64,000 nt of DNA, from assembly GCA_963706575.1 (NCBI GenBank), contig CAVPNL010000015.1:224001-288000 (forward strand), read 5' to 3'. The position numbers were made by a program, and so were the translations under genes. The DNA comes from an uncultured delta proteobacterium (GTDB taxonomy: Bacteria; Desulfobacterota; Desulfobacteria; Desulfobacterales; JAHEIW01). Positions 1 through 64,000 of the stretch are shown here, piece after piece. Position 1 is the stretch's first letter; each line of letters begins with the position of its first letter. The notes under the pieces are model-generated. The model had not been told where the DNA came from and did no database searches. It worked only from the letters and a program-made list of their open reading frames with translations.

Positions 1-71
1 TTTAACGTTAATCTGATTATGTTATCCTTAATTCCGGCAAATTTTACCGCTTATTAAACCTGAATCTTGCA

Positions 72-168
72 CGAGTCGGAGGCTTTCATATGCAAGGCAC
101 TTAAGGGCGCAGCCATAGTAAACTATTGCAAGCCCTTAATAACGCAGCAGATGGAAGACTCCGGCTCG
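72..168. repeat. Long imperfect palindrome (AAGGC...AACGCAG bulged-hairpin type)
   Basis: CGAGTCGGAG(72-81)/CTCCGGCTCG(159-168) arms, inner TTAAGGGC/GCCCTTAA and ATAGT/ACTAT stems; same architecture as 4571-4714. Confidence 0.7.
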
Positions 169-342
169 CCCATCGGGTGAAAATTAATGACATAAAATGA
201 TTTTTATCCATTATAATTGGTTAGGATTTTGGTTTGTTTCAGAAGATTGTTTAACTTGTTGTTATTAAATGTAATTTTAATTTCTCATTAATTTTCATGC
301 ACGATACAGGTTGAATATATTTTCTCATAGGATGGGAAAAAG

Positions 343-1137
343 ATGGAATGGCTTGAAGAAAAAAAGCGCCAGGCGCAAATTAACAACATCCCCAAAAATG
401 CCGAGAAGGCCTACTTCGGTTATGAGCGCATTAACACCGTGGATAAAACCGATCGGGTTTTACAGCATTTTAGCTCTGTCGCCCGTCATTATGATTTTAT
501 GAATACCCTGTTAAGTTTCGGTATTCATTACGCCTGGAAGCGTACCGCCGTCAGAATGTTAAAATTGGCTCCCGGAGACCGCATACTGGACGTGTGCGGC
601 GGAACCGGTGACCTGGCAATTCTGGCCGCCAGAGTGATCGGTCCGGCGGGCCGCGTGGTTATTTACGATATCAACCGCGCTATGATCCAGGCCGGCATAC
701 ATAAAGTGATCGACACCAAAATTAAAGATCGCCTGGGGTATATACAGGGAAACGCCGAGTCCATTTCTTTTCCCGACTGTCATTTTGATACCGCAATGGT
801 GGGATTCGGTATCCGCAATGTCACCCATATGAAAAAGGGATTTGAAGAAATGTACCGCGTGTTAAAGCCCGGTGGGAAAATGATGTGCCTGGAGTTTTCC
901 AAACCGATCTGGCCGGTTTTTCGCTGGCTATATGATTTTTACTCATTTTATATCATGCCGTTTCTGGGCCAGCTGATTGCCGGCAACCGGAAAGCTTACA
1001 CGCATCTGCCGGAATCCATTCGTATGTTTCCGCTGCCGGATGAATTGTCAGAAATACTCAAAAAAATCGGTTTTTCGCAGGTAACCTACCGCAGCCTGAC
1101 CAACGGAATCGCCGTCATTCATCTGGCAGTCAAGTAA
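343..1137 (+). CDS. ubiE: UbiE/MenG quinone C-methyltransferase
   Basis: FSSVARHYDFMNTLLSFGIH-x-W, LDVCGGTGD SAM motif, GFGIRNV, EMYRVLKPGG, AYTHLPESI. Confidence 0.9.
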   Translation: MEWLEEKKRQAQINNIPKNAEKAYFGYERINTVDKTDRVLQHFSSVARHYDFMNTLLSFGIHYAWKRTAVRMLKLAPGDRILDVCGGTGDLAILAARVIGPAGRVVIYDINRAMIQAGIHKVIDTKIKDRLGYIQGNAESISFPDCHFDTAMVGFGIRNVTHMKKGFEEMYRVLKPGGKMMCLEFSKPIWPVFRWLYDFYSFYIMPFLGQLIAGNRKAYTHLPESIRMFPLPDELSEILKKIGFSQVTYRSLTNGIAVIHLAVK

Positions 1138-1159
1138 GCGAGGTTTTCAACCAAGGCGA

Positions 1160-1223
1160 ATCGCGGCCGGAGGCCGCTCCCACAGGCGAATGAGAGGCTG
1201 TGGGAGCGGCCTCCGGCCGCGAT
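1160..1223. repeat. REP doublet (REPIN-like)
   Basis: Perfect 26-bp inverted arms ATCGCGGCCGGAGGCCGCTCCCACAG (1160-1185) and its reverse complement (1198-1223); each arm has an internal GCGGCC-GGA-GGCCGC hairpin. Confidence 0.85.
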
Positions 1224-1252
1224 CGAATAAAAAACCGAGAGAACTGAAAAGA

Positions 1253-1903
1253 ATGAAACTGAGCTTCTCCGAACGCTGGTTTGTAAACAGCCCGGCAAGA
1301 CGAATCGGGCAGCATCTGGTGATGCAGTGGTTTAAAAGAACGGTGGCTTTAAAGGCCGGTACCACAATATTAGAAGTGGGTTGCGGCCGCGGTGTCGGCG
1401 CCAAACTCATTTACGAAACCTACCAGCCCGCCCAGCTTCATCTTCTGGATTTAGACATTCGAATGATCAAAAAAGCCGCCCGGCGGTTAAACGGCGAAAA
1501 TGAAAAGCCCATCTCTTTTTGTGCCGGAGATGCCGCCAGACTACCGATAAGAGATGATTCTTTAGACGCGGTCTTCGGTTTTGGGTTTTTGCATCACGTT
1601 TCGGCCTGGCGGGATGGCCTGGCTGAAGTCGCCCGGGTGCTGAGACGCGGCGGGGTCTATTTCATGGAAGAATATTACCCCAGCCTTTATCAAAATTTTA
1701 TTACCAAGCATATCCTGGTCCACCCGGAGGTTGATCGCTTTAACAGCCAGGATTTACATCAGGCATTTCAAAATGCCAGCCTGACCTTAACGCATACCTT
1801 TGAATTAAAACGCATGGGAATCCTGGGCGTGGGCGTCAAGGCTGACAGCCGGTCCATCTCCTGCAAGCAACATGAAGATGCCTGTCAGGTGGTCTTAGAC
1901 TGA
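1253..1903 (+). CDS. Class I SAM-dependent methyltransferase
   Basis: LEVGCGRG motif, GDAARLP, LHHV, RVLRRGG; start moved to ATG 1253 because the upstream extension lies in the REP doublet. Confidence 0.85.
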   Translation: MKLSFSERWFVNSPARRIGQHLVMQWFKRTVALKAGTTILEVGCGRGVGAKLIYETYQPAQLHLLDLDIRMIKKAARRLNGENEKPISFCAGDAARLPIRDDSLDAVFGFGFLHHVSAWRDGLAEVARVLRRGGVYFMEEYYPSLYQNFITKHILVHPEVDRFNSQDLHQAFQNASLTLTHTFELKRMGILGVGVKADSRSISCKQHEDACQVVLD

Positions 1904-1982
1904 GCATATGCCGGATGCCTGCTCAATGCCCAGAACCCTGTGATGCTTATTTCATATCTGCAAAATTGGTAGGGAGGAAATT

Positions 1983-3491
1983 ATGATTATCGGCAGACTG
2001 CTCAATAGACACGCAAAATTTCGCCGCAAACATCCGGCACTTATTTTCGGCGACGAACGACTCACCTTTGGATCTTTGAATTCCCGTGTCAACCAATTGG
2101 CCAACGGTTTCTTAAAATTGGGTATAAAAAAAGGAGACAAAGTCGCGACCGTTTTAAATAATTGCGTTGAACTTCTGGAAGTTTTTTGGGCAACTGTCAA
2201 AATCGGTGCGGTCGCTGTTCCGCTAAGTCCACTTCTTCGCGGAAAGGGTCTTTCGAGCCTGATTCGGGATTCGGATGCGGTTTTGGTCATTACCGAGTCC
2301 GAGGCTGCAGAAATTTTAAACGCCGTAAAGCCGGATCTGTCCCATATTCCTTCGGAGCGTTATTATACCGTTTCCGGTGAGCATCCCGGTTACATGGATT
2401 ATCAGACCCTCAAAGTCGGTTCGAAAGACATCGAACCGGAGGAAATAGAAATTCTTCCGGATGATCCAGTCAACATCATTTACAGCAGCGGCACCACCGG
2501 ACTGCCCAAGGGAATCGTCCATACCCACTATATTCGAGGACTCTACTGTTCGACCTTTGCCTCGTCGTGGCGCATGAGCCCCGAGTCTATCTGTTTGCAC
2601 ACGGGCTCGGTCATCTTCAACGGTGCGTTCATGCTTATGATGCCCGCTATGTACCTCGGTTCAACTTTCATTTTTGGACGTCACTTAGACGGCCCACAGC
2701 TTGTCGAAATTGTTGAAAAAGAAAAGATAACTCATGTTACAACTGTTCCAGCCCAAATGATTGCCATGCTCAATGCACCTAATTTTTCTGCTAAAGCCCT
2801 GTCTTCAATAGAAGCGATTTGCTGCATGGGCGCCCCGCTCCATAAAAAGCACAAGGAAATGTGGGATCGGCGATTGCCCGGCACTTTTTACGAAGCCTAT
2901 GGATTAACGGAAGGATTTTTTACCGTTCTGGACAAATACGATTATGAAAAAAAGCCTGATTCCGTTGGATGCCCAACACCTTTTTCGGATATTAGAATTG
3001 TTGATGATCAGGGGCAAGAAATGCCGGCCGGGGAAGTGGGCGAAATCATCGGTCGTGGTCCTCTCGCAATGGCGGGCTATTATAAACAGCCGGAGCTTAC
3101 CAGCCAAACCATTATAAATGGATGGATCTACAGCGGTGACTTAGGCTTCACGGATGATGAGGGTTACCTGCATCTAGTGGATCGAAAGAAGGACATGATC
3201 ATTTCCGGTGGTATCAACGTCTATCCAAGAGATATTGAAGAAGTTATTATTCAGCATCCGTCTGTTCGAGAGGTTGCGGTATATGGCGTTGCCAGCGAAA
3301 AATGGGGGGAAACACCGGTAGCGGCAGTGATTTTGCAGCAGGAAGCGACAGCCGCCCCCCGAGAACTCCTGCAATGGGTTAACGAGCGCGTAGAGGCGCG
3401 TTTTCAGAAAGTAAAAGAAGTCGTCATAGTCGATGAATTCCCGAGGACCGCAACCGGCAAAGTTCTCAAACGGACCCTGCGCGATATGTAA
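1983..3491 (+). CDS. AMP-dependent acyl-CoA synthetase (class I adenylate-forming)
   Basis: YSSGTTGLPKG, YGLTE, SGDLG, DRKKDMIISGGINVYP, PRTATGKV motifs. Confidence 0.9.
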   Translation: MIIGRLLNRHAKFRRKHPALIFGDERLTFGSLNSRVNQLANGFLKLGIKKGDKVATVLNNCVELLEVFWATVKIGAVAVPLSPLLRGKGLSSLIRDSDAVLVITESEAAEILNAVKPDLSHIPSERYYTVSGEHPGYMDYQTLKVGSKDIEPEEIEILPDDPVNIIYSSGTTGLPKGIVHTHYIRGLYCSTFASSWRMSPESICLHTGSVIFNGAFMLMMPAMYLGSTFIFGRHLDGPQLVEIVEKEKITHVTTVPAQMIAMLNAPNFSAKALSSIEAICCMGAPLHKKHKEMWDRRLPGTFYEAYGLTEGFFTVLDKYDYEKKPDSVGCPTPFSDIRIVDDQGQEMPAGEVGEIIGRGPLAMAGYYKQPELTSQTIINGWIYSGDLGFTDDEGYLHLVDRKKDMIISGGINVYPRDIEEVIIQHPSVREVAVYGVASEKWGETPVAAVILQQEATAAPRELLQWVNERVEARFQKVKEVVIVDEFPRTATGKVLKRTLRDM

Positions 3492-3717
3492 TGGAAATAC
3501 TTCGTCTATCTGTACTATTGGTATTTTTCAGGTATTCTCAATGTATCTATATTTTGATGTATCGGGTATCGGTGATTTATGGTAGATGTAATTTGCGCTC
3601 AGCAGAGTTTTTAGGAAATTAGAAGGTCACAAATTTTTTGCTATATAAAATCTATGATATTGAATATCGTAGATTCCGCCTACTCTATGTTAGATTTTTG
3701 AAGAAGAAATAAATCAA

Positions 3718-4023
3718 ATGAAAATCTCAGACTGGCTAGATGAAAAAGAAGCAGAAAACGTGGATGTATCTCAAATTGAATTGCCCAAAGATATTTCTTT
3801 TGATGCTGTCCCAGATGAAACTCTTTATTTCAAAGAAGATAATCCTTGTGGGTTTCTCTGTACAGATGACCATCCCTTTTCTAAGGTCGAACGATTTGGG
3901 CATTGGTTTTTAAGCAAAGGTCAAGACAGGCAAGCAGGTATTCATTCATCAAAGATGAAGTGGCGCTTGTTTACAAGGGACAAAGCGCTAGCTCTCAAAA
4001 CGGCTAAAGAACACATAGAATAA
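3718..4023 (+). CDS. Hypothetical protein (cassette ORF, 101 aa)
   Basis: AT-rich ORF with ATG, filling the space between the putative cassette boundaries; no recognised motif. Confidence 0.7.
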   Translation: MKISDWLDEKEAENVDVSQIELPKDISFDAVPDETLYFKEDNPCGFLCTDDHPFSKVERFGHWFLSKGQDRQAGIHSSKMKWRLFTRDKALALKTAKEHIE

Positions 4024-4038
4024 AAATGCGAATAAGAA

Positions 4039-4086
4039 TTCTAACCAGTTAATCCAGCAGGTGCTACCCCTCCGCTGATTAATCTG
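4039..4086 (+). other. attC-like recombination site (R' represented only by the G)
   Basis: R''(4039-4045)-5nt-L''(4051-4058, one extra C versus L')-loop-L'(4074-4080)-5nt-G4086. Confidence 0.65.
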
Positions 4087-4296
4087 ATCATTCTCGATAC
4101 CTCCAACATATCAACGGTTTTGGATCATCAAAATTGCTGTGATATTCGATTTTAATCACAACTCAGAGAGGGTAAATCCGAACCTGTGGATTTGCCCTTT
4201 TTGATAGGGAAACTGAATGGGGTAGCAGTCATGAAAGTATGCATCTCTTTCTGATAAATTCAGTTATGCTTGTCCAGTGATAAAATAAATCCTTGC

Positions 4297-4366
4297 CAGT
4301 TCATGGCGGAAAACGACGACTCATGACTCCAGAGGGACAGTTCATGGCGGAAAACGACATCTCATG
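4297..4366. repeat. Two-copy direct repeat, 29-bp unit, 41-bp period
   Basis: CAGTTCATGGCGGAAAACGACGACTCATG (4297-4325) and CAGTTCATGGCGGAAAACGACATCTCATG (4338-4366). Confidence 0.85.
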
Positions 4367-4570
4367 TGGAGCTTAGCAGCAACATAAGACAAAACAATTC
4401 TTTAAATTTTAAAATAAAACCCATAAACAGGCGCGAGAATAATTTGAAAAGACCAAACCGGCTTTTAGGGCTTTAGATCTTGTTCGAGGGCTCCCGCCAA
4501 AAGCGGGATTTCACGTCTTGATTTAATATATTAAGGTGTTCAAAAGGCGCGAAAATAATTTGACAATACT

Positions 4571-4714
4571 AAAATCGTTTCTGAACGCTTAGATTTTGGT
4601 TCAGGGTAAGGCGTCCCGTGAATTGAAAACGGAGCGTACACGGAGTACGTGAGTATTTCAATTCGCGGGACAACGCAGCCCTGTGCCAAAAGATGAGCGT
4701 TCAGAAACGATTTT
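4571..4714. repeat. 144-bp palindromic MITE-like element
   Basis: Perfect 19-bp terminal IR AAAATCGTTTCTGAACGCT; inner TCCCGTGAATTGAAA/TTTCAATTCGCGGGA and CGTAC/GTACG stems; abuts the stop codon of the downstream-facing gene. Confidence 0.8.
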
Positions 4715-5433
4715 CAGTGTTTTTCCACGGGGAAGGTTAGGAAGGCCCCAAACCAACCAATAACGACCACGATCGGAAACAGAGATAAAACAAGCAGCAA
4801 ATAAATAAGATTGGCTCCCTGGATGGATTCCATCACCTGCGGTACCTTCAAACGCCAGATGAAGGCAATAATCTGGACTGCCAGCAGAATCAACGCGAAC
4901 GTTAACTTTATGTTCACCGCCCGAAGCGGTTTGGCCATGTAGTTAAGCCACCAGGTGTATAATCCGGTAACAATGGCAACGACCGTAAATAATATGCCGG
5001 CGCCCAGACTATGCAGGGCGGTGACCTCCAGTGATTTAATACCGAAAATCAGGTACAGGATAGTGAAAATCGTTGTGGAAAACGAAAACACAATGGGAAA
5101 GTGCACGGTCATGGGATGGGGATGACGCCTGAGCATGGGAACTTTTTCCAACAGCCAGGCCAATGAGCGGGGAATCTCTAACTCAGCAACGTCTGCCGCC
5201 TCTTTTTTAAGCGTACCGACCTGTGGAAATCTTTCCAATACATCGTGTTCATGCGGCGCCCCCTGAATATCGACTGTCATATCCCGGCCCGCATGGTGGC
5301 GTTTCATGTGAAGCCCATTGCGCCATAGTTTGCTGTCGCTAATATCATATACTTTCCCTTTATAAGCAACATAGACGGGCCTTCCGTCGTTACCATCGAA
5401 TTTTTCCAGCTCGGCAATATCAAATTCCTGCAT
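4714..5433 (-). CDS. Cytochrome b5-like heme/steroid-binding domain fused to a DUF2231-like membrane domain
   Basis: FDGNDGRPVYVAYKGKVYDIS...WRNGLH...HHAGRD...APH; then HPMTVHFPI and 4 hydrophobic helices; GGAGG before ATG 5433. Confidence 0.8.
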   Translation of the reverse strand: MQEFDIAELEKFDGNDGRPVYVAYKGKVYDISDSKLWRNGLHMKRHHAGRDMTVDIQGAPHEHDVLERFPQVGTLKKEAADVAELEIPRSLAWLLEKVPMLRRHPHPMTVHFPIVFSFSTTIFTILYLIFGIKSLEVTALHSLGAGILFTVVAIVTGLYTWWLNYMAKPLRAVNIKLTFALILLAVQIIAFIWRLKVPQVMESIQGANLIYLLLVLSLFPIVVVIGWFGAFLTFPVEKH

Positions 5434-5458
5434 AAATGTCCTCCACATAAAGGTTGAC

Positions 5459-6415
5459 TCAAATTATCAGTTTGATGACGACAACAGCAAGAAGCGCCAG
5501 CGGATAATAACTGGCTTTGTTGAAAAGAATCAAAGCATGCGAACTTTCTTCGGATTGATATAACTTGATGGTCGGCATCAACAGAAAATAAAACCCCACA
5601 AAAGCAAAGGCAATTATAAATGGAAGCTCGAAAGTAATCGGGGATAAAATCAGCATGATGCCCGATAAAATAACTGTCAGAATAATGGAACCGAAAATAA
5701 TGACGTTGGCCTCTTCAATCCCGAAGCGAATAGGGACAGTGCGGGCCCCGAAACGGACATCTTCTTCTATATCGATCCAATCATTGGGAACATTCTGGCC
5801 GCCGATTTCCCAGAAGAAGATTAAAAAAAATAAAACAATCAGATAAGGTACAAATGGATTCGGATCGACGGCAAACACAGCAGCGATCGGGCCGGCGGCT
5901 TTAACGACTCCGCTGAGAAGCGTGCGCGAAGGGCTGATGTTCCACATTAAGCAATAGACGGTTTCAAGGATACAGCCGCCAACAAATATAAAAACACATA
6001 TCGGGTTTAACAGATAGGCGCCGATTAAGGCTAAAAGCGCCCAGGCCACTGACCAAACAAGTCCTTCTTTAAAGCTCAGGAGTCCGCGCGCCATCGGGTA
6101 GCGCACAAGCTTCGCATCGAGATCTTCACAATCCTCAATGCCCCGCAAATTTCCCTGTTGGACTTTCTTTTTATCGGAACGGTAGCCGACAACGTCATTG
6201 AGGGCATAAACTGCGGTATAGCCTGCAAAGACCGTAATCAGCCCCAGACCGATTATTTTAAATGAAGGGAAATGGCCCAGCCACAGCAGTGAAGCCAGGG
6301 CAGCGGTGCACATGTCCAGCAGCCCGTGGGGGGTTCTGGAGAGTGCCCAGAAAAGCTTCAGGCGGGCAATGCCTGTAAAATCATACTGGCACGAGGTTTC
6401 GGCCATCGACTTCAT
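5459..6415 (-). CDS. UbiA-family prenyltransferase
   Basis: Polytopic membrane protein with ALNDVVG..D and NDWIDIEED Asp-rich motifs, RYPMARG. Confidence 0.85.
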   Translation of the reverse strand: MKSMAETSCQYDFTGIARLKLFWALSRTPHGLLDMCTAALASLLWLGHFPSFKIIGLGLITVFAGYTAVYALNDVVGYRSDKKKVQQGNLRGIEDCEDLDAKLVRYPMARGLLSFKEGLVWSVAWALLALIGAYLLNPICVFIFVGGCILETVYCLMWNISPSRTLLSGVVKAAGPIAAVFAVDPNPFVPYLIVLFFLIFFWEIGGQNVPNDWIDIEEDVRFGARTVPIRFGIEEANVIIFGSIILTVILSGIMLILSPITFELPFIIAFAFVGFYFLLMPTIKLYQSEESSHALILFNKASYYPLALLAVVVIKLII

Positions 6416-6423
6416 CCTTGCAG

Positions 6424-6630
6424 TTATTCTTTCAGCTTGCAGTCTTCATCCCATTCCGGGCAGGCAGACTTCATTTCAGCCTTATATTGTTCCATACATT
6501 CACCGCATTCCATGTCAAAATTAGGAACATCACCATATTTTTCTTTGATCTCCTGGGGTGACAGTACGGTTAGCTCGGTACATCCGCATTGCGGACAGGC
6601 GGTTTTAATCCGGTAATTCTCTCTGGCCAT
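6424..6630 (-). CDS. Small Cys-rich protein (CPQCGC, CGEC, CPEWDEDC)
   Basis: AGGAG SD before ATG 6630; 68 aa with 7 Cys, in operon order between fumC and ubiA. Confidence 0.7.
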   Translation of the reverse strand: MARENYRIKTACPQCGCTELTVLSPQEIKEKYGDVPNFDMECGECMEQYKAEMKSACPEWDEDCKLKE

Positions 6631-6686
6631 ATGGTTTCTCCTTTTTCTTAAAATGGCAAAATCTTTTTTTATAGCAATATTAAGTA

Positions 6687-8069
6687 TTATTCGAATTGGC
6701 CCTTCAGCCATTCGTCGAATTCTTTTTCACTTAGAATCTTTTCTTCAAGTAAAACTTCCCGAATCGTTTTGCCGGATTTATGGGCCTTTTTGGACACCGC
6801 AGCGGCCTTATCGTATCCGATTTTTGGAACCAATCCGGTGGCCAGCGCCAGGCTTTTCTCGATGTAGCCCTTACAGGTATCGACGTTGGCGCTTATGCCG
6901 TCAATACATTTCTTGGCAAAGGTATCAGCCGCTGACGCCAGCAGGTCAATGGATTGTAAGAGATTGTAAGCCATTACCGGCAGCATCACGTTAAGCTCAA
7001 AATTGCCGGCCTGCCCCCCCATCATAACAGTGGTGTCATTGCCCATCACCTGGGCGGCTACCTGAATGACGGCTTCAGGAATCACCGGATTGATTTTGCC
7101 CGGCATAATCGAAGAGCCCGGTTGTAAAGATGGCAGGTTGATCTCGCCGATACCGCACCGGGGACCCGAAGCCAGCCAGCGAATATCATTTGCAATTTTA
7201 ACCAGGCTGACTGCCAGGGTCTTCAAATTCCCGCTGGCCTCTACGGCAGCATCCTGGGCTGCCTGGGCTTCGAAATGATTGGCCGCTTCCTGAAACGCGA
7301 TATTCGTTTCTGATGAAAGCAAAGTAATGACTCTGGCGGCAAATTCCGAATGCGTATTGGTACCGGTTCCCACCGCCGTGCCGCCCAGGGCCAGCTCGCA
7401 AAGCCGCTCTTCGGCAGCAGTTATTCGTTTAATACCCAGTTCGATCTGGCGGGCATAACCGGAAAATTCCTGGCCCAGCAGCATGGGAACCGCATCCTGC
7501 AAATGGGTCCGGCCTATCTTATGAATATTTACAAATTTTTGTGCCTTTTTGGATAGGGACTGCTGGAGCAAATTAAGGGAAGGAATCAGGTGATTCCGGA
7601 TGGACATCAGAGCGGCAATATGGATCACCGACGGAATTACATCATTGCTCGATTGGCCCAGATTGACATGGTCATTGGGATGCACCGGGGATTTGCCGCT
7701 CTTTTTCCCGCTTAAAATTTCATTGGCGCGGCAGGCAACCACCTCATTCATATTCATGTTGGTTGAGGTGCCGGAGCCGGTTTGAAACACATTGACCACG
7801 AACTGGTCGCCAAGCTGGCCGTCAACGATCTCCTGGGCCGCCGCCGCAATCGCATCGGCCAGTTTTGAATCCAGTAATCCCAGCTCCTGGTTTACCCGGG
7901 CAGCACACTTTTTGACCAGCGCCAGGGCATGAATAAAAGATGCCGGAAGCTTTAAATCACCAATGGGAAAGTTCTCGGCCGCGCGCTGAGTCTGGGGCCC
8001 GTAATAGGCGGTCTCCGGAACCAAAACGGTTCCCATGGTGTCTTTTTCTTTGCGATATTTCATGATCAT
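6687..8069 (-). CDS. fumC: Class II fumarate hydratase
   Basis: QTGSGTSTNMN, HPNDHVN.GQSSND, GRTHLQDA, GSSIMPGKINP signature. Confidence 0.95.
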   Translation of the reverse strand: MIMKYRKEKDTMGTVLVPETAYYGPQTQRAAENFPIGDLKLPASFIHALALVKKCAARVNQELGLLDSKLADAIAAAAQEIVDGQLGDQFVVNVFQTGSGTSTNMNMNEVVACRANEILSGKKSGKSPVHPNDHVNLGQSSNDVIPSVIHIAALMSIRNHLIPSLNLLQQSLSKKAQKFVNIHKIGRTHLQDAVPMLLGQEFSGYARQIELGIKRITAAEERLCELALGGTAVGTGTNTHSEFAARVITLLSSETNIAFQEAANHFEAQAAQDAAVEASGNLKTLAVSLVKIANDIRWLASGPRCGIGEINLPSLQPGSSIMPGKINPVIPEAVIQVAAQVMGNDTTVMMGGQAGNFELNVMLPVMAYNLLQSIDLLASAADTFAKKCIDGISANVDTCKGYIEKSLALATGLVPKIGYDKAAAVSKKAHKSGKTIREVLLEEKILSEKEFDEWLKGQFE

Positions 8070-8120
8070 TTTCCTTTTATCACAACCCCATTGCAGAAGG
8101 AATAGGTTTTTATTCTTTGA

Positions 8121-8200
8121 GGGTTCAGAGTTCAGAGGTTAAAAAGTTCAAGCGTTCTGTTAAGGAGCCTCTGAGCCTTTGAACGCTGAACCTTTGAACC
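8121..8200. repeat. Inverted array of short tandem repeats (GGTTCAG-like / TGAACC-like)
   Basis: GGTTCAGAGTTCAGAGGTT...TTTGAACGCTGAACCTTTGAACC. Confidence 0.65.
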
Positions 8201-8279
8201 AACCGACTGGCGGCTGCCTCCCCAAACAACAAAATTAAGACGGTAGGACGGCTTTGCAAGGTTAAGCGGCAAGCATCCA

Positions 8280-11200
8280 TCAAACCCCGGGTCGCTCCAT
8301 TTTAATGGCAAACATCAACAGGGACGGGATCACCAGCACCGTAAAAAGAGTTGAAACGGCCAGACCACCCAGGACCACGCTTCCAAGGCCCCTGTAAAAT
8401 TCGGATCCCGGACCTGGAATCAGCACAAGCGGCAACATCCCAAAAATAGAAGTGGCCGCGCTCATGTAAATGGGTCTCAAGCGGGTGCGCGTAGAAGTCA
8501 ACACGGCTTCTCGATGTGACATGCCATTGAGCCGGACGTTATTTAAGGCCTGATGAACAATCAGAATGGCATTGTTGACCACCACACCGACAAGGATGAT
8601 AAATCCCAGCATGGTGAGAATATCAAAAGGCTGAGGCGCAATAAACCAGTTAACCATTTTAAGCCCCACTAGCCCCCCGACCGCTGCCAGGGGCAGAGTG
8701 AACATAATGATTAATGGATAAATAAAATTGCCGAACAAAGCAGCCATGAGCAAATAGGCAATGATGGCAGCCAGGATAAAATCCCACTGCAAGGTTTGAC
8801 GGGTTTCGGTTAGCTTATCGGCCACACCACTTTGGCTCACATCGGTTCCCTGCAACATATCCTGCCCCGCCATGGGGTCGATGACCTTGGTGTTGATCGT
8901 TTCCATGGCTTCCTGCAGCGGGATTGAAAACGGCGGGGTGACCTGGAGAGTAATGGTTCGCTGGCGTTCAAGATGACGGATCTCAGTGATTCCGGTGGTG
9001 CGCTCCAGTTTTGACAGGGAAGAAACTGGAACGATCCGCCCGTCGGGGATGGCGATCATGGAATGATAAAGTTTCTCCGGAGAGTGAATGTCTGCTTCGG
9101 AAGCTTTTAGAATCAAATCGATTTTTTTCTGGCCCTCCTGTTTGAAATCCCCGATGTCTCTGCCGCCCATAAGGACATCCAGGGCAATGCCAAAGTCCCT
9201 GGCGGTCATTTTAACCGCTTTAAGGCGATCCCTGAGAGGTATCAACCGAGCTTCAAGAAATAGTAACTCCAGCGACGGTACCGGCCGTACCTGAGCCTGG
9301 GGAATTTCTTTCATAATGGCGCCATACATGGCACCGGCCACCTGGACGATACGATTTAAATCATCGCCGCTAATGTTGACCTCGATGGTTCGACCGCGTC
9401 CCAGAGAGGTCTGGAACACGCCGGCCTGAATGCTCACTCCGAACATTGCGGGAATCGAAAAAATGGTGCGCCTGAACAGCGGCAGCAGCTCACCGGCCCG
9501 CTGTTCATGGGTGCTGGTGGCGCCAAAGAGCATAATTTGCTCGGCACCCACATAAAACATGCTCTCAATGCCGGGAAACCCATCATTGTCTTTACCGAAA
9601 TAGGGTGCATTGAACCGATAGATATGTTCCCCGATGGCCTTGCGCTCGTCAAATGAAAGACCCGGTGGTGGAATTAACACGTTAATCACCAGATTGCGGT
9701 TGCCCTGCGGCAGGTACTCTGCTTTGGGAAGCAACATCCAGGCTCCCACAATCGAAACTGTGCTGAAAACCAAAATAGTGGCGGTCCGGGTCATCCAATT
9801 CCGGGTGACCCTTTTCACCAAAGTCATAACGCCGTTGACCAGGCGGGTACCGATATTACTGCCGCCCTCTATGCTGGTCTGGCAGGAGTCTTTACTTCCG
9901 GTTAATTCAAAAAGCCGCCTTGATAACATCGGGATCACCGAAACCGAAACAAACAGGCTCAACCCAACGGCAAAGGTGACCGCAATGGCAATATCCCGGA
10001 AAAGCTGTCCAGCTTCTTCCTCCATAAAAATGACCGGCAAAAAAACGGCAATAGTAGTCAGGGTGGATGCCAGAATGGCACCCCAGACTTCCCGGGCACC
10101 GTCATATGCCGCTTGAAAGGCAGGTTTTCCCATGCTGCAATGGCGGTCGATGTTCTCAAGCACAACGATGGCACTGTCAATCAGCATGCCGACGGCAAAA
10201 GCAATCCCTGCCAGGCTGACCACATTCAGATTACGCCCCATCAAATGCATAAAAATGAACGTGCCGATAATACTGATCGGAATGGCGGTGGCCACCACAA
10301 GCGTTGAAATAAAGCTCCTTAAAAAAACCAACAATACGATGATGGCCAGGGTTCCGCCAATGAGAATATTTTGCCGGACCAGTTTAATCGCACCTCGAAT
10401 ATAGGGCCTCTGATCATATACCCACTCGAGCTTGATCTTTTCAGAAGCGAGCTTTTCGTCGTTTAAACGCTTGACGATCGTTTCCAGGTTGTCCGAAAGA
10501 TCAAGGATGTTGGCGCCTGGTTCCGGTTTGACCCCGATGACAATCCCCTCTTTACCCATGTGCAGCATGGCGGTGGCCAATTTTTCATAGCCGAATTCAA
10601 CTGTTGCCAGATCCGAAACCCGTATGCGCTGCTGGCCGGTGGAACGGAGAACGATGTTTTCGATATCGGCTGCCGACCTGAACTCGCCGATGGTCCGAAT
10701 ACGGTAATCCCGCCGGCCGACGCCCATGATGCCGGCGGAAATATTTATATTTTCGGCTCTGAGAATTTCGATCAGCTCGGATATGGTCAAACCAAAGGCC
10801 GCCAATTTTTCCGGTTGAACGATAATGTGCATTTCTTTTTCGGTGCCGCCACCGATGAAAAGATCCGCAACACCGGTGGTTCTTTCCAGATATTGTCGAA
10901 TGTTATTTTCAAAATAGGTCCGATACTGATAAGGCGATCGCTGGTTATCGCCGGTGGTTTTGAGAACCATCCAGATCACCGGTGAAGTGGCGGCACCGGT
11001 AGCGGTGATTATGGGTTTGTCGACATTTTCCGGATATGAGGGAACTTCGTCGAGTTTATTTGAAACCCGCAACAGGGCGTCATCCGAATCGGTGCCGATG
11101 CTGAATCTGAGTGTGACGGTTCCCCGGGAGTTAAATGAGGCGCTTTCCATCTCCACAAGCCCGGGGATACCTTTCAAAACTTTTTCCTGCTCTTCAATGA

Positions 11201-11387
11201 TCTCCCGCTCCACCTCATAAGGGGTGGCTCCGCTCCAGGTTGTCGTGACACTGATCTCTGGCTCGATAACGGTGGGACTTAACTGATAGGGCATGCGAGT
11301 CAGCCCGATGATGCCGAACAGGATAATCAGAAAGACACCCACGATGATGGTAACCGGTTTTTCAATTGAGAATTTTACAGGGTTCAT
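8280..11387 (-). CDS. RND efflux permease (AcrB/MdtB-like)
   Basis: 1035 aa; GATPYEVE, AVGMLIDSAIVVLENI, GVVVNNAIL, RLRPIYMS. Confidence 0.93.
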   Translation of the reverse strand: MNPVKFSIEKPVTIIVGVFLIILFGIIGLTRMPYQLSPTVIEPEISVTTTWSGATPYEVEREIIEEQEKVLKGIPGLVEMESASFNSRGTVTLRFSIGTDSDDALLRVSNKLDEVPSYPENVDKPIITATGAATSPVIWMVLKTTGDNQRSPYQYRTYFENNIRQYLERTTGVADLFIGGGTEKEMHIIVQPEKLAAFGLTISELIEILRAENINISAGIMGVGRRDYRIRTIGEFRSAADIENIVLRSTGQQRIRVSDLATVEFGYEKLATAMLHMGKEGIVIGVKPEPGANILDLSDNLETIVKRLNDEKLASEKIKLEWVYDQRPYIRGAIKLVRQNILIGGTLAIIVLLVFLRSFISTLVVATAIPISIIGTFIFMHLMGRNLNVVSLAGIAFAVGMLIDSAIVVLENIDRHCSMGKPAFQAAYDGAREVWGAILASTLTTIAVFLPVIFMEEEAGQLFRDIAIAVTFAVGLSLFVSVSVIPMLSRRLFELTGSKDSCQTSIEGGSNIGTRLVNGVMTLVKRVTRNWMTRTATILVFSTVSIVGAWMLLPKAEYLPQGNRNLVINVLIPPPGLSFDERKAIGEHIYRFNAPYFGKDNDGFPGIESMFYVGAEQIMLFGATSTHEQRAGELLPLFRRTIFSIPAMFGVSIQAGVFQTSLGRGRTIEVNISGDDLNRIVQVAGAMYGAIMKEIPQAQVRPVPSLELLFLEARLIPLRDRLKAVKMTARDFGIALDVLMGGRDIGDFKQEGQKKIDLILKASEADIHSPEKLYHSMIAIPDGRIVPVSSLSKLERTTGITEIRHLERQRTITLQVTPPFSIPLQEAMETINTKVIDPMAGQDMLQGTDVSQSGVADKLTETRQTLQWDFILAAIIAYLLMAALFGNFIYPLIIMFTLPLAAVGGLVGLKMVNWFIAPQPFDILTMLGFIILVGVVVNNAILIVHQALNNVRLNGMSHREAVLTSTRTRLRPIYMSAATSIFGMLPLVLIPGPGSEFYRGLGSVVLGGLAVSTLFTVLVIPSLLMFAIKMERPGV

Positions 11388-11433
11388 GGTTCAGCACTTT
11401 CATGAGCAAATACGCTCAATGAAAAGTTATTTG

Positions 11434-12513
11434 TTATTGTCCGACTATAGAAACCATCTGCCCGTCACGCAATCGCTCGTTGCCTTTGACAACCACCTGC
11501 ATGCCTTCTGCAAGATCGGAGCTTTGCACGCCGGCAATCAGTGCTTGATAGCCGATAACGTCCACCGGAATCATCCGGACTTTAGCATCTTTAACCACAT
11601 AAACGACGGTTTGGCCAAACGGCGCAATGACGGCATCCCGGGAGACAACCAGCGTTTTGCGGGGGGTTCCGACCGGCAGCACCACTCTGGCCGACATTCC
11701 TTCGATAAGTGCCAGCGTATTCGGCGTTCGGATTTTTACCGGAAACGTCCGGGTGGCGACATCTCCGCGGGGAACCACGGCAATAACCGATCCTGATATT
11801 TCATTGCCGTTGATGGTTGCTTTAACCGGCATTCCGACTTGAATAAAGGGGATAGATTCTTCGGAAACATCCGCGACAATATCGATTACATCATCTTTGG
11901 CCAATATCGCCACCGTTGAGCCTTCCGCAAGCCACTCTCCCCGATCCACCTGCCGTTTGATGACAATCCCGTCAAACGGGGCGCGGATAGTTTTTTTCTG
12001 CAGTTCGATTTCGATGCGCTCAACCTCGGCATTGAGGGATTCAGCATGTTTTTCAATCCCTTTTACCCGGAAGCGGTTTTCGTCATAGGATTGCTCGGAA
12101 ATGGCTTTTGTTTTAAAAAGCTTTCCCCTGCGATCAAATTCAATGCGCGCAATTTCCAACTCGGACAGCACCTGCTCATAGTTGGCTGTGGTTGCCAGCA
12201 GCCTTTTCTTTAGAATATCCGCGTCCAGTTTGATTAGCACCTCATTCTTTTTGATGCGTTGCCCATCCTCAAAGCGCACTTCATCAACCCGTCCACTCAT
12301 CTCAGATGCCACGTCGGAAACCTCCTCATAAAAAACAGTACCGATAAACTCCGCCTGAGGTGTGACCATTCCGGTTTCAACAGTTGATACGGCCACCTTG
12401 GCCGGCGGCGGCCCCTTCGGTTTTTCCTGGCCCCAAAGTGCCGAAACAAACAGGTTCATCAACAATCCGCTCAAAAACAAAAATCGGAAAGATCGTTTTA
12501 ATCTGCCGGACAT
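11434..12513 (-). CDS. RND membrane fusion protein
   Basis: VASEMSGRV, coiled coil, IRAPFDG, TRTFPVK, VVVKG; GGAGG before ATG 12513. Confidence 0.9.
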   Translation of the reverse strand: MSGRLKRSFRFLFLSGLLMNLFVSALWGQEKPKGPPPAKVAVSTVETGMVTPQAEFIGTVFYEEVSDVASEMSGRVDEVRFEDGQRIKKNEVLIKLDADILKKRLLATTANYEQVLSELEIARIEFDRRGKLFKTKAISEQSYDENRFRVKGIEKHAESLNAEVERIEIELQKKTIRAPFDGIVIKRQVDRGEWLAEGSTVAILAKDDVIDIVADVSEESIPFIQVGMPVKATINGNEISGSVIAVVPRGDVATRTFPVKIRTPNTLALIEGMSARVVLPVGTPRKTLVVSRDAVIAPFGQTVVYVVKDAKVRMIPVDVIGYQALIAGVQSSDLAEGMQVVVKGNERLRDGQMVSIVGQ

Positions 12514-12786
12514 GCCAGCCTCCATCCAAATATGCTCAATGCTTTGATTCACCGCTATGATTGCAATTAAAATTCGGCTAAAAAACAATTAACTAGCCGG
12601 GTTGAGTATGGACTAAGATAATGACATTTGAAGATATGACAAGCAGGTAGGTTACTACGAAGGATACTTCAACTGCAACAATGCATACAGTCTGACAAAA
12701 CAAATAGGAATTGACACTCAAATGTCTTTTCCATATGATCGATTTTTGACAAACGCATGACTATCTTCATTTTAATTGTCGATCCA

Positions 12787-12814
12787 TTGACATTTTCACG
12801 GCCCCGATTATAAA
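12787..12814 (+). promoter_or_regulatory. Putative sigma70 promoter for sucA
   Basis: TTGACA-16nt-TATAAA. Confidence 0.45.
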
Positions 12815-12848
12815 TAGCAACAAAATTAATTAAGCATTATAAAAGCCC

Positions 12849-12920
12849 ACCACGAAGGACACGAAAAAGAAAGCATTAATATAAATATCTGATCTTCGTG
12901 CTCTTCGTGTTCTTCGTGGT
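12849..12920. repeat. Inverted array of 9-mer repeats (CACGAAG / CTTCGTG)
   Basis: ACCACGAAGGACACGAA...CTTCGTGCTCTTCGTGTTCTTCGTGGT. Confidence 0.7.
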
Positions 12921-12942
12921 TAAAACAAAAGGTAACAGGGTC

Positions 12943-15693
12943 ATGGATCTATCCACCGCCTGGAATACTGAATTCATCGAGGAGCAATACAACCGATGGA
13001 AAGCAGATCCTGCCAGCGTCTCAAACGATTGGCGTTTTTTTTTCGAAGGATTTGAGCTGGCAGTATCCGGTGCACCTGAAGCCGCCGACGGCTTTGATCA
13101 GCAACAACTGTTAGGGCAATCACGGGTCGAGTCGCTTATTTATCGTTACCGGGATCTGGGGCATCTGCTGGCCTGCCTGGATCCGCTGGCGGCATGCCCG
13201 ACTGAGCATCCCCTGCTTGCGCTGGAAGCCTTTAATTTGACCCCGCAAGATTTGGACCGGGAATTTTTTACCCGCCGCTTTGCAGCATCCGGACAGGCTC
13301 CCTTGAAAGAAATTATTCTGGCATTAAAAGAGACCTACTGTCACGCCATCGGTGTGGAATTCATGCACCTGCAGGATCCATCCGAGCGGCGCTGGCTGCT
13401 AAATCGCATGGAGCCGGTTCGCAACCGACCTGGTTTGGAGCCGGATGCCAAACAGCGCATATTGAAAAGCCTTGTCAGGGCCGCTCTTTTTGAACAATTT
13501 TTGAATAAAAAATACATCGGCGTCACCCGCTTTTCCCTCGAAGGGGGCGAAGCCCTGATTGCGGCCCTGGATTTTTTAATTGAGCATGTGGCCGAAGCCG
13601 GCGCCAAAGAAATCATTCTCGGTATGGCGCACCGCGGACGGTTAAATGTTCAGGCCAACATCCTCCAAAGGCCTTATGAAGACATACTCAGCGAGTTTGA
13701 AAGCTGTTACAATCCCGAGGAGCTCGTCGGCGCCGGTGATGTAAAATATCACAATGGATATCTGGCCGACCTTAAAACCGCCAATAATCAAGGGCTGCGT
13801 ATCTTCTTAATGAACAACCCGAGTCATTTAGAAGCGGTTAACCCGGTAGTGGAAGGATTTAGCCGTGCCCGCCAGGATCTCATTGGCGACAGCAATGGAG
13901 CGCAGGTCCTGCCGCTTTTAATCCACGGCGATGCCGCCTTTGCGGGGCAGGGTATTGTCGCTGAAACCTTGAATATGTCGCAACTGGAAGGCTATAAAAC
14001 CGGCGGTACGATTCACATGATCATCAACAACCAGATCGGTTATACCACGCTTCCCGAAAATGCGCGCTCCACACGATACTCCACCGATATCGCCAAAATG
14101 CTGATGGTACCCATCTTTCACGTGCACGGCGAAAACCCCGAAGCCGTCTTGCATGTCATGCAACTGGCCGCTGATTACCGTAGCGAGTACGGTAAAGATG
14201 TCGTCATTGATCTGGTCTGCTATCGCCGCTACGGGCATAACGAAGGCGATGAACCCTATTTTACCCAGCCCGGAATGTATGACCGCATTCGCCAGCGGCC
14301 TTCGTTGCATCAAATTTACGCAGACCAATTGATTTCCGAGGGTATCGCCCAGCAGGATGATATCGACAAGATGACGGCAGAAATCAACAACCAGTTAGAC
14401 CAGGCCTATGCAACGGTTCACGGCAGTGAGTGCCCCTTTCCCGAATCCCGCTTCTATGAAGCATGGGACGGCATCAGCGCCGCTTACACCCACGAAACGG
14501 TTGCCACCGGTGTCGATAAAGATGTCCTGATTTCGTTCGCCAAGAAATTAAATTCGATTCCTGAAAACTTTAGCCTGAACCCCAAACTGCAACGTCTGCT
14601 TGAAAAACGACTGGCATCGGTTGAGCAGGGCGAAGGCATTGATTGGGCCAATGCCGAGGCACTGGCGTTCGCATCCCTGCTGGCAGAAGGTCTCTCCGTG
14701 CGCCTCAGCGGCCAGGACAGCGGCCGCGGCACCTTCAGTCAGCGCCACAGCACGTTGGTCGACATTCAGAATGAAACGCGCCACTTACCCTTAAATTCAA
14801 TTGATGTCGATCAGGCCCGATTTTATGTTTATGACAGCCTTTTATCAGAGGCCGGTGTGCTCGGCTTCGAATACGGTTATTCTCTGGCACGACCCGACAG
14901 CCTGGTTTTGTGGGAGGCCCAGTTCGGTGACTTCGTTAATAATGCCCAGTCTGTAATCGATCTGTTTATCGCCAGCGGGGAAACCAAGTGGCAGCGTCTC
15001 AGCGGCCTGACCTTGCTGCTGCCCCACGGCTACGAGGGCATGGGGCCCGAGCATTCCAGTGCACGGCTTGAGCGGTTTTTGCAATTGTGCGCCGGCGACA
15101 ACATCCAGGTGAGCAACCCGACCACGCCGGCTCAATATTTTCATTTGTTGCGGCGCCAGGTTAAATCGCGGTTTCGCAAGCCCCTTGTTGTCATGACGCC
15201 CAAAAGCCTGTTGCGGCACCCGCTGGCGGTTTCGAAAATCGAGGACCTGGCTGCGGACCATTTCCAGCCCGTTTTAGATGATCCCGGTAGCGCCAAACAG
15301 GCCAAGACGATTTTGATCTGCAGCGGAAAAATCTTTTATGAGCTGCTGCAAAACCGTAACGAATTGGACAAAACAGACGTTGCCATTGTACGACTAGAGC
15401 AGTTCTACCCGTTTCCGGAATCACAGCTAAAAATTATTTTTCAAAAATATGATCAGGTCAAAAAATGGTTCTGGGTTCAGGAAGAGCCGCAAAACATGGG
15501 TGCATGGCAATTTGTGCAGCCGCGTCTAAACGCCGCTTGCGGGAAATCATTCAGCTATATCGGCCGAAAAGCATCTTCCAGCCCGGCTTCCGGCTTTCCC
15601 GGCCTTGCCAAATTAGAACAGCAAGCAATCGTCGCACAGGCATTGGGACCACCTGCCATCCGTAAAGGGAAAGGCAAAGCCGCCGCGGGGTAA
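12943..15693 (+). CDS. sucA: 2-oxoglutarate dehydrogenase E1
   Basis: RFSLEGGE, GMAHRGRLN, GDVKYH, NPSHLE, HGDAAFAGQG, WEAQFGDF, GPEHSSARLERFLQ. Confidence 0.97.
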   Translation: MDLSTAWNTEFIEEQYNRWKADPASVSNDWRFFFEGFELAVSGAPEAADGFDQQQLLGQSRVESLIYRYRDLGHLLACLDPLAACPTEHPLLALEAFNLTPQDLDREFFTRRFAASGQAPLKEIILALKETYCHAIGVEFMHLQDPSERRWLLNRMEPVRNRPGLEPDAKQRILKSLVRAALFEQFLNKKYIGVTRFSLEGGEALIAALDFLIEHVAEAGAKEIILGMAHRGRLNVQANILQRPYEDILSEFESCYNPEELVGAGDVKYHNGYLADLKTANNQGLRIFLMNNPSHLEAVNPVVEGFSRARQDLIGDSNGAQVLPLLIHGDAAFAGQGIVAETLNMSQLEGYKTGGTIHMIINNQIGYTTLPENARSTRYSTDIAKMLMVPIFHVHGENPEAVLHVMQLAADYRSEYGKDVVIDLVCYRRYGHNEGDEPYFTQPGMYDRIRQRPSLHQIYADQLISEGIAQQDDIDKMTAEINNQLDQAYATVHGSECPFPESRFYEAWDGISAAYTHETVATGVDKDVLISFAKKLNSIPENFSLNPKLQRLLEKRLASVEQGEGIDWANAEALAFASLLAEGLSVRLSGQDSGRGTFSQRHSTLVDIQNETRHLPLNSIDVDQARFYVYDSLLSEAGVLGFEYGYSLARPDSLVLWEAQFGDFVNNAQSVIDLFIASGETKWQRLSGLTLLLPHGYEGMGPEHSSARLERFLQLCAGDNIQVSNPTTPAQYFHLLRRQVKSRFRKPLVVMTPKSLLRHPLAVSKIEDLAADHFQPVLDDPGSAKQAKTILICSGKIFYELLQNRNELDKTDVAIVRLEQFYPFPESQLKIIFQKYDQVKKWFWVQEEPQNMGAWQFVQPRLNAACGKSFSYIGRKASSSPASGFPGLAKLEQQAIVAQALGPPAIRKGKGKAAAG

Positions 15694-15716
15694 GTTCAGG
15701 GCCGTTGGCCCTTAAT

Positions 15717-15788
15717 AGGTGTCAGTGTTCAGGTGTCAGGTGTCAGATCTTCGCATTCCTGACACCTGACACCTGACACCCGAAACCT
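15717..15788. repeat. Inverted array of 7-mer repeats (GGTGTCA / TGACACC)
   Basis: AGGTGTCAG...CAGGTGTCAGGTGTCAG then CCTGACACCTGACACCTGACACCCGAAACCT, between sucA and sucB. Confidence 0.8.
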
Positions 15789-15860
15789 AAAACCAGATGG
15801 GCAACAGTATCTAATTAAAAATTTTGCAGCTAAATTAGCGTAAACGAAAAAGAGGGAATT

Positions 15861-17207
15861 ATGGTAGTTGAGATAAAGGTTCCCAGCGTGGGCGAATCCG
15901 TAACAGAGGCCTTGCTGGCCCAGTGGTTCAAAAACGATGGCGATATAATTAAAAAAGACGAGCCGCTTTTTGTTATTGAAACCGACAAAGTCACTTTAGA
16001 GGTCGTCTCCGAGGCCGCGGGTGTCGTCTCCATCCAGGTTCAGGAAGGCGAAACCGTCGCTATCGGCGCTGTGGTCGGCACCATTGACACAGCGGCGGCG
16101 CCCAAACCCGCCGAAACCCCGCCGGCTCCGCAAGCACCTGAAATAGAGAAAGCACAACCGCCGGCCGCAGCGCCCGAAGAACCGCCAGCACCGGCCCCGG
16201 AAGCGCCCGCACAGACCACCCCGGCACCGCCACCGCCGCAACCGGTATCTGCTCCTGCTCAACCGTCGATTCGTACAGTTGACCTGGCGCCTTCTGTGCG
16301 CCGACTGATCGCTGAAAAAAACCTGGATCCGGCTCAAATTCGCGGGACCGGTCCGGCCGGCCGCATCACCAAAGGAGATGTGGTTTTGTTTCTGGAAGGG
16401 TTGCAGGTACCGGCAGCAGCGCCGGCGCCGGCCCAGGGCGATGATACAGTTCAAAAACCCGCCGAAACCCCGCCGCAGCCGTTAGCTGAAACACCAACGG
16501 CCGGTGAAGAAGGGATCACGCGCAAACCCATGAGCCCGATCCGCCAGCGGATTGCCGCTCATCTGCTGAATGCCAAGCAAAATACCGCCATGCTGACCAC
16601 CTTTAACGATGTCGATATGACACGGGTGCTGGCACTGCGGGCGCAATTCAAAGAAAGTTTTAAGGAAAAATACGGTATCTCACTGGGCATGATGTCCTTC
16701 TTTATTAAAGCCTGTGTCGAAGCGCTCAAAGAATTTCCCCAAGTCAATGCCTATATCGATGCTAAGGACATCATCTACCATCATTATTATCATATCGGCG
16801 TTGCCATCGGGTCGGAAAAGGGCCTGGTGGTACCGGTCATCCGGCATGCCGATAAGCTTAACTTCGCCGAACTGGAGCAGGCCATTGTTGATTTTGTCAA
16901 TAAAATAAAAGAAAACCGGCTGGAACTGTCCGATCTTGAAGGCGGCACGTTTACCATCAGCAACGGCGGCGTTTTCGGTTCGCTCTTGAGCACACCGATA
17001 TTAAACATGCCCCAGAGCGGAATTCTCGGGATGCACCGCATCGAAAAGCGGCCCGTAGCACTTGAGGATCAGATGGTTATCCGGCCCATGATGTATCTTG
17101 CGCTCAGTTACGATCACCGCATTATTGACGGCCGTGAAGCCGTCACCTTTCTCAAGCGCATCAAAGAATGTATCGAGAACCCGGAACGCATAATGATGGA
17201 GATTTAG
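15861..17207 (+). CDS. sucB: Dihydrolipoamide succinyltransferase E2
   Basis: Lipoyl ETDKV, Pro/Ala linker, [33 protein letters not shown]. Confidence 0.96.
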
Positions 17208-17209
17208 TT

Positions 17210-18637
17210 ATGGCCCCAAACAACACCTACGATGTGATCATTGTCGGCAGTGGACCCGGCGGTTATGTGGCCGCCGTGCGCGCCGCCCAATTGGATTTGA
17301 AGGTTGCCTGTATTGAAAAAGCGCCGCGCCTGGGAGGCGTTTGTCTCAATGTCGGCTGCATTCCCAGTAAAGCCCTGCTGGACTCCAGTGAATACCTCCA
17401 TCTCGCCAAAACCCAGTTTGCCGATCACGGCATCAAAACCGGCCGCCTCAGCCTCGACCTGGCGGTGATGATGGCGCGCAAGGAAAAAGTGGTTCTGGAC
17501 CTGACGGAAAATGTCAAACGGCTGCTCGAGGGCCATAAGGTGGAAATCATTCAGGGCACCGCCCGACTGGCCGCGGCCGATCAGGTCACCGTGGAAACCC
17601 ATTCGGAGTCATCCAAAAAAAATAAAAGCACCACCTTGTCCGCCAGGGCCATTATTCTGGCCACCGGCAGCGAAACCGTGCCGTTGCCGGATCTGCCTTT
17701 TGACGGTCATCAGATTATCAGCTCGACCGACGCCTTGAAATTGGACACCGTACCCAAACACCTGGGTATCGTCGGCGGCGGCTATATCGGACTTGAGCTG
17801 GGATCGGTCTGGCTGCGACTGGGTGCCAAGGTGAGTCTGTTCGAAATGCTGCCTAAAATCGCCACCGGTCTGGACGGTCAGGTAGGGCGCAAACTGCAGC
17901 GGGTTCTCAAGCGCCAGGGGTTTAAATTTTATATGAATTCAAAAGTCACCCGGGCCAAAGCGATGGCCAAAAGCGTTAAGGTCGAGTTGGAAGCCAAAGG
18001 TAAAAAGGAAACCGTCACCTGTGACAAGTTGCTGGTGAGTGTCGGGCGCCGCCCCTTAACCCGTGATCTGGGCCTGGATCAGGTAGGAGTGGAAACCGAT
18101 CCGGAAACCGGATGTATAAAAGTGGACAGCGCCTATCGCACCAATATCCCGTCGATTTATGCGATCGGCGATTTGATTCCCGGGCCCATGCTGGCCCACA
18201 AGGCCTCAGCCGAAGGAATCGCCGTGGCTGAAATTATTGCCGGGCGTCCCGGTGAGGTCAATTACGATGCCATCCCATCAATCATTTATACCTGGCCGGA
18301 GGTGGCCAGTGTGGGGCTGACGGAAGAACAGATCAAGGAACGCGATATCCCCTATTGTTCGGGAACTTATCCTTTTACCGGCGCGGGACGGGCGCGCTGC
18401 ATGGGCGAGACGGAGGGGTTTGTCAAGGTCCTGGCTCACGAAAAAACCGATCGGATTCTGGGGGTGCATATCATCGGACCGCGGGCCGCGGATATGATTG
18501 CCGAGAGCGTACTGGCGGTTGAGCTCGGCGGCAGCTCAGAAGACATTGCCCGCACCGTGCACGGTCATCCAACATTTGCCGAGGCGCTGCAGGAAGCCGC
18601 TATGGCGGTTCAGAAGTGCTCAATTTACGCTTCATAG
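17210..18637 (+). CDS. lpdA: Dihydrolipoyl dehydrogenase E3
   Basis: GSGPGG, GGVCLNVGCIPSK, GGGYIGLE, LAHKA, HPTFAE. Confidence 0.96.
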   Translation: MAPNNTYDVIIVGSGPGGYVAAVRAAQLDLKVACIEKAPRLGGVCLNVGCIPSKALLDSSEYLHLAKTQFADHGIKTGRLSLDLAVMMARKEKVVLDLTENVKRLLEGHKVEIIQGTARLAAADQVTVETHSESSKKNKSTTLSARAIILATGSETVPLPDLPFDGHQIISSTDALKLDTVPKHLGIVGGGYIGLELGSVWLRLGAKVSLFEMLPKIATGLDGQVGRKLQRVLKRQGFKFYMNSKVTRAKAMAKSVKVELEAKGKKETVTCDKLLVSVGRRPLTRDLGLDQVGVETDPETGCIKVDSAYRTNIPSIYAIGDLIPGPMLAHKASAEGIAVAEIIAGRPGEVNYDAIPSIIYTWPEVASVGLTEEQIKERDIPYCSGTYPFTGAGRARCMGETEGFVKVLAHEKTDRILGVHIIGPRAADMIAESVLAVELGGSSEDIARTVHGHPTFAEALQEAAMAVQKCSIYAS

Positions 18638-18710
18638 GTCTGAAATATCAAAAAACTTATTCGCTGGATCCCCCTAAGTTTCATTCATGCCTTATTATTA
18701 TGGGAATTTA

Positions 18711-18818
18711 AGCATAGCGCATGGCGCATAGAGCATAGCGTTTGAACAAGAAGAAACAAGGTTCTATTTTTTAACGCTATGCGCTTTGCCCTATGCTCTT
18801 TGCGCTCCGCCCTTTGCG
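18711..18818. repeat. Inverted array of 7-mer repeats (GCATAGC / GCTATGC)
   Basis: AGCATAGCGCATGGCGCATAGAGCATAGCG...CGCTATGCGCTTTGCCCTATGCTCTTTGCG between convergent lpdA and cysK. Confidence 0.8.
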
Positions 18819-18836
18819 ACTGCGAAAATTTGACAT

Positions 18837-19766
18837 CTACTCGTCGTCGCTGAAGAGCGGTGTACTGATATACCGCTCCGCCGGGCTGGGGATGATAACC
18901 ACGATGGTTTTGCCGCCGGATTCAGGGCGCTTGGCCACCTCAAGGGCCGCCTTCACCGCCGCGCCGGATGAGATGCCGCAGGCGATGCCCTCCAATTTGG
19001 CGAGCTGACGGGAAGTTTCAAAGGCGTCATCGTTGGAAACGGTCACCACGTCATCCAGCAGCGACTGGTCCAGTACATCCGGCACGAAACCGGCGCCGAT
19101 TCCCTGAATTTTATGCGGTCCTTTTTGGCCGCCGGAGAGCACCGGAGAGTCGGTGGGCTCTACCGCAATGGCCTTAAAAGCGGGTTTTCGCGGTTTGATG
19201 ACCTGCGATACACCAGTGATGGTGCCGCCGGTGCCGACACCGGCGACAAGGATGTCGACCCGGCCTTCGGTGTCGCGCCAGATTTCTTCGGCCGTTGTTT
19301 CGCGGTGAATTCTGGGATTGGCCGGATTTTTAAACTGATTCGGCATAAATGCGTCCTTTTCAGACGCCAGTATCTCCTCAGCCTTCTCAATAGATCCCGG
19401 CATGCCTTTGGCGCCGGGTGTCAAAATCAATTCCGCCCCCATATGCGTTAACAGTTTGCGTCGTTCAGTGCTCATGGTATCGGGCATGGTCAAACACAGG
19501 CGATAATTTTTAGCAGCGCAGATAAAGGCCAGCGAAATGCCCGTGTTACCGCTGGTGGGTTCGACGATGAGGGTCTTGGATGTTATGGAACCGTCTAATT
19601 CACCGGCAGCAATCATCGAGGCCGCAATACGGTCTTTGACGCTTCCCAGTGGATTGAAAAATTCCAGTTTGGCATATATTTCCGCATCCAGGCCTTCATT
19701 AATTCGATTCAGTCGAACCAGCGGCGTTGAACCGATGGTGCTGCTGACAGTGGAATGATATTTCAT
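18837..19766 (-). CDS. cysK: Cysteine synthase A
   Basis: [14 protein letters not shown] (PLP Lys), [24 protein letters not shown]. Confidence 0.96.
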
Positions 19767-19799
19767 GACTGACCTCCCTTAAAAAAAACTTCGTTTTTT

Positions 19800-20786
19800 T
19801 TAGTGTGCTGCTTTGAGGGATTGCCTTCGCTGCTTTTGCTTTTTCGATTTATAGATCAATCGCGGCGTCTCGATAACAACGGTGGTGTCCGGCGGCACCG
19901 AATCGGTCAGCCATACATTGCCCCCGATGACCGAACGCGCCCCGATAACGGTTTCACCCCCCAGAATCGTCGCTCCGGAATAGATGATGACATCATCCTC
20001 AATGTTGGGATGACGCTTCTTGCCTCTGAATTCGTCACTGCCGCCTTTGGGAATGGACAAAGCGCCCAGGGTGACCCCTTGATAAATGCGGACGTTGTCG
20101 CCAATTTCGGTGGTTTCGCCGATCACCACGCCGGTTCCATGATCAATGACAAAACGTTTCCCGATTTCAGCGCCCGGGTGAATATCGATACCGGTAATGC
20201 TGTGCGCGTATTCAGTCATAATCCGGGGCAGCAGAGGCACGCCCAGGTTCACCAGAAGATGGGCAATCCGATAAACGGTAATGGCAAATATGCCCGGATA
20301 GCTGAAAATAACCTCATCATAGCTTTTGGCAGCCGGGTCACCGTCGTAAGTAGCGCGCACATCGGCCGCCAGCGATTTTCGAAGGGCCGGAATCGCTTCT
20401 AAAAACTGAAGGGACAGCCGATATCCCTGCTCATCACATTCGCTGCAAGGTTGATCATACCGTAAACAGTCATGCCGGATGCTGCGGCAGATCTGTTCGG
20501 AGAGAAGATCAAACAGGGAAGTCGCGGATTGCCCCACGGCGTATTTCAGATTCACCGGATCAACTTTACCTCGGCTGAAATACCCCGGAAATAGGATCTC
20601 TCTGAGGAGGTTAAGGATATCGATAACGCCTTCTTTGGATGGAATCGGTTCATAATCAATGTGCGTGTAGCACTCCTGATCGCGGCAGCTCTCAACAATG
20701 CCTTCGGCAATCTCTGGCAAACGGGCTTTGATCGAGCTCAGATCCTGGAAATCTATTTTGCACTTATCTTGTTTTTTTTGTTCCAC
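19800..20786 (-). CDS. cysE: Serine O-acetyltransferase
   Basis: [36 protein letters not shown] hexapeptide region; GTG start. Confidence 0.92.
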
Positions 20787-20935
20787 CTTTGGCTGACCTC
20801 TTAGTTTGGTAAATGATTAAATTTAAAATAGGTTCAAGATGTTAACAAAAAAGCAAAACGGTTTTGTCCGCTCTGCTTTTTATTGTTAAATCGCTTTGCA
20901 AAAATAGGGCAAAGGCAATAAACACCGGACCGGAT

Positions 20936-21226
20936 TTAAAACTGTAAGACAGCCGCCATGGCATCTTCATATTTTTTCTTCATCTCGGTCTGGGATGCAT
21001 CGATTTCTTGTTTCTGGGGGCCGAATTCCGCAGGGCACTCGGTCTGCAGTGTATTAACAATGCGTTCGATGTCTTCAATATGTTTATGCAAATCGTCGAC
21101 CTGGGCGGAAAGTTTGTCCTTATCGGCGCCTCGAAGCTTATCGACTTTACGGACCATGTTATACATTTTCGACTTCCAGCCGTTAAGCTCTACCTCGATG
21201 GAATGACAATAATCTTTTACATCCAT
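20936..21226 (-). CDS. Hypothetical helical protein
   Basis: AGGAGG SD before ATG; 96-aa coiled-coil-like ORF. Confidence 0.75.
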   Translation of the reverse strand: MDVKDYCHSIEVELNGWKSKMYNMVRKVDKLRGADKDKLSAQVDDLHKHIEDIERIVNTLQTECPAEFGPQKQEIDASQTEMKKKYEDAMAAVLQF

Positions 21227-21505
21227 AATTGCCTCCTTTCAGACACTCGGCAAGGTTCATCTCATTTACATAATATATTAATAATAAACCCGATCCCTGT
21301 CATGTCAACAAAGGGATTTAAACTACCCGATCGCCATCCGGGATTTGAGTTTGATGGGTTTTAGATGGTAAAAAAGTATGCTGCCGCATCGTATATTTTC
21401 TGCCCGAAAAAATTTTATTTTTTGCTTGACAGGGGAGTAATTTGCCGCTAATTCATACTAATCTTATATAGATTGTTTAACTCTGAAACCTGGGGGCAGT
21501 GATAA

Positions 21506-21925
21506 ATGAAACTATCCACACGAAGCCGTTACGGAACCAGAATACTGGTGGATCTGGCTCGTAATAAAGACAAGGGGCCGATCCAAATCGGCGAAATATC
21601 AAAGCGCCAGGATATTTCGGTCAAGTACCTCGAACAGCTCATCCGGCCCCTGAAAAAAGCGAAACTGGTGACCAGCGTACGTGGACCCAAGGGCGGGCAC
21701 CTGCTGGCGGAAAAGCCGGAAAATATTTCCCTGGGGCAGATTGTGCGTTTATTCGAGGGGCAATCTGATCTGGTTGAATGCGTCAGTTATCCCGAAAAAT
21801 GCCCCATGTCCGATGATTGCCAGGTTCGCCTGGCCTGGCGCGATGCCACCGAGGTCTTATATGAAAAACTGGATTCTACGACCATCTCTGATCTGATGAA
21901 TGAAAATTGCGCTGGAGAAGATTAA
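21506..21925 (+). CDS. Rrf2-family transcription regulator (three Cys)
   Basis: MKLSTRSRYG, ISVKYLEQL, SVRGPKGG, C-x6-C-x5-C. Confidence 0.92.
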   Translation: MKLSTRSRYGTRILVDLARNKDKGPIQIGEISKRQDISVKYLEQLIRPLKKAKLVTSVRGPKGGHLLAEKPENISLGQIVRLFEGQSDLVECVSYPEKCPMSDDCQVRLAWRDATEVLYEKLDSTTISDLMNENCAGED

Positions 21926-22100
21926 GACCCTTGAACCGCGGATTCTTATCAGTGATTGAGCATTGCAATCATCTGTCCGGTGAATCTTTCAATTAATGCC
22001 GTATGCTGCTCGAGCATATTTAAATCAGCGAAAATAAGAAGTGTTCCAACATTTCAACATTCCAATTGGGGCGAAGCCCCTAACTTAACAGGAGGATGCC

Positions 22101-23342
22101 ATGAAAAAAATTGTCATTTTAGGATCAGGGGCCGGTGGAACGATGGTGGCCAGCCAATTGCACAGAAAATTAAACCCCAAAGAGTGGCAGATTACCATCA
22201 TCGACAATGATGAAGTCCACCATTACCAGCCGGGTTGGCTGTTTATTCCATTCGGTGTCTATTCCGCAGCAGATTGCCAAAAACCCAAGCGGGAGTTTAT
22301 CCCCGAGGGCGTTAATTTCGTGCTGGATGAGATCGTCGGACTCGACACGGATAAACGCGAGGTCAAAGCAAAAAAAGGGTCATACAATTATGATTGGCTC
22401 GTTATCGCCACCGGCTGCGGCATTGAGCCTGAAGAAGTCGAAGGCATGATGGATGACTGGCATAAAAATGTTCATGATTTTTACACCCTGGACGGCGCAC
22501 TGGCCCTGTACGAAAAGATGAAATACTTCGACAAGGGCCGGGTGGTGCTCAACATCGCCGAATTGCCGTACAAGTGCCCGGTGGCCCCAATTGAGTTTGT
22601 CTTTATGGCTGACTGGTTCTTTGAGACCAAAGGTGCCCGCGATAACGTGGAAGTTGAACTGGTCACACCCATGGCCGGTGCATTTTCAAAGCCGATTGCC
22701 TCCAGCATCCTGGGCGACATTGCGATACAAAAGAACATTAAAGTCACCCCGAATTTTGATATCGCCCAGGTCAATGCAGATGAAAAAACGATTGAATCGC
22801 ATAAGGGCGAAAAGGTGGACTATGATTTACTGGTGTCGATTCCGCCCAATTTTGGCGCCAAATTCCTGGAAGGCACCGGTCTCGAGGATCCGCTGCGATT
22901 CGTTGAAACAGATCATTTTACCCTCAAAGCCAAAAATGCCGACCATATTTTTGTTGTCGGTGATGCCACCAACGTACCGGCTTCCAAGGCCGGCGCAGTA
23001 GCCCACTATGAATCCGAAACCGTTGTCGAAAATTTAATACGTGAAATCGACGGTCAGGAACCGCACGGGACCTTTGACGGGCATGCGACCTGCTTTATCT
23101 GCTCAGGTCATGAAAAAGCGTTCTTAATTGATTTTAACTACGAATATGAGCCGCTGCCCGGTAAATTCCCCTTTCCGGGCCTGGGTCCCTTCAGCCTGCT
23201 GGGCGACAGCTATATGAATTACTGGGGCAAAATGATGTTCAAGTGGGTTTACTTTAACATGATGCTCAAGGGTGTGGAATTGCCCCTGGAACAACAAATG
23301 ACGATGGCCGGCAAAATGCGCCACGTCCTGACTCAAGCATAA
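22101..23342 (+). CDS. sqr: Sulfide:quinone oxidoreductase-like flavoprotein
   Basis: GSGAGG, HYQPGWLF, YKCPVAPIEF, GDATN..SKAG, FDGHATCFI; GGAGG SD. Confidence 0.8.
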   Translation: MKKIVILGSGAGGTMVASQLHRKLNPKEWQITIIDNDEVHHYQPGWLFIPFGVYSAADCQKPKREFIPEGVNFVLDEIVGLDTDKREVKAKKGSYNYDWLVIATGCGIEPEEVEGMMDDWHKNVHDFYTLDGALALYEKMKYFDKGRVVLNIAELPYKCPVAPIEFVFMADWFFETKGARDNVEVELVTPMAGAFSKPIASSILGDIAIQKNIKVTPNFDIAQVNADEKTIESHKGEKVDYDLLVSIPPNFGAKFLEGTGLEDPLRFVETDHFTLKAKNADHIFVVGDATNVPASKAGAVAHYESETVVENLIREIDGQEPHGTFDGHATCFICSGHEKAFLIDFNYEYEPLPGKFPFPGLGPFSLLGDSYMNYWGKMMFKWVYFNMMLKGVELPLEQQMTMAGKMRHVLTQA

Positions 23343-23352
23343 GGAGGCCGCC

Positions 23353-24045
23353 ATGACTACCGAAGAACAAATTCTCGAGCGACTCGATCGCATCGAGGCT
23401 CAGCTGGCTCCGGTGTCTGCCTCGGCCAGGGGCCTCAATGAACTCAGAGAAGATTTAATTCCCTTGAGCGGTCAGGCATTTCGACTGCTGATCCGGGAGC
23501 TGGAAGATGTGGAGTCCGGCTTTCAGCTGGAGGACCTGCTGGGGCTGATGAAGCGCTCTTTACGCAGCGTAAAGCACCTGCAGTTCTGCCTTGAACAGCT
23601 GGAAAACATTGTGGACTTTGTGCTCACCATTGAGCCCCTGCTCAAGTCGTCGGTGCCGCAACTCATCAACTATCTGGATGACCTCGAGCAAAAAGGGGTC
23701 CTGCGAATTATTCAATCGACCCTGGATGTGCGTGCCAAGGTTGCCGCATCTTACAGTCCTGAAGATGTCGATCAAATCGGTGACGGCCTGGTCGCGCTGC
23801 TGGGACTGGCCCAAAAACTTAGCAATCCACAGGCCCAGGCCTTTTTGGGAAAAATGGCCGCATTGCCCTCAATGGTCGATCTGGATAAAGCCAAACCAAT
23901 CGGGCCTTTCGGCATGCTGGGGGCTTTAGGCAGCAAAGAGGCCCGACAGGGGCTGGGCGTGCTGATGGAATTGACCAAGGCCATGGGCGGCCTGAAAAAC
24001 GGCAACGGCAGCCCAACAGCTGAAGTGCCAGAACCGATCGCTTAA
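23353..24045 (+). CDS. DUF1641-family protein
   Basis: C-terminal PIGPFGMLGALGSKEARQGLGVLMELTKAMG, directly downstream of the SQR-like gene (known pairing). Confidence 0.75.
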   Translation: MTTEEQILERLDRIEAQLAPVSASARGLNELREDLIPLSGQAFRLLIRELEDVESGFQLEDLLGLMKRSLRSVKHLQFCLEQLENIVDFVLTIEPLLKSSVPQLINYLDDLEQKGVLRIIQSTLDVRAKVAASYSPEDVDQIGDGLVALLGLAQKLSNPQAQAFLGKMAALPSMVDLDKAKPIGPFGMLGALGSKEARQGLGVLMELTKAMGGLKNGNGSPTAEVPEPIA

Positions 24046-24239
24046 ACACAAAGGTCGGCAGGGTGCCGCTTACCATTTTCCATTACCATTTACCATCTTG
24101 AGTACGGCACCCCGCTGATTTCACAAAAAATGCCTGCAGAGGACTGCGGGCTATTGCGGGCTAATGCCTTATCCAATAGAGCTGGTATAAAAAGCATAAA
24201 AAGAATTGGCTTAGAGCCTAGATTTGCTGGAGAAAGAAA

Positions 24240-24683
24240 ATGGAAAAACAGATGGTTCAATGTGAGGATGGGCGCCGCAGGCAGGCGCGTATTCACGGTG
24301 TTCCTAAAGAAGAAGGCGGTTTCAGGGTTTGGCAGGCCGGTGTTCGGTTAAAAGGCAAACATGTTTCCGGAGAGGCCTGGTACAGCTTTCAAACCAAAAC
24401 CTGGTATTTTATCATCGATCCGGAAGGTAAGCACAGCCACCTGATGGACCGGATCAACGATACCATCCGGGGCGAAAAGATCGGTAAGTTGAAGGACCAG
24501 CTAAAACAGCTGGAATCGCGGCAGCTCATTGAACAAAAGAAGATTGCCCAACATCAAGAAGCCCTGGAAGAAATCGAAAGCGAGATTGTAACGCTCAAAA
24601 AAGACCTCGCCAAAACCGAAAAAGGGATGCCTCTGGAATCCGGTACGTCGCTGCAATATTCCGCGGGGATTAAAAGAAACTAG
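24240..24683 (+). CDS. Hypothetical protein (beta-rich N-terminus, coiled-coil C-terminus)
   Basis: GGAG SD, 147-aa ORF; its TAG stop is the first three bases of the MITE. Confidence 0.7.
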   Translation: MEKQMVQCEDGRRRQARIHGVPKEEGGFRVWQAGVRLKGKHVSGEAWYSFQTKTWYFIIDPEGKHSHLMDRINDTIRGEKIGKLKDQLKQLESRQLIEQKKIAQHQEALEEIESEIVTLKKDLAKTEKGMPLESGTSLQYSAGIKRN

Positions 24684-24923
24684 AACCCATCTCAAAAATA
24701 GGATTTTGGTTCAAGATCGCGGCGGGGCCGAGCTTTTCCAGGATAATTGGATTCCGCATCGATTTTATTATATTAAGGGGCGTCGCCCGCGTTGCTGGAC
24801 TTCCCGCCTGATTAAATCCTCTTTGTGGGTCGTAAACCGGAGGCATACTGTTGTATGTTGAGGATTTAAAGCGAGGCACCAACAAAGATATTGGGCCAAA
24901 AGACATTTTTGAGATGGGTTCTA
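24681..24923. mobile_element. MITE-like element, 243 bp
   Basis: Perfect 19-bp terminal IR TAGAACCCATCTCAAAAAT / ATTTTTGAGATGGGTTCTA; no transposase; subterminal motifs shared with 4571-4714. Confidence 0.75.
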
Positions 24924-24975
24924 ATAACCGCGCTGAGCGTCAGGGCATTGTGCGGATTGATCCCGTTAATAAGGG

Positions 24976-25323
24976 TTACCCCGGTTGATTCGCCAGGCCG
25001 GCGGCAACGGCCTTACCGGCAAGATCATAAGCTGAATGCGACCACATCAAAAGCGGTATCCCTTCTTCATTAGCTCGATCAATGGTCTCCTGATCGGGTG
25101 TCTGCCCCCCGGTGAGGATAATCGCGGCCATTTCATGCAATATGGCCACATTGACAATATTCTGGTGAGTTTGCACCGTAAGCCAGATGCAGCCCGTCGG
25201 CGCATTGGCCATTACGTCACTTAAAAGATCACCGCAATACCCACCTTGAATCTGCCGATCAAGCGCATTTTGCCCAGCGGCCACGTGTAAGTTAAAACGG
25301 TCTACAAATTCTTTGACATTCAC
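24976..25323 (-). CDS. DRTGG-domain protein
   Basis: GGYCGDLLSDVM, IWLTVQTHQNIV, AAIILTGG; GTG start. Confidence 0.85.
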   Translation of the reverse strand: MNVKEFVDRFNLHVAAGQNALDRQIQGGYCGDLLSDVMANAPTGCIWLTVQTHQNIVNVAILHEMAAIILTGGQTPDQETIDRANEEGIPLLMWSHSAYDLAGKAVAAGLANQPG

Positions 25324-25532
25324 GGCTGAATCACCCTTTCTTTTTCAAATTTTGAAACGCTCACAATAGGTAAAATATAGTTTAGCATAATTCAAGATCT
25401 TTTTGGCGCACCGAATTGAATGCAATTGATTTGTAAGGCCCTTTTCGTTATAGTGAAAACGCAATCTTGCTAAACACATTTTTGAAAATGACCCGGGATT
25501 ACTGTATTTTTTTCCTCTAATTGAATCTGACC

Positions 25533-26624
25533 ATGGTCAAAAAAAAGAACCGCCCTGAAAATGAATCTTCATCAGCACCTACTGCTATTCCAGGCCTGAA
25601 TCTCAATCATTTGGTCGACCATCTCCCCTGCTACGTTTCCATTCAAAACCGCGACCTTCAAATCCTTTTTGTTAATGAAAATTTTAAAAGGGACTTTGGC
25701 GACGGCGTCGGCAAAAAATGCCATACCGTTTATAAGTGCTCCACGGACATATGCCCCAATTGTCCGGTACAAAAAACCTTTGAGGATCGGCGCCTTCATA
25801 TTGCCGAGGAAACCGTACAGATGGCAAATGGCAAAATCTGTCAAATTCTCATTCAAACCTCCCCTATTTTCAATAATAATGGCGACGTCACGGCCGTCAT
25901 TGAAATGGCAACCAACATCACCCAGGTAAAAATAGATCAAAAAGAGTTGGTCACCCTGGGCCAATCCATTGCCCTGTTATCACACGGCTTAAAAAACATA
26001 TTGGAGGGGCTGCAAGGCGGTGTCTATGTCGTTGATGAAGCGTTCAAAGATGGCGATATGGCACTGGCCAGAAAGGGCTGGCAAATTGTCAGCAAAAATA
26101 TTTATGGAGTTGCCGATTTTGTTAAAAATATTTTATATTCTTCTAAAAACCGGCCACTTAAATACGATCTGGCATCACCCGGCCAAATGGCCAAAGATTC
26201 ATTGGTATTATTTAAGGAAAGAGCTGCCGGAATGCATATCCGGCTGAGACATCAAATCAATCCCTATATACCGAATGTTCATTTGGATGTCGCCAGCATT
26301 GGCATGATGTTAAATAACCTGATCTGGAACGCGCTGGAAGCCTGCCTGAATGACAAGCAAAACAAAAATCATTTTGTCAGTGTCAAAACAGATTTTTTTG
26401 ACGATGATCATTTTATGTTTGAGATCACGGATAATGGCAGCGGAATGGATGAAAGGACCCAGCGCAACATCTATGAGGAATTTTTTTCAACCAAAGGCAG
26501 TGCGGGCACCGGCCTCGGCCTGGCGGTGGTGGAAAAAGTTGTCAATAAACACGGGGGCAGAATCGAGATGGCCTCAACACCGGGAAAGGGCACAAAATTC
26601 AAAGTAATTCTTAAGATAAAATAA
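25533..26624 (+). CDS. PAS-domain sensor histidine kinase (cytoplasmic)
   Basis: PAS with C..C..CP motif; H-box [33 protein letters not shown]. Confidence 0.92.
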
Positions 26625-26761
26625 CAGACGTGCAATCCATATATTCACTTGACGAAATGTTACAATTAATAATATCTATCATAGCGGTTAACTAGGGTAT
26701 AGCTTCAATCGGATCCGAGCCCCAAACATCATCATCATTATTATTTCAAAAGGAGAAACCC

Positions 26762-27238
26762 ATGGCAAAAAACCTCAAAATCGTTATGATCGATGACAAC
26801 ACCGATTTCCTTTTTACGATGGAAACCTTTCTTCAAAGAAATGGTTTTGAGGTGCAAACGGCTGAAGACGGTCAAAAAGGACTTGAGTTAATCAAAAAAG
26901 AGCGCCCCGACCTGATTCTACTCGACATCATGATGGAAACCCTGTTCTCTGGATTTGAAGTTTGCAAGCAGGTTCGGTCCGATGAAGACCTGAAGGATAT
27001 TCCCATCATCGGTATCTCCGCCATGGGTGATGAACTGGACATTAACTACAGCCAGTGGCCGGATTATGAATATTTCCGACCGGACACCTTTATGGAAAAA
27101 CCGGTCGACAAACAGCGGCTGCTGCAGCTGATTCCGGAAGTGATCCAGAAAGCACAGAAGCGCAAACGCAGTCCCAAGTGGAAAAAAGAAATGGAAAAAG
27201 ATTGGGCCCAAAAGGCATCTCAAAAAAAGCGGTCCTGA
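26762..27238 (+). CDS. Single-domain response regulator
   Basis: IDDN, PDLILLDIMM, SA, EKP receiver motifs; AGGAG SD. Confidence 0.92.
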   Translation: MAKNLKIVMIDDNTDFLFTMETFLQRNGFEVQTAEDGQKGLELIKKERPDLILLDIMMETLFSGFEVCKQVRSDEDLKDIPIIGISAMGDELDINYSQWPDYEYFRPDTFMEKPVDKQRLLQLIPEVIQKAQKRKRSPKWKKEMEKDWAQKASQKKRS

Positions 27239-27412
27239 TCTCCCGGAAGGCAATAAGGCCCATTTCTGAATTTTTTTACTTTTTTTAAAAATAGCCATTT
27301 AGCAAAACTTATTTAATTTCACGGCTTAGCATATCATTCTGAACCTCCGGCTCACGCAAAATCTTGACTAAATCTTTCGAGTCTTAAAAAATCATAAGGA
27401 TATCGCCGGATA

Positions 27413-29149
27413 ATGTTCGATTATCTCTTCTACACCTCTCTTGTCATTTTCCTCCTGGGTTTGATCTATAAGGTTTCAACCTGGTTTACCAAGAAGATCG
27501 GTATTTTAGGAAAAGACATCACGACGGCGCAACGATTGCAGTCGGCTGTCAAGGGCATTGCCGGTGTCATTTTCACCTCAAAGATCCTGACCCTCCTTAA
27601 AGCCGTTGTGCTGGATGTTCTATTGCAACGCCGGGTTTTAAAAGAAAGCGTTACCCGCTGGCTGGCACACATGTTGATATTTTACGGTTTCATGCTGCTG
27701 CTGCTCATGCATGCCCTGGAATCCGTGGTATCGGAAGCAATATTCAGCGAATATTATTCCACCATAAATCCATTTTTCTTTCTTAGGGATTTTTTCGGCG
27801 CCATGGTGCTCGTCGGTGTGATCCTGGCGGCGGTTCGCCGTTACTTTGCAAAACCCCGCCGGCTTCGAACCGGCGGCATGGATCATTATGCCATCATGAT
27901 CGTGGCAGTGGTTATGCTGTCCGGAATCGCCCTGGAAGGCCTTAAGATCACATCGCACTCTGAATTTATGCGGATGGTCGAAGACTATGCCGGCCTGGAT
28001 GATGAAGATGAAATTGAAGCCCTCGAGACGCTCTGGGTAAAACAATACGGCACCGTCTCGCCCAAGATCGAAGCACCTTTTGACGAAGAACTGTTAGAAG
28101 CCGGCCGTGAAGTCCACGAGAGCAACTGCATGGATTGCCACGCGCCTGCACGCTGGGCGTTTAACGGCTTTGCCGCGGCCAAACTCATCAAACCGCTGGC
28201 CTTGTGGCTGGACGAAAAAGACGGTGTTACCCTCTTATGGTATATTCATATCATCGCCTGCTTTATCGGGCTGGCTTATCTGCCCTTCAGCAAAATGTTT
28301 CACCTGTTTACCACCCCCTTAAGCCTGATTGCCAACCGGGTCATGGACCCGGCCCGATCCTTGTCGGCCAACATCCTCACCCGCCAGGTGATGGAACTGG
28401 ACGCCTGCACCCACTGCGGAAGCTGCAGCCTGAATTGTTCTGCGGCCATGGTGTTTGAGGCCATCGGCAACGAATACATTCTGCCGTCAGAAAAAATGAC
28501 CCTCCTCAAGAAGGTGGCATCCGGCAAAAAACTGGATGATGAACAGATGCGGGCCATCCAGCAAGGTGTTTATCTGTGCACCAATTGCGACCGCTGCACC
28601 GTGCGCTGTCCCTCCGGCATCCGCTTGAAGGAATTGTGGTACAGTGTCCGCGAGGCGCTTTTGGAAAGCGGGCCGCCGCTGCCGCATGTTTTAAGCCCCT
28701 TTTCTTTCGCCCGGGGATTAATCATTCAGGAGGGACTCTCGGCTGATATATATACCCGGCCGATTGAAAAGGCCAGGCAGGCGGTCGGTGGACGGTTTGC
28801 CGATTTGATGAATCCGGACACCCCCATTCCGCTAATTGCGGAGGACAACGCCGAACCTCAAACGGCCATTAAGGCTAACACCTATACCCATTGCTTCAGC
28901 TGTCAGAGCTGCACAACGGTCTGTCCGGTGGTCGCTAACTATGATGACCCCGAGCAAGTGCTCGGATTGCTGCCCCATCAAATCATGTGCAGCCTGGGTC
29001 TGGGATTAACCGAGATGGCCTGCGGCGCCGGTATGATATGGGATTGCCTGACCTGTTACAAATGCCAGGAAAACTGCCCGCAGCAGGTCGAGGTATGTGA
29101 CCTTTTATATCGTTTGAAAAATACGGCGGTAGCATCGATCGAGCCCTAA
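27413..29149 (+). CDS. NarI/HmeC-like membrane heme-b anchor with CxxCH loop, fused to two HdrC-like 2x[4Fe-4S] domains
   Basis: RWLAHMLIFYGF..LMH, WYIH..LPFSKMFH; CMDCH at 28127-28141; CTHCGSCSLNC, CTNCDRCTVRCP, CFSCQSCTTVCP, CLTCYKCQENCP. Confidence 0.85.
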   Translation: MFDYLFYTSLVIFLLGLIYKVSTWFTKKIGILGKDITTAQRLQSAVKGIAGVIFTSKILTLLKAVVLDVLLQRRVLKESVTRWLAHMLIFYGFMLLLLMHALESVVSEAIFSEYYSTINPFFFLRDFFGAMVLVGVILAAVRRYFAKPRRLRTGGMDHYAIMIVAVVMLSGIALEGLKITSHSEFMRMVEDYAGLDDEDEIEALETLWVKQYGTVSPKIEAPFDEELLEAGREVHESNCMDCHAPARWAFNGFAAAKLIKPLALWLDEKDGVTLLWYIHIIACFIGLAYLPFSKMFHLFTTPLSLIANRVMDPARSLSANILTRQVMELDACTHCGSCSLNCSAAMVFEAIGNEYILPSEKMTLLKKVASGKKLDDEQMRAIQQGVYLCTNCDRCTVRCPSGIRLKELWYSVREALLESGPPLPHVLSPFSFARGLIIQEGLSADIYTRPIEKARQAVGGRFADLMNPDTPIPLIAEDNAEPQTAIKANTYTHCFSCQSCTTVCPVVANYDDPEQVLGLLPHQIMCSLGLGLTEMACGAGMIWDCLTCYKCQENCPQQVEVCDLLYRLKNTAVASIEP

Positions 29150-29192
29150 GGCTCAATCGATGGTTATTCGTTAATGGAGCCTTCTAATGTTA

Positions 29193-29270
29193 CTCACGCA
29201 AAGGCGCTAAGCCGCTAAGAAAGATAATTTAATCACAAAAAACCTTGGCGACTTTGCGTCTTTGCGTGAG
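29193..29270. repeat. Inverted array of 8-mer repeats (CGCAAAG / CTTTGCG)
   Basis: CTCACGCAAAGGCGCTAAGCCGCTAAG...CTTGGCGACTTTGCGTCTTTGCGTGAG. Confidence 0.75.
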
Positions 29271-29319
29271 GCATAAAGCTTTAGTTCAATTTAGGCACTT
29301 TTCCAATAGGAAAAACCAT

Positions 29320-30195
29320 ATGAAATTTGCATTATTCCATGGCTGCAACATCCCATCGCGTGTCGAGCAGTACGCCGATGCCACCGTGGCGGTGTGCGCC
29401 CGGCTGGGTATCGCGCCGGTTGAGATGGACACTTTCAACTGCTGCGGATATCCGGTCCGCAATGCGGATCATCGCGCCTATATCCTCTCGGCTGCTAAAA
29501 ATTTAGCCCTGGCCGAACGAGCCGGCCTGGATATGCTGGTGATGTGCAAGTGCTGTTACGGCAGCTTAAAAAAAGCAGCTTATTTTTTGGACCAGGATCC
29601 GGACTTAAAAGCGGACATCAACCGTATCCTGGCAAAAGAAAATCTGGAATATAAAAACACCATCCAGGTCAAGCATTTGCTTTCGGTTTTGTATCATGAT
29701 GTGGGCCTTGAGCGTCTAAAGGAAACAATTTCAAAAACCTACAGCGGCCTGCAGATCGCGGTCAGCTATGGGTGCCATGCCTTGCGCCCGAGCACAGTGA
29801 CGGAGTTTGATGATCCGGTTTCACCGAAAATCTTTGATGAACTGGTGGAGGCCACCGGCGCGTTCAGTGTGGAGTGGGCCCGCAAACTGGATTGCTGCGG
29901 CGCTCCCCTGACCGGTATCAACGATCAGCTGGCCATGGAAATGGCCCAAAAGAAAATTGACAGCGCCCGGGAAGCCGGCGCACAATTTATCTGCACCGCC
30001 TGCCCTTACACCCAGCTTCAGTTCGACGGGGTGCAAATGCGCATGGCCGCTCAATCCAATAACGGCGAGCCGTTGGCGCCCATTTTGTATCCGCAGCTGC
30101 TGGGTTTGTGCATGGGCCTTGATGAAAAAACCCTGGGCATTTCTAAAAGTGAAATTGATCTGTCCAATATTACATCATTCTTAATGACGGAGTAA
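29320..30195 (+). CDS. hdrB: Heterodisulfide reductase subunit B-like (CCG domains)
   Basis: FHGC..NCCGYP..CKCC; YGCH.LRP..DCCG..TACPY.QLQFD; start at ATG 29320 after AGGA. Confidence 0.88.
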
Positions 30196-30197
30196 TT

Positions 30198-33100
30198 ATG
30201 TCGAAAACAGGCACAGGCGCAGTCATGGTGGTCGGCGGGGGTATCACCGGGATGCAGGCAGCTCTGGATCTTGCCGATTCCGGTTACTACGTCTACCTGG
30301 TGGAAAGCTCGAGCTCCATCGGCGGCATGATGTCGCAGCTGGACAAAACCTTTCCCACCAATGACTGCGCGATGTGAATTATATCGCCTAAACTGGTCGA
30401 GGTCGGCCGGCACATCAACATCGAATTGCTGACGCTCAGCGAGGTGCAGCGCATTGACGGCGAAGAGGGCAATTTTGAAGTCAAATTGACCCAAAACCCT
30501 CGTTACGTCGACATGGAAAAGTGCATCGCCTGCAATGCCTGTGCCGAAAAATGTCCCAAGAAAGTTTCCAACGCCTATGACGGCGGTCTGAGCAAACGCA
30601 AAGCCGTTTACGTGCAGTATGCCCAGGCGGTGCCGCTCAAATATACGATCGATGCCGATACCTGCATCTATTTCCTCAAGGGCAAGTGCAAAGCCTGCGA
30701 AAAATTCTGCCCGACCGGCGCCATCAACTTCGAAGATCAAAAAAAGGACATCACCTTAAATGTGGGTGCCGTGGTTTTATCCGCCGGCAGCCAGGCATTT
30801 GATCCGGCTGTTTACGATACCTACGGCTATTCAAACTCTCCCAATATCGTCACCAGCCTGGAATTTGAGAGAATCCTGTCGGCTTCAGGGCCCTACGGCG
30901 GGCATATGGTCAGACCGTCGGATAAAGCCGAGCCTGAAAAAATTGCCTGGCTGCAGTGCGTGGGCTCCAGGGATACCCATCTCGGCGCCCGCGGATACTG
31001 CTCTGGCGTCTGCTGCACTTATGCCGTCAAAGAGGCCATTTTAGCCAAAGAGCATAGCAGCAATGGCCTGGATACGGCCATCTTTTACATCGATATTCGC
31101 ACCTTCGGCAAAGATTTCGAACGCTATTATAACAAGGCCAAAGACGACCTGGGCGTTCGTTTTGTTAAATCGCGCATTACCCATGTCGAGCCCATGGATG
31201 ACAACAGCAAGCACATCATTCGCTATGTCGATGCGGCCGGCCATAGCCGAGCGGAAGGATTTGATATCGTTGTGCTGTCTGTGGGCCTGGGGGCCCAGGA
31301 TCAGGCTGTTTCCCTGGCCCAAAAGCTGGATGTCGATTTAAACCATTATCAGTTTGCCAAAACCGGCGGATTTGATCCGGTCAAAAGCTCGCGACCCGGC
31401 ATCTATGTTTGCGGTGCCTTCACAGAGCCCAAAGATATTCCCACTTCGGTCATCGATGCCAGTGCCGCCGCCGGCAAGGTCGGAACCCGGCTGGCGGATG
31501 CCAGAGGGACCCTGACAAAAACCAAAGAGCTGCCCCCGGAAATCGATGTCAAGGGCGAACCCCCGCGAATTGGTGTTTTTGTCTGCTGCTGTGGCACCAA
31601 TATCGCCGGATTTGTCGATGTGCCCGCCGTGGTAGAATTTGCCAAAACCCTGCCGAATGTGGTCTACGCCGAGCAAAATCTGTTCAGCTGCTCGCAGGAT
31701 ACTCAGACCCAGATTTCAGCAACCATTAAAGAGCATCGGCTCAACCGGGTGGTGGTGACCGCCTGTACGCCCAAGACCCACGAACCCCTTTTCCAGGAAA
31801 CCCTGATTAACGGGGGGTTGAACAAATATCTTTTCGAGATGGCCAATATCCGCAACCAGTGCTCGTGGGTGCACAAAGACGACATGAACAAAGCCACCGA
31901 GAAGTCCAAAGATCTGCTGCAGATGGCGGTGGCCAAGGTCGCACTGCATGAGCCCCTGGTGGAGCCCCGGATGGAAATCAATCAGGCCGCGCTGGTCATC
32001 GGCGGCGGCGTTGCCGGCATGACCGCCGCCCAGACCCTGGCTGCTCAGGGATATAAAACCTTCCTGGTTGAAAAAAATGAGCGCCTGGGCGGCCAGGCCC
32101 TGAGTCTCAGTGAAACCTGGCAGTCGGAAGCGGTGGGGCCGTTTCTGGATCATTTGATCGCGGAGGTCACATCCAATGAAAATATCGAGGTATTTTTAAA
32201 TACCGGCGTCGCCGGCGCCGATGGATTTATCGGAAATTTTAAAACCAGCATCCAGTCCAACGGTGACAGTCAAGTTCTGGAACACGGCGTTACCCTGATC
32301 GCTTCAGGCGCCGAAGAATTTAAAACAGAGGATTACTTGTATGGCCAGGATCAGCGGGTGCTCACCGGCCTGCAGCTCCAGAAAAAGATTTTAAACGCAA
32401 ACGGGTTTGACTCCTGCCGCACAGCCGTATTTATCCAGTGTGTGGGTTCGCGCACTCCTGAACGCCCTTACTGTTCGAAGGTTTGCTGCACGCAGTCCAT
32501 TAAAAGCGCCTTGAGCCTTAAAGCCAAAAATCCCGCTATGGATATTTTCGTATTGTACCGGGATCTACGGTCTTATGGTTTCAGAGAGGACCTTTATCGC
32601 CAGGCGCGCGACCAGGGGATCAAATTCATCCGCTATGATAACGAAAAGGAGCTCGCCGTCCGCTCAGCTGAAAACAGCCTGGAAATTACGTTTTCGGATC
32701 GGGTGCTCAGGCGGCAAATGCTGATTAGCGGTGATCTTCTGGTTCTGGCCAGCGCGGTGGTGCCCGAAAAAAGCAACCCCCTGGCGCAGATGTACAAGGT
32801 GTCTCAAAATGACGACGGTTTTTTTGTCGAAGCGCACGTCAAACTGCGGCCCAATGATTTTGCCACCGACGGTGTGTTCGTCTGCGGCCTGGCGCATGCG
32901 CCCAAACCCATCGAGGAATCCATTTCCCAGGCCCAGGCGGCCGCATCCCGGGCGGTGACGGTTTTATCAGCGCTGGAGGTTTCGGTCAGCGGCACGGTGG
33001 CGGTGGTGGATCCGAACTGCTGCAGCAGCTGCGGTGTCTGCGTGGAGATTTGTCCCTATTCGGCGCCTCAATTCATCGCGAACACCGGCAAGGCCGAAAT

Positions 33101-33251
33101 TCAGGCCACCCTGTGCAAGGGTTGCGGGCTGTGCGTGGCCTCCTGCCGGTCAGGAGCCATTCATCTGAAAGGCTTCGACACCGGTCAGATTATGGCTCAG
33201 CTCAAAACGTGCTTGCTCGATGCAGCGCCGGCAGAGACGACTTTTAGTTGA
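30198..33251 (+). CDS. hdrA: Large two-FAD-module HdrA, selenoprotein (Sec at codon 60)
   Basis: ATG 30198 gives [23 protein letters not shown](30375-30377)-IISPKL, in frame with the 30426 ORF; two GGG FAD motifs, two QCVGSR..YCS.VCC motifs, ferredoxin motifs. Confidence 0.9.
30375..30410 (+). promoter_or_regulatory. UGA Sec codon and bacterial SECIS hairpin
   Basis: Hairpin CTGGTCG-AGGT-CGGCCGG (30393-30410); G-containing apical loop starts about 23 nt after TGA. Confidence 0.8.
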
Positions 33252-33271
33252 TTCTGTATTTCTATTTTAAG

Positions 33272-33383
33272 AGGTTTCAGGTGTCAGGGTTATTGGAATT
33301 GTTCGATTGGTTTTATTGGTCTTATTGGTTAAATTGGTTGAGTTTAGCCGAACCAATTGAACTAATTAAACCAATTAAACAAA
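33272..33383. repeat. Inverted array of 9-mer repeats (TTATTGGTT / AACCAATTA), preceded by GGTTTCAGGTGTCAGG
   Basis: ATTGGTTTTATTGGTCTTATTGGTTAAATTGGTT...AACCAATTGAACTAATTAAACCAATTAAAC between hdrA and the FrhB-like gene. Confidence 0.75.
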
Positions 33384-33455
33384 TGTAACCGTTACCAACT
33401 GGCTGGCACCTATAAAAAATAAAATATCGCAAATAATGTGAAGGTGGTTGAACAC

Positions 33456-34577
33456 ATGAAGACCTTTACCGACTTAATTAATGAAGTTCAGAAGCCGGGG
33501 CTTTGCCATCGCTGCGGTGGATGCGTGACCTTTTGCACTGCCATTAATTACGGCGCCCTGGAGCTGGATGCCGAGGGCAAACCGCGCTATGCCGATGAGG
33601 CCAAATGTATCGAATGCGGCTTGTGCCATACCATCTGCCCGGAAATCGACGAGCTGGATGCAGAAACCCGCAAAAGCGCAGGGTGGACTCCGCCCATCGG
33701 GCGCGTGATGGAAACCAGCATTGCCCGGGCCACCGATCCCAACATCCGCAACAAGGCCACCGACGGCGGTGTGGTGACGGCACTGCTGGTGCATCTGTTT
33801 AGACGCGGCCGCATTGACGGCGCCATTGTCTCCAAACCGGCCGGCCCCTTCCAACGGGTGCCATTTCTGGCTGAGACTGAAAAAGATATTTTAGATGCCG
33901 CCGGGTTTTCCTTCGACACCTCCCATGGCATGACCAGCTTCAGCGATTATTATTTAACGTACTCCCAGATCAAAGAATTCGACCCCTTGATTAAAAAAGG
34001 GTTGCAGCGCGTGGCCTTTGTGGGCACCCCCTGCCAGATCAAAGCCGTGCGCCGCATGCAGTCCCTGGGCATCATTCCGTCGGATTCGATAAAATTCTGC
34101 CTGGGGCTGTTCTGTTCGGGTAATTTCGTTTTCGGCAAAAAGGAACAGGAAAAACTGGGTGAAATCGGCGGATTCAAATTTAAAGATGTCAAAAAAATAA
34201 ACATTAAAGAAGAGCTGATTGTACATTTGAAGGACGGCGAAGAAAAAACCATGATGCTCGATGAGCTCGAGTTCATGAAACGCTTTGCCTGTTACTTCTG
34301 CCCGGATTATTCCGCCGAGTACGCCGATGTATCCTTCGGCGGCATCGGCTCCCAAGAAGGCTGGACCACTGTTATTACCCGCACCCCTGTCGGCCGCGCG
34401 ATTTTTGCCGACGCCAAAACCAGCGCCATCGAAGAACACCGACCGGACAATTTTCCAAAACTGGCAGCCCGGGTACTCAAAAAAGTGCAGACCTGGTCGG
34501 CCCGCAAAAAAAAGGTGGCCGCTCAAAACCGCAAAGTGCTCAACCGGAAATTTCCCGGTATCAAGAAAGATTCTTGA
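33456..34577 (+). CDS. FrhB/FdhB-family (F420-dependent oxidoreductase beta subunit-like) protein with 2x[4Fe-4S]
   Basis: CHRCGGCVTFC, CIECGLCHTICP, ATDGGVVTALL, FVGTPCQI, GLFC, CYFCPDYSAEYADVSFG..GWTTVITRT. Confidence 0.88.
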   Translation: MKTFTDLINEVQKPGLCHRCGGCVTFCTAINYGALELDAEGKPRYADEAKCIECGLCHTICPEIDELDAETRKSAGWTPPIGRVMETSIARATDPNIRNKATDGGVVTALLVHLFRRGRIDGAIVSKPAGPFQRVPFLAETEKDILDAAGFSFDTSHGMTSFSDYYLTYSQIKEFDPLIKKGLQRVAFVGTPCQIKAVRRMQSLGIIPSDSIKFCLGLFCSGNFVFGKKEQEKLGEIGGFKFKDVKKINIKEELIVHLKDGEEKTMMLDELEFMKRFACYFCPDYSAEYADVSFGGIGSQEGWTTVITRTPVGRAIFADAKTSAIEEHRPDNFPKLAARVLKKVQTWSARKKKVAAQNRKVLNRKFPGIKKDS

Positions 34578-34696
34578 CTTTCCCCGGTATGAATTTTACT
34601 GATATTCTGCCAAGAAACGGAACACGGACAAATCCCCATTTAAAAAACTGGTAAATACGCGAATAACGACCTCACATCACTCCGAAAGGTTGTCCG

Positions 34697-36604
34697 ATGG
34701 CCGAGTATGTTGCCGCTGCACTGTTTGTCTATACCGACGATACGAAATATCTGATCGATCCGGTGCAAAACAATTCAGCTCGCACCCGCATCACCGCTGT
34801 TGCCTTTGAGGCCTTCATGCAAACACCGCAGGCACAGCTGGAGGGGATTGATCATGTGGTGGTTGCAGGATCTCTTGAAGTGATCAAGGAGATTTTGCGT
34901 CTGTCCATGAACTACCATTTCAGCATTGGCATCATCCCCACCGAAAAACAAAAAGATTTAATCAAGTTTTACGACCTGCCCAAAAATCCGACCGATGCCG
35001 CCGAACTGGCGTTGCGCTTGGATGGCCAGGTCATAGATTTAATATTGTGCAATGGAAAGATCATGTTGTTCAAGGCCACCGTTGGCCGGATCCCGCTTTT
35101 AGATACCCCCGCTAAAGCCAGCTGGATTCGGGTATTGGCTGACGCTTTGAGAAAATTTGTCGGGTTTAAACTTTACACGTTTAAATTCAGTACCGCCGGC
35201 AAACAAAAAATAAATACCGCCGCAAGCGGGTGTATGATCCTTCAGCACAGCAGGGGAAGCTTTGCCTCCAGATTAATGTCTCATGATCATTCCTTTTCGG
35301 ATGGAATGATTTCAATGGTCATTTCTGCTCCCATCTCAATTATTGCCTATGTTAAGTTGCTGTGGCAGGCCCTCAGATCTTCTAAAGGATATAAAAAACT
35401 TCCCAGCTCCATCGGATACATCAAAAGCCCTCAGATTGATATAGAGCCAGAAACTCTGTTCGATGTCCTCATCGATGACGAAGATACCACACATACGCCG
35501 CTGCATTGCGAAACCATACTCAAAGCGGTGCGCGTCAATGTCGGGAAAAGTTTACAGGATGAAGGCGTGGGCGCTGCGGGTGCCGGAGAAATAATTGACA
35601 TCGACAATCTCCCACGAGAAAATGAACTTCTCAAAGCCAAGCGACATAAGAGAATCCCTTTTTTCTCCTACGCCTCCGAAGAGCGTTTCCAGGATCTGTT
35701 CCCGGCGCTGCGCGAAGATGCAAGAATCAACAGTATCTATCTGGTTCTAATGGTGCTCAGCACCATGCTGGCTGCAGTCGGGCTTTATTTAAACAGCGCC
35801 TCTGTGATCATTGGCGCCATGTTACTGGCGCCTCTGATGACACCCATCGTTTCTCTGGCCATGGGCATACTTCGAGGCAATATCGATCTTTTTAAAAACT
35901 CGATCGGGAAAATCGTGATTGGCATTATTATCGCTTTGCTTTCATCCGCACTGATTACGTTTTTGTTTCCCGATAAACCCATTACGGAAGAAATGCTGGC
36001 CCGGCTGAATCCGACTTTGCTGGATCTTGGCGTAGCCATTATTTCGGGGATCGCCGCGGCATACTCCAAGTCGTTCAAAGAGATTATTCAGAGCCTGGCC
36101 GGCGTGGCGATTGCCGTAGCATTGGTGCCGCCCCTGGCGGTTGCCGGAATCGGCATCGGACGATGGGATTTCCATTTCTTTTACCAGGCCTACCTGCTCT
36201 TTTCGACCAATCTGGTCGGCATAATTATCGCTGCCATATTTACCTTCCGGGTGCTGGGTTATTCTGCGGTGGTACGCAGCAAGCGCAGTCTTGCGGTCGT
36301 ATTTATCTTCCTGATGCTGATTTCGATTCCGCTCTATTTGTCCTACTCCCGCATCGTGGAAGATCGGGTATTCGAAAAAAGCTGGCAGAATGAACGCTTT
36401 TTGGTCAATGAAAAATATCTTATCATTCGAAATGCATCCATATTCCGGCGCGGAGATAAGCGCATAATCCTAATGGACGTATTGGCTCGTGAGCCGCTTA
36501 ACCGCAGAGACCTAAATGCGTTTAAAAAGAAAATTCAAGCCAATTTTAGCCAAGAAACTGATCATTCGAATCAATACGTTTTACATCCCGTAAGGTTGCC
36601 ATGA
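34697..36604 (+). CDS. DUF389 (TIGR00341-like) membrane protein with N-terminal DAG-kinase-like domain
   Basis: LNSASVIIGAMLLAPLMTPI, RLNPTLLDL, LAGVAIAVALVPPL; probable indel near 36550 (the other frame ends KKLIIRINTFYIP, TAA 36593). Confidence 0.8.
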   Translation: MAEYVAAALFVYTDDTKYLIDPVQNNSARTRITAVAFEAFMQTPQAQLEGIDHVVVAGSLEVIKEILRLSMNYHFSIGIIPTEKQKDLIKFYDLPKNPTDAAELALRLDGQVIDLILCNGKIMLFKATVGRIPLLDTPAKASWIRVLADALRKFVGFKLYTFKFSTAGKQKINTAASGCMILQHSRGSFASRLMSHDHSFSDGMISMVISAPISIIAYVKLLWQALRSSKGYKKLPSSIGYIKSPQIDIEPETLFDVLIDDEDTTHTPLHCETILKAVRVNVGKSLQDEGVGAAGAGEIIDIDNLPRENELLKAKRHKRIPFFSYASEERFQDLFPALREDARINSIYLVLMVLSTMLAAVGLYLNSASVIIGAMLLAPLMTPIVSLAMGILRGNIDLFKNSIGKIVIGIIIALLSSALITFLFPDKPITEEMLARLNPTLLDLGVAIISGIAAAYSKSFKEIIQSLAGVAIAVALVPPLAVAGIGIGRWDFHFFYQAYLLFSTNLVGIIIAAIFTFRVLGYSAVVRSKRSLAVVFIFLMLISIPLYLSYSRIVEDRVFEKSWQNERFLVNEKYLIIRNASIFRRGDKRIILMDVLAREPLNRRDLNAFKKKIQANFSQETDHSNQYVLHPVRLP

Positions 36605-37765
36605 AAAATTTAATCCATCTTTCAATCCTCATTTCCTTTGTCTTCTGGCTGGGCGGATGCGACCAGAAACCGTCAATAGAGCCTTCCGGCAAAACCATAA
36701 AGATCGGCATCATTGCACCGCTCAGCGGCCCCGACCATATCAAAGGCAAGGAAGGTCTGAGAGGGATGCAATTCGCAATGCAATTGCAGCCTTATCTTCA
36801 AAATGGCGACCGCATCGAGTTGGTTGCGGAAGACGACAGGAACGATCCTGCTTTGACAGTCCAATTGCTGAAAAAATTGGTCGAAAAAGATAAGGTATCG
36901 GCAATCATTACGTTTTCAACCAGCGATCCGGTTTTGGCCATGGCAAAAGTTGCCGATGACTATAAAACACCCATTCTGGCGGCCATCGCCACCCATCCGG
37001 ATATCACCACGCACAATGGTTTTATCAGTCAGCTTTGTTTCGACGACCATTTTCAGGGGACCACTGCGGCGCTGTTTGTCAGAGACGAACTGCTCATCGA
37101 CAAAGTGGCCGTATTCATCAACCCGGACAGCGCTTATTCCAGAGATCTGGCTGCTAAATTTGAAAGTAAGTTCAAATCCATCGGTGGTGAGATTACAGAT
37201 ACGATACGTTTAGCAGAAGAAACCGCTGACTTATCCGAAAGAGATTAAAAGGGTGCACGATCAATGCCCCGGAACTGCTTTATCTTCCAATAGGCGCAAA
37301 AGATGTGCTCCGCATTATCAGGGAAGTTCGGGAACTGAGCTGGAAGCCCCAAATGATGGGAAGCGATGGATTAATATCAACCATGCTCACACAGCATAAA
37401 GAAGAATTACACCTTGTACGACGGCATGCTGTGCGATTGATTTTTTCGCCCACGGAATGCCTTTAACTCCTTTCGGCGAAAAGGTAAGAGATGCGTATCA
37501 CGATAAGTATAAAGGTAAACATCGGGCCGCATCAACCTCATATTCGGCTACTCGGCGTTGAAGGATATGCCCTGTTGCTCGACGCAATGAACCGATGCAA
37601 CGATCCCGCAGACCGGGAATGCCTCAACCAGCAGATCCGTTCAACGATAATTTTACAGGTCTTGCGGGTAACATTACCATCGGACCGGACGGTAAGGCCC
37701 AGCGCCCGCTTTGCATCAACTCCATTCAGAACGGCCTGTCGGAATTTATCGTCAAAGTTTATTAA
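36601..37765 (+). pseudogene. LivJ/LivK-type ABC substrate-binding lipoprotein, multiply frameshifted
   Basis: LGGC lipobox, IKIGIIAPLSG; homologous-looking segments continue in other frames (PELLYLPI, MMGSDG, LLLDAMNR, FTGLAGNITIGPDG..IVKVY-TAA 37765). Confidence 0.75.
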
Positions 37766-37854
37766 TCCTCATGACAAACAAATCCGTATAATTAAGATTA
37801 CCCCCCAAGGGGCTGGATCCTACAAAAAGCCTGCCGAACCGGCCGGTGTTGGAC

Positions 37855-38964
37855 TCACCGCCCGGCAGCTGGGCTCCTGTCAAGATCGGTCTCCAACTCA
37901 TTGACAGCAACTTTTTTCTTTACCAGGCTGTTCCAGAGAAAAATGGCATAGAGCAAAGGAACATGGTCCCGGATCGAATCGGGGATAAGCTGCGACAAAT
38001 CAGACTTTTTGTTTTCTTTCAAACCGCCGGCAGCATCCGAGTCATTGCGACAGGGAGCATTCGTCACTTCCATTGCGGCGGGCCCATCATGAATGCTGTC
38101 TTTGCGGTCGATCAATTTGAGCTCGCCAACATGGCGGTATATGCCGGCCGGCGGTACCCGGGATACGATGTCGTCTCCGTTAACCACTCGATAAGCCCGC
38201 AATTTGAAATTTTCTTGAAACTTTTGATCTCCCACCCGGGGTGAACCAAAGGTATACAGCCCTTGAACATGCTGGAATCGATCTGCAGCAAGGGTTGCAA
38301 GGGCTGCTCCCAGGCTGTGGCCGGTAAACCATATTTTGCAGCCCTCATCCTTCAGGTTTTTCATGTAGGGGAAAATGTCGGCCCAGACTTCTTCCAATGC
38401 GTCTCGGAAACCACGGTGGACTCTGCCGCCCCGGACCCAATCCGATAGCCGAATATCGAAATCGGTTGTCCAGTCGGCAACTGTCTGCCAGGGATCGAAA
38501 CGCTCGTTCAGCTTCCAGCCCTCACTGCCACGGAATGCAACAATAGCGAATTGACCGTTGCTGGCGATGAAGCATTGGGTGCTGAGCTTGCTGAAAAATC
38601 TTAAACGCTTCAGTCCGGCCGCGCTGAATCGTTGTCTGACGTATGCTTCGTCGGCATAAACGAGTGTAGAGGCTTCGGCCAGCCACCAGGCGTTAATCAA
38701 GCTGAATGACGCTGATCGGTGCTGAAAAGGAAAAAACTCATGATTTTGGAAATAGGCGTAATCCCTGTAAGGCGGTGAAAGGTTTTTAAACGTAATCTCA
38801 GGGATTTCTTTTTTGCAAACTTGTGCGGGTTCCGAGGCCCAGCTAAGGGGTGAAAAAGATATGAGCCCGGCAGCCATTAGAATGCCAAGTGATTTGAGTC
38901 TGCGATGAGCAAGATTCATAATGGATTCTTCAACCGCTGACAGCCCGGTATGCCTCACCTTCAT
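37855..38964 (-). CDS. Class 3 lipase family protein
   Basis: IVAFRGSE, VHRGF, TGHSLGAALA, YTFGSPRVG, DIVSRVP. Confidence 0.9.
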   Translation of the reverse strand: MKVRHTGLSAVEESIMNLAHRRLKSLGILMAAGLISFSPLSWASEPAQVCKKEIPEITFKNLSPPYRDYAYFQNHEFFPFQHRSASFSLINAWWLAEASTLVYADEAYVRQRFSAAGLKRLRFFSKLSTQCFIASNGQFAIVAFRGSEGWKLNERFDPWQTVADWTTDFDIRLSDWVRGGRVHRGFRDALEEVWADIFPYMKNLKDEGCKIWFTGHSLGAALATLAADRFQHVQGLYTFGSPRVGDQKFQENFKLRAYRVVNGDDIVSRVPPAGIYRHVGELKLIDRKDSIHDGPAAMEVTNAPCRNDSDAAGGLKENKKSDLSQLIPDSIRDHVPLLYAIFLWNSLVKKKVAVNELETDLDRSPAAGR

Positions 38965-38970
38965 TCCGGG

Positions 38971-39964
38971 CTATTGCATCAGCTCAACTTCCTTGAAATA
39001 TTTTATGGCGCCGGAGTGAAACGGGGCGGTAAGCCCTTTGAGCATGTCTTGCTTTGCCAAATCCCCAAGGGCCGGATGCTGTCTTTTGAATTCCGCGAAA
39101 TTATCAAATACTTCTTTGGTGACGGTGTAAACAATGTTGTCCGGCACTTTGGAGGAGGTGCACAGGGTGGCGATGAGCGCCGAATGTTTTTACCTCTGCC
39201 GGATTTTCTGCGCCCGGATAAAATTTTGCGACCGGAACCGTCGTCTTGGTGTAATAGTTTTGATCAGCGACCAGCTGGTCGATGCCGGGGCCGGTAATCG
39301 GGATGAAACGGACCTTGCGCTCGCCTGCAGTTGCATATTGGAGAGTCTCGCTCGGATGCCCCACGGTGCAAAAAAACGCGTCGATGCGTTTATCCTGTAG
39401 CAGGACCGGCGCCTCGGCGGCTTTTACTTTTTCCGCATCGATATCCTTCCGCGGGTGGAGACCTACGGCTTGCAGGGCATCGATGGCATTCTGGTACTGG
39501 CCGGAGCCCGGGTTGCCCAGGTTAACCCTTTTTCCCCGCAGATCGGCTATGGTTTTTATGCCGGCGTCAACTGCGGCCACCAGGCACACCGATTCATGGT
39601 GGATACTGAATACGGCACGCAGTTCCTCCTGGGGGCCTTTTTTCTTCCACTCGGACAATCCCTTGACCGCCTGATATTGTATGTCGGATTGCGCCAGGCC
39701 GAACTCAAGATACCCGGCCGTGATCGCATTCAGGTTAAACACCGATCCGCGGGTGGATTCAACTGTCGCGCGGATTCCGTATGCGTTGCGCCTGTTGTTG
39801 ATCATCTTGGCAATGGTCAACCCGGTTGGAAAATAGACACCGGTGAAATCGCCGGATCCAATGGTGACAAATACGGTTTCAGCCTGAAGCTCAGCCGGAC
39901 CGGCATGGAAAATGAAGCCGGCGACGAGACAGGCGATAAAGGGGATAATCATCTTTTTCTTCAT
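38971..39964 (-). pseudogene. TAXI-family TRAP solute receptor with one frameshift near 39180
   Basis: GSGDFTGVYF, STRGSVFN, AQSD, GNPGSG; C-terminus continues in another frame (IATLCTS..PDNIVYTVTKEVFDNF..HPAL..PFHSGAIKYFKE, TAG 38971). Confidence 0.8.
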
Positions 39965-40228
39965 GAAAACCTCTTTTTCATTCTGTTTAATCCGGTATCA
40001 TGATGTGTCGTTTGACGACAGGCGCAATCGGAACTCGTTTTCAAACCAAACAGACCCTGGCAACAGTCATCTGTGAGCATGCTGAAGCTGTTCAATTGAA
40101 AATAGAACCAGTGCTTCCAAAAGTATGTCTTTGGTGATTATTTGCCATCATTCGGCCTTGCCACTGTCGCAAGTCATCATCTTGCGAGTAGAATTACGTT
40201 ACGCTTAAAATAAGTTTAGGTAGGCCCC

Positions 40229-41563
40229 TCAGTCTGATATTTGGAACGTTCGGGGATGTTCCCAGTCGAGCGCTACGATCTGATTCATAGAAATAGGCCC
40301 TTTTTCGAGAATCAGCACTGCGCGCAATCCATCGGTAAAATAAGGATCGCCGGTCAGGTTATGCCTCGGTCTGGAAGGCGTTGCCCGCTCCACCCCTTGC
40401 ACCCAGCCGACTTTGGAAAGTGTCTGAGAGAACAGCAAATCCTCGATGAGCGCATGGCGCGCTTCGTCGATATCCGGATCAATTTTGTGGGTCACGGGCG
40501 GCCAGGTTTTGGTGGTAAAACGGACACCAATGTCGCGGCTGATCTGACCGATAAAGACCGGTTTGCCTTCAAACCGCATCGGGCTGTACCATAAGCGCAA
40601 GTGATTTCTTTCGTGGATACTGTGGCGCGGTTTCTGGCGCGCCAGATCCTGATGGCGACCGTATGCGTACAATGAGCTTATGGGCGAATACCGGTAGCGC
40701 TTGCCGAAAAGAAAAGACTTTATTGTTTTCCATACGGCTGTCGAGTAAGTCTCTTCAGCCGGAAGCCAGCCGCGGCGGGCAAAGGCGGCAGCCACATCAA
40801 AAAAATCTCCGATGATCAACAGGTTGAGCGGATCTCCAAAATCCGTACCCGCTTCGTTCGTGGTGCAACATGGTAAATTCTCGAGTGCCGTTCTCAATTC
40901 ATCCTCATTTAATTCTACAATTTCTTTGTCTGAATAAAGGCTGTCAAAATCCACCATTTGATAGTCGACCCGTATGCCGGGAATTTGAACGAAGAAGGTA
41001 AAAAATTTAATATGCTGACTGGCAATCAGGTCGATTTGCACCACCTTTTCGCCTTCATCAAGATTCGTAAAAATAAAACCTGAAACCGCGGTGTTGGGCA
41101 AAATGGGGTTTCTGAAATTCATCGACCTGAAATAGTTTTCCATTTCTTTTCGGCCTGATTGACTCAACCCGCCATGGACGGCAAAAGACGTCTCGTTGGG
41201 CGAAAAGTAATTCGCATCGACAGCGGCTGAAATGAGATAATATGCCCGATCGCTGTGGTTTTCCACTTTAACCCAGATCGGTTGGATCTCTTTTATGGTC
41301 AAATTCGCACTGAACAGCGCCTTATTTTCTTCGGCGCTCGGCACGGCAACCGTTACGCGTACCTCATCGTCATATTTTGATTGCGAGCGATCACGGAATC
41401 TAACCTCGTTAACCGAACTGGGTTCAAAAGATGTTGCCGTCTGCGAAGATGCGCAACCGGTGAACATTAGCAAGAGCATGGAGGCCAAAATTATCCATAA
41501 GGTATTTGTGGCACCGGCGATTTGACCCCGGAACATATTTTGCGTGATTTGAAATCGCTTCAT
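40229..41563 (-). CDS. LssY C-terminal-like domain lipoprotein
   Basis: FTGC lipobox; GDPLNL, YRYSPISSLY..GRHQD, RNHLRLW, THKIDPDIDEAR. Confidence 0.7.
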   Translation of the reverse strand: MKRFQITQNMFRGQIAGATNTLWIILASMLLLMFTGCASSQTATSFEPSSVNEVRFRDRSQSKYDDEVRVTVAVPSAEENKALFSANLTIKEIQPIWVKVENHSDRAYYLISAAVDANYFSPNETSFAVHGGLSQSGRKEMENYFRSMNFRNPILPNTAVSGFIFTNLDEGEKVVQIDLIASQHIKFFTFFVQIPGIRVDYQMVDFDSLYSDKEIVELNEDELRTALENLPCCTTNEAGTDFGDPLNLLIIGDFFDVAAAFARRGWLPAEETYSTAVWKTIKSFLFGKRYRYSPISSLYAYGRHQDLARQKPRHSIHERNHLRLWYSPMRFEGKPVFIGQISRDIGVRFTTKTWPPVTHKIDPDIDEARHALIEDLLFSQTLSKVGWVQGVERATPSRPRHNLTGDPYFTDGLRAVLILEKGPISMNQIVALDWEHPRTFQISD

Positions 41564-42028
41564 TTTTCAACACTTCTCGCTTGAGTTTTTGTTTAATCAA
41601 AATCAATAATCGTGCAAAGGCATGCATATACAAATCTGAAATATTTTGCAACGTTTCAGATTTCAGATCACGTGGCTGTTTGGAATTTGGAGAAACTAAA
41701 AATATTTTGAATGTTCTGATAAAAGGCACAATTTCCCACGGTTTTGATTTCATAACCGCTGCCAGGACCTGGAAGCCATGACGGCAGTGATTGAAAATGT
41801 CGCGTCTCGCATCAAAAATCTGCCTTGACAATCAAACCGTCCTTCGATAATTGGCTAGGCATCATCTCCATTGAATTTTTTCAATCCTATTTGTGACGAT
41901 ATGGTCGATTGACTGACCTTAGCAAGGATCTTCCAAGCGGTCTTTACACAGGACGGCAGCGTGTTAATTTAAGACCTTATCAATAATCGTTCCTTAAATG
42001 TCATCAAAAAATAAGTTGAGATTCGATT

Positions 42029-43423
42029 ATGTTTGAAAACTTAGATCCTACCCTGTTGGCCCGTATTCAGTTTACTTTCACCATCGCATATCATATTCTT
42101 TTCCCGGCCTTTACCATCGGGCTGGCCAGCTGGCTGGCGGTGCTCGAGTGGCGCTGGCTCAGAACCGGCAATCCGATCTATGCCGACATCTATCGCATGT
42201 GGGTCAAAATCTTTGCGGTTACCTTCGGCATGGGGGTGGTTACCGGTGTGGTCATGCCGTTTCAGTTTGGCACCAACTGGTCGAGGTTTGTGGACGCCGG
42301 CGGCAATGTCATCGGGCCGTTGCTGGGCTATGAAGTTTTGACGGCCTTCTTTTTGGAGGCCTCATTTCTGGGGGTGATGCTGTTCGGCTGGAACCGCGTC
42401 AGCCCAAAAATGCACTTTGCTTCAACGGTCATCGTTGCGGCGGGGACATTGATTTCGGCTTTCTGGATTCTATCAGCCAACAGCTGGATGCAGACGCCGC
42501 AGGGATTCCGTGTCGGGGCTGATGGTCTGCTGTATCCCACCAGCTGGCTGGAGATAATTTTTACGCCCTCGTTCCCCTTTCGATTTGTGCACATGATCAC
42601 GGCTGCCTATCTGACGACCGCCTTTACCGTGGCCGGCATCGGTGCGTATTATCTGTGGCGCCAGCGCCATGTGCAGCATGCGCGCGTAATGCTCGGAATG
42701 GCCATGATCATGGCCATCTTCATTGCACCCCTGCAGGGGCTGTTCGGCGACCTCCACGGGCTCAACACGCTTAAACACCAGCCTGCCAAGGTGGCCGCCA
42801 TGGAAGGCCTCTGGGAAACCCGGCAGGGCGCGCCCCTGGTGCTTTTCGGCTGGCCGGATCAGGAAGCCGAGACCACCAAATACGCGATTGAAATTCCCAA
42901 AATGTCGAGCCTGATCCTCACCCACGACCTCGACGGCGAGGTCAAAGGGCTCAAGGAGTGGCCGCGGGAGGACCGCCCGCCGGCGGCTTTGGTATTCTGG
43001 GCTTTCCGCATTATGGTGGGGATCGGCATGCTGATGATGGCAACCGGCCTGATCGCGGTTATACTCTATTTTAAAAAACAGTTGTTTGAGACCCGCTGGT
43101 TCCAATACTGGTGCATGGCTCTGACGCCGGCCGGGTTTATTGCTGTGCTGGCCGGCTGGTTTGTAACCGAAGTCGGCCGCCAGCCCTGGATCGTCCAGGG
43201 ACTGATGCGCACCAGGGATGCCACTTCCCCGGTTATGGGGACATCCATTGCCATATCTCTGACGGCCTTTATTATCGTTTACGTTTTCGTATTCGGCGCC
43301 GGCAGTTATTACATCCTCAGCCTGATCGGCAAAGGCCCCGAGGATGCGGATGCGGCCTATGGCGACCATGGCGTCGAAAAGCCGCCGATCGTCACGGAAT
43401 TACCCAGGATAAAGGAAGAATAA
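42029..43423 (+). CDS. cydA: Cytochrome bd oxidase subunit I (short Q-loop, CIO-like)
   Basis: ARIQF..H, FQFGTNW, FFLEA, ANSWMQTP, QPAKVAAMEG, GWFVTEVGRQPW. Confidence 0.96.
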   Translation: MFENLDPTLLARIQFTFTIAYHILFPAFTIGLASWLAVLEWRWLRTGNPIYADIYRMWVKIFAVTFGMGVVTGVVMPFQFGTNWSRFVDAGGNVIGPLLGYEVLTAFFLEASFLGVMLFGWNRVSPKMHFASTVIVAAGTLISAFWILSANSWMQTPQGFRVGADGLLYPTSWLEIIFTPSFPFRFVHMITAAYLTTAFTVAGIGAYYLWRQRHVQHARVMLGMAMIMAIFIAPLQGLFGDLHGLNTLKHQPAKVAAMEGLWETRQGAPLVLFGWPDQEAETTKYAIEIPKMSSLILTHDLDGEVKGLKEWPREDRPPAALVFWAFRIMVGIGMLMMATGLIAVILYFKKQLFETRWFQYWCMALTPAGFIAVLAGWFVTEVGRQPWIVQGLMRTRDATSPVMGTSIAISLTAFIIVYVFVFGAGSYYILSLIGKGPEDADAAYGDHGVEKPPIVTELPRIKEE

Positions 43424-43424
43424 C

Positions 43425-44444
43425 ATGTTTAGTTTTGAAAGCTTAGTGGATCTGCCGCTGATATGGTTCGGGCTTATCGCCACCGCCATTTTCTTCTATA
43501 TTCTACTGGACGGTTTTGACCTCGGGGTGGGTATTCTTTTTCCGTTCGCACCGACCGACCGCTGCCGCGACCGCATGATGAATTCCATCGCCCCCTTCTG
43601 GGACGGTAACGAAACCTGGTTGATTTTAGGCGGCGGCGGCATGTTAGCCGCGTTCCCACTGGCATTTGTGGTTCTGATGCCGGCACTTTATATCCCGATA
43701 ATCATCATGTTGCTGGGGCTTATCTTCCGGGGGGTGGCATTTGAGTTTCGCTTTAAAGCCACCGGTAAATCCCGCCGCATCTGGGATTACGCTTTTCATT
43801 TTGGATCGCTGGTGGCGGCTTTAATGCAGGGCGTGATTATCGGCGCCATCGTGCAGGGGATCAAAGTCGAAGGCCGCAGCTATGCAGGCGGGGCTTTCGA
43901 CTGGCTGGACGCCTACAGTATCATGACCGGTGTGGCGGTTGTGTTTGGTTACGCTTTGCTGGGCGGCACCTGGCTGGTGGTGAAAACCGATGGTGAAACC
44001 CAGGCCTGGGCCCGCAAGAGCGCTATCTATGCGATCGGTTTTGTGGCTGTATTTTTGGCGGTCGTCAGCATCAGCATGCCGATTATGAATCCTGCAATTC
44101 GAAAGCTGTGGTTCAGCATGCCCAACTTCTTTTTGCTGCTGCCCATCCCGGCTGCCAGTTTGATCATGCTGCTCACTATTTGGCGCGATCTGCACACAGA
44201 TCGAGAACTTCGCCCGTTTTTACTGAGCTTCGGTGTTTTTTTGACCGGCTATCTCGGTATTGCCATCAGCACCTGGCCGTATATCGTGCCCTTCGAGATT
44301 ACCTTCCGCCAGGCGGCGGCTGCGCCCGAGTCGCAGTCGCTGTTATTGATCGGCACGGTCATCATGCTGCCGCTGATTCTGGCTTACGTCGGTTTCTGCT
44401 ACTACCTGTTCCGGGGAAAAGCATCCCATGAAAGCCTTTACTGA
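43425..44444 (+). CDS. cydB: Cytochrome bd oxidase subunit II
   Basis: LDGFDLGVG, APFWDGNETWL, FRGVAFEFR. Confidence 0.95.
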   Translation: MFSFESLVDLPLIWFGLIATAIFFYILLDGFDLGVGILFPFAPTDRCRDRMMNSIAPFWDGNETWLILGGGGMLAAFPLAFVVLMPALYIPIIIMLLGLIFRGVAFEFRFKATGKSRRIWDYAFHFGSLVAALMQGVIIGAIVQGIKVEGRSYAGGAFDWLDAYSIMTGVAVVFGYALLGGTWLVVKTDGETQAWARKSAIYAIGFVAVFLAVVSISMPIMNPAIRKLWFSMPNFFLLLPIPAASLIMLLTIWRDLHTDRELRPFLLSFGVFLTGYLGIAISTWPYIVPFEITFRQAAAAPESQSLLLIGTVIMLPLILAYVGFCYYLFRGKASHESLY

Positions 44445-44547
44445 AAAACAGCGCCAATGGCTGTGGTTTGCGGTGCTGTGGTGTGGCGGACTCATCGCCG
44501 CTTTTCTCCTGTCCTATCTGGCCCGCTGGCTTATTTCGACAACTTAG
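44428..44547 (+). CDS. 39-aa single-TM protein after cydB (DUF2474-like)
   Basis: MKAFTEKQRQWLWFAVLWCGGLIAAFLLSYLARWLISTT; overlaps the cydB 3' end; below the ORF-track size cutoff. Confidence 0.7.
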   Translation: MKAFTEKQRQWLWFAVLWCGGLIAAFLLSYLARWLISTT

Positions 44548-44562
44548 GAGAATGACAAAATG

Positions 44563-46368
44563 TCACTGTGAAGGTGGTTGTTCGGGTATGCCTGCCCTAC
44601 GCAAACCATCGATCCAGTGCTCCAGGTTGTCGGAATCTTTGTAAAAATATATGCTCCGCATGTAATCCAAATTATACCAGGGCCAAATTTTTAGTATCTC
44701 GTCTGCGTCTTGTCTGGCCTCACTCAGCCGGTCAAGTTTGGTTTTCACAACAGCTGAACCCGTATGGCCCCAAACCACTCCCATCGTAAATCCTGCTTTT
44801 CGGCCTTGATCAATAAGTCGCTCTGCAAGCGCCAGAGACTCATCATACCGCCCGACCCAATAGTATGCCGTCAGGGTGTGCCCCAAAAAATAGAGTGGCG
44901 CATGCGGGTGCAGTCGCATGGCCGTTTCACACATTTCGACAGCTTCTTCAAAATTTCCTGAGTAAATTAGAGCTTCCCCGAATAGAAGATATGCTTCGGC
45001 TACGTTTGGGCCGAGGGTGATGGCTTTCCGTCCTTCCTCAACTGCTTTTTCATGCTCTCCCTGAATCAGATAGAGGAGTGAAAATAGCGAATGAATACTG
45101 TGGTTCTTATCATTCATTGCCACAGATTTTTTTGCAAGTTCGAAAGAGAGTCTTATAGAGTCGTCTTTGGAATCAGTGTAGCCAAAAGAAGCATCAATTT
45201 TATGGGTCCAGGCCAACGCTGTTAAAGCTGCCGTATATTTGGGGTCAATCTTTACAGCCTTCTCGAAAAGCTCCCGAGATCTGACCATATCTTCTTTTCC
45301 AAATTTATAAAAAACACTCATTCCTTTGACGGCATAACCCCAGGCTTCAAAATTCAACGTGGAAGCATACCGCATGCTGGCCTGTTGGCCATCGGTCAGC
45401 TCCACCTGGAGGGCAACTATAACTTCCTGGGTGATTTCATCAAGCAGACTAAAGAGGTCATTCAGGTCCCGGTCGTAGCGCTCTGACCACATATGCCCAC
45501 CTGTTAAGGCATCGATGAGCTGGGCGGTTATTCTGACCTTATTCTCAGATTTCATAACGCTGCCTTCCAATACATATCGAACGCCTAGCTCTTCGCTGAT
45601 TTGTTGGACCTTAACGGGTTTTCCCTTGTAGGTGAATGATGAATTGCGGGCGATTACAAACAGTTCCGGGATGTACGAAAGAGCGGTGATGATGTTTTCA
45701 CTGATTCCATCCGCAATGTAATCCTGCCCAGGATCACCACTCATATTGTCAAAAGGAAGTACTGCAATGGATGGCTTGTCAGGTAATGGAAACGCCATTT
45801 TTTCAACTGAGGCAGGTTCGACTCGATTAGTAGCCTTTCCCGGATATGGCAGAACACGGTAAACTCGTACCGGTTTCTTTATGTTTTTGACTTTGTGTTC
45901 ACCTAAATCCTCGAACTCTAAATCAAGCTTGTTCTCCACGTGTTCAAAAGCTGTTCCGGAGATGCAAACGCCGCCGCCATGGCATATACTTTCCATCCGC
46001 GCGGCAATGTTAACGCCATCCCCGTAAATCCGATCTTCTTCTTCCACAACATCGCCAAGGTTAATACCGATGCGAAATGCCATTTTACGCTCCTCGGGCA
46101 ACTTTTCGTTTCGTTCGGCCAACTCTCGTTGGACCTCAGCGGCACATTGTACTGCATCGACCACGCTCGCAAACTCCGCAAGCAGATTATCTCCCGGGGA
46201 ATCCACCACCCTTCCCCCGTGCTGTTGGATGAGCGAGGTCATGGTCTCTTTGTAGGCCGTCAAAGTGCGGATGGTACTGACCTCATCATCACCCATCAGG
46301 CGGCTGTAGCCTTCGACATCCGCACTGAGGATCGCGGCGAGTTTGCGTTTGACCTTTTGATCAGTCAT
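44563..46368 (-). CDS. Class III nucleotide cyclase - TolB-like - TPR protein
   Basis: AILSADVEGYS, PGDN, FRIGINLGDV, YGDGVNIAAR; PSIAVLPFDNMS..LGVRYVLEGSV; TPR tail; start uncertain (46368 or 46392). Confidence 0.9.
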   Translation of the reverse strand: MTDQKVKRKLAAILSADVEGYSRLMGDDEVSTIRTLTAYKETMTSLIQQHGGRVVDSPGDNLLAEFASVVDAVQCAAEVQRELAERNEKLPEERKMAFRIGINLGDVVEEEDRIYGDGVNIAARMESICHGGGVCISGTAFEHVENKLDLEFEDLGEHKVKNIKKPVRVYRVLPYPGKATNRVEPASVEKMAFPLPDKPSIAVLPFDNMSGDPGQDYIADGISENIITALSYIPELFVIARNSSFTYKGKPVKVQQISEELGVRYVLEGSVMKSENKVRITAQLIDALTGGHMWSERYDRDLNDLFSLLDEITQEVIVALQVELTDGQQASMRYASTLNFEAWGYAVKGMSVFYKFGKEDMVRSRELFEKAVKIDPKYTAALTALAWTHKIDASFGYTDSKDDSIRLSFELAKKSVAMNDKNHSIHSLFSLLYLIQGEHEKAVEEGRKAITLGPNVAEAYLLFGEALIYSGNFEEAVEMCETAMRLHPHAPLYFLGHTLTAYYWVGRYDESLALAERLIDQGRKAGFTMGVVWGHTGSAVVKTKLDRLSEARQDADEILKIWPWYNLDYMRSIYFYKDSDNLEHWIDGLRRAGIPEQPPSQ

Positions 46369-46393
46369 TTTTGATACCTTTGTTTCGACCATG

Positions 46394-46440
46394 TTGACAA
46401 AATTAATTCATTGCGATACATTTTTATTAAATGTGATACA
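46394..46440 (+). promoter_or_regulatory. sigma70 promoter of the TA operon with repeated TGYGATACA operator-like boxes
   Basis: TTGACA-17nt-TACATT; TGCGATACA and TGTGATACA direct repeats. Confidence 0.55.
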
Positions 46441-46453
46441 AGGAGGTCTCACA

Positions 46454-46693
46454 ATGCCGATAAGTCTTAGGATTCCCCCTGAAAAAGAAAAAAAGATTCA
46501 AAAATACGCCAAAAAAGCGGGTACCACCAAGACGGCTGTCATCCTTTCCGCGGTAGATGAAAAACTGGGTTTAACCAAAAACCGCGAACAACTCATTCGC
46601 GAACTCGCCGGCTGGCTCTCCCATGAAGAAGCAAGCGAATTGCGCGAAGCCGTTGAGGTGTTCAGCCAGGTACAAGAAGGAGATTGGGAGTGA
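46454..46693 (+). CDS. Ribbon-helix-helix antitoxin (VapB-like)
   Basis: AGGAGG SD; MPISLRIP..RHH pattern; acidic tail; GTGA overlap with the PIN gene. Confidence 0.8.
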   Translation: MPISLRIPPEKEKKIQKYAKKAGTTKTAVILSAVDEKLGLTKNREQLIRELAGWLSHEEASELREAVEVFSQVQEGDWE

Positions 46694-47088
46694 AGCTGGT
46701 TCTCGATACCAATATTTATTGTGATTACGCCGAGGGGCTGCCACACGCTGTTGATTTCCTGGCAACCCGCGGTGATGATATTTACCTCCCTTCAATTGTC
46801 TTGGGTGAACTGACTTACGGCTTTATGAAAGGAAGCCGTCAGCAATTCAATGAAAGAAAACTTCAAGAAATAATCAATAAACTGAAAATCGAAATTGTTG
46901 ACGTCAATCAGAACGTCTCCAGGAAATATGCCATTATCTATTTATCTCTCTTCAAAAAGGGGGCCAAAATCCCAATTAACGATGTTTGGATCGCTGCCTG
47001 CTGTATGGAAGTCGGGGGAACCCTTTTAACCCGAGATCAGCATTTCCAGCATGTTGACCAGATAGAAACCGTGCTTCTGAGACCTTAA
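46690..47088 (+). CDS. vapC: VapC PIN-domain toxin
   Basis: VLDTN, VLGEL, IPINDVWIAA, LLTRDQHF. Confidence 0.92.
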   Translation: MKLVLDTNIYCDYAEGLPHAVDFLATRGDDIYLPSIVLGELTYGFMKGSRQQFNERKLQEIINKLKIEIVDVNQNVSRKYAIIYLSLFKKGAKIPINDVWIAACCMEVGGTLLTRDQHFQHVDQIETVLLRP

Positions 47089-47318
47089 CGCTTCAAAATG
47101 TGGTGGGCACACAAATCTCACCGTTACGCTAATTCAACACTTTAGCGACTCAAGCGCTTCGTTCGCCAGCTTAAATACCCGCCCGCCTCGCGAGCCCACC
47201 TGAATTCCGCTGGTTGGAAGGTAGTTCTTGAAATCGCGCAGGCGGGCAGGCAGAAATTATGACTAAAATCGCTTTGATCCTGTTAATCCTGTCTAATTTG
47301 AAGCCGCAATTCCAAAAC

Positions 47319-47353
47319 AAAAAAAAGCCCACACCTCACTAAAGGCATGAGCC
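47319..47353 (-). terminator. Intrinsic terminator on the minus strand
   Basis: GGCTCATGCCTT-TAGT-GAGGTGTGGGCT followed by a T8 tract. Confidence 0.7.
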
Positions 47354-47530
47354 TCTAATCAATCAGATACCCTGATTTAAAAATAACTATCCGGCAATGC
47401 TTCTGTGTATTTCGCTCCGCTGCAAGCTTCATCCTACAGACCTCCATCCGGATGCCAGTTAAATACGGCACCGGGTCATATGCAGAGCTTAACAAATTGC
47501 ACTTCACGCTGTTACGGGCAGAAGAAACAA
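47319..47530 (-). ncRNA. Candidate structured small RNA
   Basis: Long irregular hairpin 47400-47524 followed by the intrinsic terminator; no convincing long ORF. Confidence 0.35.
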
Positions 47531-47876
47531 TTTTATATAAATTAAATATAGCGCCCCGGTTGGAGCTCATTTTTTTTACAAAATAAATGTTTCGACTAAA
47601 AGGGCTTTACCCATATCCTGCAACCACCGTCTTTAAATTGGATTCATAATATTTTCATAATTTAAAAACTAAAATATGCCACAATGTGGTATGTGTCAAG
47701 CCGAGAAATTATAATAAAATAAAATGTTATTAATTACTTATGTACTATTATATAATAAAAATTGTGGGAATTTTTTCTAAAGTCCTCCGTATTCCTCCAA
47801 GACCGGGGGGTATTCAGGCGCAGGCGAAACAAAATAGTGAGACGATTTGAATGATTATCTTAGATTGAGATGCAAT

Positions 47877-47927
47877 TGGGTAAAAAGTATCCAAAAATAG
47901 ATATTCACCCCGCATAGAAAATACCCG
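47877..47927. promoter_or_regulatory. Paired 17-bp palindromic upstream activator-like sites
   Basis: TGGGTA-AAAAG-TATCCA (47877-47893) and CGCATA-GAAAA-TACCCG (47911-47927). Confidence 0.6.
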
Positions 47928-48121
47928 GTCATAGACGATTTTCCCGTTATTTTCCGGACCACACTTACTGTTTCTCTTCTGCTTTGGCAGCATCCTTTTA
48001 AAACTCTGAAACCAATGATCAAAAGTATTTCAATGATAATAAACACATAGCGAGCTTGAAAACAGGCTGATCGTTCCTACCTTAAGTCATATCAGAAAGG
48101 ATTTTCTCTTATAGAAAAATC

Positions 48122-48137
48122 AGGCACGCCCTTTGCT
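48122..48137 (+). promoter_or_regulatory. sigma54 -24/-12 promoter
   Basis: AGGCACGCCCTTTGCT (GG-N10-GC), 36 nt before the RseC-like ATG. Confidence 0.75.
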
Positions 48138-48172
48138 CTACTAAGAGCGTATTAGAAATAGCGAGGTGAATA

Positions 48173-48631
48173 ATGTCAGCCGAACGCGGCATTGTTGAAA
48201 AGGTGGAAGCGGGATGGGCCTGGGTGAAAACCAAGCGCTCCAGCGCCTGTTCCAGCTGCGGCAGCCGCCATCATTGCCTGACACAGGGCAGTGATCAGAT
48301 GGTGGTTAAAGCCCAGAATAGCGCTCAAGCTCAAAAAGGCGATGAGGTGGAACTGTATTTGAGCACCAAAACCAAACTTAAAAGCACGGCGATTGTGTAT
48401 TTAATTCCGGTGTTTGGAATTTTTGTCGGCGCTTTTTCAGCCAATCCATTATCAGTGGTCATCGGCTTGAATCCATCACTGGGAATGGCGCTGTTTACGT
48501 TAACGGGATTGGTTCTATCCGTTTTTCTGATGCGCTATCTGGCGAACCGAATGGATTCCAAACAGGCGCTGACCCCTCTCGTAAAACGGGTGGTCATGAG
48601 CGCCCGATCAACGCCAATCAAGAGGATTTAA
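48173..48631 (+). CDS. RseC/MucC-family membrane protein
   Basis: ERGIV..AWV..RSSACSSCGSRHHC, GDEVEL, VYLIP plus two TM helices. Confidence 0.85.
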   Translation: MSAERGIVEKVEAGWAWVKTKRSSACSSCGSRHHCLTQGSDQMVVKAQNSAQAQKGDEVELYLSTKTKLKSTAIVYLIPVFGIFVGAFSANPLSVVIGLNPSLGMALFTLTGLVLSVFLMRYLANRMDSKQALTPLVKRVVMSARSTPIKRI

Positions 48632-48634
48632 AAT

Positions 48635-50164
48635 ATGATCAATCGACGTCAATTTCTATATCTGGCCGGGGCAGGTGCCGTAAACTTATTGAATATGAAC
48701 GGATTGCCATTCTCTAAAGTTGGAATGGCATCTTCAGAGAAAAGTGATTTCTTTCCCGACTTAGAACTATCTCTGACGGCCAGACCATCTGAAGTGCAAA
48801 TTTTCCCGGGTCAACCCACGACTGTTTGGCAATACAAGGGTCAGGTGATCAAAGGGGATCCCACCAGCCTGATGAATCTGGATCAATCCTTTTTAGGCCC
48901 CATCATCCGCACCCGCAAGAACCAGAAAGTTCGAATTCATTTTAACAATGACCTGCCGGACCGAAGTATTATCCACTGGCATGGCCTGCATGTCCCCGCA
49001 AAGATGGATGGTCATCCCATGTATGTCATCCCCACCGGAGATACGTTTACCTATGAGTTTGAAGTCCTAAACCGCGCCGGCACCTATTGGTATCACCCCC
49101 ACCCGCACGGCCGTACCGGCCATCAGGTCTACGGCGGCCTGGCGGGGTTATTTTTGGTTTCCGATGATGAGGAAGACAAACTAAACTTACCCGATGAAAA
49201 GCTGGACATTCCCCTGGTTATCCAGGACCGTTCATTTAATTCCAGCAACCAGTTGATATACCTGCCGCGGGGGATGCGCGACAGCATGACGGGCATGCTG
49301 GGCGACTCCATCTGTGTCAACGGCAAACCCGACTTCAAGCTTTCAGTCAGTACCCGAGCTTATCGCTTGCGCATCTTAAATGGCTCCAACTCGCGCATCT
49401 ATAAACTCGCCTGGAGTGACGGCACGCCGTTGACCGTCATTGCCACCGACGGCGGTTTGCTGGAAAAACCGGTTCAGAAAAAATATGTGGTCCTGGGTCC
49501 GGCCGAGCGGATCGAGCTGTGGGCGGATTTCAGCAAATACCCGCTGGGAACCTCTCTGGAACTGGTCAGCAAATATTTTGAAGCGGCCCTGCAGGCAAGG
49601 GCTATGGGGCCGCGCCGCGGAATGACGGGCGGCGACAAGTTGCCGAACGGCGCGCCTTTTAGCATTTTGAAAATCGATGTGGCCGGCAAAGATAAAGAAA
49701 CCCGCTTACTTCCGAACCAGCTGTCTGCAATCGAACGCTATCAGCCGCGGGATGCGGATAATTCCGATAACCCGCGGCGGTTTTCCTTTTTCATGAGACA
49801 TATGAATGGCCTGATTAACGGCCGCACGTTTCGCATGCAGGAAGTCGCCGCTGATGAACGCATCCGGCTCAATTCGACGGAACTGTGGGAGCTTGCCAAC
49901 GATGATCGTTCCATGGGAATGATGACGATGCCCATGCCCCATCCCGTTCACCTGCACGGCAAACAGTTTCAGGTGGTTGAACGCAGTGGGGCGCTGCACA
50001 GCGGCTACGTGGACGAGGGCTGGAAAGACACGGTTTTGCTGATGCCCGGTGAACGCGCAAAGATTGTCACCCGTTTTACGGATTACCCGGGGATGTTCTT
50101 ATATCATTGCCACAATCTGGAGCATGAAGACATGGGGATGATGCGCAACTATCTGGTCACTTAA
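48635..50164 (+). CDS. Three-domain multicopper oxidase (CueO-like), Tat-exported
   Basis: NRRQFL Tat motif; [29 protein letters not shown]; Met-rich segments. Confidence 0.93.
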
Positions 50165-50183
50165 ATCTAAAGGAGATCTCTTT

Positions 50184-50543
50184 ATGTTTTCCGTAACAGT
50201 ATTACGTTACAGCATTTCAGCATTTATATTTTTTATTCTCGGTCTTTATCCATTTTCTTCAGTTTTTGCACAACAGGGAAGATACGACGGCCCGGGCATG
50301 ATGGGTGGCTGGGGAATGGGGTGGTTCGGCGGCATCTTTATGGTCGTCTTCTGGATTCTGATTCTGGTGGGTATTGTGTTTGGCATCAGATGGCTGTTTC
50401 AAGCTACCAGTAAAAAAGAAGATAGCAAGCAACATGGATCCCAGGCGATTGATATTCTTAAAGAGCGCTACGCCCGGGGAGAAATTGACAAGGCTCAATT
50501 TGAGGCCATGAAAAGCGATTTGGCTGACAAATCCAACCGATAA
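50184..50543 (+). CDS. SHOCT-domain membrane protein
   Basis: [12 protein letters not shown] helix, [20 protein letters not shown]. Confidence 0.85.
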
Positions 50544-50631
50544 GAATTTTCAAGGCCCGATCAAATTCTGACTTCTGCCATTAGCCATTCCGGGTTAATC
50601 TCTTTAGAGCTCTTTCTTGTTATTGGTTTTA

Positions 50632-50654
50632 AGGTGCGAATAATTTTCGCACCT
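50632..50654. promoter_or_regulatory. Perfect palindrome, putative activator site
   Basis: AGGTGCGAA-TAATT-TTCGCACCT about 150 bp upstream of a sigma54 promoter. Confidence 0.55.
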
Positions 50655-50803
50655 ATTGTTTTTTTTATTGCACCGGCTGCTGGAATTAAATCTGTTTAAA
50701 TATTAACAAATCTTTGCGAAATCGCAAAATTATATATGATTCAATATGGTTACGCTTTGACATGCTTTAATTAACCTGTTTTGCAGGTTGGTTTTACAAT
50801 AGA

Positions 50804-50819
50804 TGGCATGTCATTTGCT
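50804..50819 (+). promoter_or_regulatory. sigma54 -24/-12 promoter
   Basis: TGGCATGTCATTTGCT (GG-N10-GC). Confidence 0.75.
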
Positions 50820-50895
50820 CAACGAAAGATCAGTTGGGAACGTGGCGTATGAATTGTATTGATTAACGCTGTGACGATTAAAGGAAGGAACGGTT

Positions 50896-51255
50896 ATGCT
50901 TTTTAAAAAAGAAGGAAACCTAAATTACTGTATCGTAATCGTTTTTTTGTTCATTGTTTTTTTTATTTCAGTTTCACTGGCCTTCAGCCATGGGGGCAAA
51001 CATAAACCGGGAGAGTTTTCGAACCTGCAAGCATTGAAAAAGGCAACTGAGCTATATGATCAACTTATCGGAAAAGGAAAATTGGATCAAAGTTGGGAAA
51101 ATAAACTTTCCCAGGTTGATGTATTCAAACGGGAAAAGGACGATAAAAGTGAAATTGTGGTGTCCTTTCAGCGTGAAAGTGGAGAACCGAAAACTGTCTA
51201 CATCTTCCTTAACGCCGACGGTAAGTATTCCGGGTCCAATTTTACCGGAGACTAG
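50896..51255 (+). CDS. Exported small protein with N-terminal HGGKH
   Basis: Signal peptide ending AFS-H; GKLDQSW, YIFL..DGKYSGSNFTG. Confidence 0.75.
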   Translation: MLFKKEGNLNYCIVIVFLFIVFFISVSLAFSHGGKHKPGEFSNLQALKKATELYDQLIGKGKLDQSWENKLSQVDVFKREKDDKSEIVVSFQRESGEPKTVYIFLNADGKYSGSNFTGD

Positions 51256-51360
51256 ATCGATAGCGAATTTAGAGGGGTTGAAGAAAACTTTTCGCGGAAG
51301 ATGCTGTTTGTTAAAAAGCTTTCTGCCAACTCTATGCGCTTTTTATTGATCAGGAGATTC

Positions 51361-51990
51361 ATGATGAGTCGAAATAATATTCCAGCTAGAAATCAAAAAT
51401 GGCCCACGCTGGCCCAGTTGCCCGTACCGGCAAAAGCATTGGTGAGCGTGGTCATATTAACGATGGCCTTTGCCATGGCCGGTGCGTTAGGTCAAATCAT
51501 CATTCATGACATCATTCCCACATTCTTTTCGGGTCAACCATCCGGTCATCTCGATAATGCTGAAAAGTCTGACCCATACGCATCGAATGAGAGTGATCCG
51601 GCCTCATCCAGCAGGGGTGATCTTTTCTCCGAAGAATCTTTCCAGGCTGAAACTCCCAAGAAACAGACCTGGTACCAAACGGAACAATTCGTCTGGACCC
51701 TAAAATGGACCCATATTCACCTTTTCGGGATAAACATGATTTTTATATTTATGGGAGTCATAACCATTTTTTTAAATATCAGCATCAGGGCACGAACCTG
51801 GCTGGTTATACTTCCGTTTATCGGGGTTTTGGTAGACATTGCAGCCATGTGGCTGAAAGGTCATATTTCGCCGGCATTCTTTTGGCTCCATATTCCCGGC
51901 GGGGGGCTTTTTGGAATTACATTTGCGATTGTCTCGGCTCGGGCATTTTGGGAGATGTCCGGAGTGCGAAAAAACTACGCACAGTATTAA
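51361..51990 (+). CDS. Hypothetical membrane protein with THIHLFG motif
   Basis: AGGAG SD; about 4 TM segments; His pair in a TM helix. Confidence 0.75.
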   Translation: MMSRNNIPARNQKWPTLAQLPVPAKALVSVVILTMAFAMAGALGQIIIHDIIPTFFSGQPSGHLDNAEKSDPYASNESDPASSSRGDLFSEESFQAETPKKQTWYQTEQFVWTLKWTHIHLFGINMIFIFMGVITIFLNISIRARTWLVILPFIGVLVDIAAMWLKGHISPAFFWLHIPGGGLFGITFAIVSARAFWEMSGVRKNYAQY

Positions 51991-52069
51991 ACGAATATTT
52001 CAAAAGTGTAAAAAAATAAACTGCCCATAATTGTTGGTTTTGTAATCTGATAAAATGAGGTTTTCACCG

Positions 52070-52429
52070 ATGAAGAATCTAAATTACAGCGCAGCCAGAC
52101 TTTTTTTAATACTATTAATGGCATTTTCCATAATCGGTTGTGCGAGTGAACCGATAAAAGTCGATTTGCCGGCAAACCATCCCGCTAATCCACAAGCTCA
52201 AGAAGCTGAATTTACCCCACCGCCAAATCCTTTCAGGGAAGATGTTACGGCCATGAAAGGGAAATCAACGCCAGATTCTATGATGAAGCATAAACCGTAT
52301 GAAGAAAGCGGCAAGCAGCATATGGACCATAATATGGGAACAAAAAAAGGGAGTGAACTCGATTCGGACTCGACAAAAAAATCCGGTCAAGGGGAAGGCG
52401 ATAACCAGCATAAGGGGCATAGCCAATGA
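52070..52429 (+). CDS. His/Met-rich small lipoprotein
   Basis: IIGC lipobox, NHPANPQA, His/Met-rich tail; ATGA overlap with the TolC-like gene. Confidence 0.75.
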   Translation: MKNLNYSAARLFLILLMAFSIIGCASEPIKVDLPANHPANPQAQEAEFTPPPNPFREDVTAMKGKSTPDSMMKHKPYEESGKQHMDHNMGTKKGSELDSDSTKKSGQGEGDNQHKGHSQ

Positions 52430-53847
52430 AATATAAACGAAGACGTATAGGACTACTTTTTTGTTTCGTGTTTTTTGCAGCAGGATGTGCTCAGGTCCCC
52501 AAAGAAGCGGGCTTTAATGATGTGAAAGGTCTCGTGGGGCAGCGAGTTGATTACAATCTCCACTGGAATCAGGAAACTGAAGCCGACCTGGAAGTTGAAA
52601 AAGCCATCGAAGATCTGCTTAAGAATGAGCTAACACCGGAGACAACCGTTCAAATTGCTTTGCTTAACAACCCGAACTTGCAGGCAGTCTATGAAGATCT
52701 TGGAATTACCCAGGCGGATGTCGTCGAGGCGGGGCTGCTCGAAAATCCGGTGCTGTTCGGCCAGGCGCGCTTCCCGAACAGATCTGAAGAATCGACCAAT
52801 TATGAATTCGGAATTACGCAAAATTTTTTAAATATCCTGATGCTGCCGGCCCGCAAGAAGCTTTCCGCCATCCACTTTGAGCAGGTGAAACTGCGAGTTG
52901 CCGACGAAGTGATTCAATTGGTCGCCGATGTTAGGAAGTCCTATTTCTTTGTACTCGGTGCCAGACAGATCAGGGACTTGAGAAATGAAATCGCCCTTGC
53001 TGCCGGAAGCTCCTTTGAACTGGCACAGCGTTTACATTCTGCCGGCAATATTGGTGATCTTGATTTGGCCAAAGAAAATGCACATTTTGAGCAGTCCAGG
53101 CTGGATTTGGCAAACAGCGAAGCTGCGCTGCTCGACGCACGTGAGCAGCTGACGCGTTTGATGGGCTTCTGGGGACCTCAAACGAATTGGCGCCTTCCCG
53201 AGCAACTGCCGGATATTCCAACCGATGAAATCCCGCTGGAACACCTGGAGTCGCTTGCCATAGAAAACCGACTCGATCTGGCTGCTGAAAGAAAAGCGGT
53301 AGAAGCCCTGGCGCAGGCCCTGGGTATAACCATCGACTGGCGCTGGGTTGGGCAGATAGAAGTCGGGATCAGCAGAGAACGTGAAACGGACCGAACCTGG
53401 GTCACCGGGCCTTCACTGGCAATCGAGCTTCCGATATTTAACCAGCGCCAGGCGGACATCGCCCGGCTGGAGGCGCAGCTTCGCCGCAGCCAGAAAAGGT
53501 TGACGGCTCAGGCAATAGAGATTCGTTCAGAGGTGCGCTCTTTTAGAAATCGTCTGATCATGCAGCGCAATTTAATTGATCATTACCGTCGCACCGTATT
53601 GCCACTCAGAGAACAAATTGTCGATCTGACGCTTAAAAATTATAACTATATGCTTATCGGCGCTTTTGATTTGCTGATGGCCAAACAGCAGGAGTTTGAA
53701 GCCTATCAAAAGTATCTCGAAACCCTTAGAGATTACTGGATTGTCCGTGCTGACATGCAAAGATCTTTGGGCGGACGGCTACCAAGCCACATGCAGGGCA
53801 GACACAATATTCGAACGGGCCCGGCCGCCGAAAATAAAATAAACTAA
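52426..53847 (+). CDS. TolC-family outer membrane efflux lipoprotein
   Basis: AAGC lipobox, ALLNNPNLQA, AGLLENP, LPIFNQ, helical repeats. Confidence 0.9.
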   Translation: MKYKRRRIGLLFCFVFFAAGCAQVPKEAGFNDVKGLVGQRVDYNLHWNQETEADLEVEKAIEDLLKNELTPETTVQIALLNNPNLQAVYEDLGITQADVVEAGLLENPVLFGQARFPNRSEESTNYEFGITQNFLNILMLPARKKLSAIHFEQVKLRVADEVIQLVADVRKSYFFVLGARQIRDLRNEIALAAGSSFELAQRLHSAGNIGDLDLAKENAHFEQSRLDLANSEAALLDAREQLTRLMGFWGPQTNWRLPEQLPDIPTDEIPLEHLESLAIENRLDLAAERKAVEALAQALGITIDWRWVGQIEVGISRERETDRTWVTGPSLAIELPIFNQRQADIARLEAQLRRSQKRLTAQAIEIRSEVRSFRNRLIMQRNLIDHYRRTVLPLREQIVDLTLKNYNYMLIGAFDLLMAKQQEFEAYQKYLETLRDYWIVRADMQRSLGGRLPSHMQGRHNIRTGPAAENKIN

Positions 53848-53886
53848 ATGAAAAAGAAACCTTTTTCGATAAAGGAGCAAGTACAT

Positions 53887-55170
53887 ATGCTGACAAGACG
53901 TCAAATCCTCATTTCTGCTATGGCCTCACTTGCCGGAGGCACCTTGCTAAAAAAAGCCGATGCGACTTCCGCCAAAAATCAGGCGCACACGCATACAAAC
54001 CCATCTTCTAAACATCAAAGCAGAACCCATTACACGCCGGTGGTAACACCAAATGGCCTTACGCTGCCGTACAAAATGAAAAACGGTGTTAAAGAATTCC
54101 ATTTGATTGCGGAACCGGTTGAACGCGAGTTTGGGCCCGACATGAAAGTCAAATGTTGGGGGTATAATGGCCAGACGCCCGGCCCGGCGATCGAGGCAGT
54201 CGAGGGGGACCGGGTTCGCATATTCGTCACCAATAAGCTGCCTGAGCATACCAGTATTCACTGGCATGGCATTTTTTTGCCAAATGGGATGGATGGTGTC
54301 GGCGGCCTGACCCAACCCCATATCAAACCCGGTGAAACCTATGTTTATGAATTCACCTTGCGGCAGCACGGAACATTTATGTATCATCCGCACGCAGATG
54401 AAATGGTTCAATTGGCAGTGGGGATGATGGGATTTTTTATCATCCATCCCAAAGCGGTAGAGAGCCCGAAAATTGATCGAGATTTCGCTATCATGCTACA
54501 CGAGTGGGCCATCCATCCTGGCACCTATCGTCCGGATCCGGCTGTGATGCTGGATTTCAACATCTTTACGTTCAACAGCAAGGTGTTTCCCGCCATCGAT
54601 CATCTGGTGGTAAAAACCGGTGATCGGGTGCGCATCCGGATTGCCAATCTCAGCATGGACGAACACCCGATTCATATCCACGGGCATTCATATCGCGTCA
54701 CCGCAACGGACGGTGGCAAGATACCAAGGGCTGGACAGTGGCCGGAGACGACCGTACTGGTTCCGGTTGGCTCAACCCGTGATGTTGAATTCATCGCGGA
54801 TGCGCCGGGAGACTGGGCCTTTCACTGTCACAAATCCCATCACACCATGAACCCGATGGGGCATGCCATCCCCAACACACTCGGCGCTAATCAGAATGGG
54901 CTGGAAGAGAAAATTCGGAAAATGATTCCAGGCTATATGGCCATGGGCGAGACCGGAATGGCCGAGCATGCCGAACATGTGAAGCACATGCCCGGCCCCA
55001 AAAATACGTTGCCCATGATGATGGGCAAGGGCCCGTTTGGCAATATTGAAATGGGCGGGATGTTCACAGTGGTTAAAGTTCGGGACCACCTACGATCCTA
55101 TGATAAAGATCCGGGCTGGTATGAACACCCTGAAGGGACAGTGGCTTATCGCCTGGACAATGCTTTATAG
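53887..55170 (+). CDS. Copper oxidase (short multicopper oxidase), Tat-exported
   Basis: TRRQIL Tat motif; HWHG, MYHPH, HPIHIHG, HCHKSHHTM; Met-rich C-terminus; AAGGAG SD. Confidence 0.9.
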   Translation: MLTRRQILISAMASLAGGTLLKKADATSAKNQAHTHTNPSSKHQSRTHYTPVVTPNGLTLPYKMKNGVKEFHLIAEPVEREFGPDMKVKCWGYNGQTPGPAIEAVEGDRVRIFVTNKLPEHTSIHWHGIFLPNGMDGVGGLTQPHIKPGETYVYEFTLRQHGTFMYHPHADEMVQLAVGMMGFFIIHPKAVESPKIDRDFAIMLHEWAIHPGTYRPDPAVMLDFNIFTFNSKVFPAIDHLVVKTGDRVRIRIANLSMDEHPIHIHGHSYRVTATDGGKIPRAGQWPETTVLVPVGSTRDVEFIADAPGDWAFHCHKSHHTMNPMGHAIPNTLGANQNGLEEKIRKMIPGYMAMGETGMAEHAEHVKHMPGPKNTLPMMMGKGPFGNIEMGGMFTVVKVRDHLRSYDKDPGWYEHPEGTVAYRLDNAL

Positions 55171-55203
55171 GCCGCTGATTCAAATCGTTTGCCAAGAGGA
55201 AAA

Positions 55204-55932
55204 ATGGCTATACTCTGGTTTCGAAGTTTATTTTTGAAATTTCGAGCAAAATCTCCGAGCACTCGCATCCTTCCCTTTGCAGATCAGATCGAAGCCTGGC
55301 AAAAAGCCAGTCATAGAATGAAATGGCGAATTCCAAAAACTGAATTTAAAAAAACGGAAATGATGACACCGCCAAAATTAGGCTCAGATGACAGGATTCA
55401 TGGGTACATCGGAACAGCTATCTTTTTTGGTTTTGGTGATGACGGCCGGGGCAATGCAGATCCTGTTCTATCAGCAGAGCAGGCGTGGAATTATGCCCTC
55501 AAAAGCAGAAGAACCTGGCGGTGCGAATATATTGATTTTCAAAAGCCGCAAAATATTCGGCTGCGCCCTGGTGCGCCGGCTCGGCCAAAGGGTTTTTATG
55601 TTGCCAAAATTCTGCCTGGTGAAAGGCACATTCATATGACAGTCTCCCAGGTACGTAAAAAATTCACTACGGACACCGGATGGGGCCCGGAAGGATTTCA
55701 ATTTTTAGCCATCACCCACCCTCATTTCGCTGCTCTGATGAACGAGCGCAAAATTGCTTTTATGGCACTGGCCGATTATGATGTCGCCCCTTACGGTTAC
55801 AATGATTTCTACGATGCACCACAGCTATTTTGCAGCAACAATAAACTGGGGCTCGGTATTGGCAATGTAGATCGAAATTATCCTCTTTTCGGGATTCCCA
55901 CTTTGCAACTTTGCGGCCGATCGCAAGTTTAG
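55204..55932 (+). CDS. Hypothetical protein
   Basis: Long ORF with GAGG SD; no recognised motif. Confidence 0.65.
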   Translation: MAILWFRSLFLKFRAKSPSTRILPFADQIEAWQKASHRMKWRIPKTEFKKTEMMTPPKLGSDDRIHGYIGTAIFFGFGDDGRGNADPVLSAEQAWNYALKSRRTWRCEYIDFQKPQNIRLRPGAPARPKGFYVAKILPGERHIHMTVSQVRKKFTTDTGWGPEGFQFLAITHPHFAALMNERKIAFMALADYDVAPYGYNDFYDAPQLFCSNNKLGLGIGNVDRNYPLFGIPTLQLCGRSQV

Positions 55933-55971
55933 AATTATATTTTCTCAGCAGCTATTGAAGGGCATCTATTT

Positions 55972-56600
55972 ATGAAAAACGCAGGCGCCTCACCTGATTT
56001 TACCCGTAAGCGATATAATCGGATTGCTTTTCTCTATGATTTTATGGAAGCTCCCATGGAAGGCCTGCGTTTTGCCTCGTGGCGACAGAGGCTGACGGAT
56101 CGAATTGCAGGCCCGACAGCCCTGGAAGTCGGTGTGGGGACCGGTAAAAATTTAGCATATTACCCGGAAGATGTGCGCATAACCGCTATTGATCTCAGCC
56201 CGCGAATGCTTGCAAGGGCGCGCAAAAAAGCGAATAAATTGAATATTAGAGCGGATTTGCAGGAAATGGATGTCCAGTATCTAAAATTTCCGGATCATTC
56301 GTTTGATACGGTGTTTGCTACCTTCGTGTTTTGTTCGGTGCCGGACCCTGTAATGGGACTGCGCGAGCTTAGAAGGGTTTGCAAACCGGAAGGCAGACTG
56401 CTTCTTCTTGAACACATGCGGCCGTGCAATGCAGGTTTGGCTTTTTTCTTTGATGCCCTCAATCCCATGGTTGTTCGAATGATGGGTGCAAATATAAACC
56501 GCCGGACGATAGACAATATTAGAACGGCGGGTTGGCAAATTCGAGAAGGAAGAACACCTATCATTCAGATATCGTTCGGTGGATAGAAGCCGTACCCTGA
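55972..56600 (+). CDS. Class I SAM methyltransferase (probable indels near the C-terminus)
   Basis: LEVGVGTG, DLSPRML, TFVFCSVPDP, LLEH; another frame gives DIVRWIEAVP-TGA 56600. Confidence 0.85.
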
Positions 56601-56632
56601 AAATTAAAATTACAAGCCGCTGCATTTTTATA

Positions 56633-56661
56633 TTGACGCACGGTTTTACATTGAATATACT
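56633..56661 (+). promoter_or_regulatory. sigma70 promoter
   Basis: TTGACG-17nt-TATACT, 9 nt before ATG 56671. Confidence 0.55.
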
Positions 56662-56670
56662 ACTAGTGGT

Positions 56671-57108
56671 ATGAAGATAGAATTAAATAAACTGAAACCG
56701 TTTGGCCGAAAGTCGATTTGCGTCATCCTTATCCTGTTGACTGGCATCGGCTTTGCTTTTGGCAGTGCTGTGGCAAACAGTTGCGAAGGCGGTGCGGATT
56801 GCGTGGTTTGCGCCAAACTAACGCACGGGCATGTTCCGGGTGCGGCGGCGGATATGCAAAATCCGGGTTGTCCATCGGATGGGCAAAACGCTACCTGCGG
56901 CTTTGAAGCCAGCCAGGACCCGGATGAACTTCGCGGCATTGTTTCCGCTGTCAGATCATACCACCAGGCGTATGCCGGCATTTTTGCGGCTGTATCTGAT
57001 GAATCTGGCCAAACCTTTCTACCGAAAAAATTTGCCGCACAATTTCTTTTGTCTGATTCAGGTGGAACAGCCCCTATCTATCTACTCAATCAAGCCCTGC
57101 TCTGTTAA
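56671..57108 (+). CDS. Hypothetical exported Cys-containing protein
   Basis: Signal-like N-terminus; C-x5-CVVC, further Cys; C-terminal PIYLLNQALLC. Confidence 0.6.
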   Translation: MKIELNKLKPFGRKSICVILILLTGIGFAFGSAVANSCEGGADCVVCAKLTHGHVPGAAADMQNPGCPSDGQNATCGFEASQDPDELRGIVSAVRSYHQAYAGIFAAVSDESGQTFLPKKFAAQFLLSDSGGTAPIYLLNQALLC

Positions 57109-57159
57109 GTCTCCCCAACCCGGTTCTGTTTAAATTTTCCCCATTACAAATTCGATAAC

Positions 57160-57208
57160 TGGATACTTTTTATCCAGCATGCGTGTCAGTAAGGATACTT
57201 AATATCCG
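57160..57208. promoter_or_regulatory. Paired 17-bp palindromic upstream activator-like sites
   Basis: TGGATA-CTTTT-TATCCA (57160-57176) and AGGATA-CTTAA-TATCCG (57192-57208). Confidence 0.65.
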
Positions 57209-57325
57209 GCTTTCAGTTATATTTGGGGAATATTTCTGTTTAAAAAGCTAAAATTCAAACTCACTTTTTTTAAATTTTATTTTAATTCAGCGTGTTAGTG
57301 TGTTGACTCAAATTAATGAGACATA

Positions 57326-57341
57326 TGGCACGGCCATTGCT
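57326..57341 (+). promoter_or_regulatory. sigma54 -24/-12 promoter
   Basis: TGGCACGGCCATTGCT, near-consensus. Confidence 0.85.
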
Positions 57342-57409
57342 ATTTATTCTAGAAAAGAAAAATTTAATTTTTGTTTGGATAAATTCTCAATAACCAAGGA
57401 GGCATAGAA

Positions 57410-57769
57410 ATGACAAAACGAACCAAACCAATTTTTACCGCGTCACTGATTTTGGCCATTGCGCTGCTGATTAATTTTGTGGGTCTGGACATCGCAAATG
57501 CTTGCGGATGGGGCCAGGGTGGGGGCCAGAGCTATGTGCCCCAGAGACGGGATCAAAATGGATATTTATCACAAAAACAGACACTTACGCAAGAGCAAGC
57601 CAAGGATATTGTCGCGAATTATGTCAAAAGACTGAATCCCAATCTTACGGTTGGAAATGTTAAAGATAATGGAAGCTTCTACGAAGCTGAAATAATTGCT
57701 GAGGATAATGAGGTCATCCAGCTTGTGGGTATCGATAAACAATCCGGACGCCTTATCATTCTGAATTAA
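57410..57769 (+). CDS. Exported PepSY-like small protein
   Basis: AGGAGG SD; signal peptide; LTQEQAKDIV..YEAEI..IDKQSGR. Confidence 0.7.
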   Translation: MTKRTKPIFTASLILAIALLINFVGLDIANACGWGQGGGQSYVPQRRDQNGYLSQKQTLTQEQAKDIVANYVKRLNPNLTVGNVKDNGSFYEAEIIAEDNEVIQLVGIDKQSGRLIILN

Positions 57770-57949
57770 AATTCGACAGATCCTTGATCAACCCTGTTTC
57801 GAGAATACCAATGAGCAAAAAGAGCTTATTTTCAGAAAATTAGCTCATGCGGTTTTTTCTGTATTGACGTTTATCAGGGTTTCAAGGAATGCTGCCGACA
57901 GAAAGCGAATTCGCTGAAATTGCAAATAAATTCATTTCAGGAGCCATTT

Positions 57950-58423
57950 ATGCACAGGCGCAATAGAATACTGGACCTTTGTTTTCTTGTTTTGATAATT
58001 GTAATTTTAGCCGGGGTGCCTTTCGGCATCGCCTATTACGATCGGCAGGTTTCATCCCAAAAAATCCCCTCGCAAGCCCGGGTATTTGCGCTTACCGGGC
58101 ACGCCGAAAGAGGCTGGCTGACGGGTCAGGTTTCGGCTTATGATGCCGTCACTTTCTGGCAAAAGCAGGGTCTGCCGATAGAAAGACCGGAAATTGAGGT
58201 TAAAAAAGGCGATATGGTGGTTTTTAAACTGGCGAGCAGTGACGTCGTTCACGGCTTCAGTTTAAAAGACTTCGGCATTTATCTGACGGACGGCATCCAG
58301 CCGGGGAAGGTTATTTACGTTTCGTTCAAGGCCGACAGGTCGGGAACCTTTACTTTTTCCTGCAATGCAATCTGCGGTGATATGCATCAGAACATGCAGG
58401 GGACACTGGTCGTCAGGGCTTGA
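57950..58423 (+). CDS. Membrane-anchored CuA-domain protein (CoxB/NosZ C-terminal-like)
   Basis: One TM helix; DVVHGF..CNAICGDMHQNM = H..CxxxCxxxHxxM. Confidence 0.85.
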   Translation: MHRRNRILDLCFLVLIIVILAGVPFGIAYYDRQVSSQKIPSQARVFALTGHAERGWLTGQVSAYDAVTFWQKQGLPIERPEIEVKKGDMVVFKLASSDVVHGFSLKDFGIYLTDGIQPGKVIYVSFKADRSGTFTFSCNAICGDMHQNMQGTLVVRA

Positions 58424-58544
58424 GCGGTTGTTTTCAAATATGATTCGATTAAGATCGACATTGCCGCAATAAACGGGGTTAATCGATTTTGGAATTTTTA
58501 ATGATATCTTAACCCCGTTTCGTATATGAATTTAAGGAAAAGGT

Positions 58545-60242
58545 ATGCAAAAGATTACCAAAAATGTTGTGCTGTTGGGTCTAATTTTGTTGGTGGTCAT
58601 GCTGGCAGCGGGATATTACGCGATGACCGGAGCCGCGAACGCGGCGGGTGAGAATCTACCTTCCGTCACGATTCGGGGCCGTGTGACTTCAGTTTATGGC
58701 CCGGTAGAAAATGCCAGAGTCAGAATAATCGGTGAAGAACGCTTCACGCTTACCGACCGCCAGGGGCGCTATGAGCTTCAAACCACGCATTCACCGGGCG
58801 AACGCGTCATCGTAGTCGCCGGCAAGGAAGGCTGGTTTAACTATGGGCAAATTGCCAATTTTTCGGGCCGCACGCGGGATATCTTTTTAAACCCGGTTTA
58901 TCTCGCTGATCGCGCCGATTATCGGTTTATCTCTCCGGTGACCTGCGCCGGATGTCATGTAAAACTGACCCGTTACTACGACCAATCCAAAATGGCCCAC
59001 ACCACCTCCAATCCCAAGCTGCTGAACATGTATTACGGAACCGATGCCTTTAATCGACCGGGTGTCGGGCCGGGATACAGGCTGGACAATCCCAAAAGCG
59101 AAGGCAATTGTACGACCTGTCACGCACCATCGGCTGCCGGCGCTATCCCGGCGTCTCAGGATTTAACAAACGTACTGCGCTCTCCCTGGGTAGAATGGGA
59201 CGGCATTAGCTGTGACTATTGTCACAAGGTCAGAAAAGTCATCAAGGACAAGTCCAAACCCAGCCAGACGACCGCCGTTCATGAAAGGCAAACGCCGGTT
59301 CAGGGCAACTCCATTCTTGTCTTTGGACCTTACGATGATGTGATTGCACCGCCAATGTCGGCATCGTATAACCCGGTCTTCGATCAGGGGCAGTTTTGTT
59401 CCCTGTGCCACAGCCAGTCTGAGAAGCTGGAAAGCGGCAATACCTGGGACAGCAGTAAGATTTATTCAGCTGCCGAATGGAAAGCATTTGGCCTGAAAGA
59501 CAAAACGCTCATTCCCATCCAGACGACTTATCAGGAATGGAGGCAGTGGCAGGATCAACTTCCGGCCGGCGACGCCAATAAAGGCAAGAAATGCCAGGAC
59601 TGCCACATGAGCTGGCGCAAAGAGATGCTGCCTTACGATAATTATGTCGTCGACGGCAATGCGCGCAACATGTGGGGCAACTTCAGGTCACCTAAAAACA
59701 TTCGGCCGCATCATTTTGACGGGGGTACTGAAACCCAGCTGAAAACCGCGCTGGCTCTGGAGCTGGAAGGAGTGGTTTCCGACAACAAACTGACGATTAC
59801 AACTTTCATCACCAATACCAACGGCGGTCACTGGGTGCCTACCGGAGAGACCATGCGCAGTGTGATGCTGCTGCTCAAGGCCACCGACTCCAGCGGAAAA
59901 CCCCTTAAAATGATAAAAGGCAGCACACTTCCGGATTGGACCGGAAAGGGGAATGTTAAGACTGGCAATTATGCCGGGCTGTCCGGGGCAGTCTTTGCAC
60001 GGGTACTGGGTGATGACGAAGGCAATCTGAATGTACCCTTCTGGAAAGCCACCCGGATTGTCTCAGATACGCGCATCCGACCGAAAAAGACCGTAACGTT
60101 TAAATTCGAATTTCTTGTCGAAGACCCGGATGACGAACCCACGGCCGAAGCCAGTCTCATCTACCGTCCGGCTTTCAAATCGCTGGCAAAGATGAAAAGC
60201 TGGGATGTCGAGGACATCTTAATTACCAGCAGTGTCTGGTAG
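58545..60242 (+). CDS. Multiheme c-type cytochrome (5 CxxCH) with N-terminal carboxypeptidase-regulatory-like beta domain
   Basis: CAGCH, CTTCH, CDYCH, CSLCH, CQDCH; signal/TM; IRGRV..PVENARV..TDRQGRY; GHWVPTG. Confidence 0.88.
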   Translation: MQKITKNVVLLGLILLVVMLAAGYYAMTGAANAAGENLPSVTIRGRVTSVYGPVENARVRIIGEERFTLTDRQGRYELQTTHSPGERVIVVAGKEGWFNYGQIANFSGRTRDIFLNPVYLADRADYRFISPVTCAGCHVKLTRYYDQSKMAHTTSNPKLLNMYYGTDAFNRPGVGPGYRLDNPKSEGNCTTCHAPSAAGAIPASQDLTNVLRSPWVEWDGISCDYCHKVRKVIKDKSKPSQTTAVHERQTPVQGNSILVFGPYDDVIAPPMSASYNPVFDQGQFCSLCHSQSEKLESGNTWDSSKIYSAAEWKAFGLKDKTLIPIQTTYQEWRQWQDQLPAGDANKGKKCQDCHMSWRKEMLPYDNYVVDGNARNMWGNFRSPKNIRPHHFDGGTETQLKTALALELEGVVSDNKLTITTFITNTNGGHWVPTGETMRSVMLLLKATDSSGKPLKMIKGSTLPDWTGKGNVKTGNYAGLSGAVFARVLGDDEGNLNVPFWKATRIVSDTRIRPKKTVTFKFEFLVEDPDDEPTAEASLIYRPAFKSLAKMKSWDVEDILITSSVW

Positions 60243-60260
60243 TTTCAGGAGGAATAAAAT

Positions 60261-60926
60261 TTGAGGAAATTTTATACGATTATATTTTCAATTGTTATTT
60301 TGACTTTTTTGTACTCCCCGGGGCTGGCGTTTGCCGGAAATATCAAAGGGACGGTAAAGGTAAAAGGACTGCGTACGCCTGAAAATATCCTGGTATATCT
60401 GACCAAGGCCCCCCCGAGTGCTGCAGATCTTTCAAAAGTAAAATTCGTTATGGATCAGCGCAACCTGGAATTCGTGCCGCATGTATTGCCGATTCTGGTC
60501 GGTGCCACGGTTGATTTTCCGAATAATGACAAGGTGGATCATAATGTTTTTTCGATGTCGCGCACCAAAAAATTTAACCTGGGAAGTTACCCGGCCGGAG
60601 AGAGCAAATCCATTGTATTCGATAAACCCGGCATTGTGGAGCTGCGCTGTGACGTGCATGCCGAAATGGCCGCCTTTATTCTCGTGATGAAAAACCCTTA
60701 TTTTGCCGTAACCGATAAACAGGGTCATTTTGAAATCCCGAACTCAAACACCCTCGAACAAACCGGTTTGTCCGAGGTAAAGGATTTTGCTGCGGGAAAA
60801 TATTTCGTCAAATCCTGGCATGAGAAATTAAAGACCCAAAAACAGGCGGTCATCGTACCTGAAAATGGCGATGTTACGATTCAACTGGATCTTACCCGGG
60901 GGACGCCCGGTGTCCTATATAAATGA
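60261..60926 (+). CDS. Exported cupredoxin-like (type 1 Cu) protein with carboxypeptidase-regulatory-like domain
   Basis: Signal peptide; DFPNND..HNVFS..LRCDVHAEM; TTG start after AGGAGG. Confidence 0.82.
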   Translation: MRKFYTIIFSIVILTFLYSPGLAFAGNIKGTVKVKGLRTPENILVYLTKAPPSAADLSKVKFVMDQRNLEFVPHVLPILVGATVDFPNNDKVDHNVFSMSRTKKFNLGSYPAGESKSIVFDKPGIVELRCDVHAEMAAFILVMKNPYFAVTDKQGHFEIPNSNTLEQTGLSEVKDFAAGKYFVKSWHEKLKTQKQAVIVPENGDVTIQLDLTRGTPGVLYK

Positions 60927-60945
60927 CGGGTCGGGGTGTTTTCCC

Positions 60946-61018
60946 GTCATTCCCGCGAAGGCGGGAATCCAGCCTTGTCAGCAAAACATTTCTGGATTCC
61001 CGCCTTCGCGGGAATGAC
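60946..61018. repeat. REP-like inverted repeat pair
   Basis: Perfect 27-bp arms GTCATTCCCGCGAAGGCGGGAATCCAG / CTGGATTCCCGCCTTCGCGGGAATGAC. Confidence 0.85.
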
Positions 61019-61135
61019 AAGCTTGGAATGAAAAAACTTTTCAACCCCTGAAATATATAACCATTGGGCACAGTTGAAAGTTCAGTGGTTGCCGATCGAT
61101 GCATGAATTGCAGCCTGAACAAAAGGATATGAAGT

Positions 61136-61873
61136 TTGCCTGATGTTTCAATCTATATGGCGTTTGCCGCCGGTTTGATCTCATTTTTATCTCCATGTGT
61201 CTTGCCCCTGGTGCCGGGATATATTTCCTATATATCCGGCGTCTCCTTTGCAGAGATCGGGGAAAAAGAAGGAAGCACGCCGTTTCTGAGCAAAGAAAAA
61301 CGAATCATTATTTACAGCTCGATCTTCTTTATCATCGGATTTTCCGCGGTTTTTATTTTGCTGGGCGCAACTGCCACCTGGATCGGGGCGTTTATTTCGT
61401 CAAAAACATCCATCCTGACAAAACTGGCGGGACTGCTAATTATTTTTTTCGGTATTTACATGATGGGTCTTATCCGGCCCCGCTTTTTATATAGAGAAGC
61501 CAGATTCCAAATTAAAGATAAACGTTTAGGGTATGTCGGGGCGTTGCTCATCGGGGCCGCCTTTGCTTTTGGCTGGACCCCCTGTATCGGTCCCATTTTG
61601 GCGGGTATTTTAACCTATGCCGGCACCCTGGAGAAGGTAAACCAGGGGGTTTTTCTTCTCTTAATATATTCCCTGGGGCTGGGGATTCCGTTTTTAGTGA
61701 CGGCTATCGGCATAAACCAGTTTTGGAGATTTTTTAATCGGATCAAGAAATACATGCGGCTTCTGGAAGTCACCAGCGGTGCTATCATGGTCATTTTAGG
61801 TTTCATGATTTTTACCAATAAGCTTGTATTAATTCCAGCTTATCTGCCGTTTTTAAATAAGTTTGCATGGTAG
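61136..61873 (+). CDS. ccdA: Cytochrome c biogenesis protein CcdA
   Basis: SFLSPCVLPLVP and FGWTPCIGPIL; 6 TM helices. Confidence 0.93.
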   Translation: MPDVSIYMAFAAGLISFLSPCVLPLVPGYISYISGVSFAEIGEKEGSTPFLSKEKRIIIYSSIFFIIGFSAVFILLGATATWIGAFISSKTSILTKLAGLLIIFFGIYMMGLIRPRFLYREARFQIKDKRLGYVGALLIGAAFAFGWTPCIGPILAGILTYAGTLEKVNQGVFLLLIYSLGLGIPFLVTAIGINQFWRFFNRIKKYMRLLEVTSGAIMVILGFMIFTNKLVLIPAYLPFLNKFAW

Positions 61874-61904
61874 CCTGCAATAAATTCACCCTTAACACAA
61901 AGAA

Positions 61905-62522
61905 ATGATGAAAAAAAAATCAACCTTTAAAGCATTTCTATTATTTCTGATCCTGCCCGTTTTGGGATTGGTTGCATTCAGTTTTTTGGAAATTGATCTT
62001 TTTGCAAAAACCGAAACCCAGGAACTGGACCGGCTATTTCGTGATATGGGCGTGCTTGGATTTCCCTTTCCTACCGATCCTGTTGAAATTACGCTAAAAG
62101 ACCTAAACGGGCAGCAGGTCAGCCTTTCCGATTTTCGGGGCAAAATTGTGTTTATTAATTTTTGGACGACCTGGTGTCTGGCCTGCGTTATTGAAATGCC
62201 GTCGATGGAGAAATTACATCAGAAGTTTAAAGATAAAGATTTTGTAATGGTAGCCATAAATTTACAGGAATCAGCCTCAAAGATAAAACAATTTTACAAG
62301 GAATATAAGCTGACGTTCACAACCCTTTTGGACTCGACCGGCGATGTCGGTGCCGGGTTGGCAATACGCTCCATACCCACAACCTTTATTCTCGATAAGA
62401 ACGGGAGAATACTCGGCAAAGCTTTAGGACCGCGAGAGTGGGAAGGTAGAAAATCAATCGCTTTGTTTGAGTACCTGACGGACAGCTATGTTGCCAGCTC
62501 AAACTCGAGATCAACAAACTGA
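61905..62522 (+). CDS. TlpA/ResA-family thiol-disulfide oxidoreductase
   Basis: N-terminal TM; FINFWTTWCLACVIEMP; SIPTTFILD; GPREW. Confidence 0.9.
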   Translation: MMKKKSTFKAFLLFLILPVLGLVAFSFLEIDLFAKTETQELDRLFRDMGVLGFPFPTDPVEITLKDLNGQQVSLSDFRGKIVFINFWTTWCLACVIEMPSMEKLHQKFKDKDFVMVAINLQESASKIKQFYKEYKLTFTTLLDSTGDVGAGLAIRSIPTTFILDKNGRILGKALGPREWEGRKSIALFEYLTDSYVASSNSRSTN

Positions 62523-62526
62523 TTTG

Positions 62527-62688
62527 AGTGTTGTGTCCCCGAAATATTGTCAAAAATATTTTTAAGTACTGAGGCATGCTATCCAACCGTCATTCCGGCG
62601 CAGGCGGGAATCCAGGCGTCTTTGATCTGGACTCCCGCCTGCGCGGGAGTGACAATCATTTTGTAACTTATTTGTAGGACGCAACACT
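62527..62688. mobile_element. MITE-like element containing a REP pair
   Basis: Imperfect 20-bp terminal IR AGTGTTGTGTCCCCGAAATA / TATTTGTAGGACGCAACACT; internal REP pair 62589-62653 related to 60946-61018. Confidence 0.6.
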
Positions 62689-62720
62689 TGCATGCATTGC
62701 AGAAGTGATGACTGGAAAAA

Positions 62721-64000
62721 ATGGACAGAAAAAAAGCCTGGATTTTAATTATTTTGACTTTGGTCGTGGCAGTGGTCGTTCCGCTGTCTTTTCAATTATT
62801 CCCCAGCGAGATCCGCACCCACACCCTTTCACTGGAGGCCAAAAAGTACGGATATTCCCCATCAAGGATCATTGTAAATAAAGGCGATAAGATTGTTTTA
62901 AAACCCACCTCCCTTGATGCCACCCACGGTTTCCTGCTGGATGGACACCCGATTGAATTTATCATGAGAAAAGGCGCGGCCTTTCTCAAGTACACCTGGG
63001 AAGACGAGGGCGGCAAGCTTCAGGCAGACTGGGACAGGGTTTCTGAAGTCGAATTTGTGGCGGATAAAGCCGGCAAATTCACTTTTCGCTGCACCCAGAC
63101 CTGCGGAAACCTTCATCCTTTTATGACCGGCGAGTTGATTGTAAGGCCCAATACACCTTATTATCTTTTTATTTCCCTATCCATCTGGCTGGTGTTCAGC
63201 TTACTGGTCTATTTCCGAACGGATACCGGTTTTCGCTTTTCAGGCTTTCAACACATCAATCTTCTGGAAAAATTACCGTGGCTTAAAAAAATGGTAAAGC
63301 TACGCAGTTTTCAATTTCTGATTATTCTGCCCAATTTTGTCGTTTTTTATCTTTTCATTCTCAGCAGCCTTTGGGGCAGTCCGGTGGGTAACCGTAACAT
63401 TGCGATTATCTTTGTCTGGATTCTGTGGTGGTTTGTACTCAAGGCAATTATCGTTCCGCTGGGCGGCAGGATCTGGTGTATGGTATGCCCGTTGCCAGCA
63501 CCCGCCGAGTGGCTGAGTCGCAAAAGCTTCACAGCGGTTCGTTATATCGGGCAGCCTTTTAAAACGCTGCACCATCGGTTCCTCGGGTTGCAAAAGGACT
63601 GGCCCAAATTAATGGACAACATCTGGCTGCAAAATATCCTGTTTCTGGCGCTGATTTCTTTCGGTATTATTCTCATCACCCGACCGATAGCCACGGCATT
63701 GCTGTTTCTGATTATCCTGGTTGTGAGTTTGATGCTTGCGCTGATTTACCGGCGCCGGGTTTTTTGTCAGTACCTGTGTCCGGTGGGCGGATTTCTGGGC
63801 ACCTACTCCATGGCTTCGATGACCGAGCTCAGGGCTGTTGATTTTGATATGTGCAGAACACACAAAGAAAAGTCATGCTATGCCGGCGGGCCCGGCGGAT
63901 GGGCCTGTCCCTGGAAACAATATATCGGTACCATGAAGCGCAACAACTATTGCGGGTTATGCACGGAGTGCATTAAGAGCTGTCCCAAAGATAACGTTGG
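62721..64000 (+). CDS. CuA domain fused to a NapH/MauN/CcoG-like membrane 4Fe-4S protein (3' end outside window)
   Basis: Manual translation: MDRKKAW..TM..DATHGF..CTQTCGNLHPFM, several TM helices, GRIWCMVCP, FCQYLCPVGG, CPW, CGLCTECIKSCP; missing from the ORF track because there is no stop in the window. Confidence 0.85.
   Translation, partial: MDRKKAWILIILTLVVAVVVPLSFQLFPSEIRTHTLSLEAKKYGYSPSRIIVNKGDKIVLKPTSLDATHGFLLDGHPIEFIMRKGAAFLKYTWEDEGGKLQADWDRVSEVEFVADKAGKFTFRCTQTCGNLHPFMTGELIVRPNTPYYLFISLSIWLVFSLLVYFRTDTGFRFSGFQHINLLEKLPWLKKMVKLRSFQFLIILPNFVVFYLFILSSLWGSPVGNRNIAIIFVWILWWFVLKAIIVPLGGRIWCMVCPLPAPAEWLSRKSFTAVRYIGQPFKTLHHRFLGLQKDWPKLMDNIWLQNILFLALISFGIILITRPIATALLFLIILVVSLMLALIYRRRVFCQYLCPVGGFLGTYSMASMTELRAVDFDMCRTHKEKSCYAGGPGGWACPWKQYIGTMKRNNYCGLCTECIKSCPKDNV

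What the first reader, a model, noticed from the sequence alone, without database searches (positions are those of the whole stretch)
27413..34577. Membrane-anchored HdrABC-like complex paired with an FrhB-family subunit, with no MvhD or Flx genes
Seen: NarI-like/2xHdrC fusion, then hdrB, a large two-module Sec-hdrA and an FrhB-like gene, preceded by a PAS kinase and response regulator. No mvhD, flxABCD, hydrogenase or formate dehydrogenase catalytic gene lies in the cluster. Known: HdrA is the flavin-bifurcating subunit and is usually fed via MvhD or Flx; FrhB-family proteins bind FAD and often F420. Inference: a possible membrane-coupled bifurcating or confurcating complex linking a deazaflavin or other two-electron carrier, a disulfide (for example DsrC) and the quinone pool or periplasm.
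Basis: partly seen in the sequence, partly recalled or inferred. Interest (0 to 1): 0.75.

Follow-up and report, generated by a model that had tools for sequence, protein, structure and literature searches.

The report
Haem-tipped membrane Hdr with F420-free FrhB
Many uncultured sediment sulfate-reducing bacteria share a four-gene set predicted to form a wire from an outward-facing haem across the membrane to an electron-splitting flavoenzyme, capped by a subunit whose relatives in methane-making archaea use the cofactor F420; these bacteria lack the F420-making genes, so the subunit likely handles a different, still unidentified electron carrier.

Summary
The four genes are real and the coordinates are right: NarI-like/2xHdrC fusion, hdrB, selenocysteine double-hdrA, FrhB-like gene; no mvhD or flx in the cluster. 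The order is conserved across Desulfobacterales. (1) F420 is very unlikely: the FrhB subfamily is in 74 of 251 class-level genomes and none of those 74 has cofE; F420-proximal residues are altered. (2) The membrane subunit carries a conserved CxxCH haem c motif in a predicted periplasmic loop, removable in some relatives. (3) The slot after hdrA holds either frhB (17 of 27 loci) or mvhD-flxC (5 of 27), never both; elsewhere this FrhB accompanies HdrA-Mvh hydrogenase and HdrA-MetVF operons, and in distant relatives it is fused to histidine kinases in two orientations. HdrB has lost the Cys234-equivalent ligand, as DsrK has. Best reading (0.5): a membrane HdrABC in which an F420-independent FrhB flavoprotein is the two-electron port in place of Flx; carrier unknown. 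Sensor role 0.2. The scan noted the haem c anchor and the FrhB-in-Mvh operon before on other DNA. New variant of a known kind; not found described in 9 paper searches.

The parts
27413..29149 (+). Membrane anchor: NarI/HdrE-like five-helix cytochrome b (His86, 100, 279, 297), inserted mono-haem c domain (about residues 189-274), then two HdrC-like 2x[4Fe-4S] domains
   Evidence: Four His and 16 Fe-S Cys invariant or nearly so in 50 of 50 and 52 of 52 aligned rows; AF2 model pLDDT 83; best fold match EtfD 9OJN Z 24.4, rmsd 3.7, 334 aligned; HdrC Z 10.3; NarI Z 9.9
28127..28141 (+). CMDCH haem c binding motif in the acidic loop between helices 4 and 5, predicted periplasmic; invariant Met188 (27974-27976) is the candidate sixth ligand (inferred)
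   Evidence: CxxCH and M188 in 50 of 50 rows with at least 480 aligned residues; loop has 8 K/R vs 21 D/E, cytoplasmic loops are K/R-rich; weak PDB hits are class I c cytochromes, E 0.07-1; whole insert deleted in L088, L201, L207
29320..30195 (+). HdrB-like protein, two CCG domains, nine of the ten cluster cysteines; Thr231 (30010-30012) stands at the Cys234 position
   Evidence: Alignment to 8RVU HdrB, E 5.8e-55; Thr/Ser in one 29-row clade, support 100/100
30198..33251 (+). Selenocysteine HdrA, two fused flavin modules: module 1 with inserted ferredoxin and D-C-x-x-U motif, module 2 with the N-terminal-type cluster domain and C-terminal ferredoxin
30375..30377 (+). In-frame UGA (Sec60), followed by a conserved hairpin (likely SECIS)
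33456..34577 (+). FrhB-like flavoprotein: N-terminal 2x[4Fe-4S] domain, FAD motif TDGG, [4Fe-4S] cysteines 193/220/279/282; F420-proximal Ser209 replaced by Gly296, IGKGK replaced by IKEE, low-confidence insertion 151-173
   Evidence: Best sequence and fold matches are the F420 reductases 8RJA_E and 8RIU_B
25521..26624 (+). Cytoplasmic PAS histidine kinase, conserved upstream in the window's lineage
   Evidence: Pfam; synteny
26762..27238 (+). Single-domain response regulator (no output domain found)
   Evidence: Pfam; synteny
24976..25323 (-). Divergent DRTGG-domain gene that travels with the cluster
   Evidence: Pfam; present upstream in most close loci with enough flank and in L217

Best explanation
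These genes encode a predicted membrane-anchored HdrABC complex in which an FrhB-like flavoprotein likely serves as the cytoplasmic two-electron port that MvhD-FlxABC provides in relatives, using a carrier other than F420. Shown: gene set, cofactor motifs, conserved order, frhB/flx alternation, lack of F420 genes. Inferred: electrons run between the periplasmic cytochrome c3 pool (or menaquinone) and the cytoplasm through haem c, two haems b and four HdrC clusters; HdrB, whose proximal cluster has lost the same ligand that DsrK lacks, likely acts on DsrC-bound sulfur; HdrA module 1 would split or merge electron pairs between the FrhB-like FAD, ferredoxin and the HdrB/membrane branch. The carrier is unidentified; a pyridine nucleotide other than the NADH used by Flx (for example NADPH) or an unknown hydride carrier is my guess.
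For: Slot after hdrA in 27 loci with at least 500 bp downstream: frhB 17, mvhD-flxC 5, neither 5, both 0. In 40 frhB loci sampled from the 84 matches: HdrA on the same strand within 7.5 kb in 31, MvhD 28, MvhG/A 18, MetV/F 9, Flx 0. IQ-TREE (75 rows): the window's clade (12 rows, 100/95) nests among Mvh-operon FrhBs, while L201/L207 and L200 are separate placements next to the same membrane Hdr, so frhB joined it more than once. All FAD and Fe-S motifs of FrhB are kept in 95-100% of 24 close rows; fold and architecture match the Ethanoperedens zeta subunit, which docks by its ferredoxin domain as a plug-in two-electron port (PMC11493965 section 7 read). cofE in 0 of 74 carriers. Genome has dsrA, aprA, qmoC, dsrC, cytochrome c maturation genes and 13 cytochrome c3 domain matches. 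DsrK has Asp at the Cys234 site (bioRxiv 10.64898/2026.08.25.746951, passages).
Against: No biochemical data; carrier, direction and bifurcation are untested. frhB is dispensable: 5 of 27 loci have neither partner, L016 (dropped from the count, truncated hdrA) also lacks it, and 5 of the 21 family genomes with the fusion had no orthologue (71-92% complete group). Most of the 17 frhB loci are one clade, so the alternation with flx rests on about three events. In distant relatives frhB occurs together with Flx genes (22 of 79 loci) or MvhD (24 of 79), so it is not a plain MvhD/Flx replacement. About 8 of the 40 sampled loci have no Hdr or Met gene nearby. Gaps of 170 and 204 bp flank hdrB and frhB, so one transcript is not shown. 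Relatives lacking HdrA altogether (Desulfobacter group, 34-38% identity) show the anchor can work without it.
Confidence: 0.5

Rival explanations
1. The FrhB-like protein is a redox sensor: it samples the HdrA electron pool and signals through the neighbouring PAS kinase and receiver protein, much as HoxBC signals to HoxJ (comparison recalled, not from a call). The catalytic complex is anchor-HdrB-HdrA, completed by modules encoded elsewhere.
For: 31 of 31 longer homologues are FrhB-histidine kinase fusions, 38-46% identical, 12 kinase-first and 19 kinase-last, in two separate clades; the six sequences read show no other sensor domain, and Pfam lists none for any of the 31. A third clade sits directly before an sCache kinase. 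The decayed second copy in this genome follows two kinase genes. PAS kinase plus regulator lie upstream in 13 of 16 frhB loci with enough flank.
Against: The window's protein is in the Desulfobacteria clade, apart from all fusion clades (100/100). In that clade only 8 of 40 loci have a same-strand kinase within 7.5 kb. The metagenome set (16 of 79 fused or adjacent) was fetched with a kinase-fusion query and is biased. L032 keeps the kinase pair without frhB; L043, L201, L207 have frhB without it.
Confidence: 0.2
2. The FrhB-like protein takes low-potential electrons from HdrA like a tethered ferredoxin and reduces a specific organic substrate at its FAD, as the ferredoxin-dependent FrhB-fold enzyme HCAR does; it is a terminal enzyme, not a port to a general carrier.
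For: Co-occurs with MvhD (28 of 40), so it may dock at another site; the remodelled channel and subfamily-specific insertion fit a different substrate; HCAR 5DQR is a fold match (E 8e-14); 12 of 79 distant loci have frhB directly beside an hdrC-like gene.
Against: No common substrate-supplying gene recurs beside frhB across Mvh, MetVF and membrane-Hdr contexts; the only shared partner is HdrA.
Confidence: 0.12
3. frhB is a loosely attached accessory gene; the membrane anchor and HdrB serve mainly the separately encoded HdrA-FlxDCBA module, giving an ordinary Flx-Hdr with a membrane outlet.
For: C4 carries hdrA-mvhD-flxCBA with no hdrB or hdrC, followed at once by the only dsrC and preceded divergently by a cytochrome c3 gene; the window's hdrB is the only tblastn HdrB hit at E 1e-12; other families keep anchor-hdrB-hdrA-mvhD-flx as one run (L080-L083, L155).
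Against: The genome has 26 CCG matches, so an HdrD-type partner could serve Flx instead, as proposed for Syntrophobacter (PMC5947623, passages). frhB keeps all cofactor ligands at 72-92% identity and was recruited more than once. This reading can also hold alongside the best one.
Confidence: 0.12
4. One reading: the FrhB-like subunit uses F420 or Fo, made by unrecognised genes or taken from archaeal neighbours.
For: Closest solved relatives are all F420 enzymes; FwdI 8RJA_E also lacks the IGKGK motif yet reduces F420; one same-genus genome, G018, has cofG, cofE and cofD together.
Against: cofE in 0 of 74 carriers; the two cofE-positive genomes (G018, G130) had no match to this FrhB subfamily; Ser209 is Gly in all 135 subfamily rows.
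Confidence: 0.06

Closest known systems
FlxABCD-HdrABC of Desulfovibrio vulgaris (described in passages of PMC5947623 and PMC10553843; original paper not read)
   Same: HdrA, HdrB, HdrC-like domains; DsrC as proposed disulfide; relatives of this very cluster carry mvhD-flxC-flxB-flxA after hdrA (L080-L083)
   Different: Here no flx or mvhD in the cluster; HdrC is doubled and fused to a cytochrome b/c anchor; FrhB-like gene in the Flx slot
EtfD / EMO / HdrF and HdrDE (PDB 9OJN; bioRxiv 10.64898/2026.08.18.745454 and PMC2702500, passages)
   Same: NarI-like five-helix haem b domain followed by an HdrC-like dicluster; best fold match Z 24.4
   Different: All four haem b histidines kept, an inserted haem c domain, a second HdrC domain, CCG part on a separate HdrB, partner is HdrA and not ETF
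HotSeep-1 HdrA plus haem c/CCG protein AMM42179-AMM42180 (PMC10553843, passages and parts of supplementary file 4)
   Same: Same idea: cytochrome c to DsrC or ferredoxin with an HdrA; reported as highly expressed
   Different: Listed as a four-haem 'QmoC fusion' found only in HotSeep-1 (4 entries); no FrhB mentioned; I could not compare the sequences, so homology is untested
F420-reductase zeta subunit and FwdI of Ca. Ethanoperedens (PDB 8RIU_B, 8RJA_E; PMC11493965)
   Same: Ferredoxin domain + FrhB domain; best sequence (E 5e-48) and fold (TM 0.73-0.75) matches; plug-in module on a larger oxidoreductase
   Different: Those reduce F420 in F420-making archaea; here no F420 genes, GSVG loop is GGIG, extra insertion
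DsrMK(JOP) and QmoABC
   Same: Membrane cytochrome b wired to HdrC/HdrB- or HdrA-like parts; DsrK also lacks the Cys234 ligand
   Different: The genome has its own aprA-qmoC cluster on C6; QmoC has Fe-S first and membrane last; this HdrB keeps the five cysteines of the other cluster, which DsrK has lost

Membership tests
HdrABC | HdrA with FAD-binding GxGxxG and the C-x(11-14)-C-xxx-CC cluster motif | tested here: met
   Present twice; cysteines invariant in 33 rows
HdrABC | Lys/Glu pair at the bifurcating flavin | tested here: inconclusive
   Landmarks recalled, not aligned to 5ODC. Module 1 has E222/E224 and K278 nearly invariant; module 2 has K769, with Q726 (E in 12 of 12 close relatives) and Q728
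HdrABC | HdrB with ten cysteines for two non-cubane clusters | tested here: not met
   Nine of ten; Thr231 at Cys234 (five-cysteine rule from PMC13261682 passage)
HdrABC | HdrC with two [4Fe-4S] clusters | tested here: met
   Two such domains in the fusion
HdrABC | Soluble, fed through MvhD | tested here: not met
   Membrane-fused; no mvhD on this contig
HdrABC | Flavin-based bifurcation activity | not testable with these tools
   Needs enzyme assays
FlxABCD-HdrABC | flxABCD next to hdrABC | tested here: not met
   Absent in the window; present after the same anchor in L080-L083 and at C4 without hdrBC
FrhB/FdhB fold family | DGG FAD motif, four cluster cysteines, FrhB fold | tested here: met
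F420-dependent FrhB enzymes | Host makes F420 (cofD, cofE, cofG) | tested here: not met
   genome 91.8% complete; cofC and cofH not searched
F420-dependent FrhB enzymes | F420 channel residues S209/V210 and IGKGK (PMC3591093) | tested here: inconclusive
   Changed to G296/I297 and IKEE, but FwdI also lacks IGKGK and PMC3930138 withdrew the F420 density
F420-dependent FrhB enzymes | F420 oxidoreductase activity | not testable with these tools
   Needs purified protein
NarI/HdrE cytochrome b | Five transmembrane helices, four haem b histidines | tested here: met
QmoABC | QmoC model above cut-off; next to aprBA | tested here: not met
   72.7 bits vs cut-off 300; true qmoC and aprA on C6
EMO/EtfD/HdrF | CCG domains in the same chain and etfAB neighbours | tested here: not met
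   HdrB is a separate gene; no etf genes among window ORFs. One relative, L086, does fuse CCG
c-type cytochrome domain | Covalent haem on CxxCH with an axial ligand | tested here: inconclusive
   Motif invariant and maturation genes present; PDB matches weak; haem not shown

The most novel reading that the evidence does not exclude
About three in ten Desulfobacteria genomes carry an FrhB subfamily that plugs into HdrA from hydrogenase, methylene-THF reductase and membrane complexes alike and links them through an unidentified F420-like hydride carrier of bacteria; other lineages fused the same domain to histidine kinases to sense that carrier. The window's complex would then be a periplasm-to-cytoplasm bifurcating wire between cytochrome c3, DsrC sulfur and this new carrier.
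Probability: 0.15. Interest if true: 0.9.

Novelty: new variant of a known kind. Interest (0 to 1): 0.62.

Why it matters
How completely oxidising marine sulfate reducers connect periplasmic cytochromes, DsrC and low-potential cytoplasmic carriers is still open. This cluster offers a concrete, widespread candidate with a built-in haem c, and it exposes a testable puzzle: a common FrhB-fold flavoprotein in bacteria that cannot make F420. A single enzyme assay on a homologue from a culturable Desulfobacterales strain could name its substrate. The kinase fusions add a likely new redox-sensor domain, and the DsrK-like ligand loss in an otherwise two-cluster HdrB is a natural variant for non-cubane cluster chemistry.

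Tried and rejected
Complex prediction of HdrA (residues 15-925 of the 941-aa frame) with the FrhB ferredoxin domain (1-85): no answer, score 0.00, controls not run; not used as evidence. Idea that frhB replaces MvhD in Mvh operons: rejected, tblastn finds MvhD in all 18 such loci. Idea that HdrB's cysteine loss is tied to frhB: rejected, L200, L201, L207, L217 have frhB with Cys, and the loss is one event. Longer fused forms of the anchor: none among 7993 candidates (weak). Promoter and terminator scan gave nothing decisive: 21 promoter-like sites vs 10.8 expected, 17 terminator-like vs 13.4, none between hdrA and frhB. RNA: best runs share only 0.07-0.16 of words; contigs of relatives in 4 RNA libraries from 2 studies touch all genes and bridge hdrA-frhB in X1 and X2, but DNA carry-over was not excluded, so co-transcription is not shown. 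First full IQ-TREE run timed out; FastTree and a 75-row IQ-TREE were used. Papers: 9 searches found no description of this cassette or of FrhB-kinase fusions. The id I tried for the 2011 comparative survey of sulfate-reducer energy metabolism was not held, and the 2021 HdrA(BC) review (PMID 33460586) was seen only as a reference; either may list this gene order. Supplement files 13-17 of PMC10553843 were not searched, and bioRxiv supplements were not seen.

Full report
Observation. The four genes lie at the stated coordinates on the + strand: a 578-aa membrane/Fe-S fusion (27413-29149), hdrB (29320-30195), a 1017-aa hdrA with an in-frame UGA at residue 60 (30198-33251) and a 373-aa FrhB-like gene (33456-34577). 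A PAS kinase and a receiver-only regulator precede them. UGA is kept in 32 of 33 membrane-Hdr loci printed, with a conserved hairpin behind it, and the genome has tRNA-Sec. No MvhD match lies on this contig. The host is a sulfate reducer of a Desulfobacterales lineage: dsrA, aprA, qmoC and dsrC are present and the nearest named records are uncultured Desulfobacterales. The genome is 91.8% complete, 6.4% contaminated.

The membrane anchor. Hydropathy, charge bias and the AF2 model (pLDDT 83) give a NarI-type five-helix domain. The best fold match is EtfD (Z 24.4, rmsd 3.7, 334 aligned), then HdrC (Z 10.3) and NarI (Z 9.9). His86, 100, 279 and 297 are invariant. Between helices 4 and 5 is an acidic loop of about 90 residues with CMDCH; CxxCH, Met188 and Trp208 are present in 50 of 50 rows (window plus 49 homologues with at least 480 aligned residues, down to 34% identity). 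Three further relatives (L088, L201, L207) lack the whole insert, so it is a removable module. Its PDB matches are weak (E 0.07-1) but mostly class I c cytochromes (7 of 10 rows). Haem c binding and Met188 as ligand are inferred. I found this motif; an earlier scan note (e1-5329820) had reported it on other DNA.

HdrB. Nine of ten cluster cysteines are present; Thr231 aligns with Cys234 of solved HdrB. Thr or Ser marks one 29-row clade (100/100). A 2026 preprint states that DsrK has Asp at this 'supernumerary' ligand (10.64898/2026.08.25.746951, passages). This fits an open, DsrK-like site for DsrC-bound sulfur, but could also mean reduced activity; both are inference. The change is not tied to frhB.

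Synteny. Of the loci holding anchor, hdrB and the end of a closely related hdrA with at least 500 bp after it (27; L015 dropped for 78 bp, L016 for a truncated hdrA, loci ending earlier not counted), 17 continue with frhB, 5 with mvhD-flxC, 5 with neither, none with both. In the window's family, 21 of 24 genomes have the anchor and 16 of those 21 have the frhB orthologue; the 3 without the anchor have none. Kin are not independent. A distant group (Desulfobacter and others, 34-39%) has anchor and hdrB only. In this genome an hdrA-mvhD-flxCBA run on C4 has no hdrB or hdrC, is followed by the only dsrC and faces a cytochrome c3 gene; it may share the window's anchor.

The FrhB-like protein. It keeps the TDGG FAD motif, four cluster cysteines and an N-terminal 2x[4Fe-4S] domain. 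Its nearest solved relatives by sequence and fold are the Ethanoperedens F420 reductases 8RJA_E and 8RIU_B, which dock on larger enzymes through that ferredoxin domain (PMC11493965, section 7). Yet F420 synthesis is missing: cofE, cofG and cofD matched 1 of 61 genomes (G018, which lacks the subfamily), and cofE matched 1 of 251 class-level genomes (G130), not one of the 74 that carry the subfamily; archaeal controls rang in each search. Ser209 of FrhB, placed near F420 in PMC3591093 (passages), is Gly in all 135 rows; IGKGK becomes IKE(E/D); a low-confidence insertion follows the FAD loop. These residue changes are only suggestive: FwdI also lacks IGKGK, and PMC3930138 (passages) withdrew the F420 density.

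Where the subfamily sits. In 40 loci chosen from the 84 matches (spread over families, favouring long contigs), same-strand neighbours within 7.5 kb were HdrA 31, MvhD 28, MvhG/A 18, HdrB 11, MetV/F 9, a kinase 8, the membrane anchor 4, Flx 0. The window's clade nests among the Mvh-operon copies; L201/L207 and L200 are separate (midpoint root, no one-clade test run). HdrA is the one constant partner. In a hydrogenase operon the protein would take electrons, in a MetVF operon give them; that two-way use is what a port to a diffusible carrier would show (inference).

Kinase link. All 31 longer homologues returned are FrhB-histidine kinase fusions (38-46% identity), 12 kinase-first and 19 kinase-last, in two clades; a third clade lies directly before an sCache kinase. 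In 79 of the 80 metagenome loci that could be scored, 49 had HdrA within 6 kb, 22 Flx, 16 a fused or adjacent kinase; this set was fetched with the fusion alignment and over-represents kinases. So the domain likely acts as a sensor in those lineages. The window's copy lies outside these clades, and kinase pair and frhB can be lost separately, so I rank sensing second here. A word search of earlier findings and a paper search found nothing on such fusions.

Mechanism. Most likely (0.5): periplasmic cytochrome c3 or menaquinone, haem c, two haems b and four HdrC clusters form one branch; HdrB acts on DsrC sulfur; HdrA module 1 couples these to ferredoxin and to the FrhB-like FAD, which exchanges two electrons with a non-F420 carrier. 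Shown: genes, motifs, order, alternation with Flx, missing cof genes. Inferred: assembly, direction, bifurcation, DsrC use, the carrier. Rivals: sensor 0.2, substrate-specific terminal reductase 0.12, accessory gene with Flx in trans 0.12, deazaflavin 0.06.

Comparison and novelty. It works like Flx-Hdr grafted on an EtfD/HdrE-type anchor, but fails membership of Flx-Hdr, Qmo, EMO and canonical HdrABC on tested features. The nearest published idea is the HotSeep-1 HdrA plus haem c/CCG complex (PMC10553843, passages and parts of supplement 4), listed there as four-haem and HotSeep-only; homology untested. PMC2702500, PMC5109826, PMC5947623, PMC5296606, PMC12054007, PMC13261682 and 10.64898/2026.08.18.745454 were seen as passages only and showed no such cassette in them. 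Nine searches of an open-access library found no description; key subscription reviews were not seen. Verdict: new variant of a known kind, interest 0.62.

Noticed in passing
G000:C5:344993-346103 (L006:4994-6007): Second copy of the FrhB-like gene (64% identity), frameshifted near its end and lacking one ferredoxin cysteine; long branch in trees; probably decaying. It follows two kinase genes.
   Followed up: yes
G000:C5:330700-344990 (L005:8718-19576, L006): Large cluster: QmoC/HdrD-like fusion, HdrL, mvhD, fdhB-like, and an HdrA with a response-regulator receiver domain inserted after its ferredoxin domain, then two kinases. In L019 and L026 this cluster converges on the frhB of the membrane-Hdr cluster.
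   Followed up: partly
G000:C4:339636-347684 (L172): Cytochrome c3 gene (divergent), Sec-hdrA, Sec-mvhD, flxC, flxB, flxA and the only dsrC, with no hdrB or hdrC.
   Followed up: partly
G000:C4:1700-8501 (L173): hdrA-mvhD-metV-metF cluster without hdrBC and without frhB.
   Followed up: no
G018:C270:1939-5029: A same-genus genome with cofG, cofE and cofD together; real F420 synthesis in a Desulfobacterales bin or misbinning. G130:C30 also has cofE.
   Followed up: no
window 21506-24683: Rrf2 regulator, type III sulfide:quinone reductase (NF049943 above cut-off), DUF1641 protein and a 147-aa unknown gene stay linked upstream of the cluster in many same-family loci.
   Followed up: no
L048, L052, L053, L056, L066, L089: Distant anchor homologues sit with glpA/glpB-like flavoproteins and in some cases glycerol-kinase-family genes, suggesting the haem c anchor also serves glycerol-3-phosphate oxidation.
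   Followed up: no
L162:9965-13764 and related loci L160, L165, L171: hdrA-mvhD-flxCBA-frhB clusters, one next to an actin gene (PF00022, E 5e-132), so probably Asgard archaea.
   Followed up: no
L131, L134, L139, L140, L143, L150, L152, L154: frhB directly upstream of an sCache-HAMP kinase and receiver genes, in L152 followed by a receiver domain fused to a formate/nitrite channel.
   Followed up: partly
window 36601-37904 and 39104-39964: Periplasmic binding protein and TAXI-type genes end abruptly and look frameshifted or broken.
   Followed up: no
window 42029-44444, 48635-62522: Cytochrome bd oxidase, two multicopper oxidases, cupredoxin, multihaem cytochrome and DsbD/thioredoxin genes: an oxygen- or copper-defence region in a sulfate reducer.
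   Followed up: no
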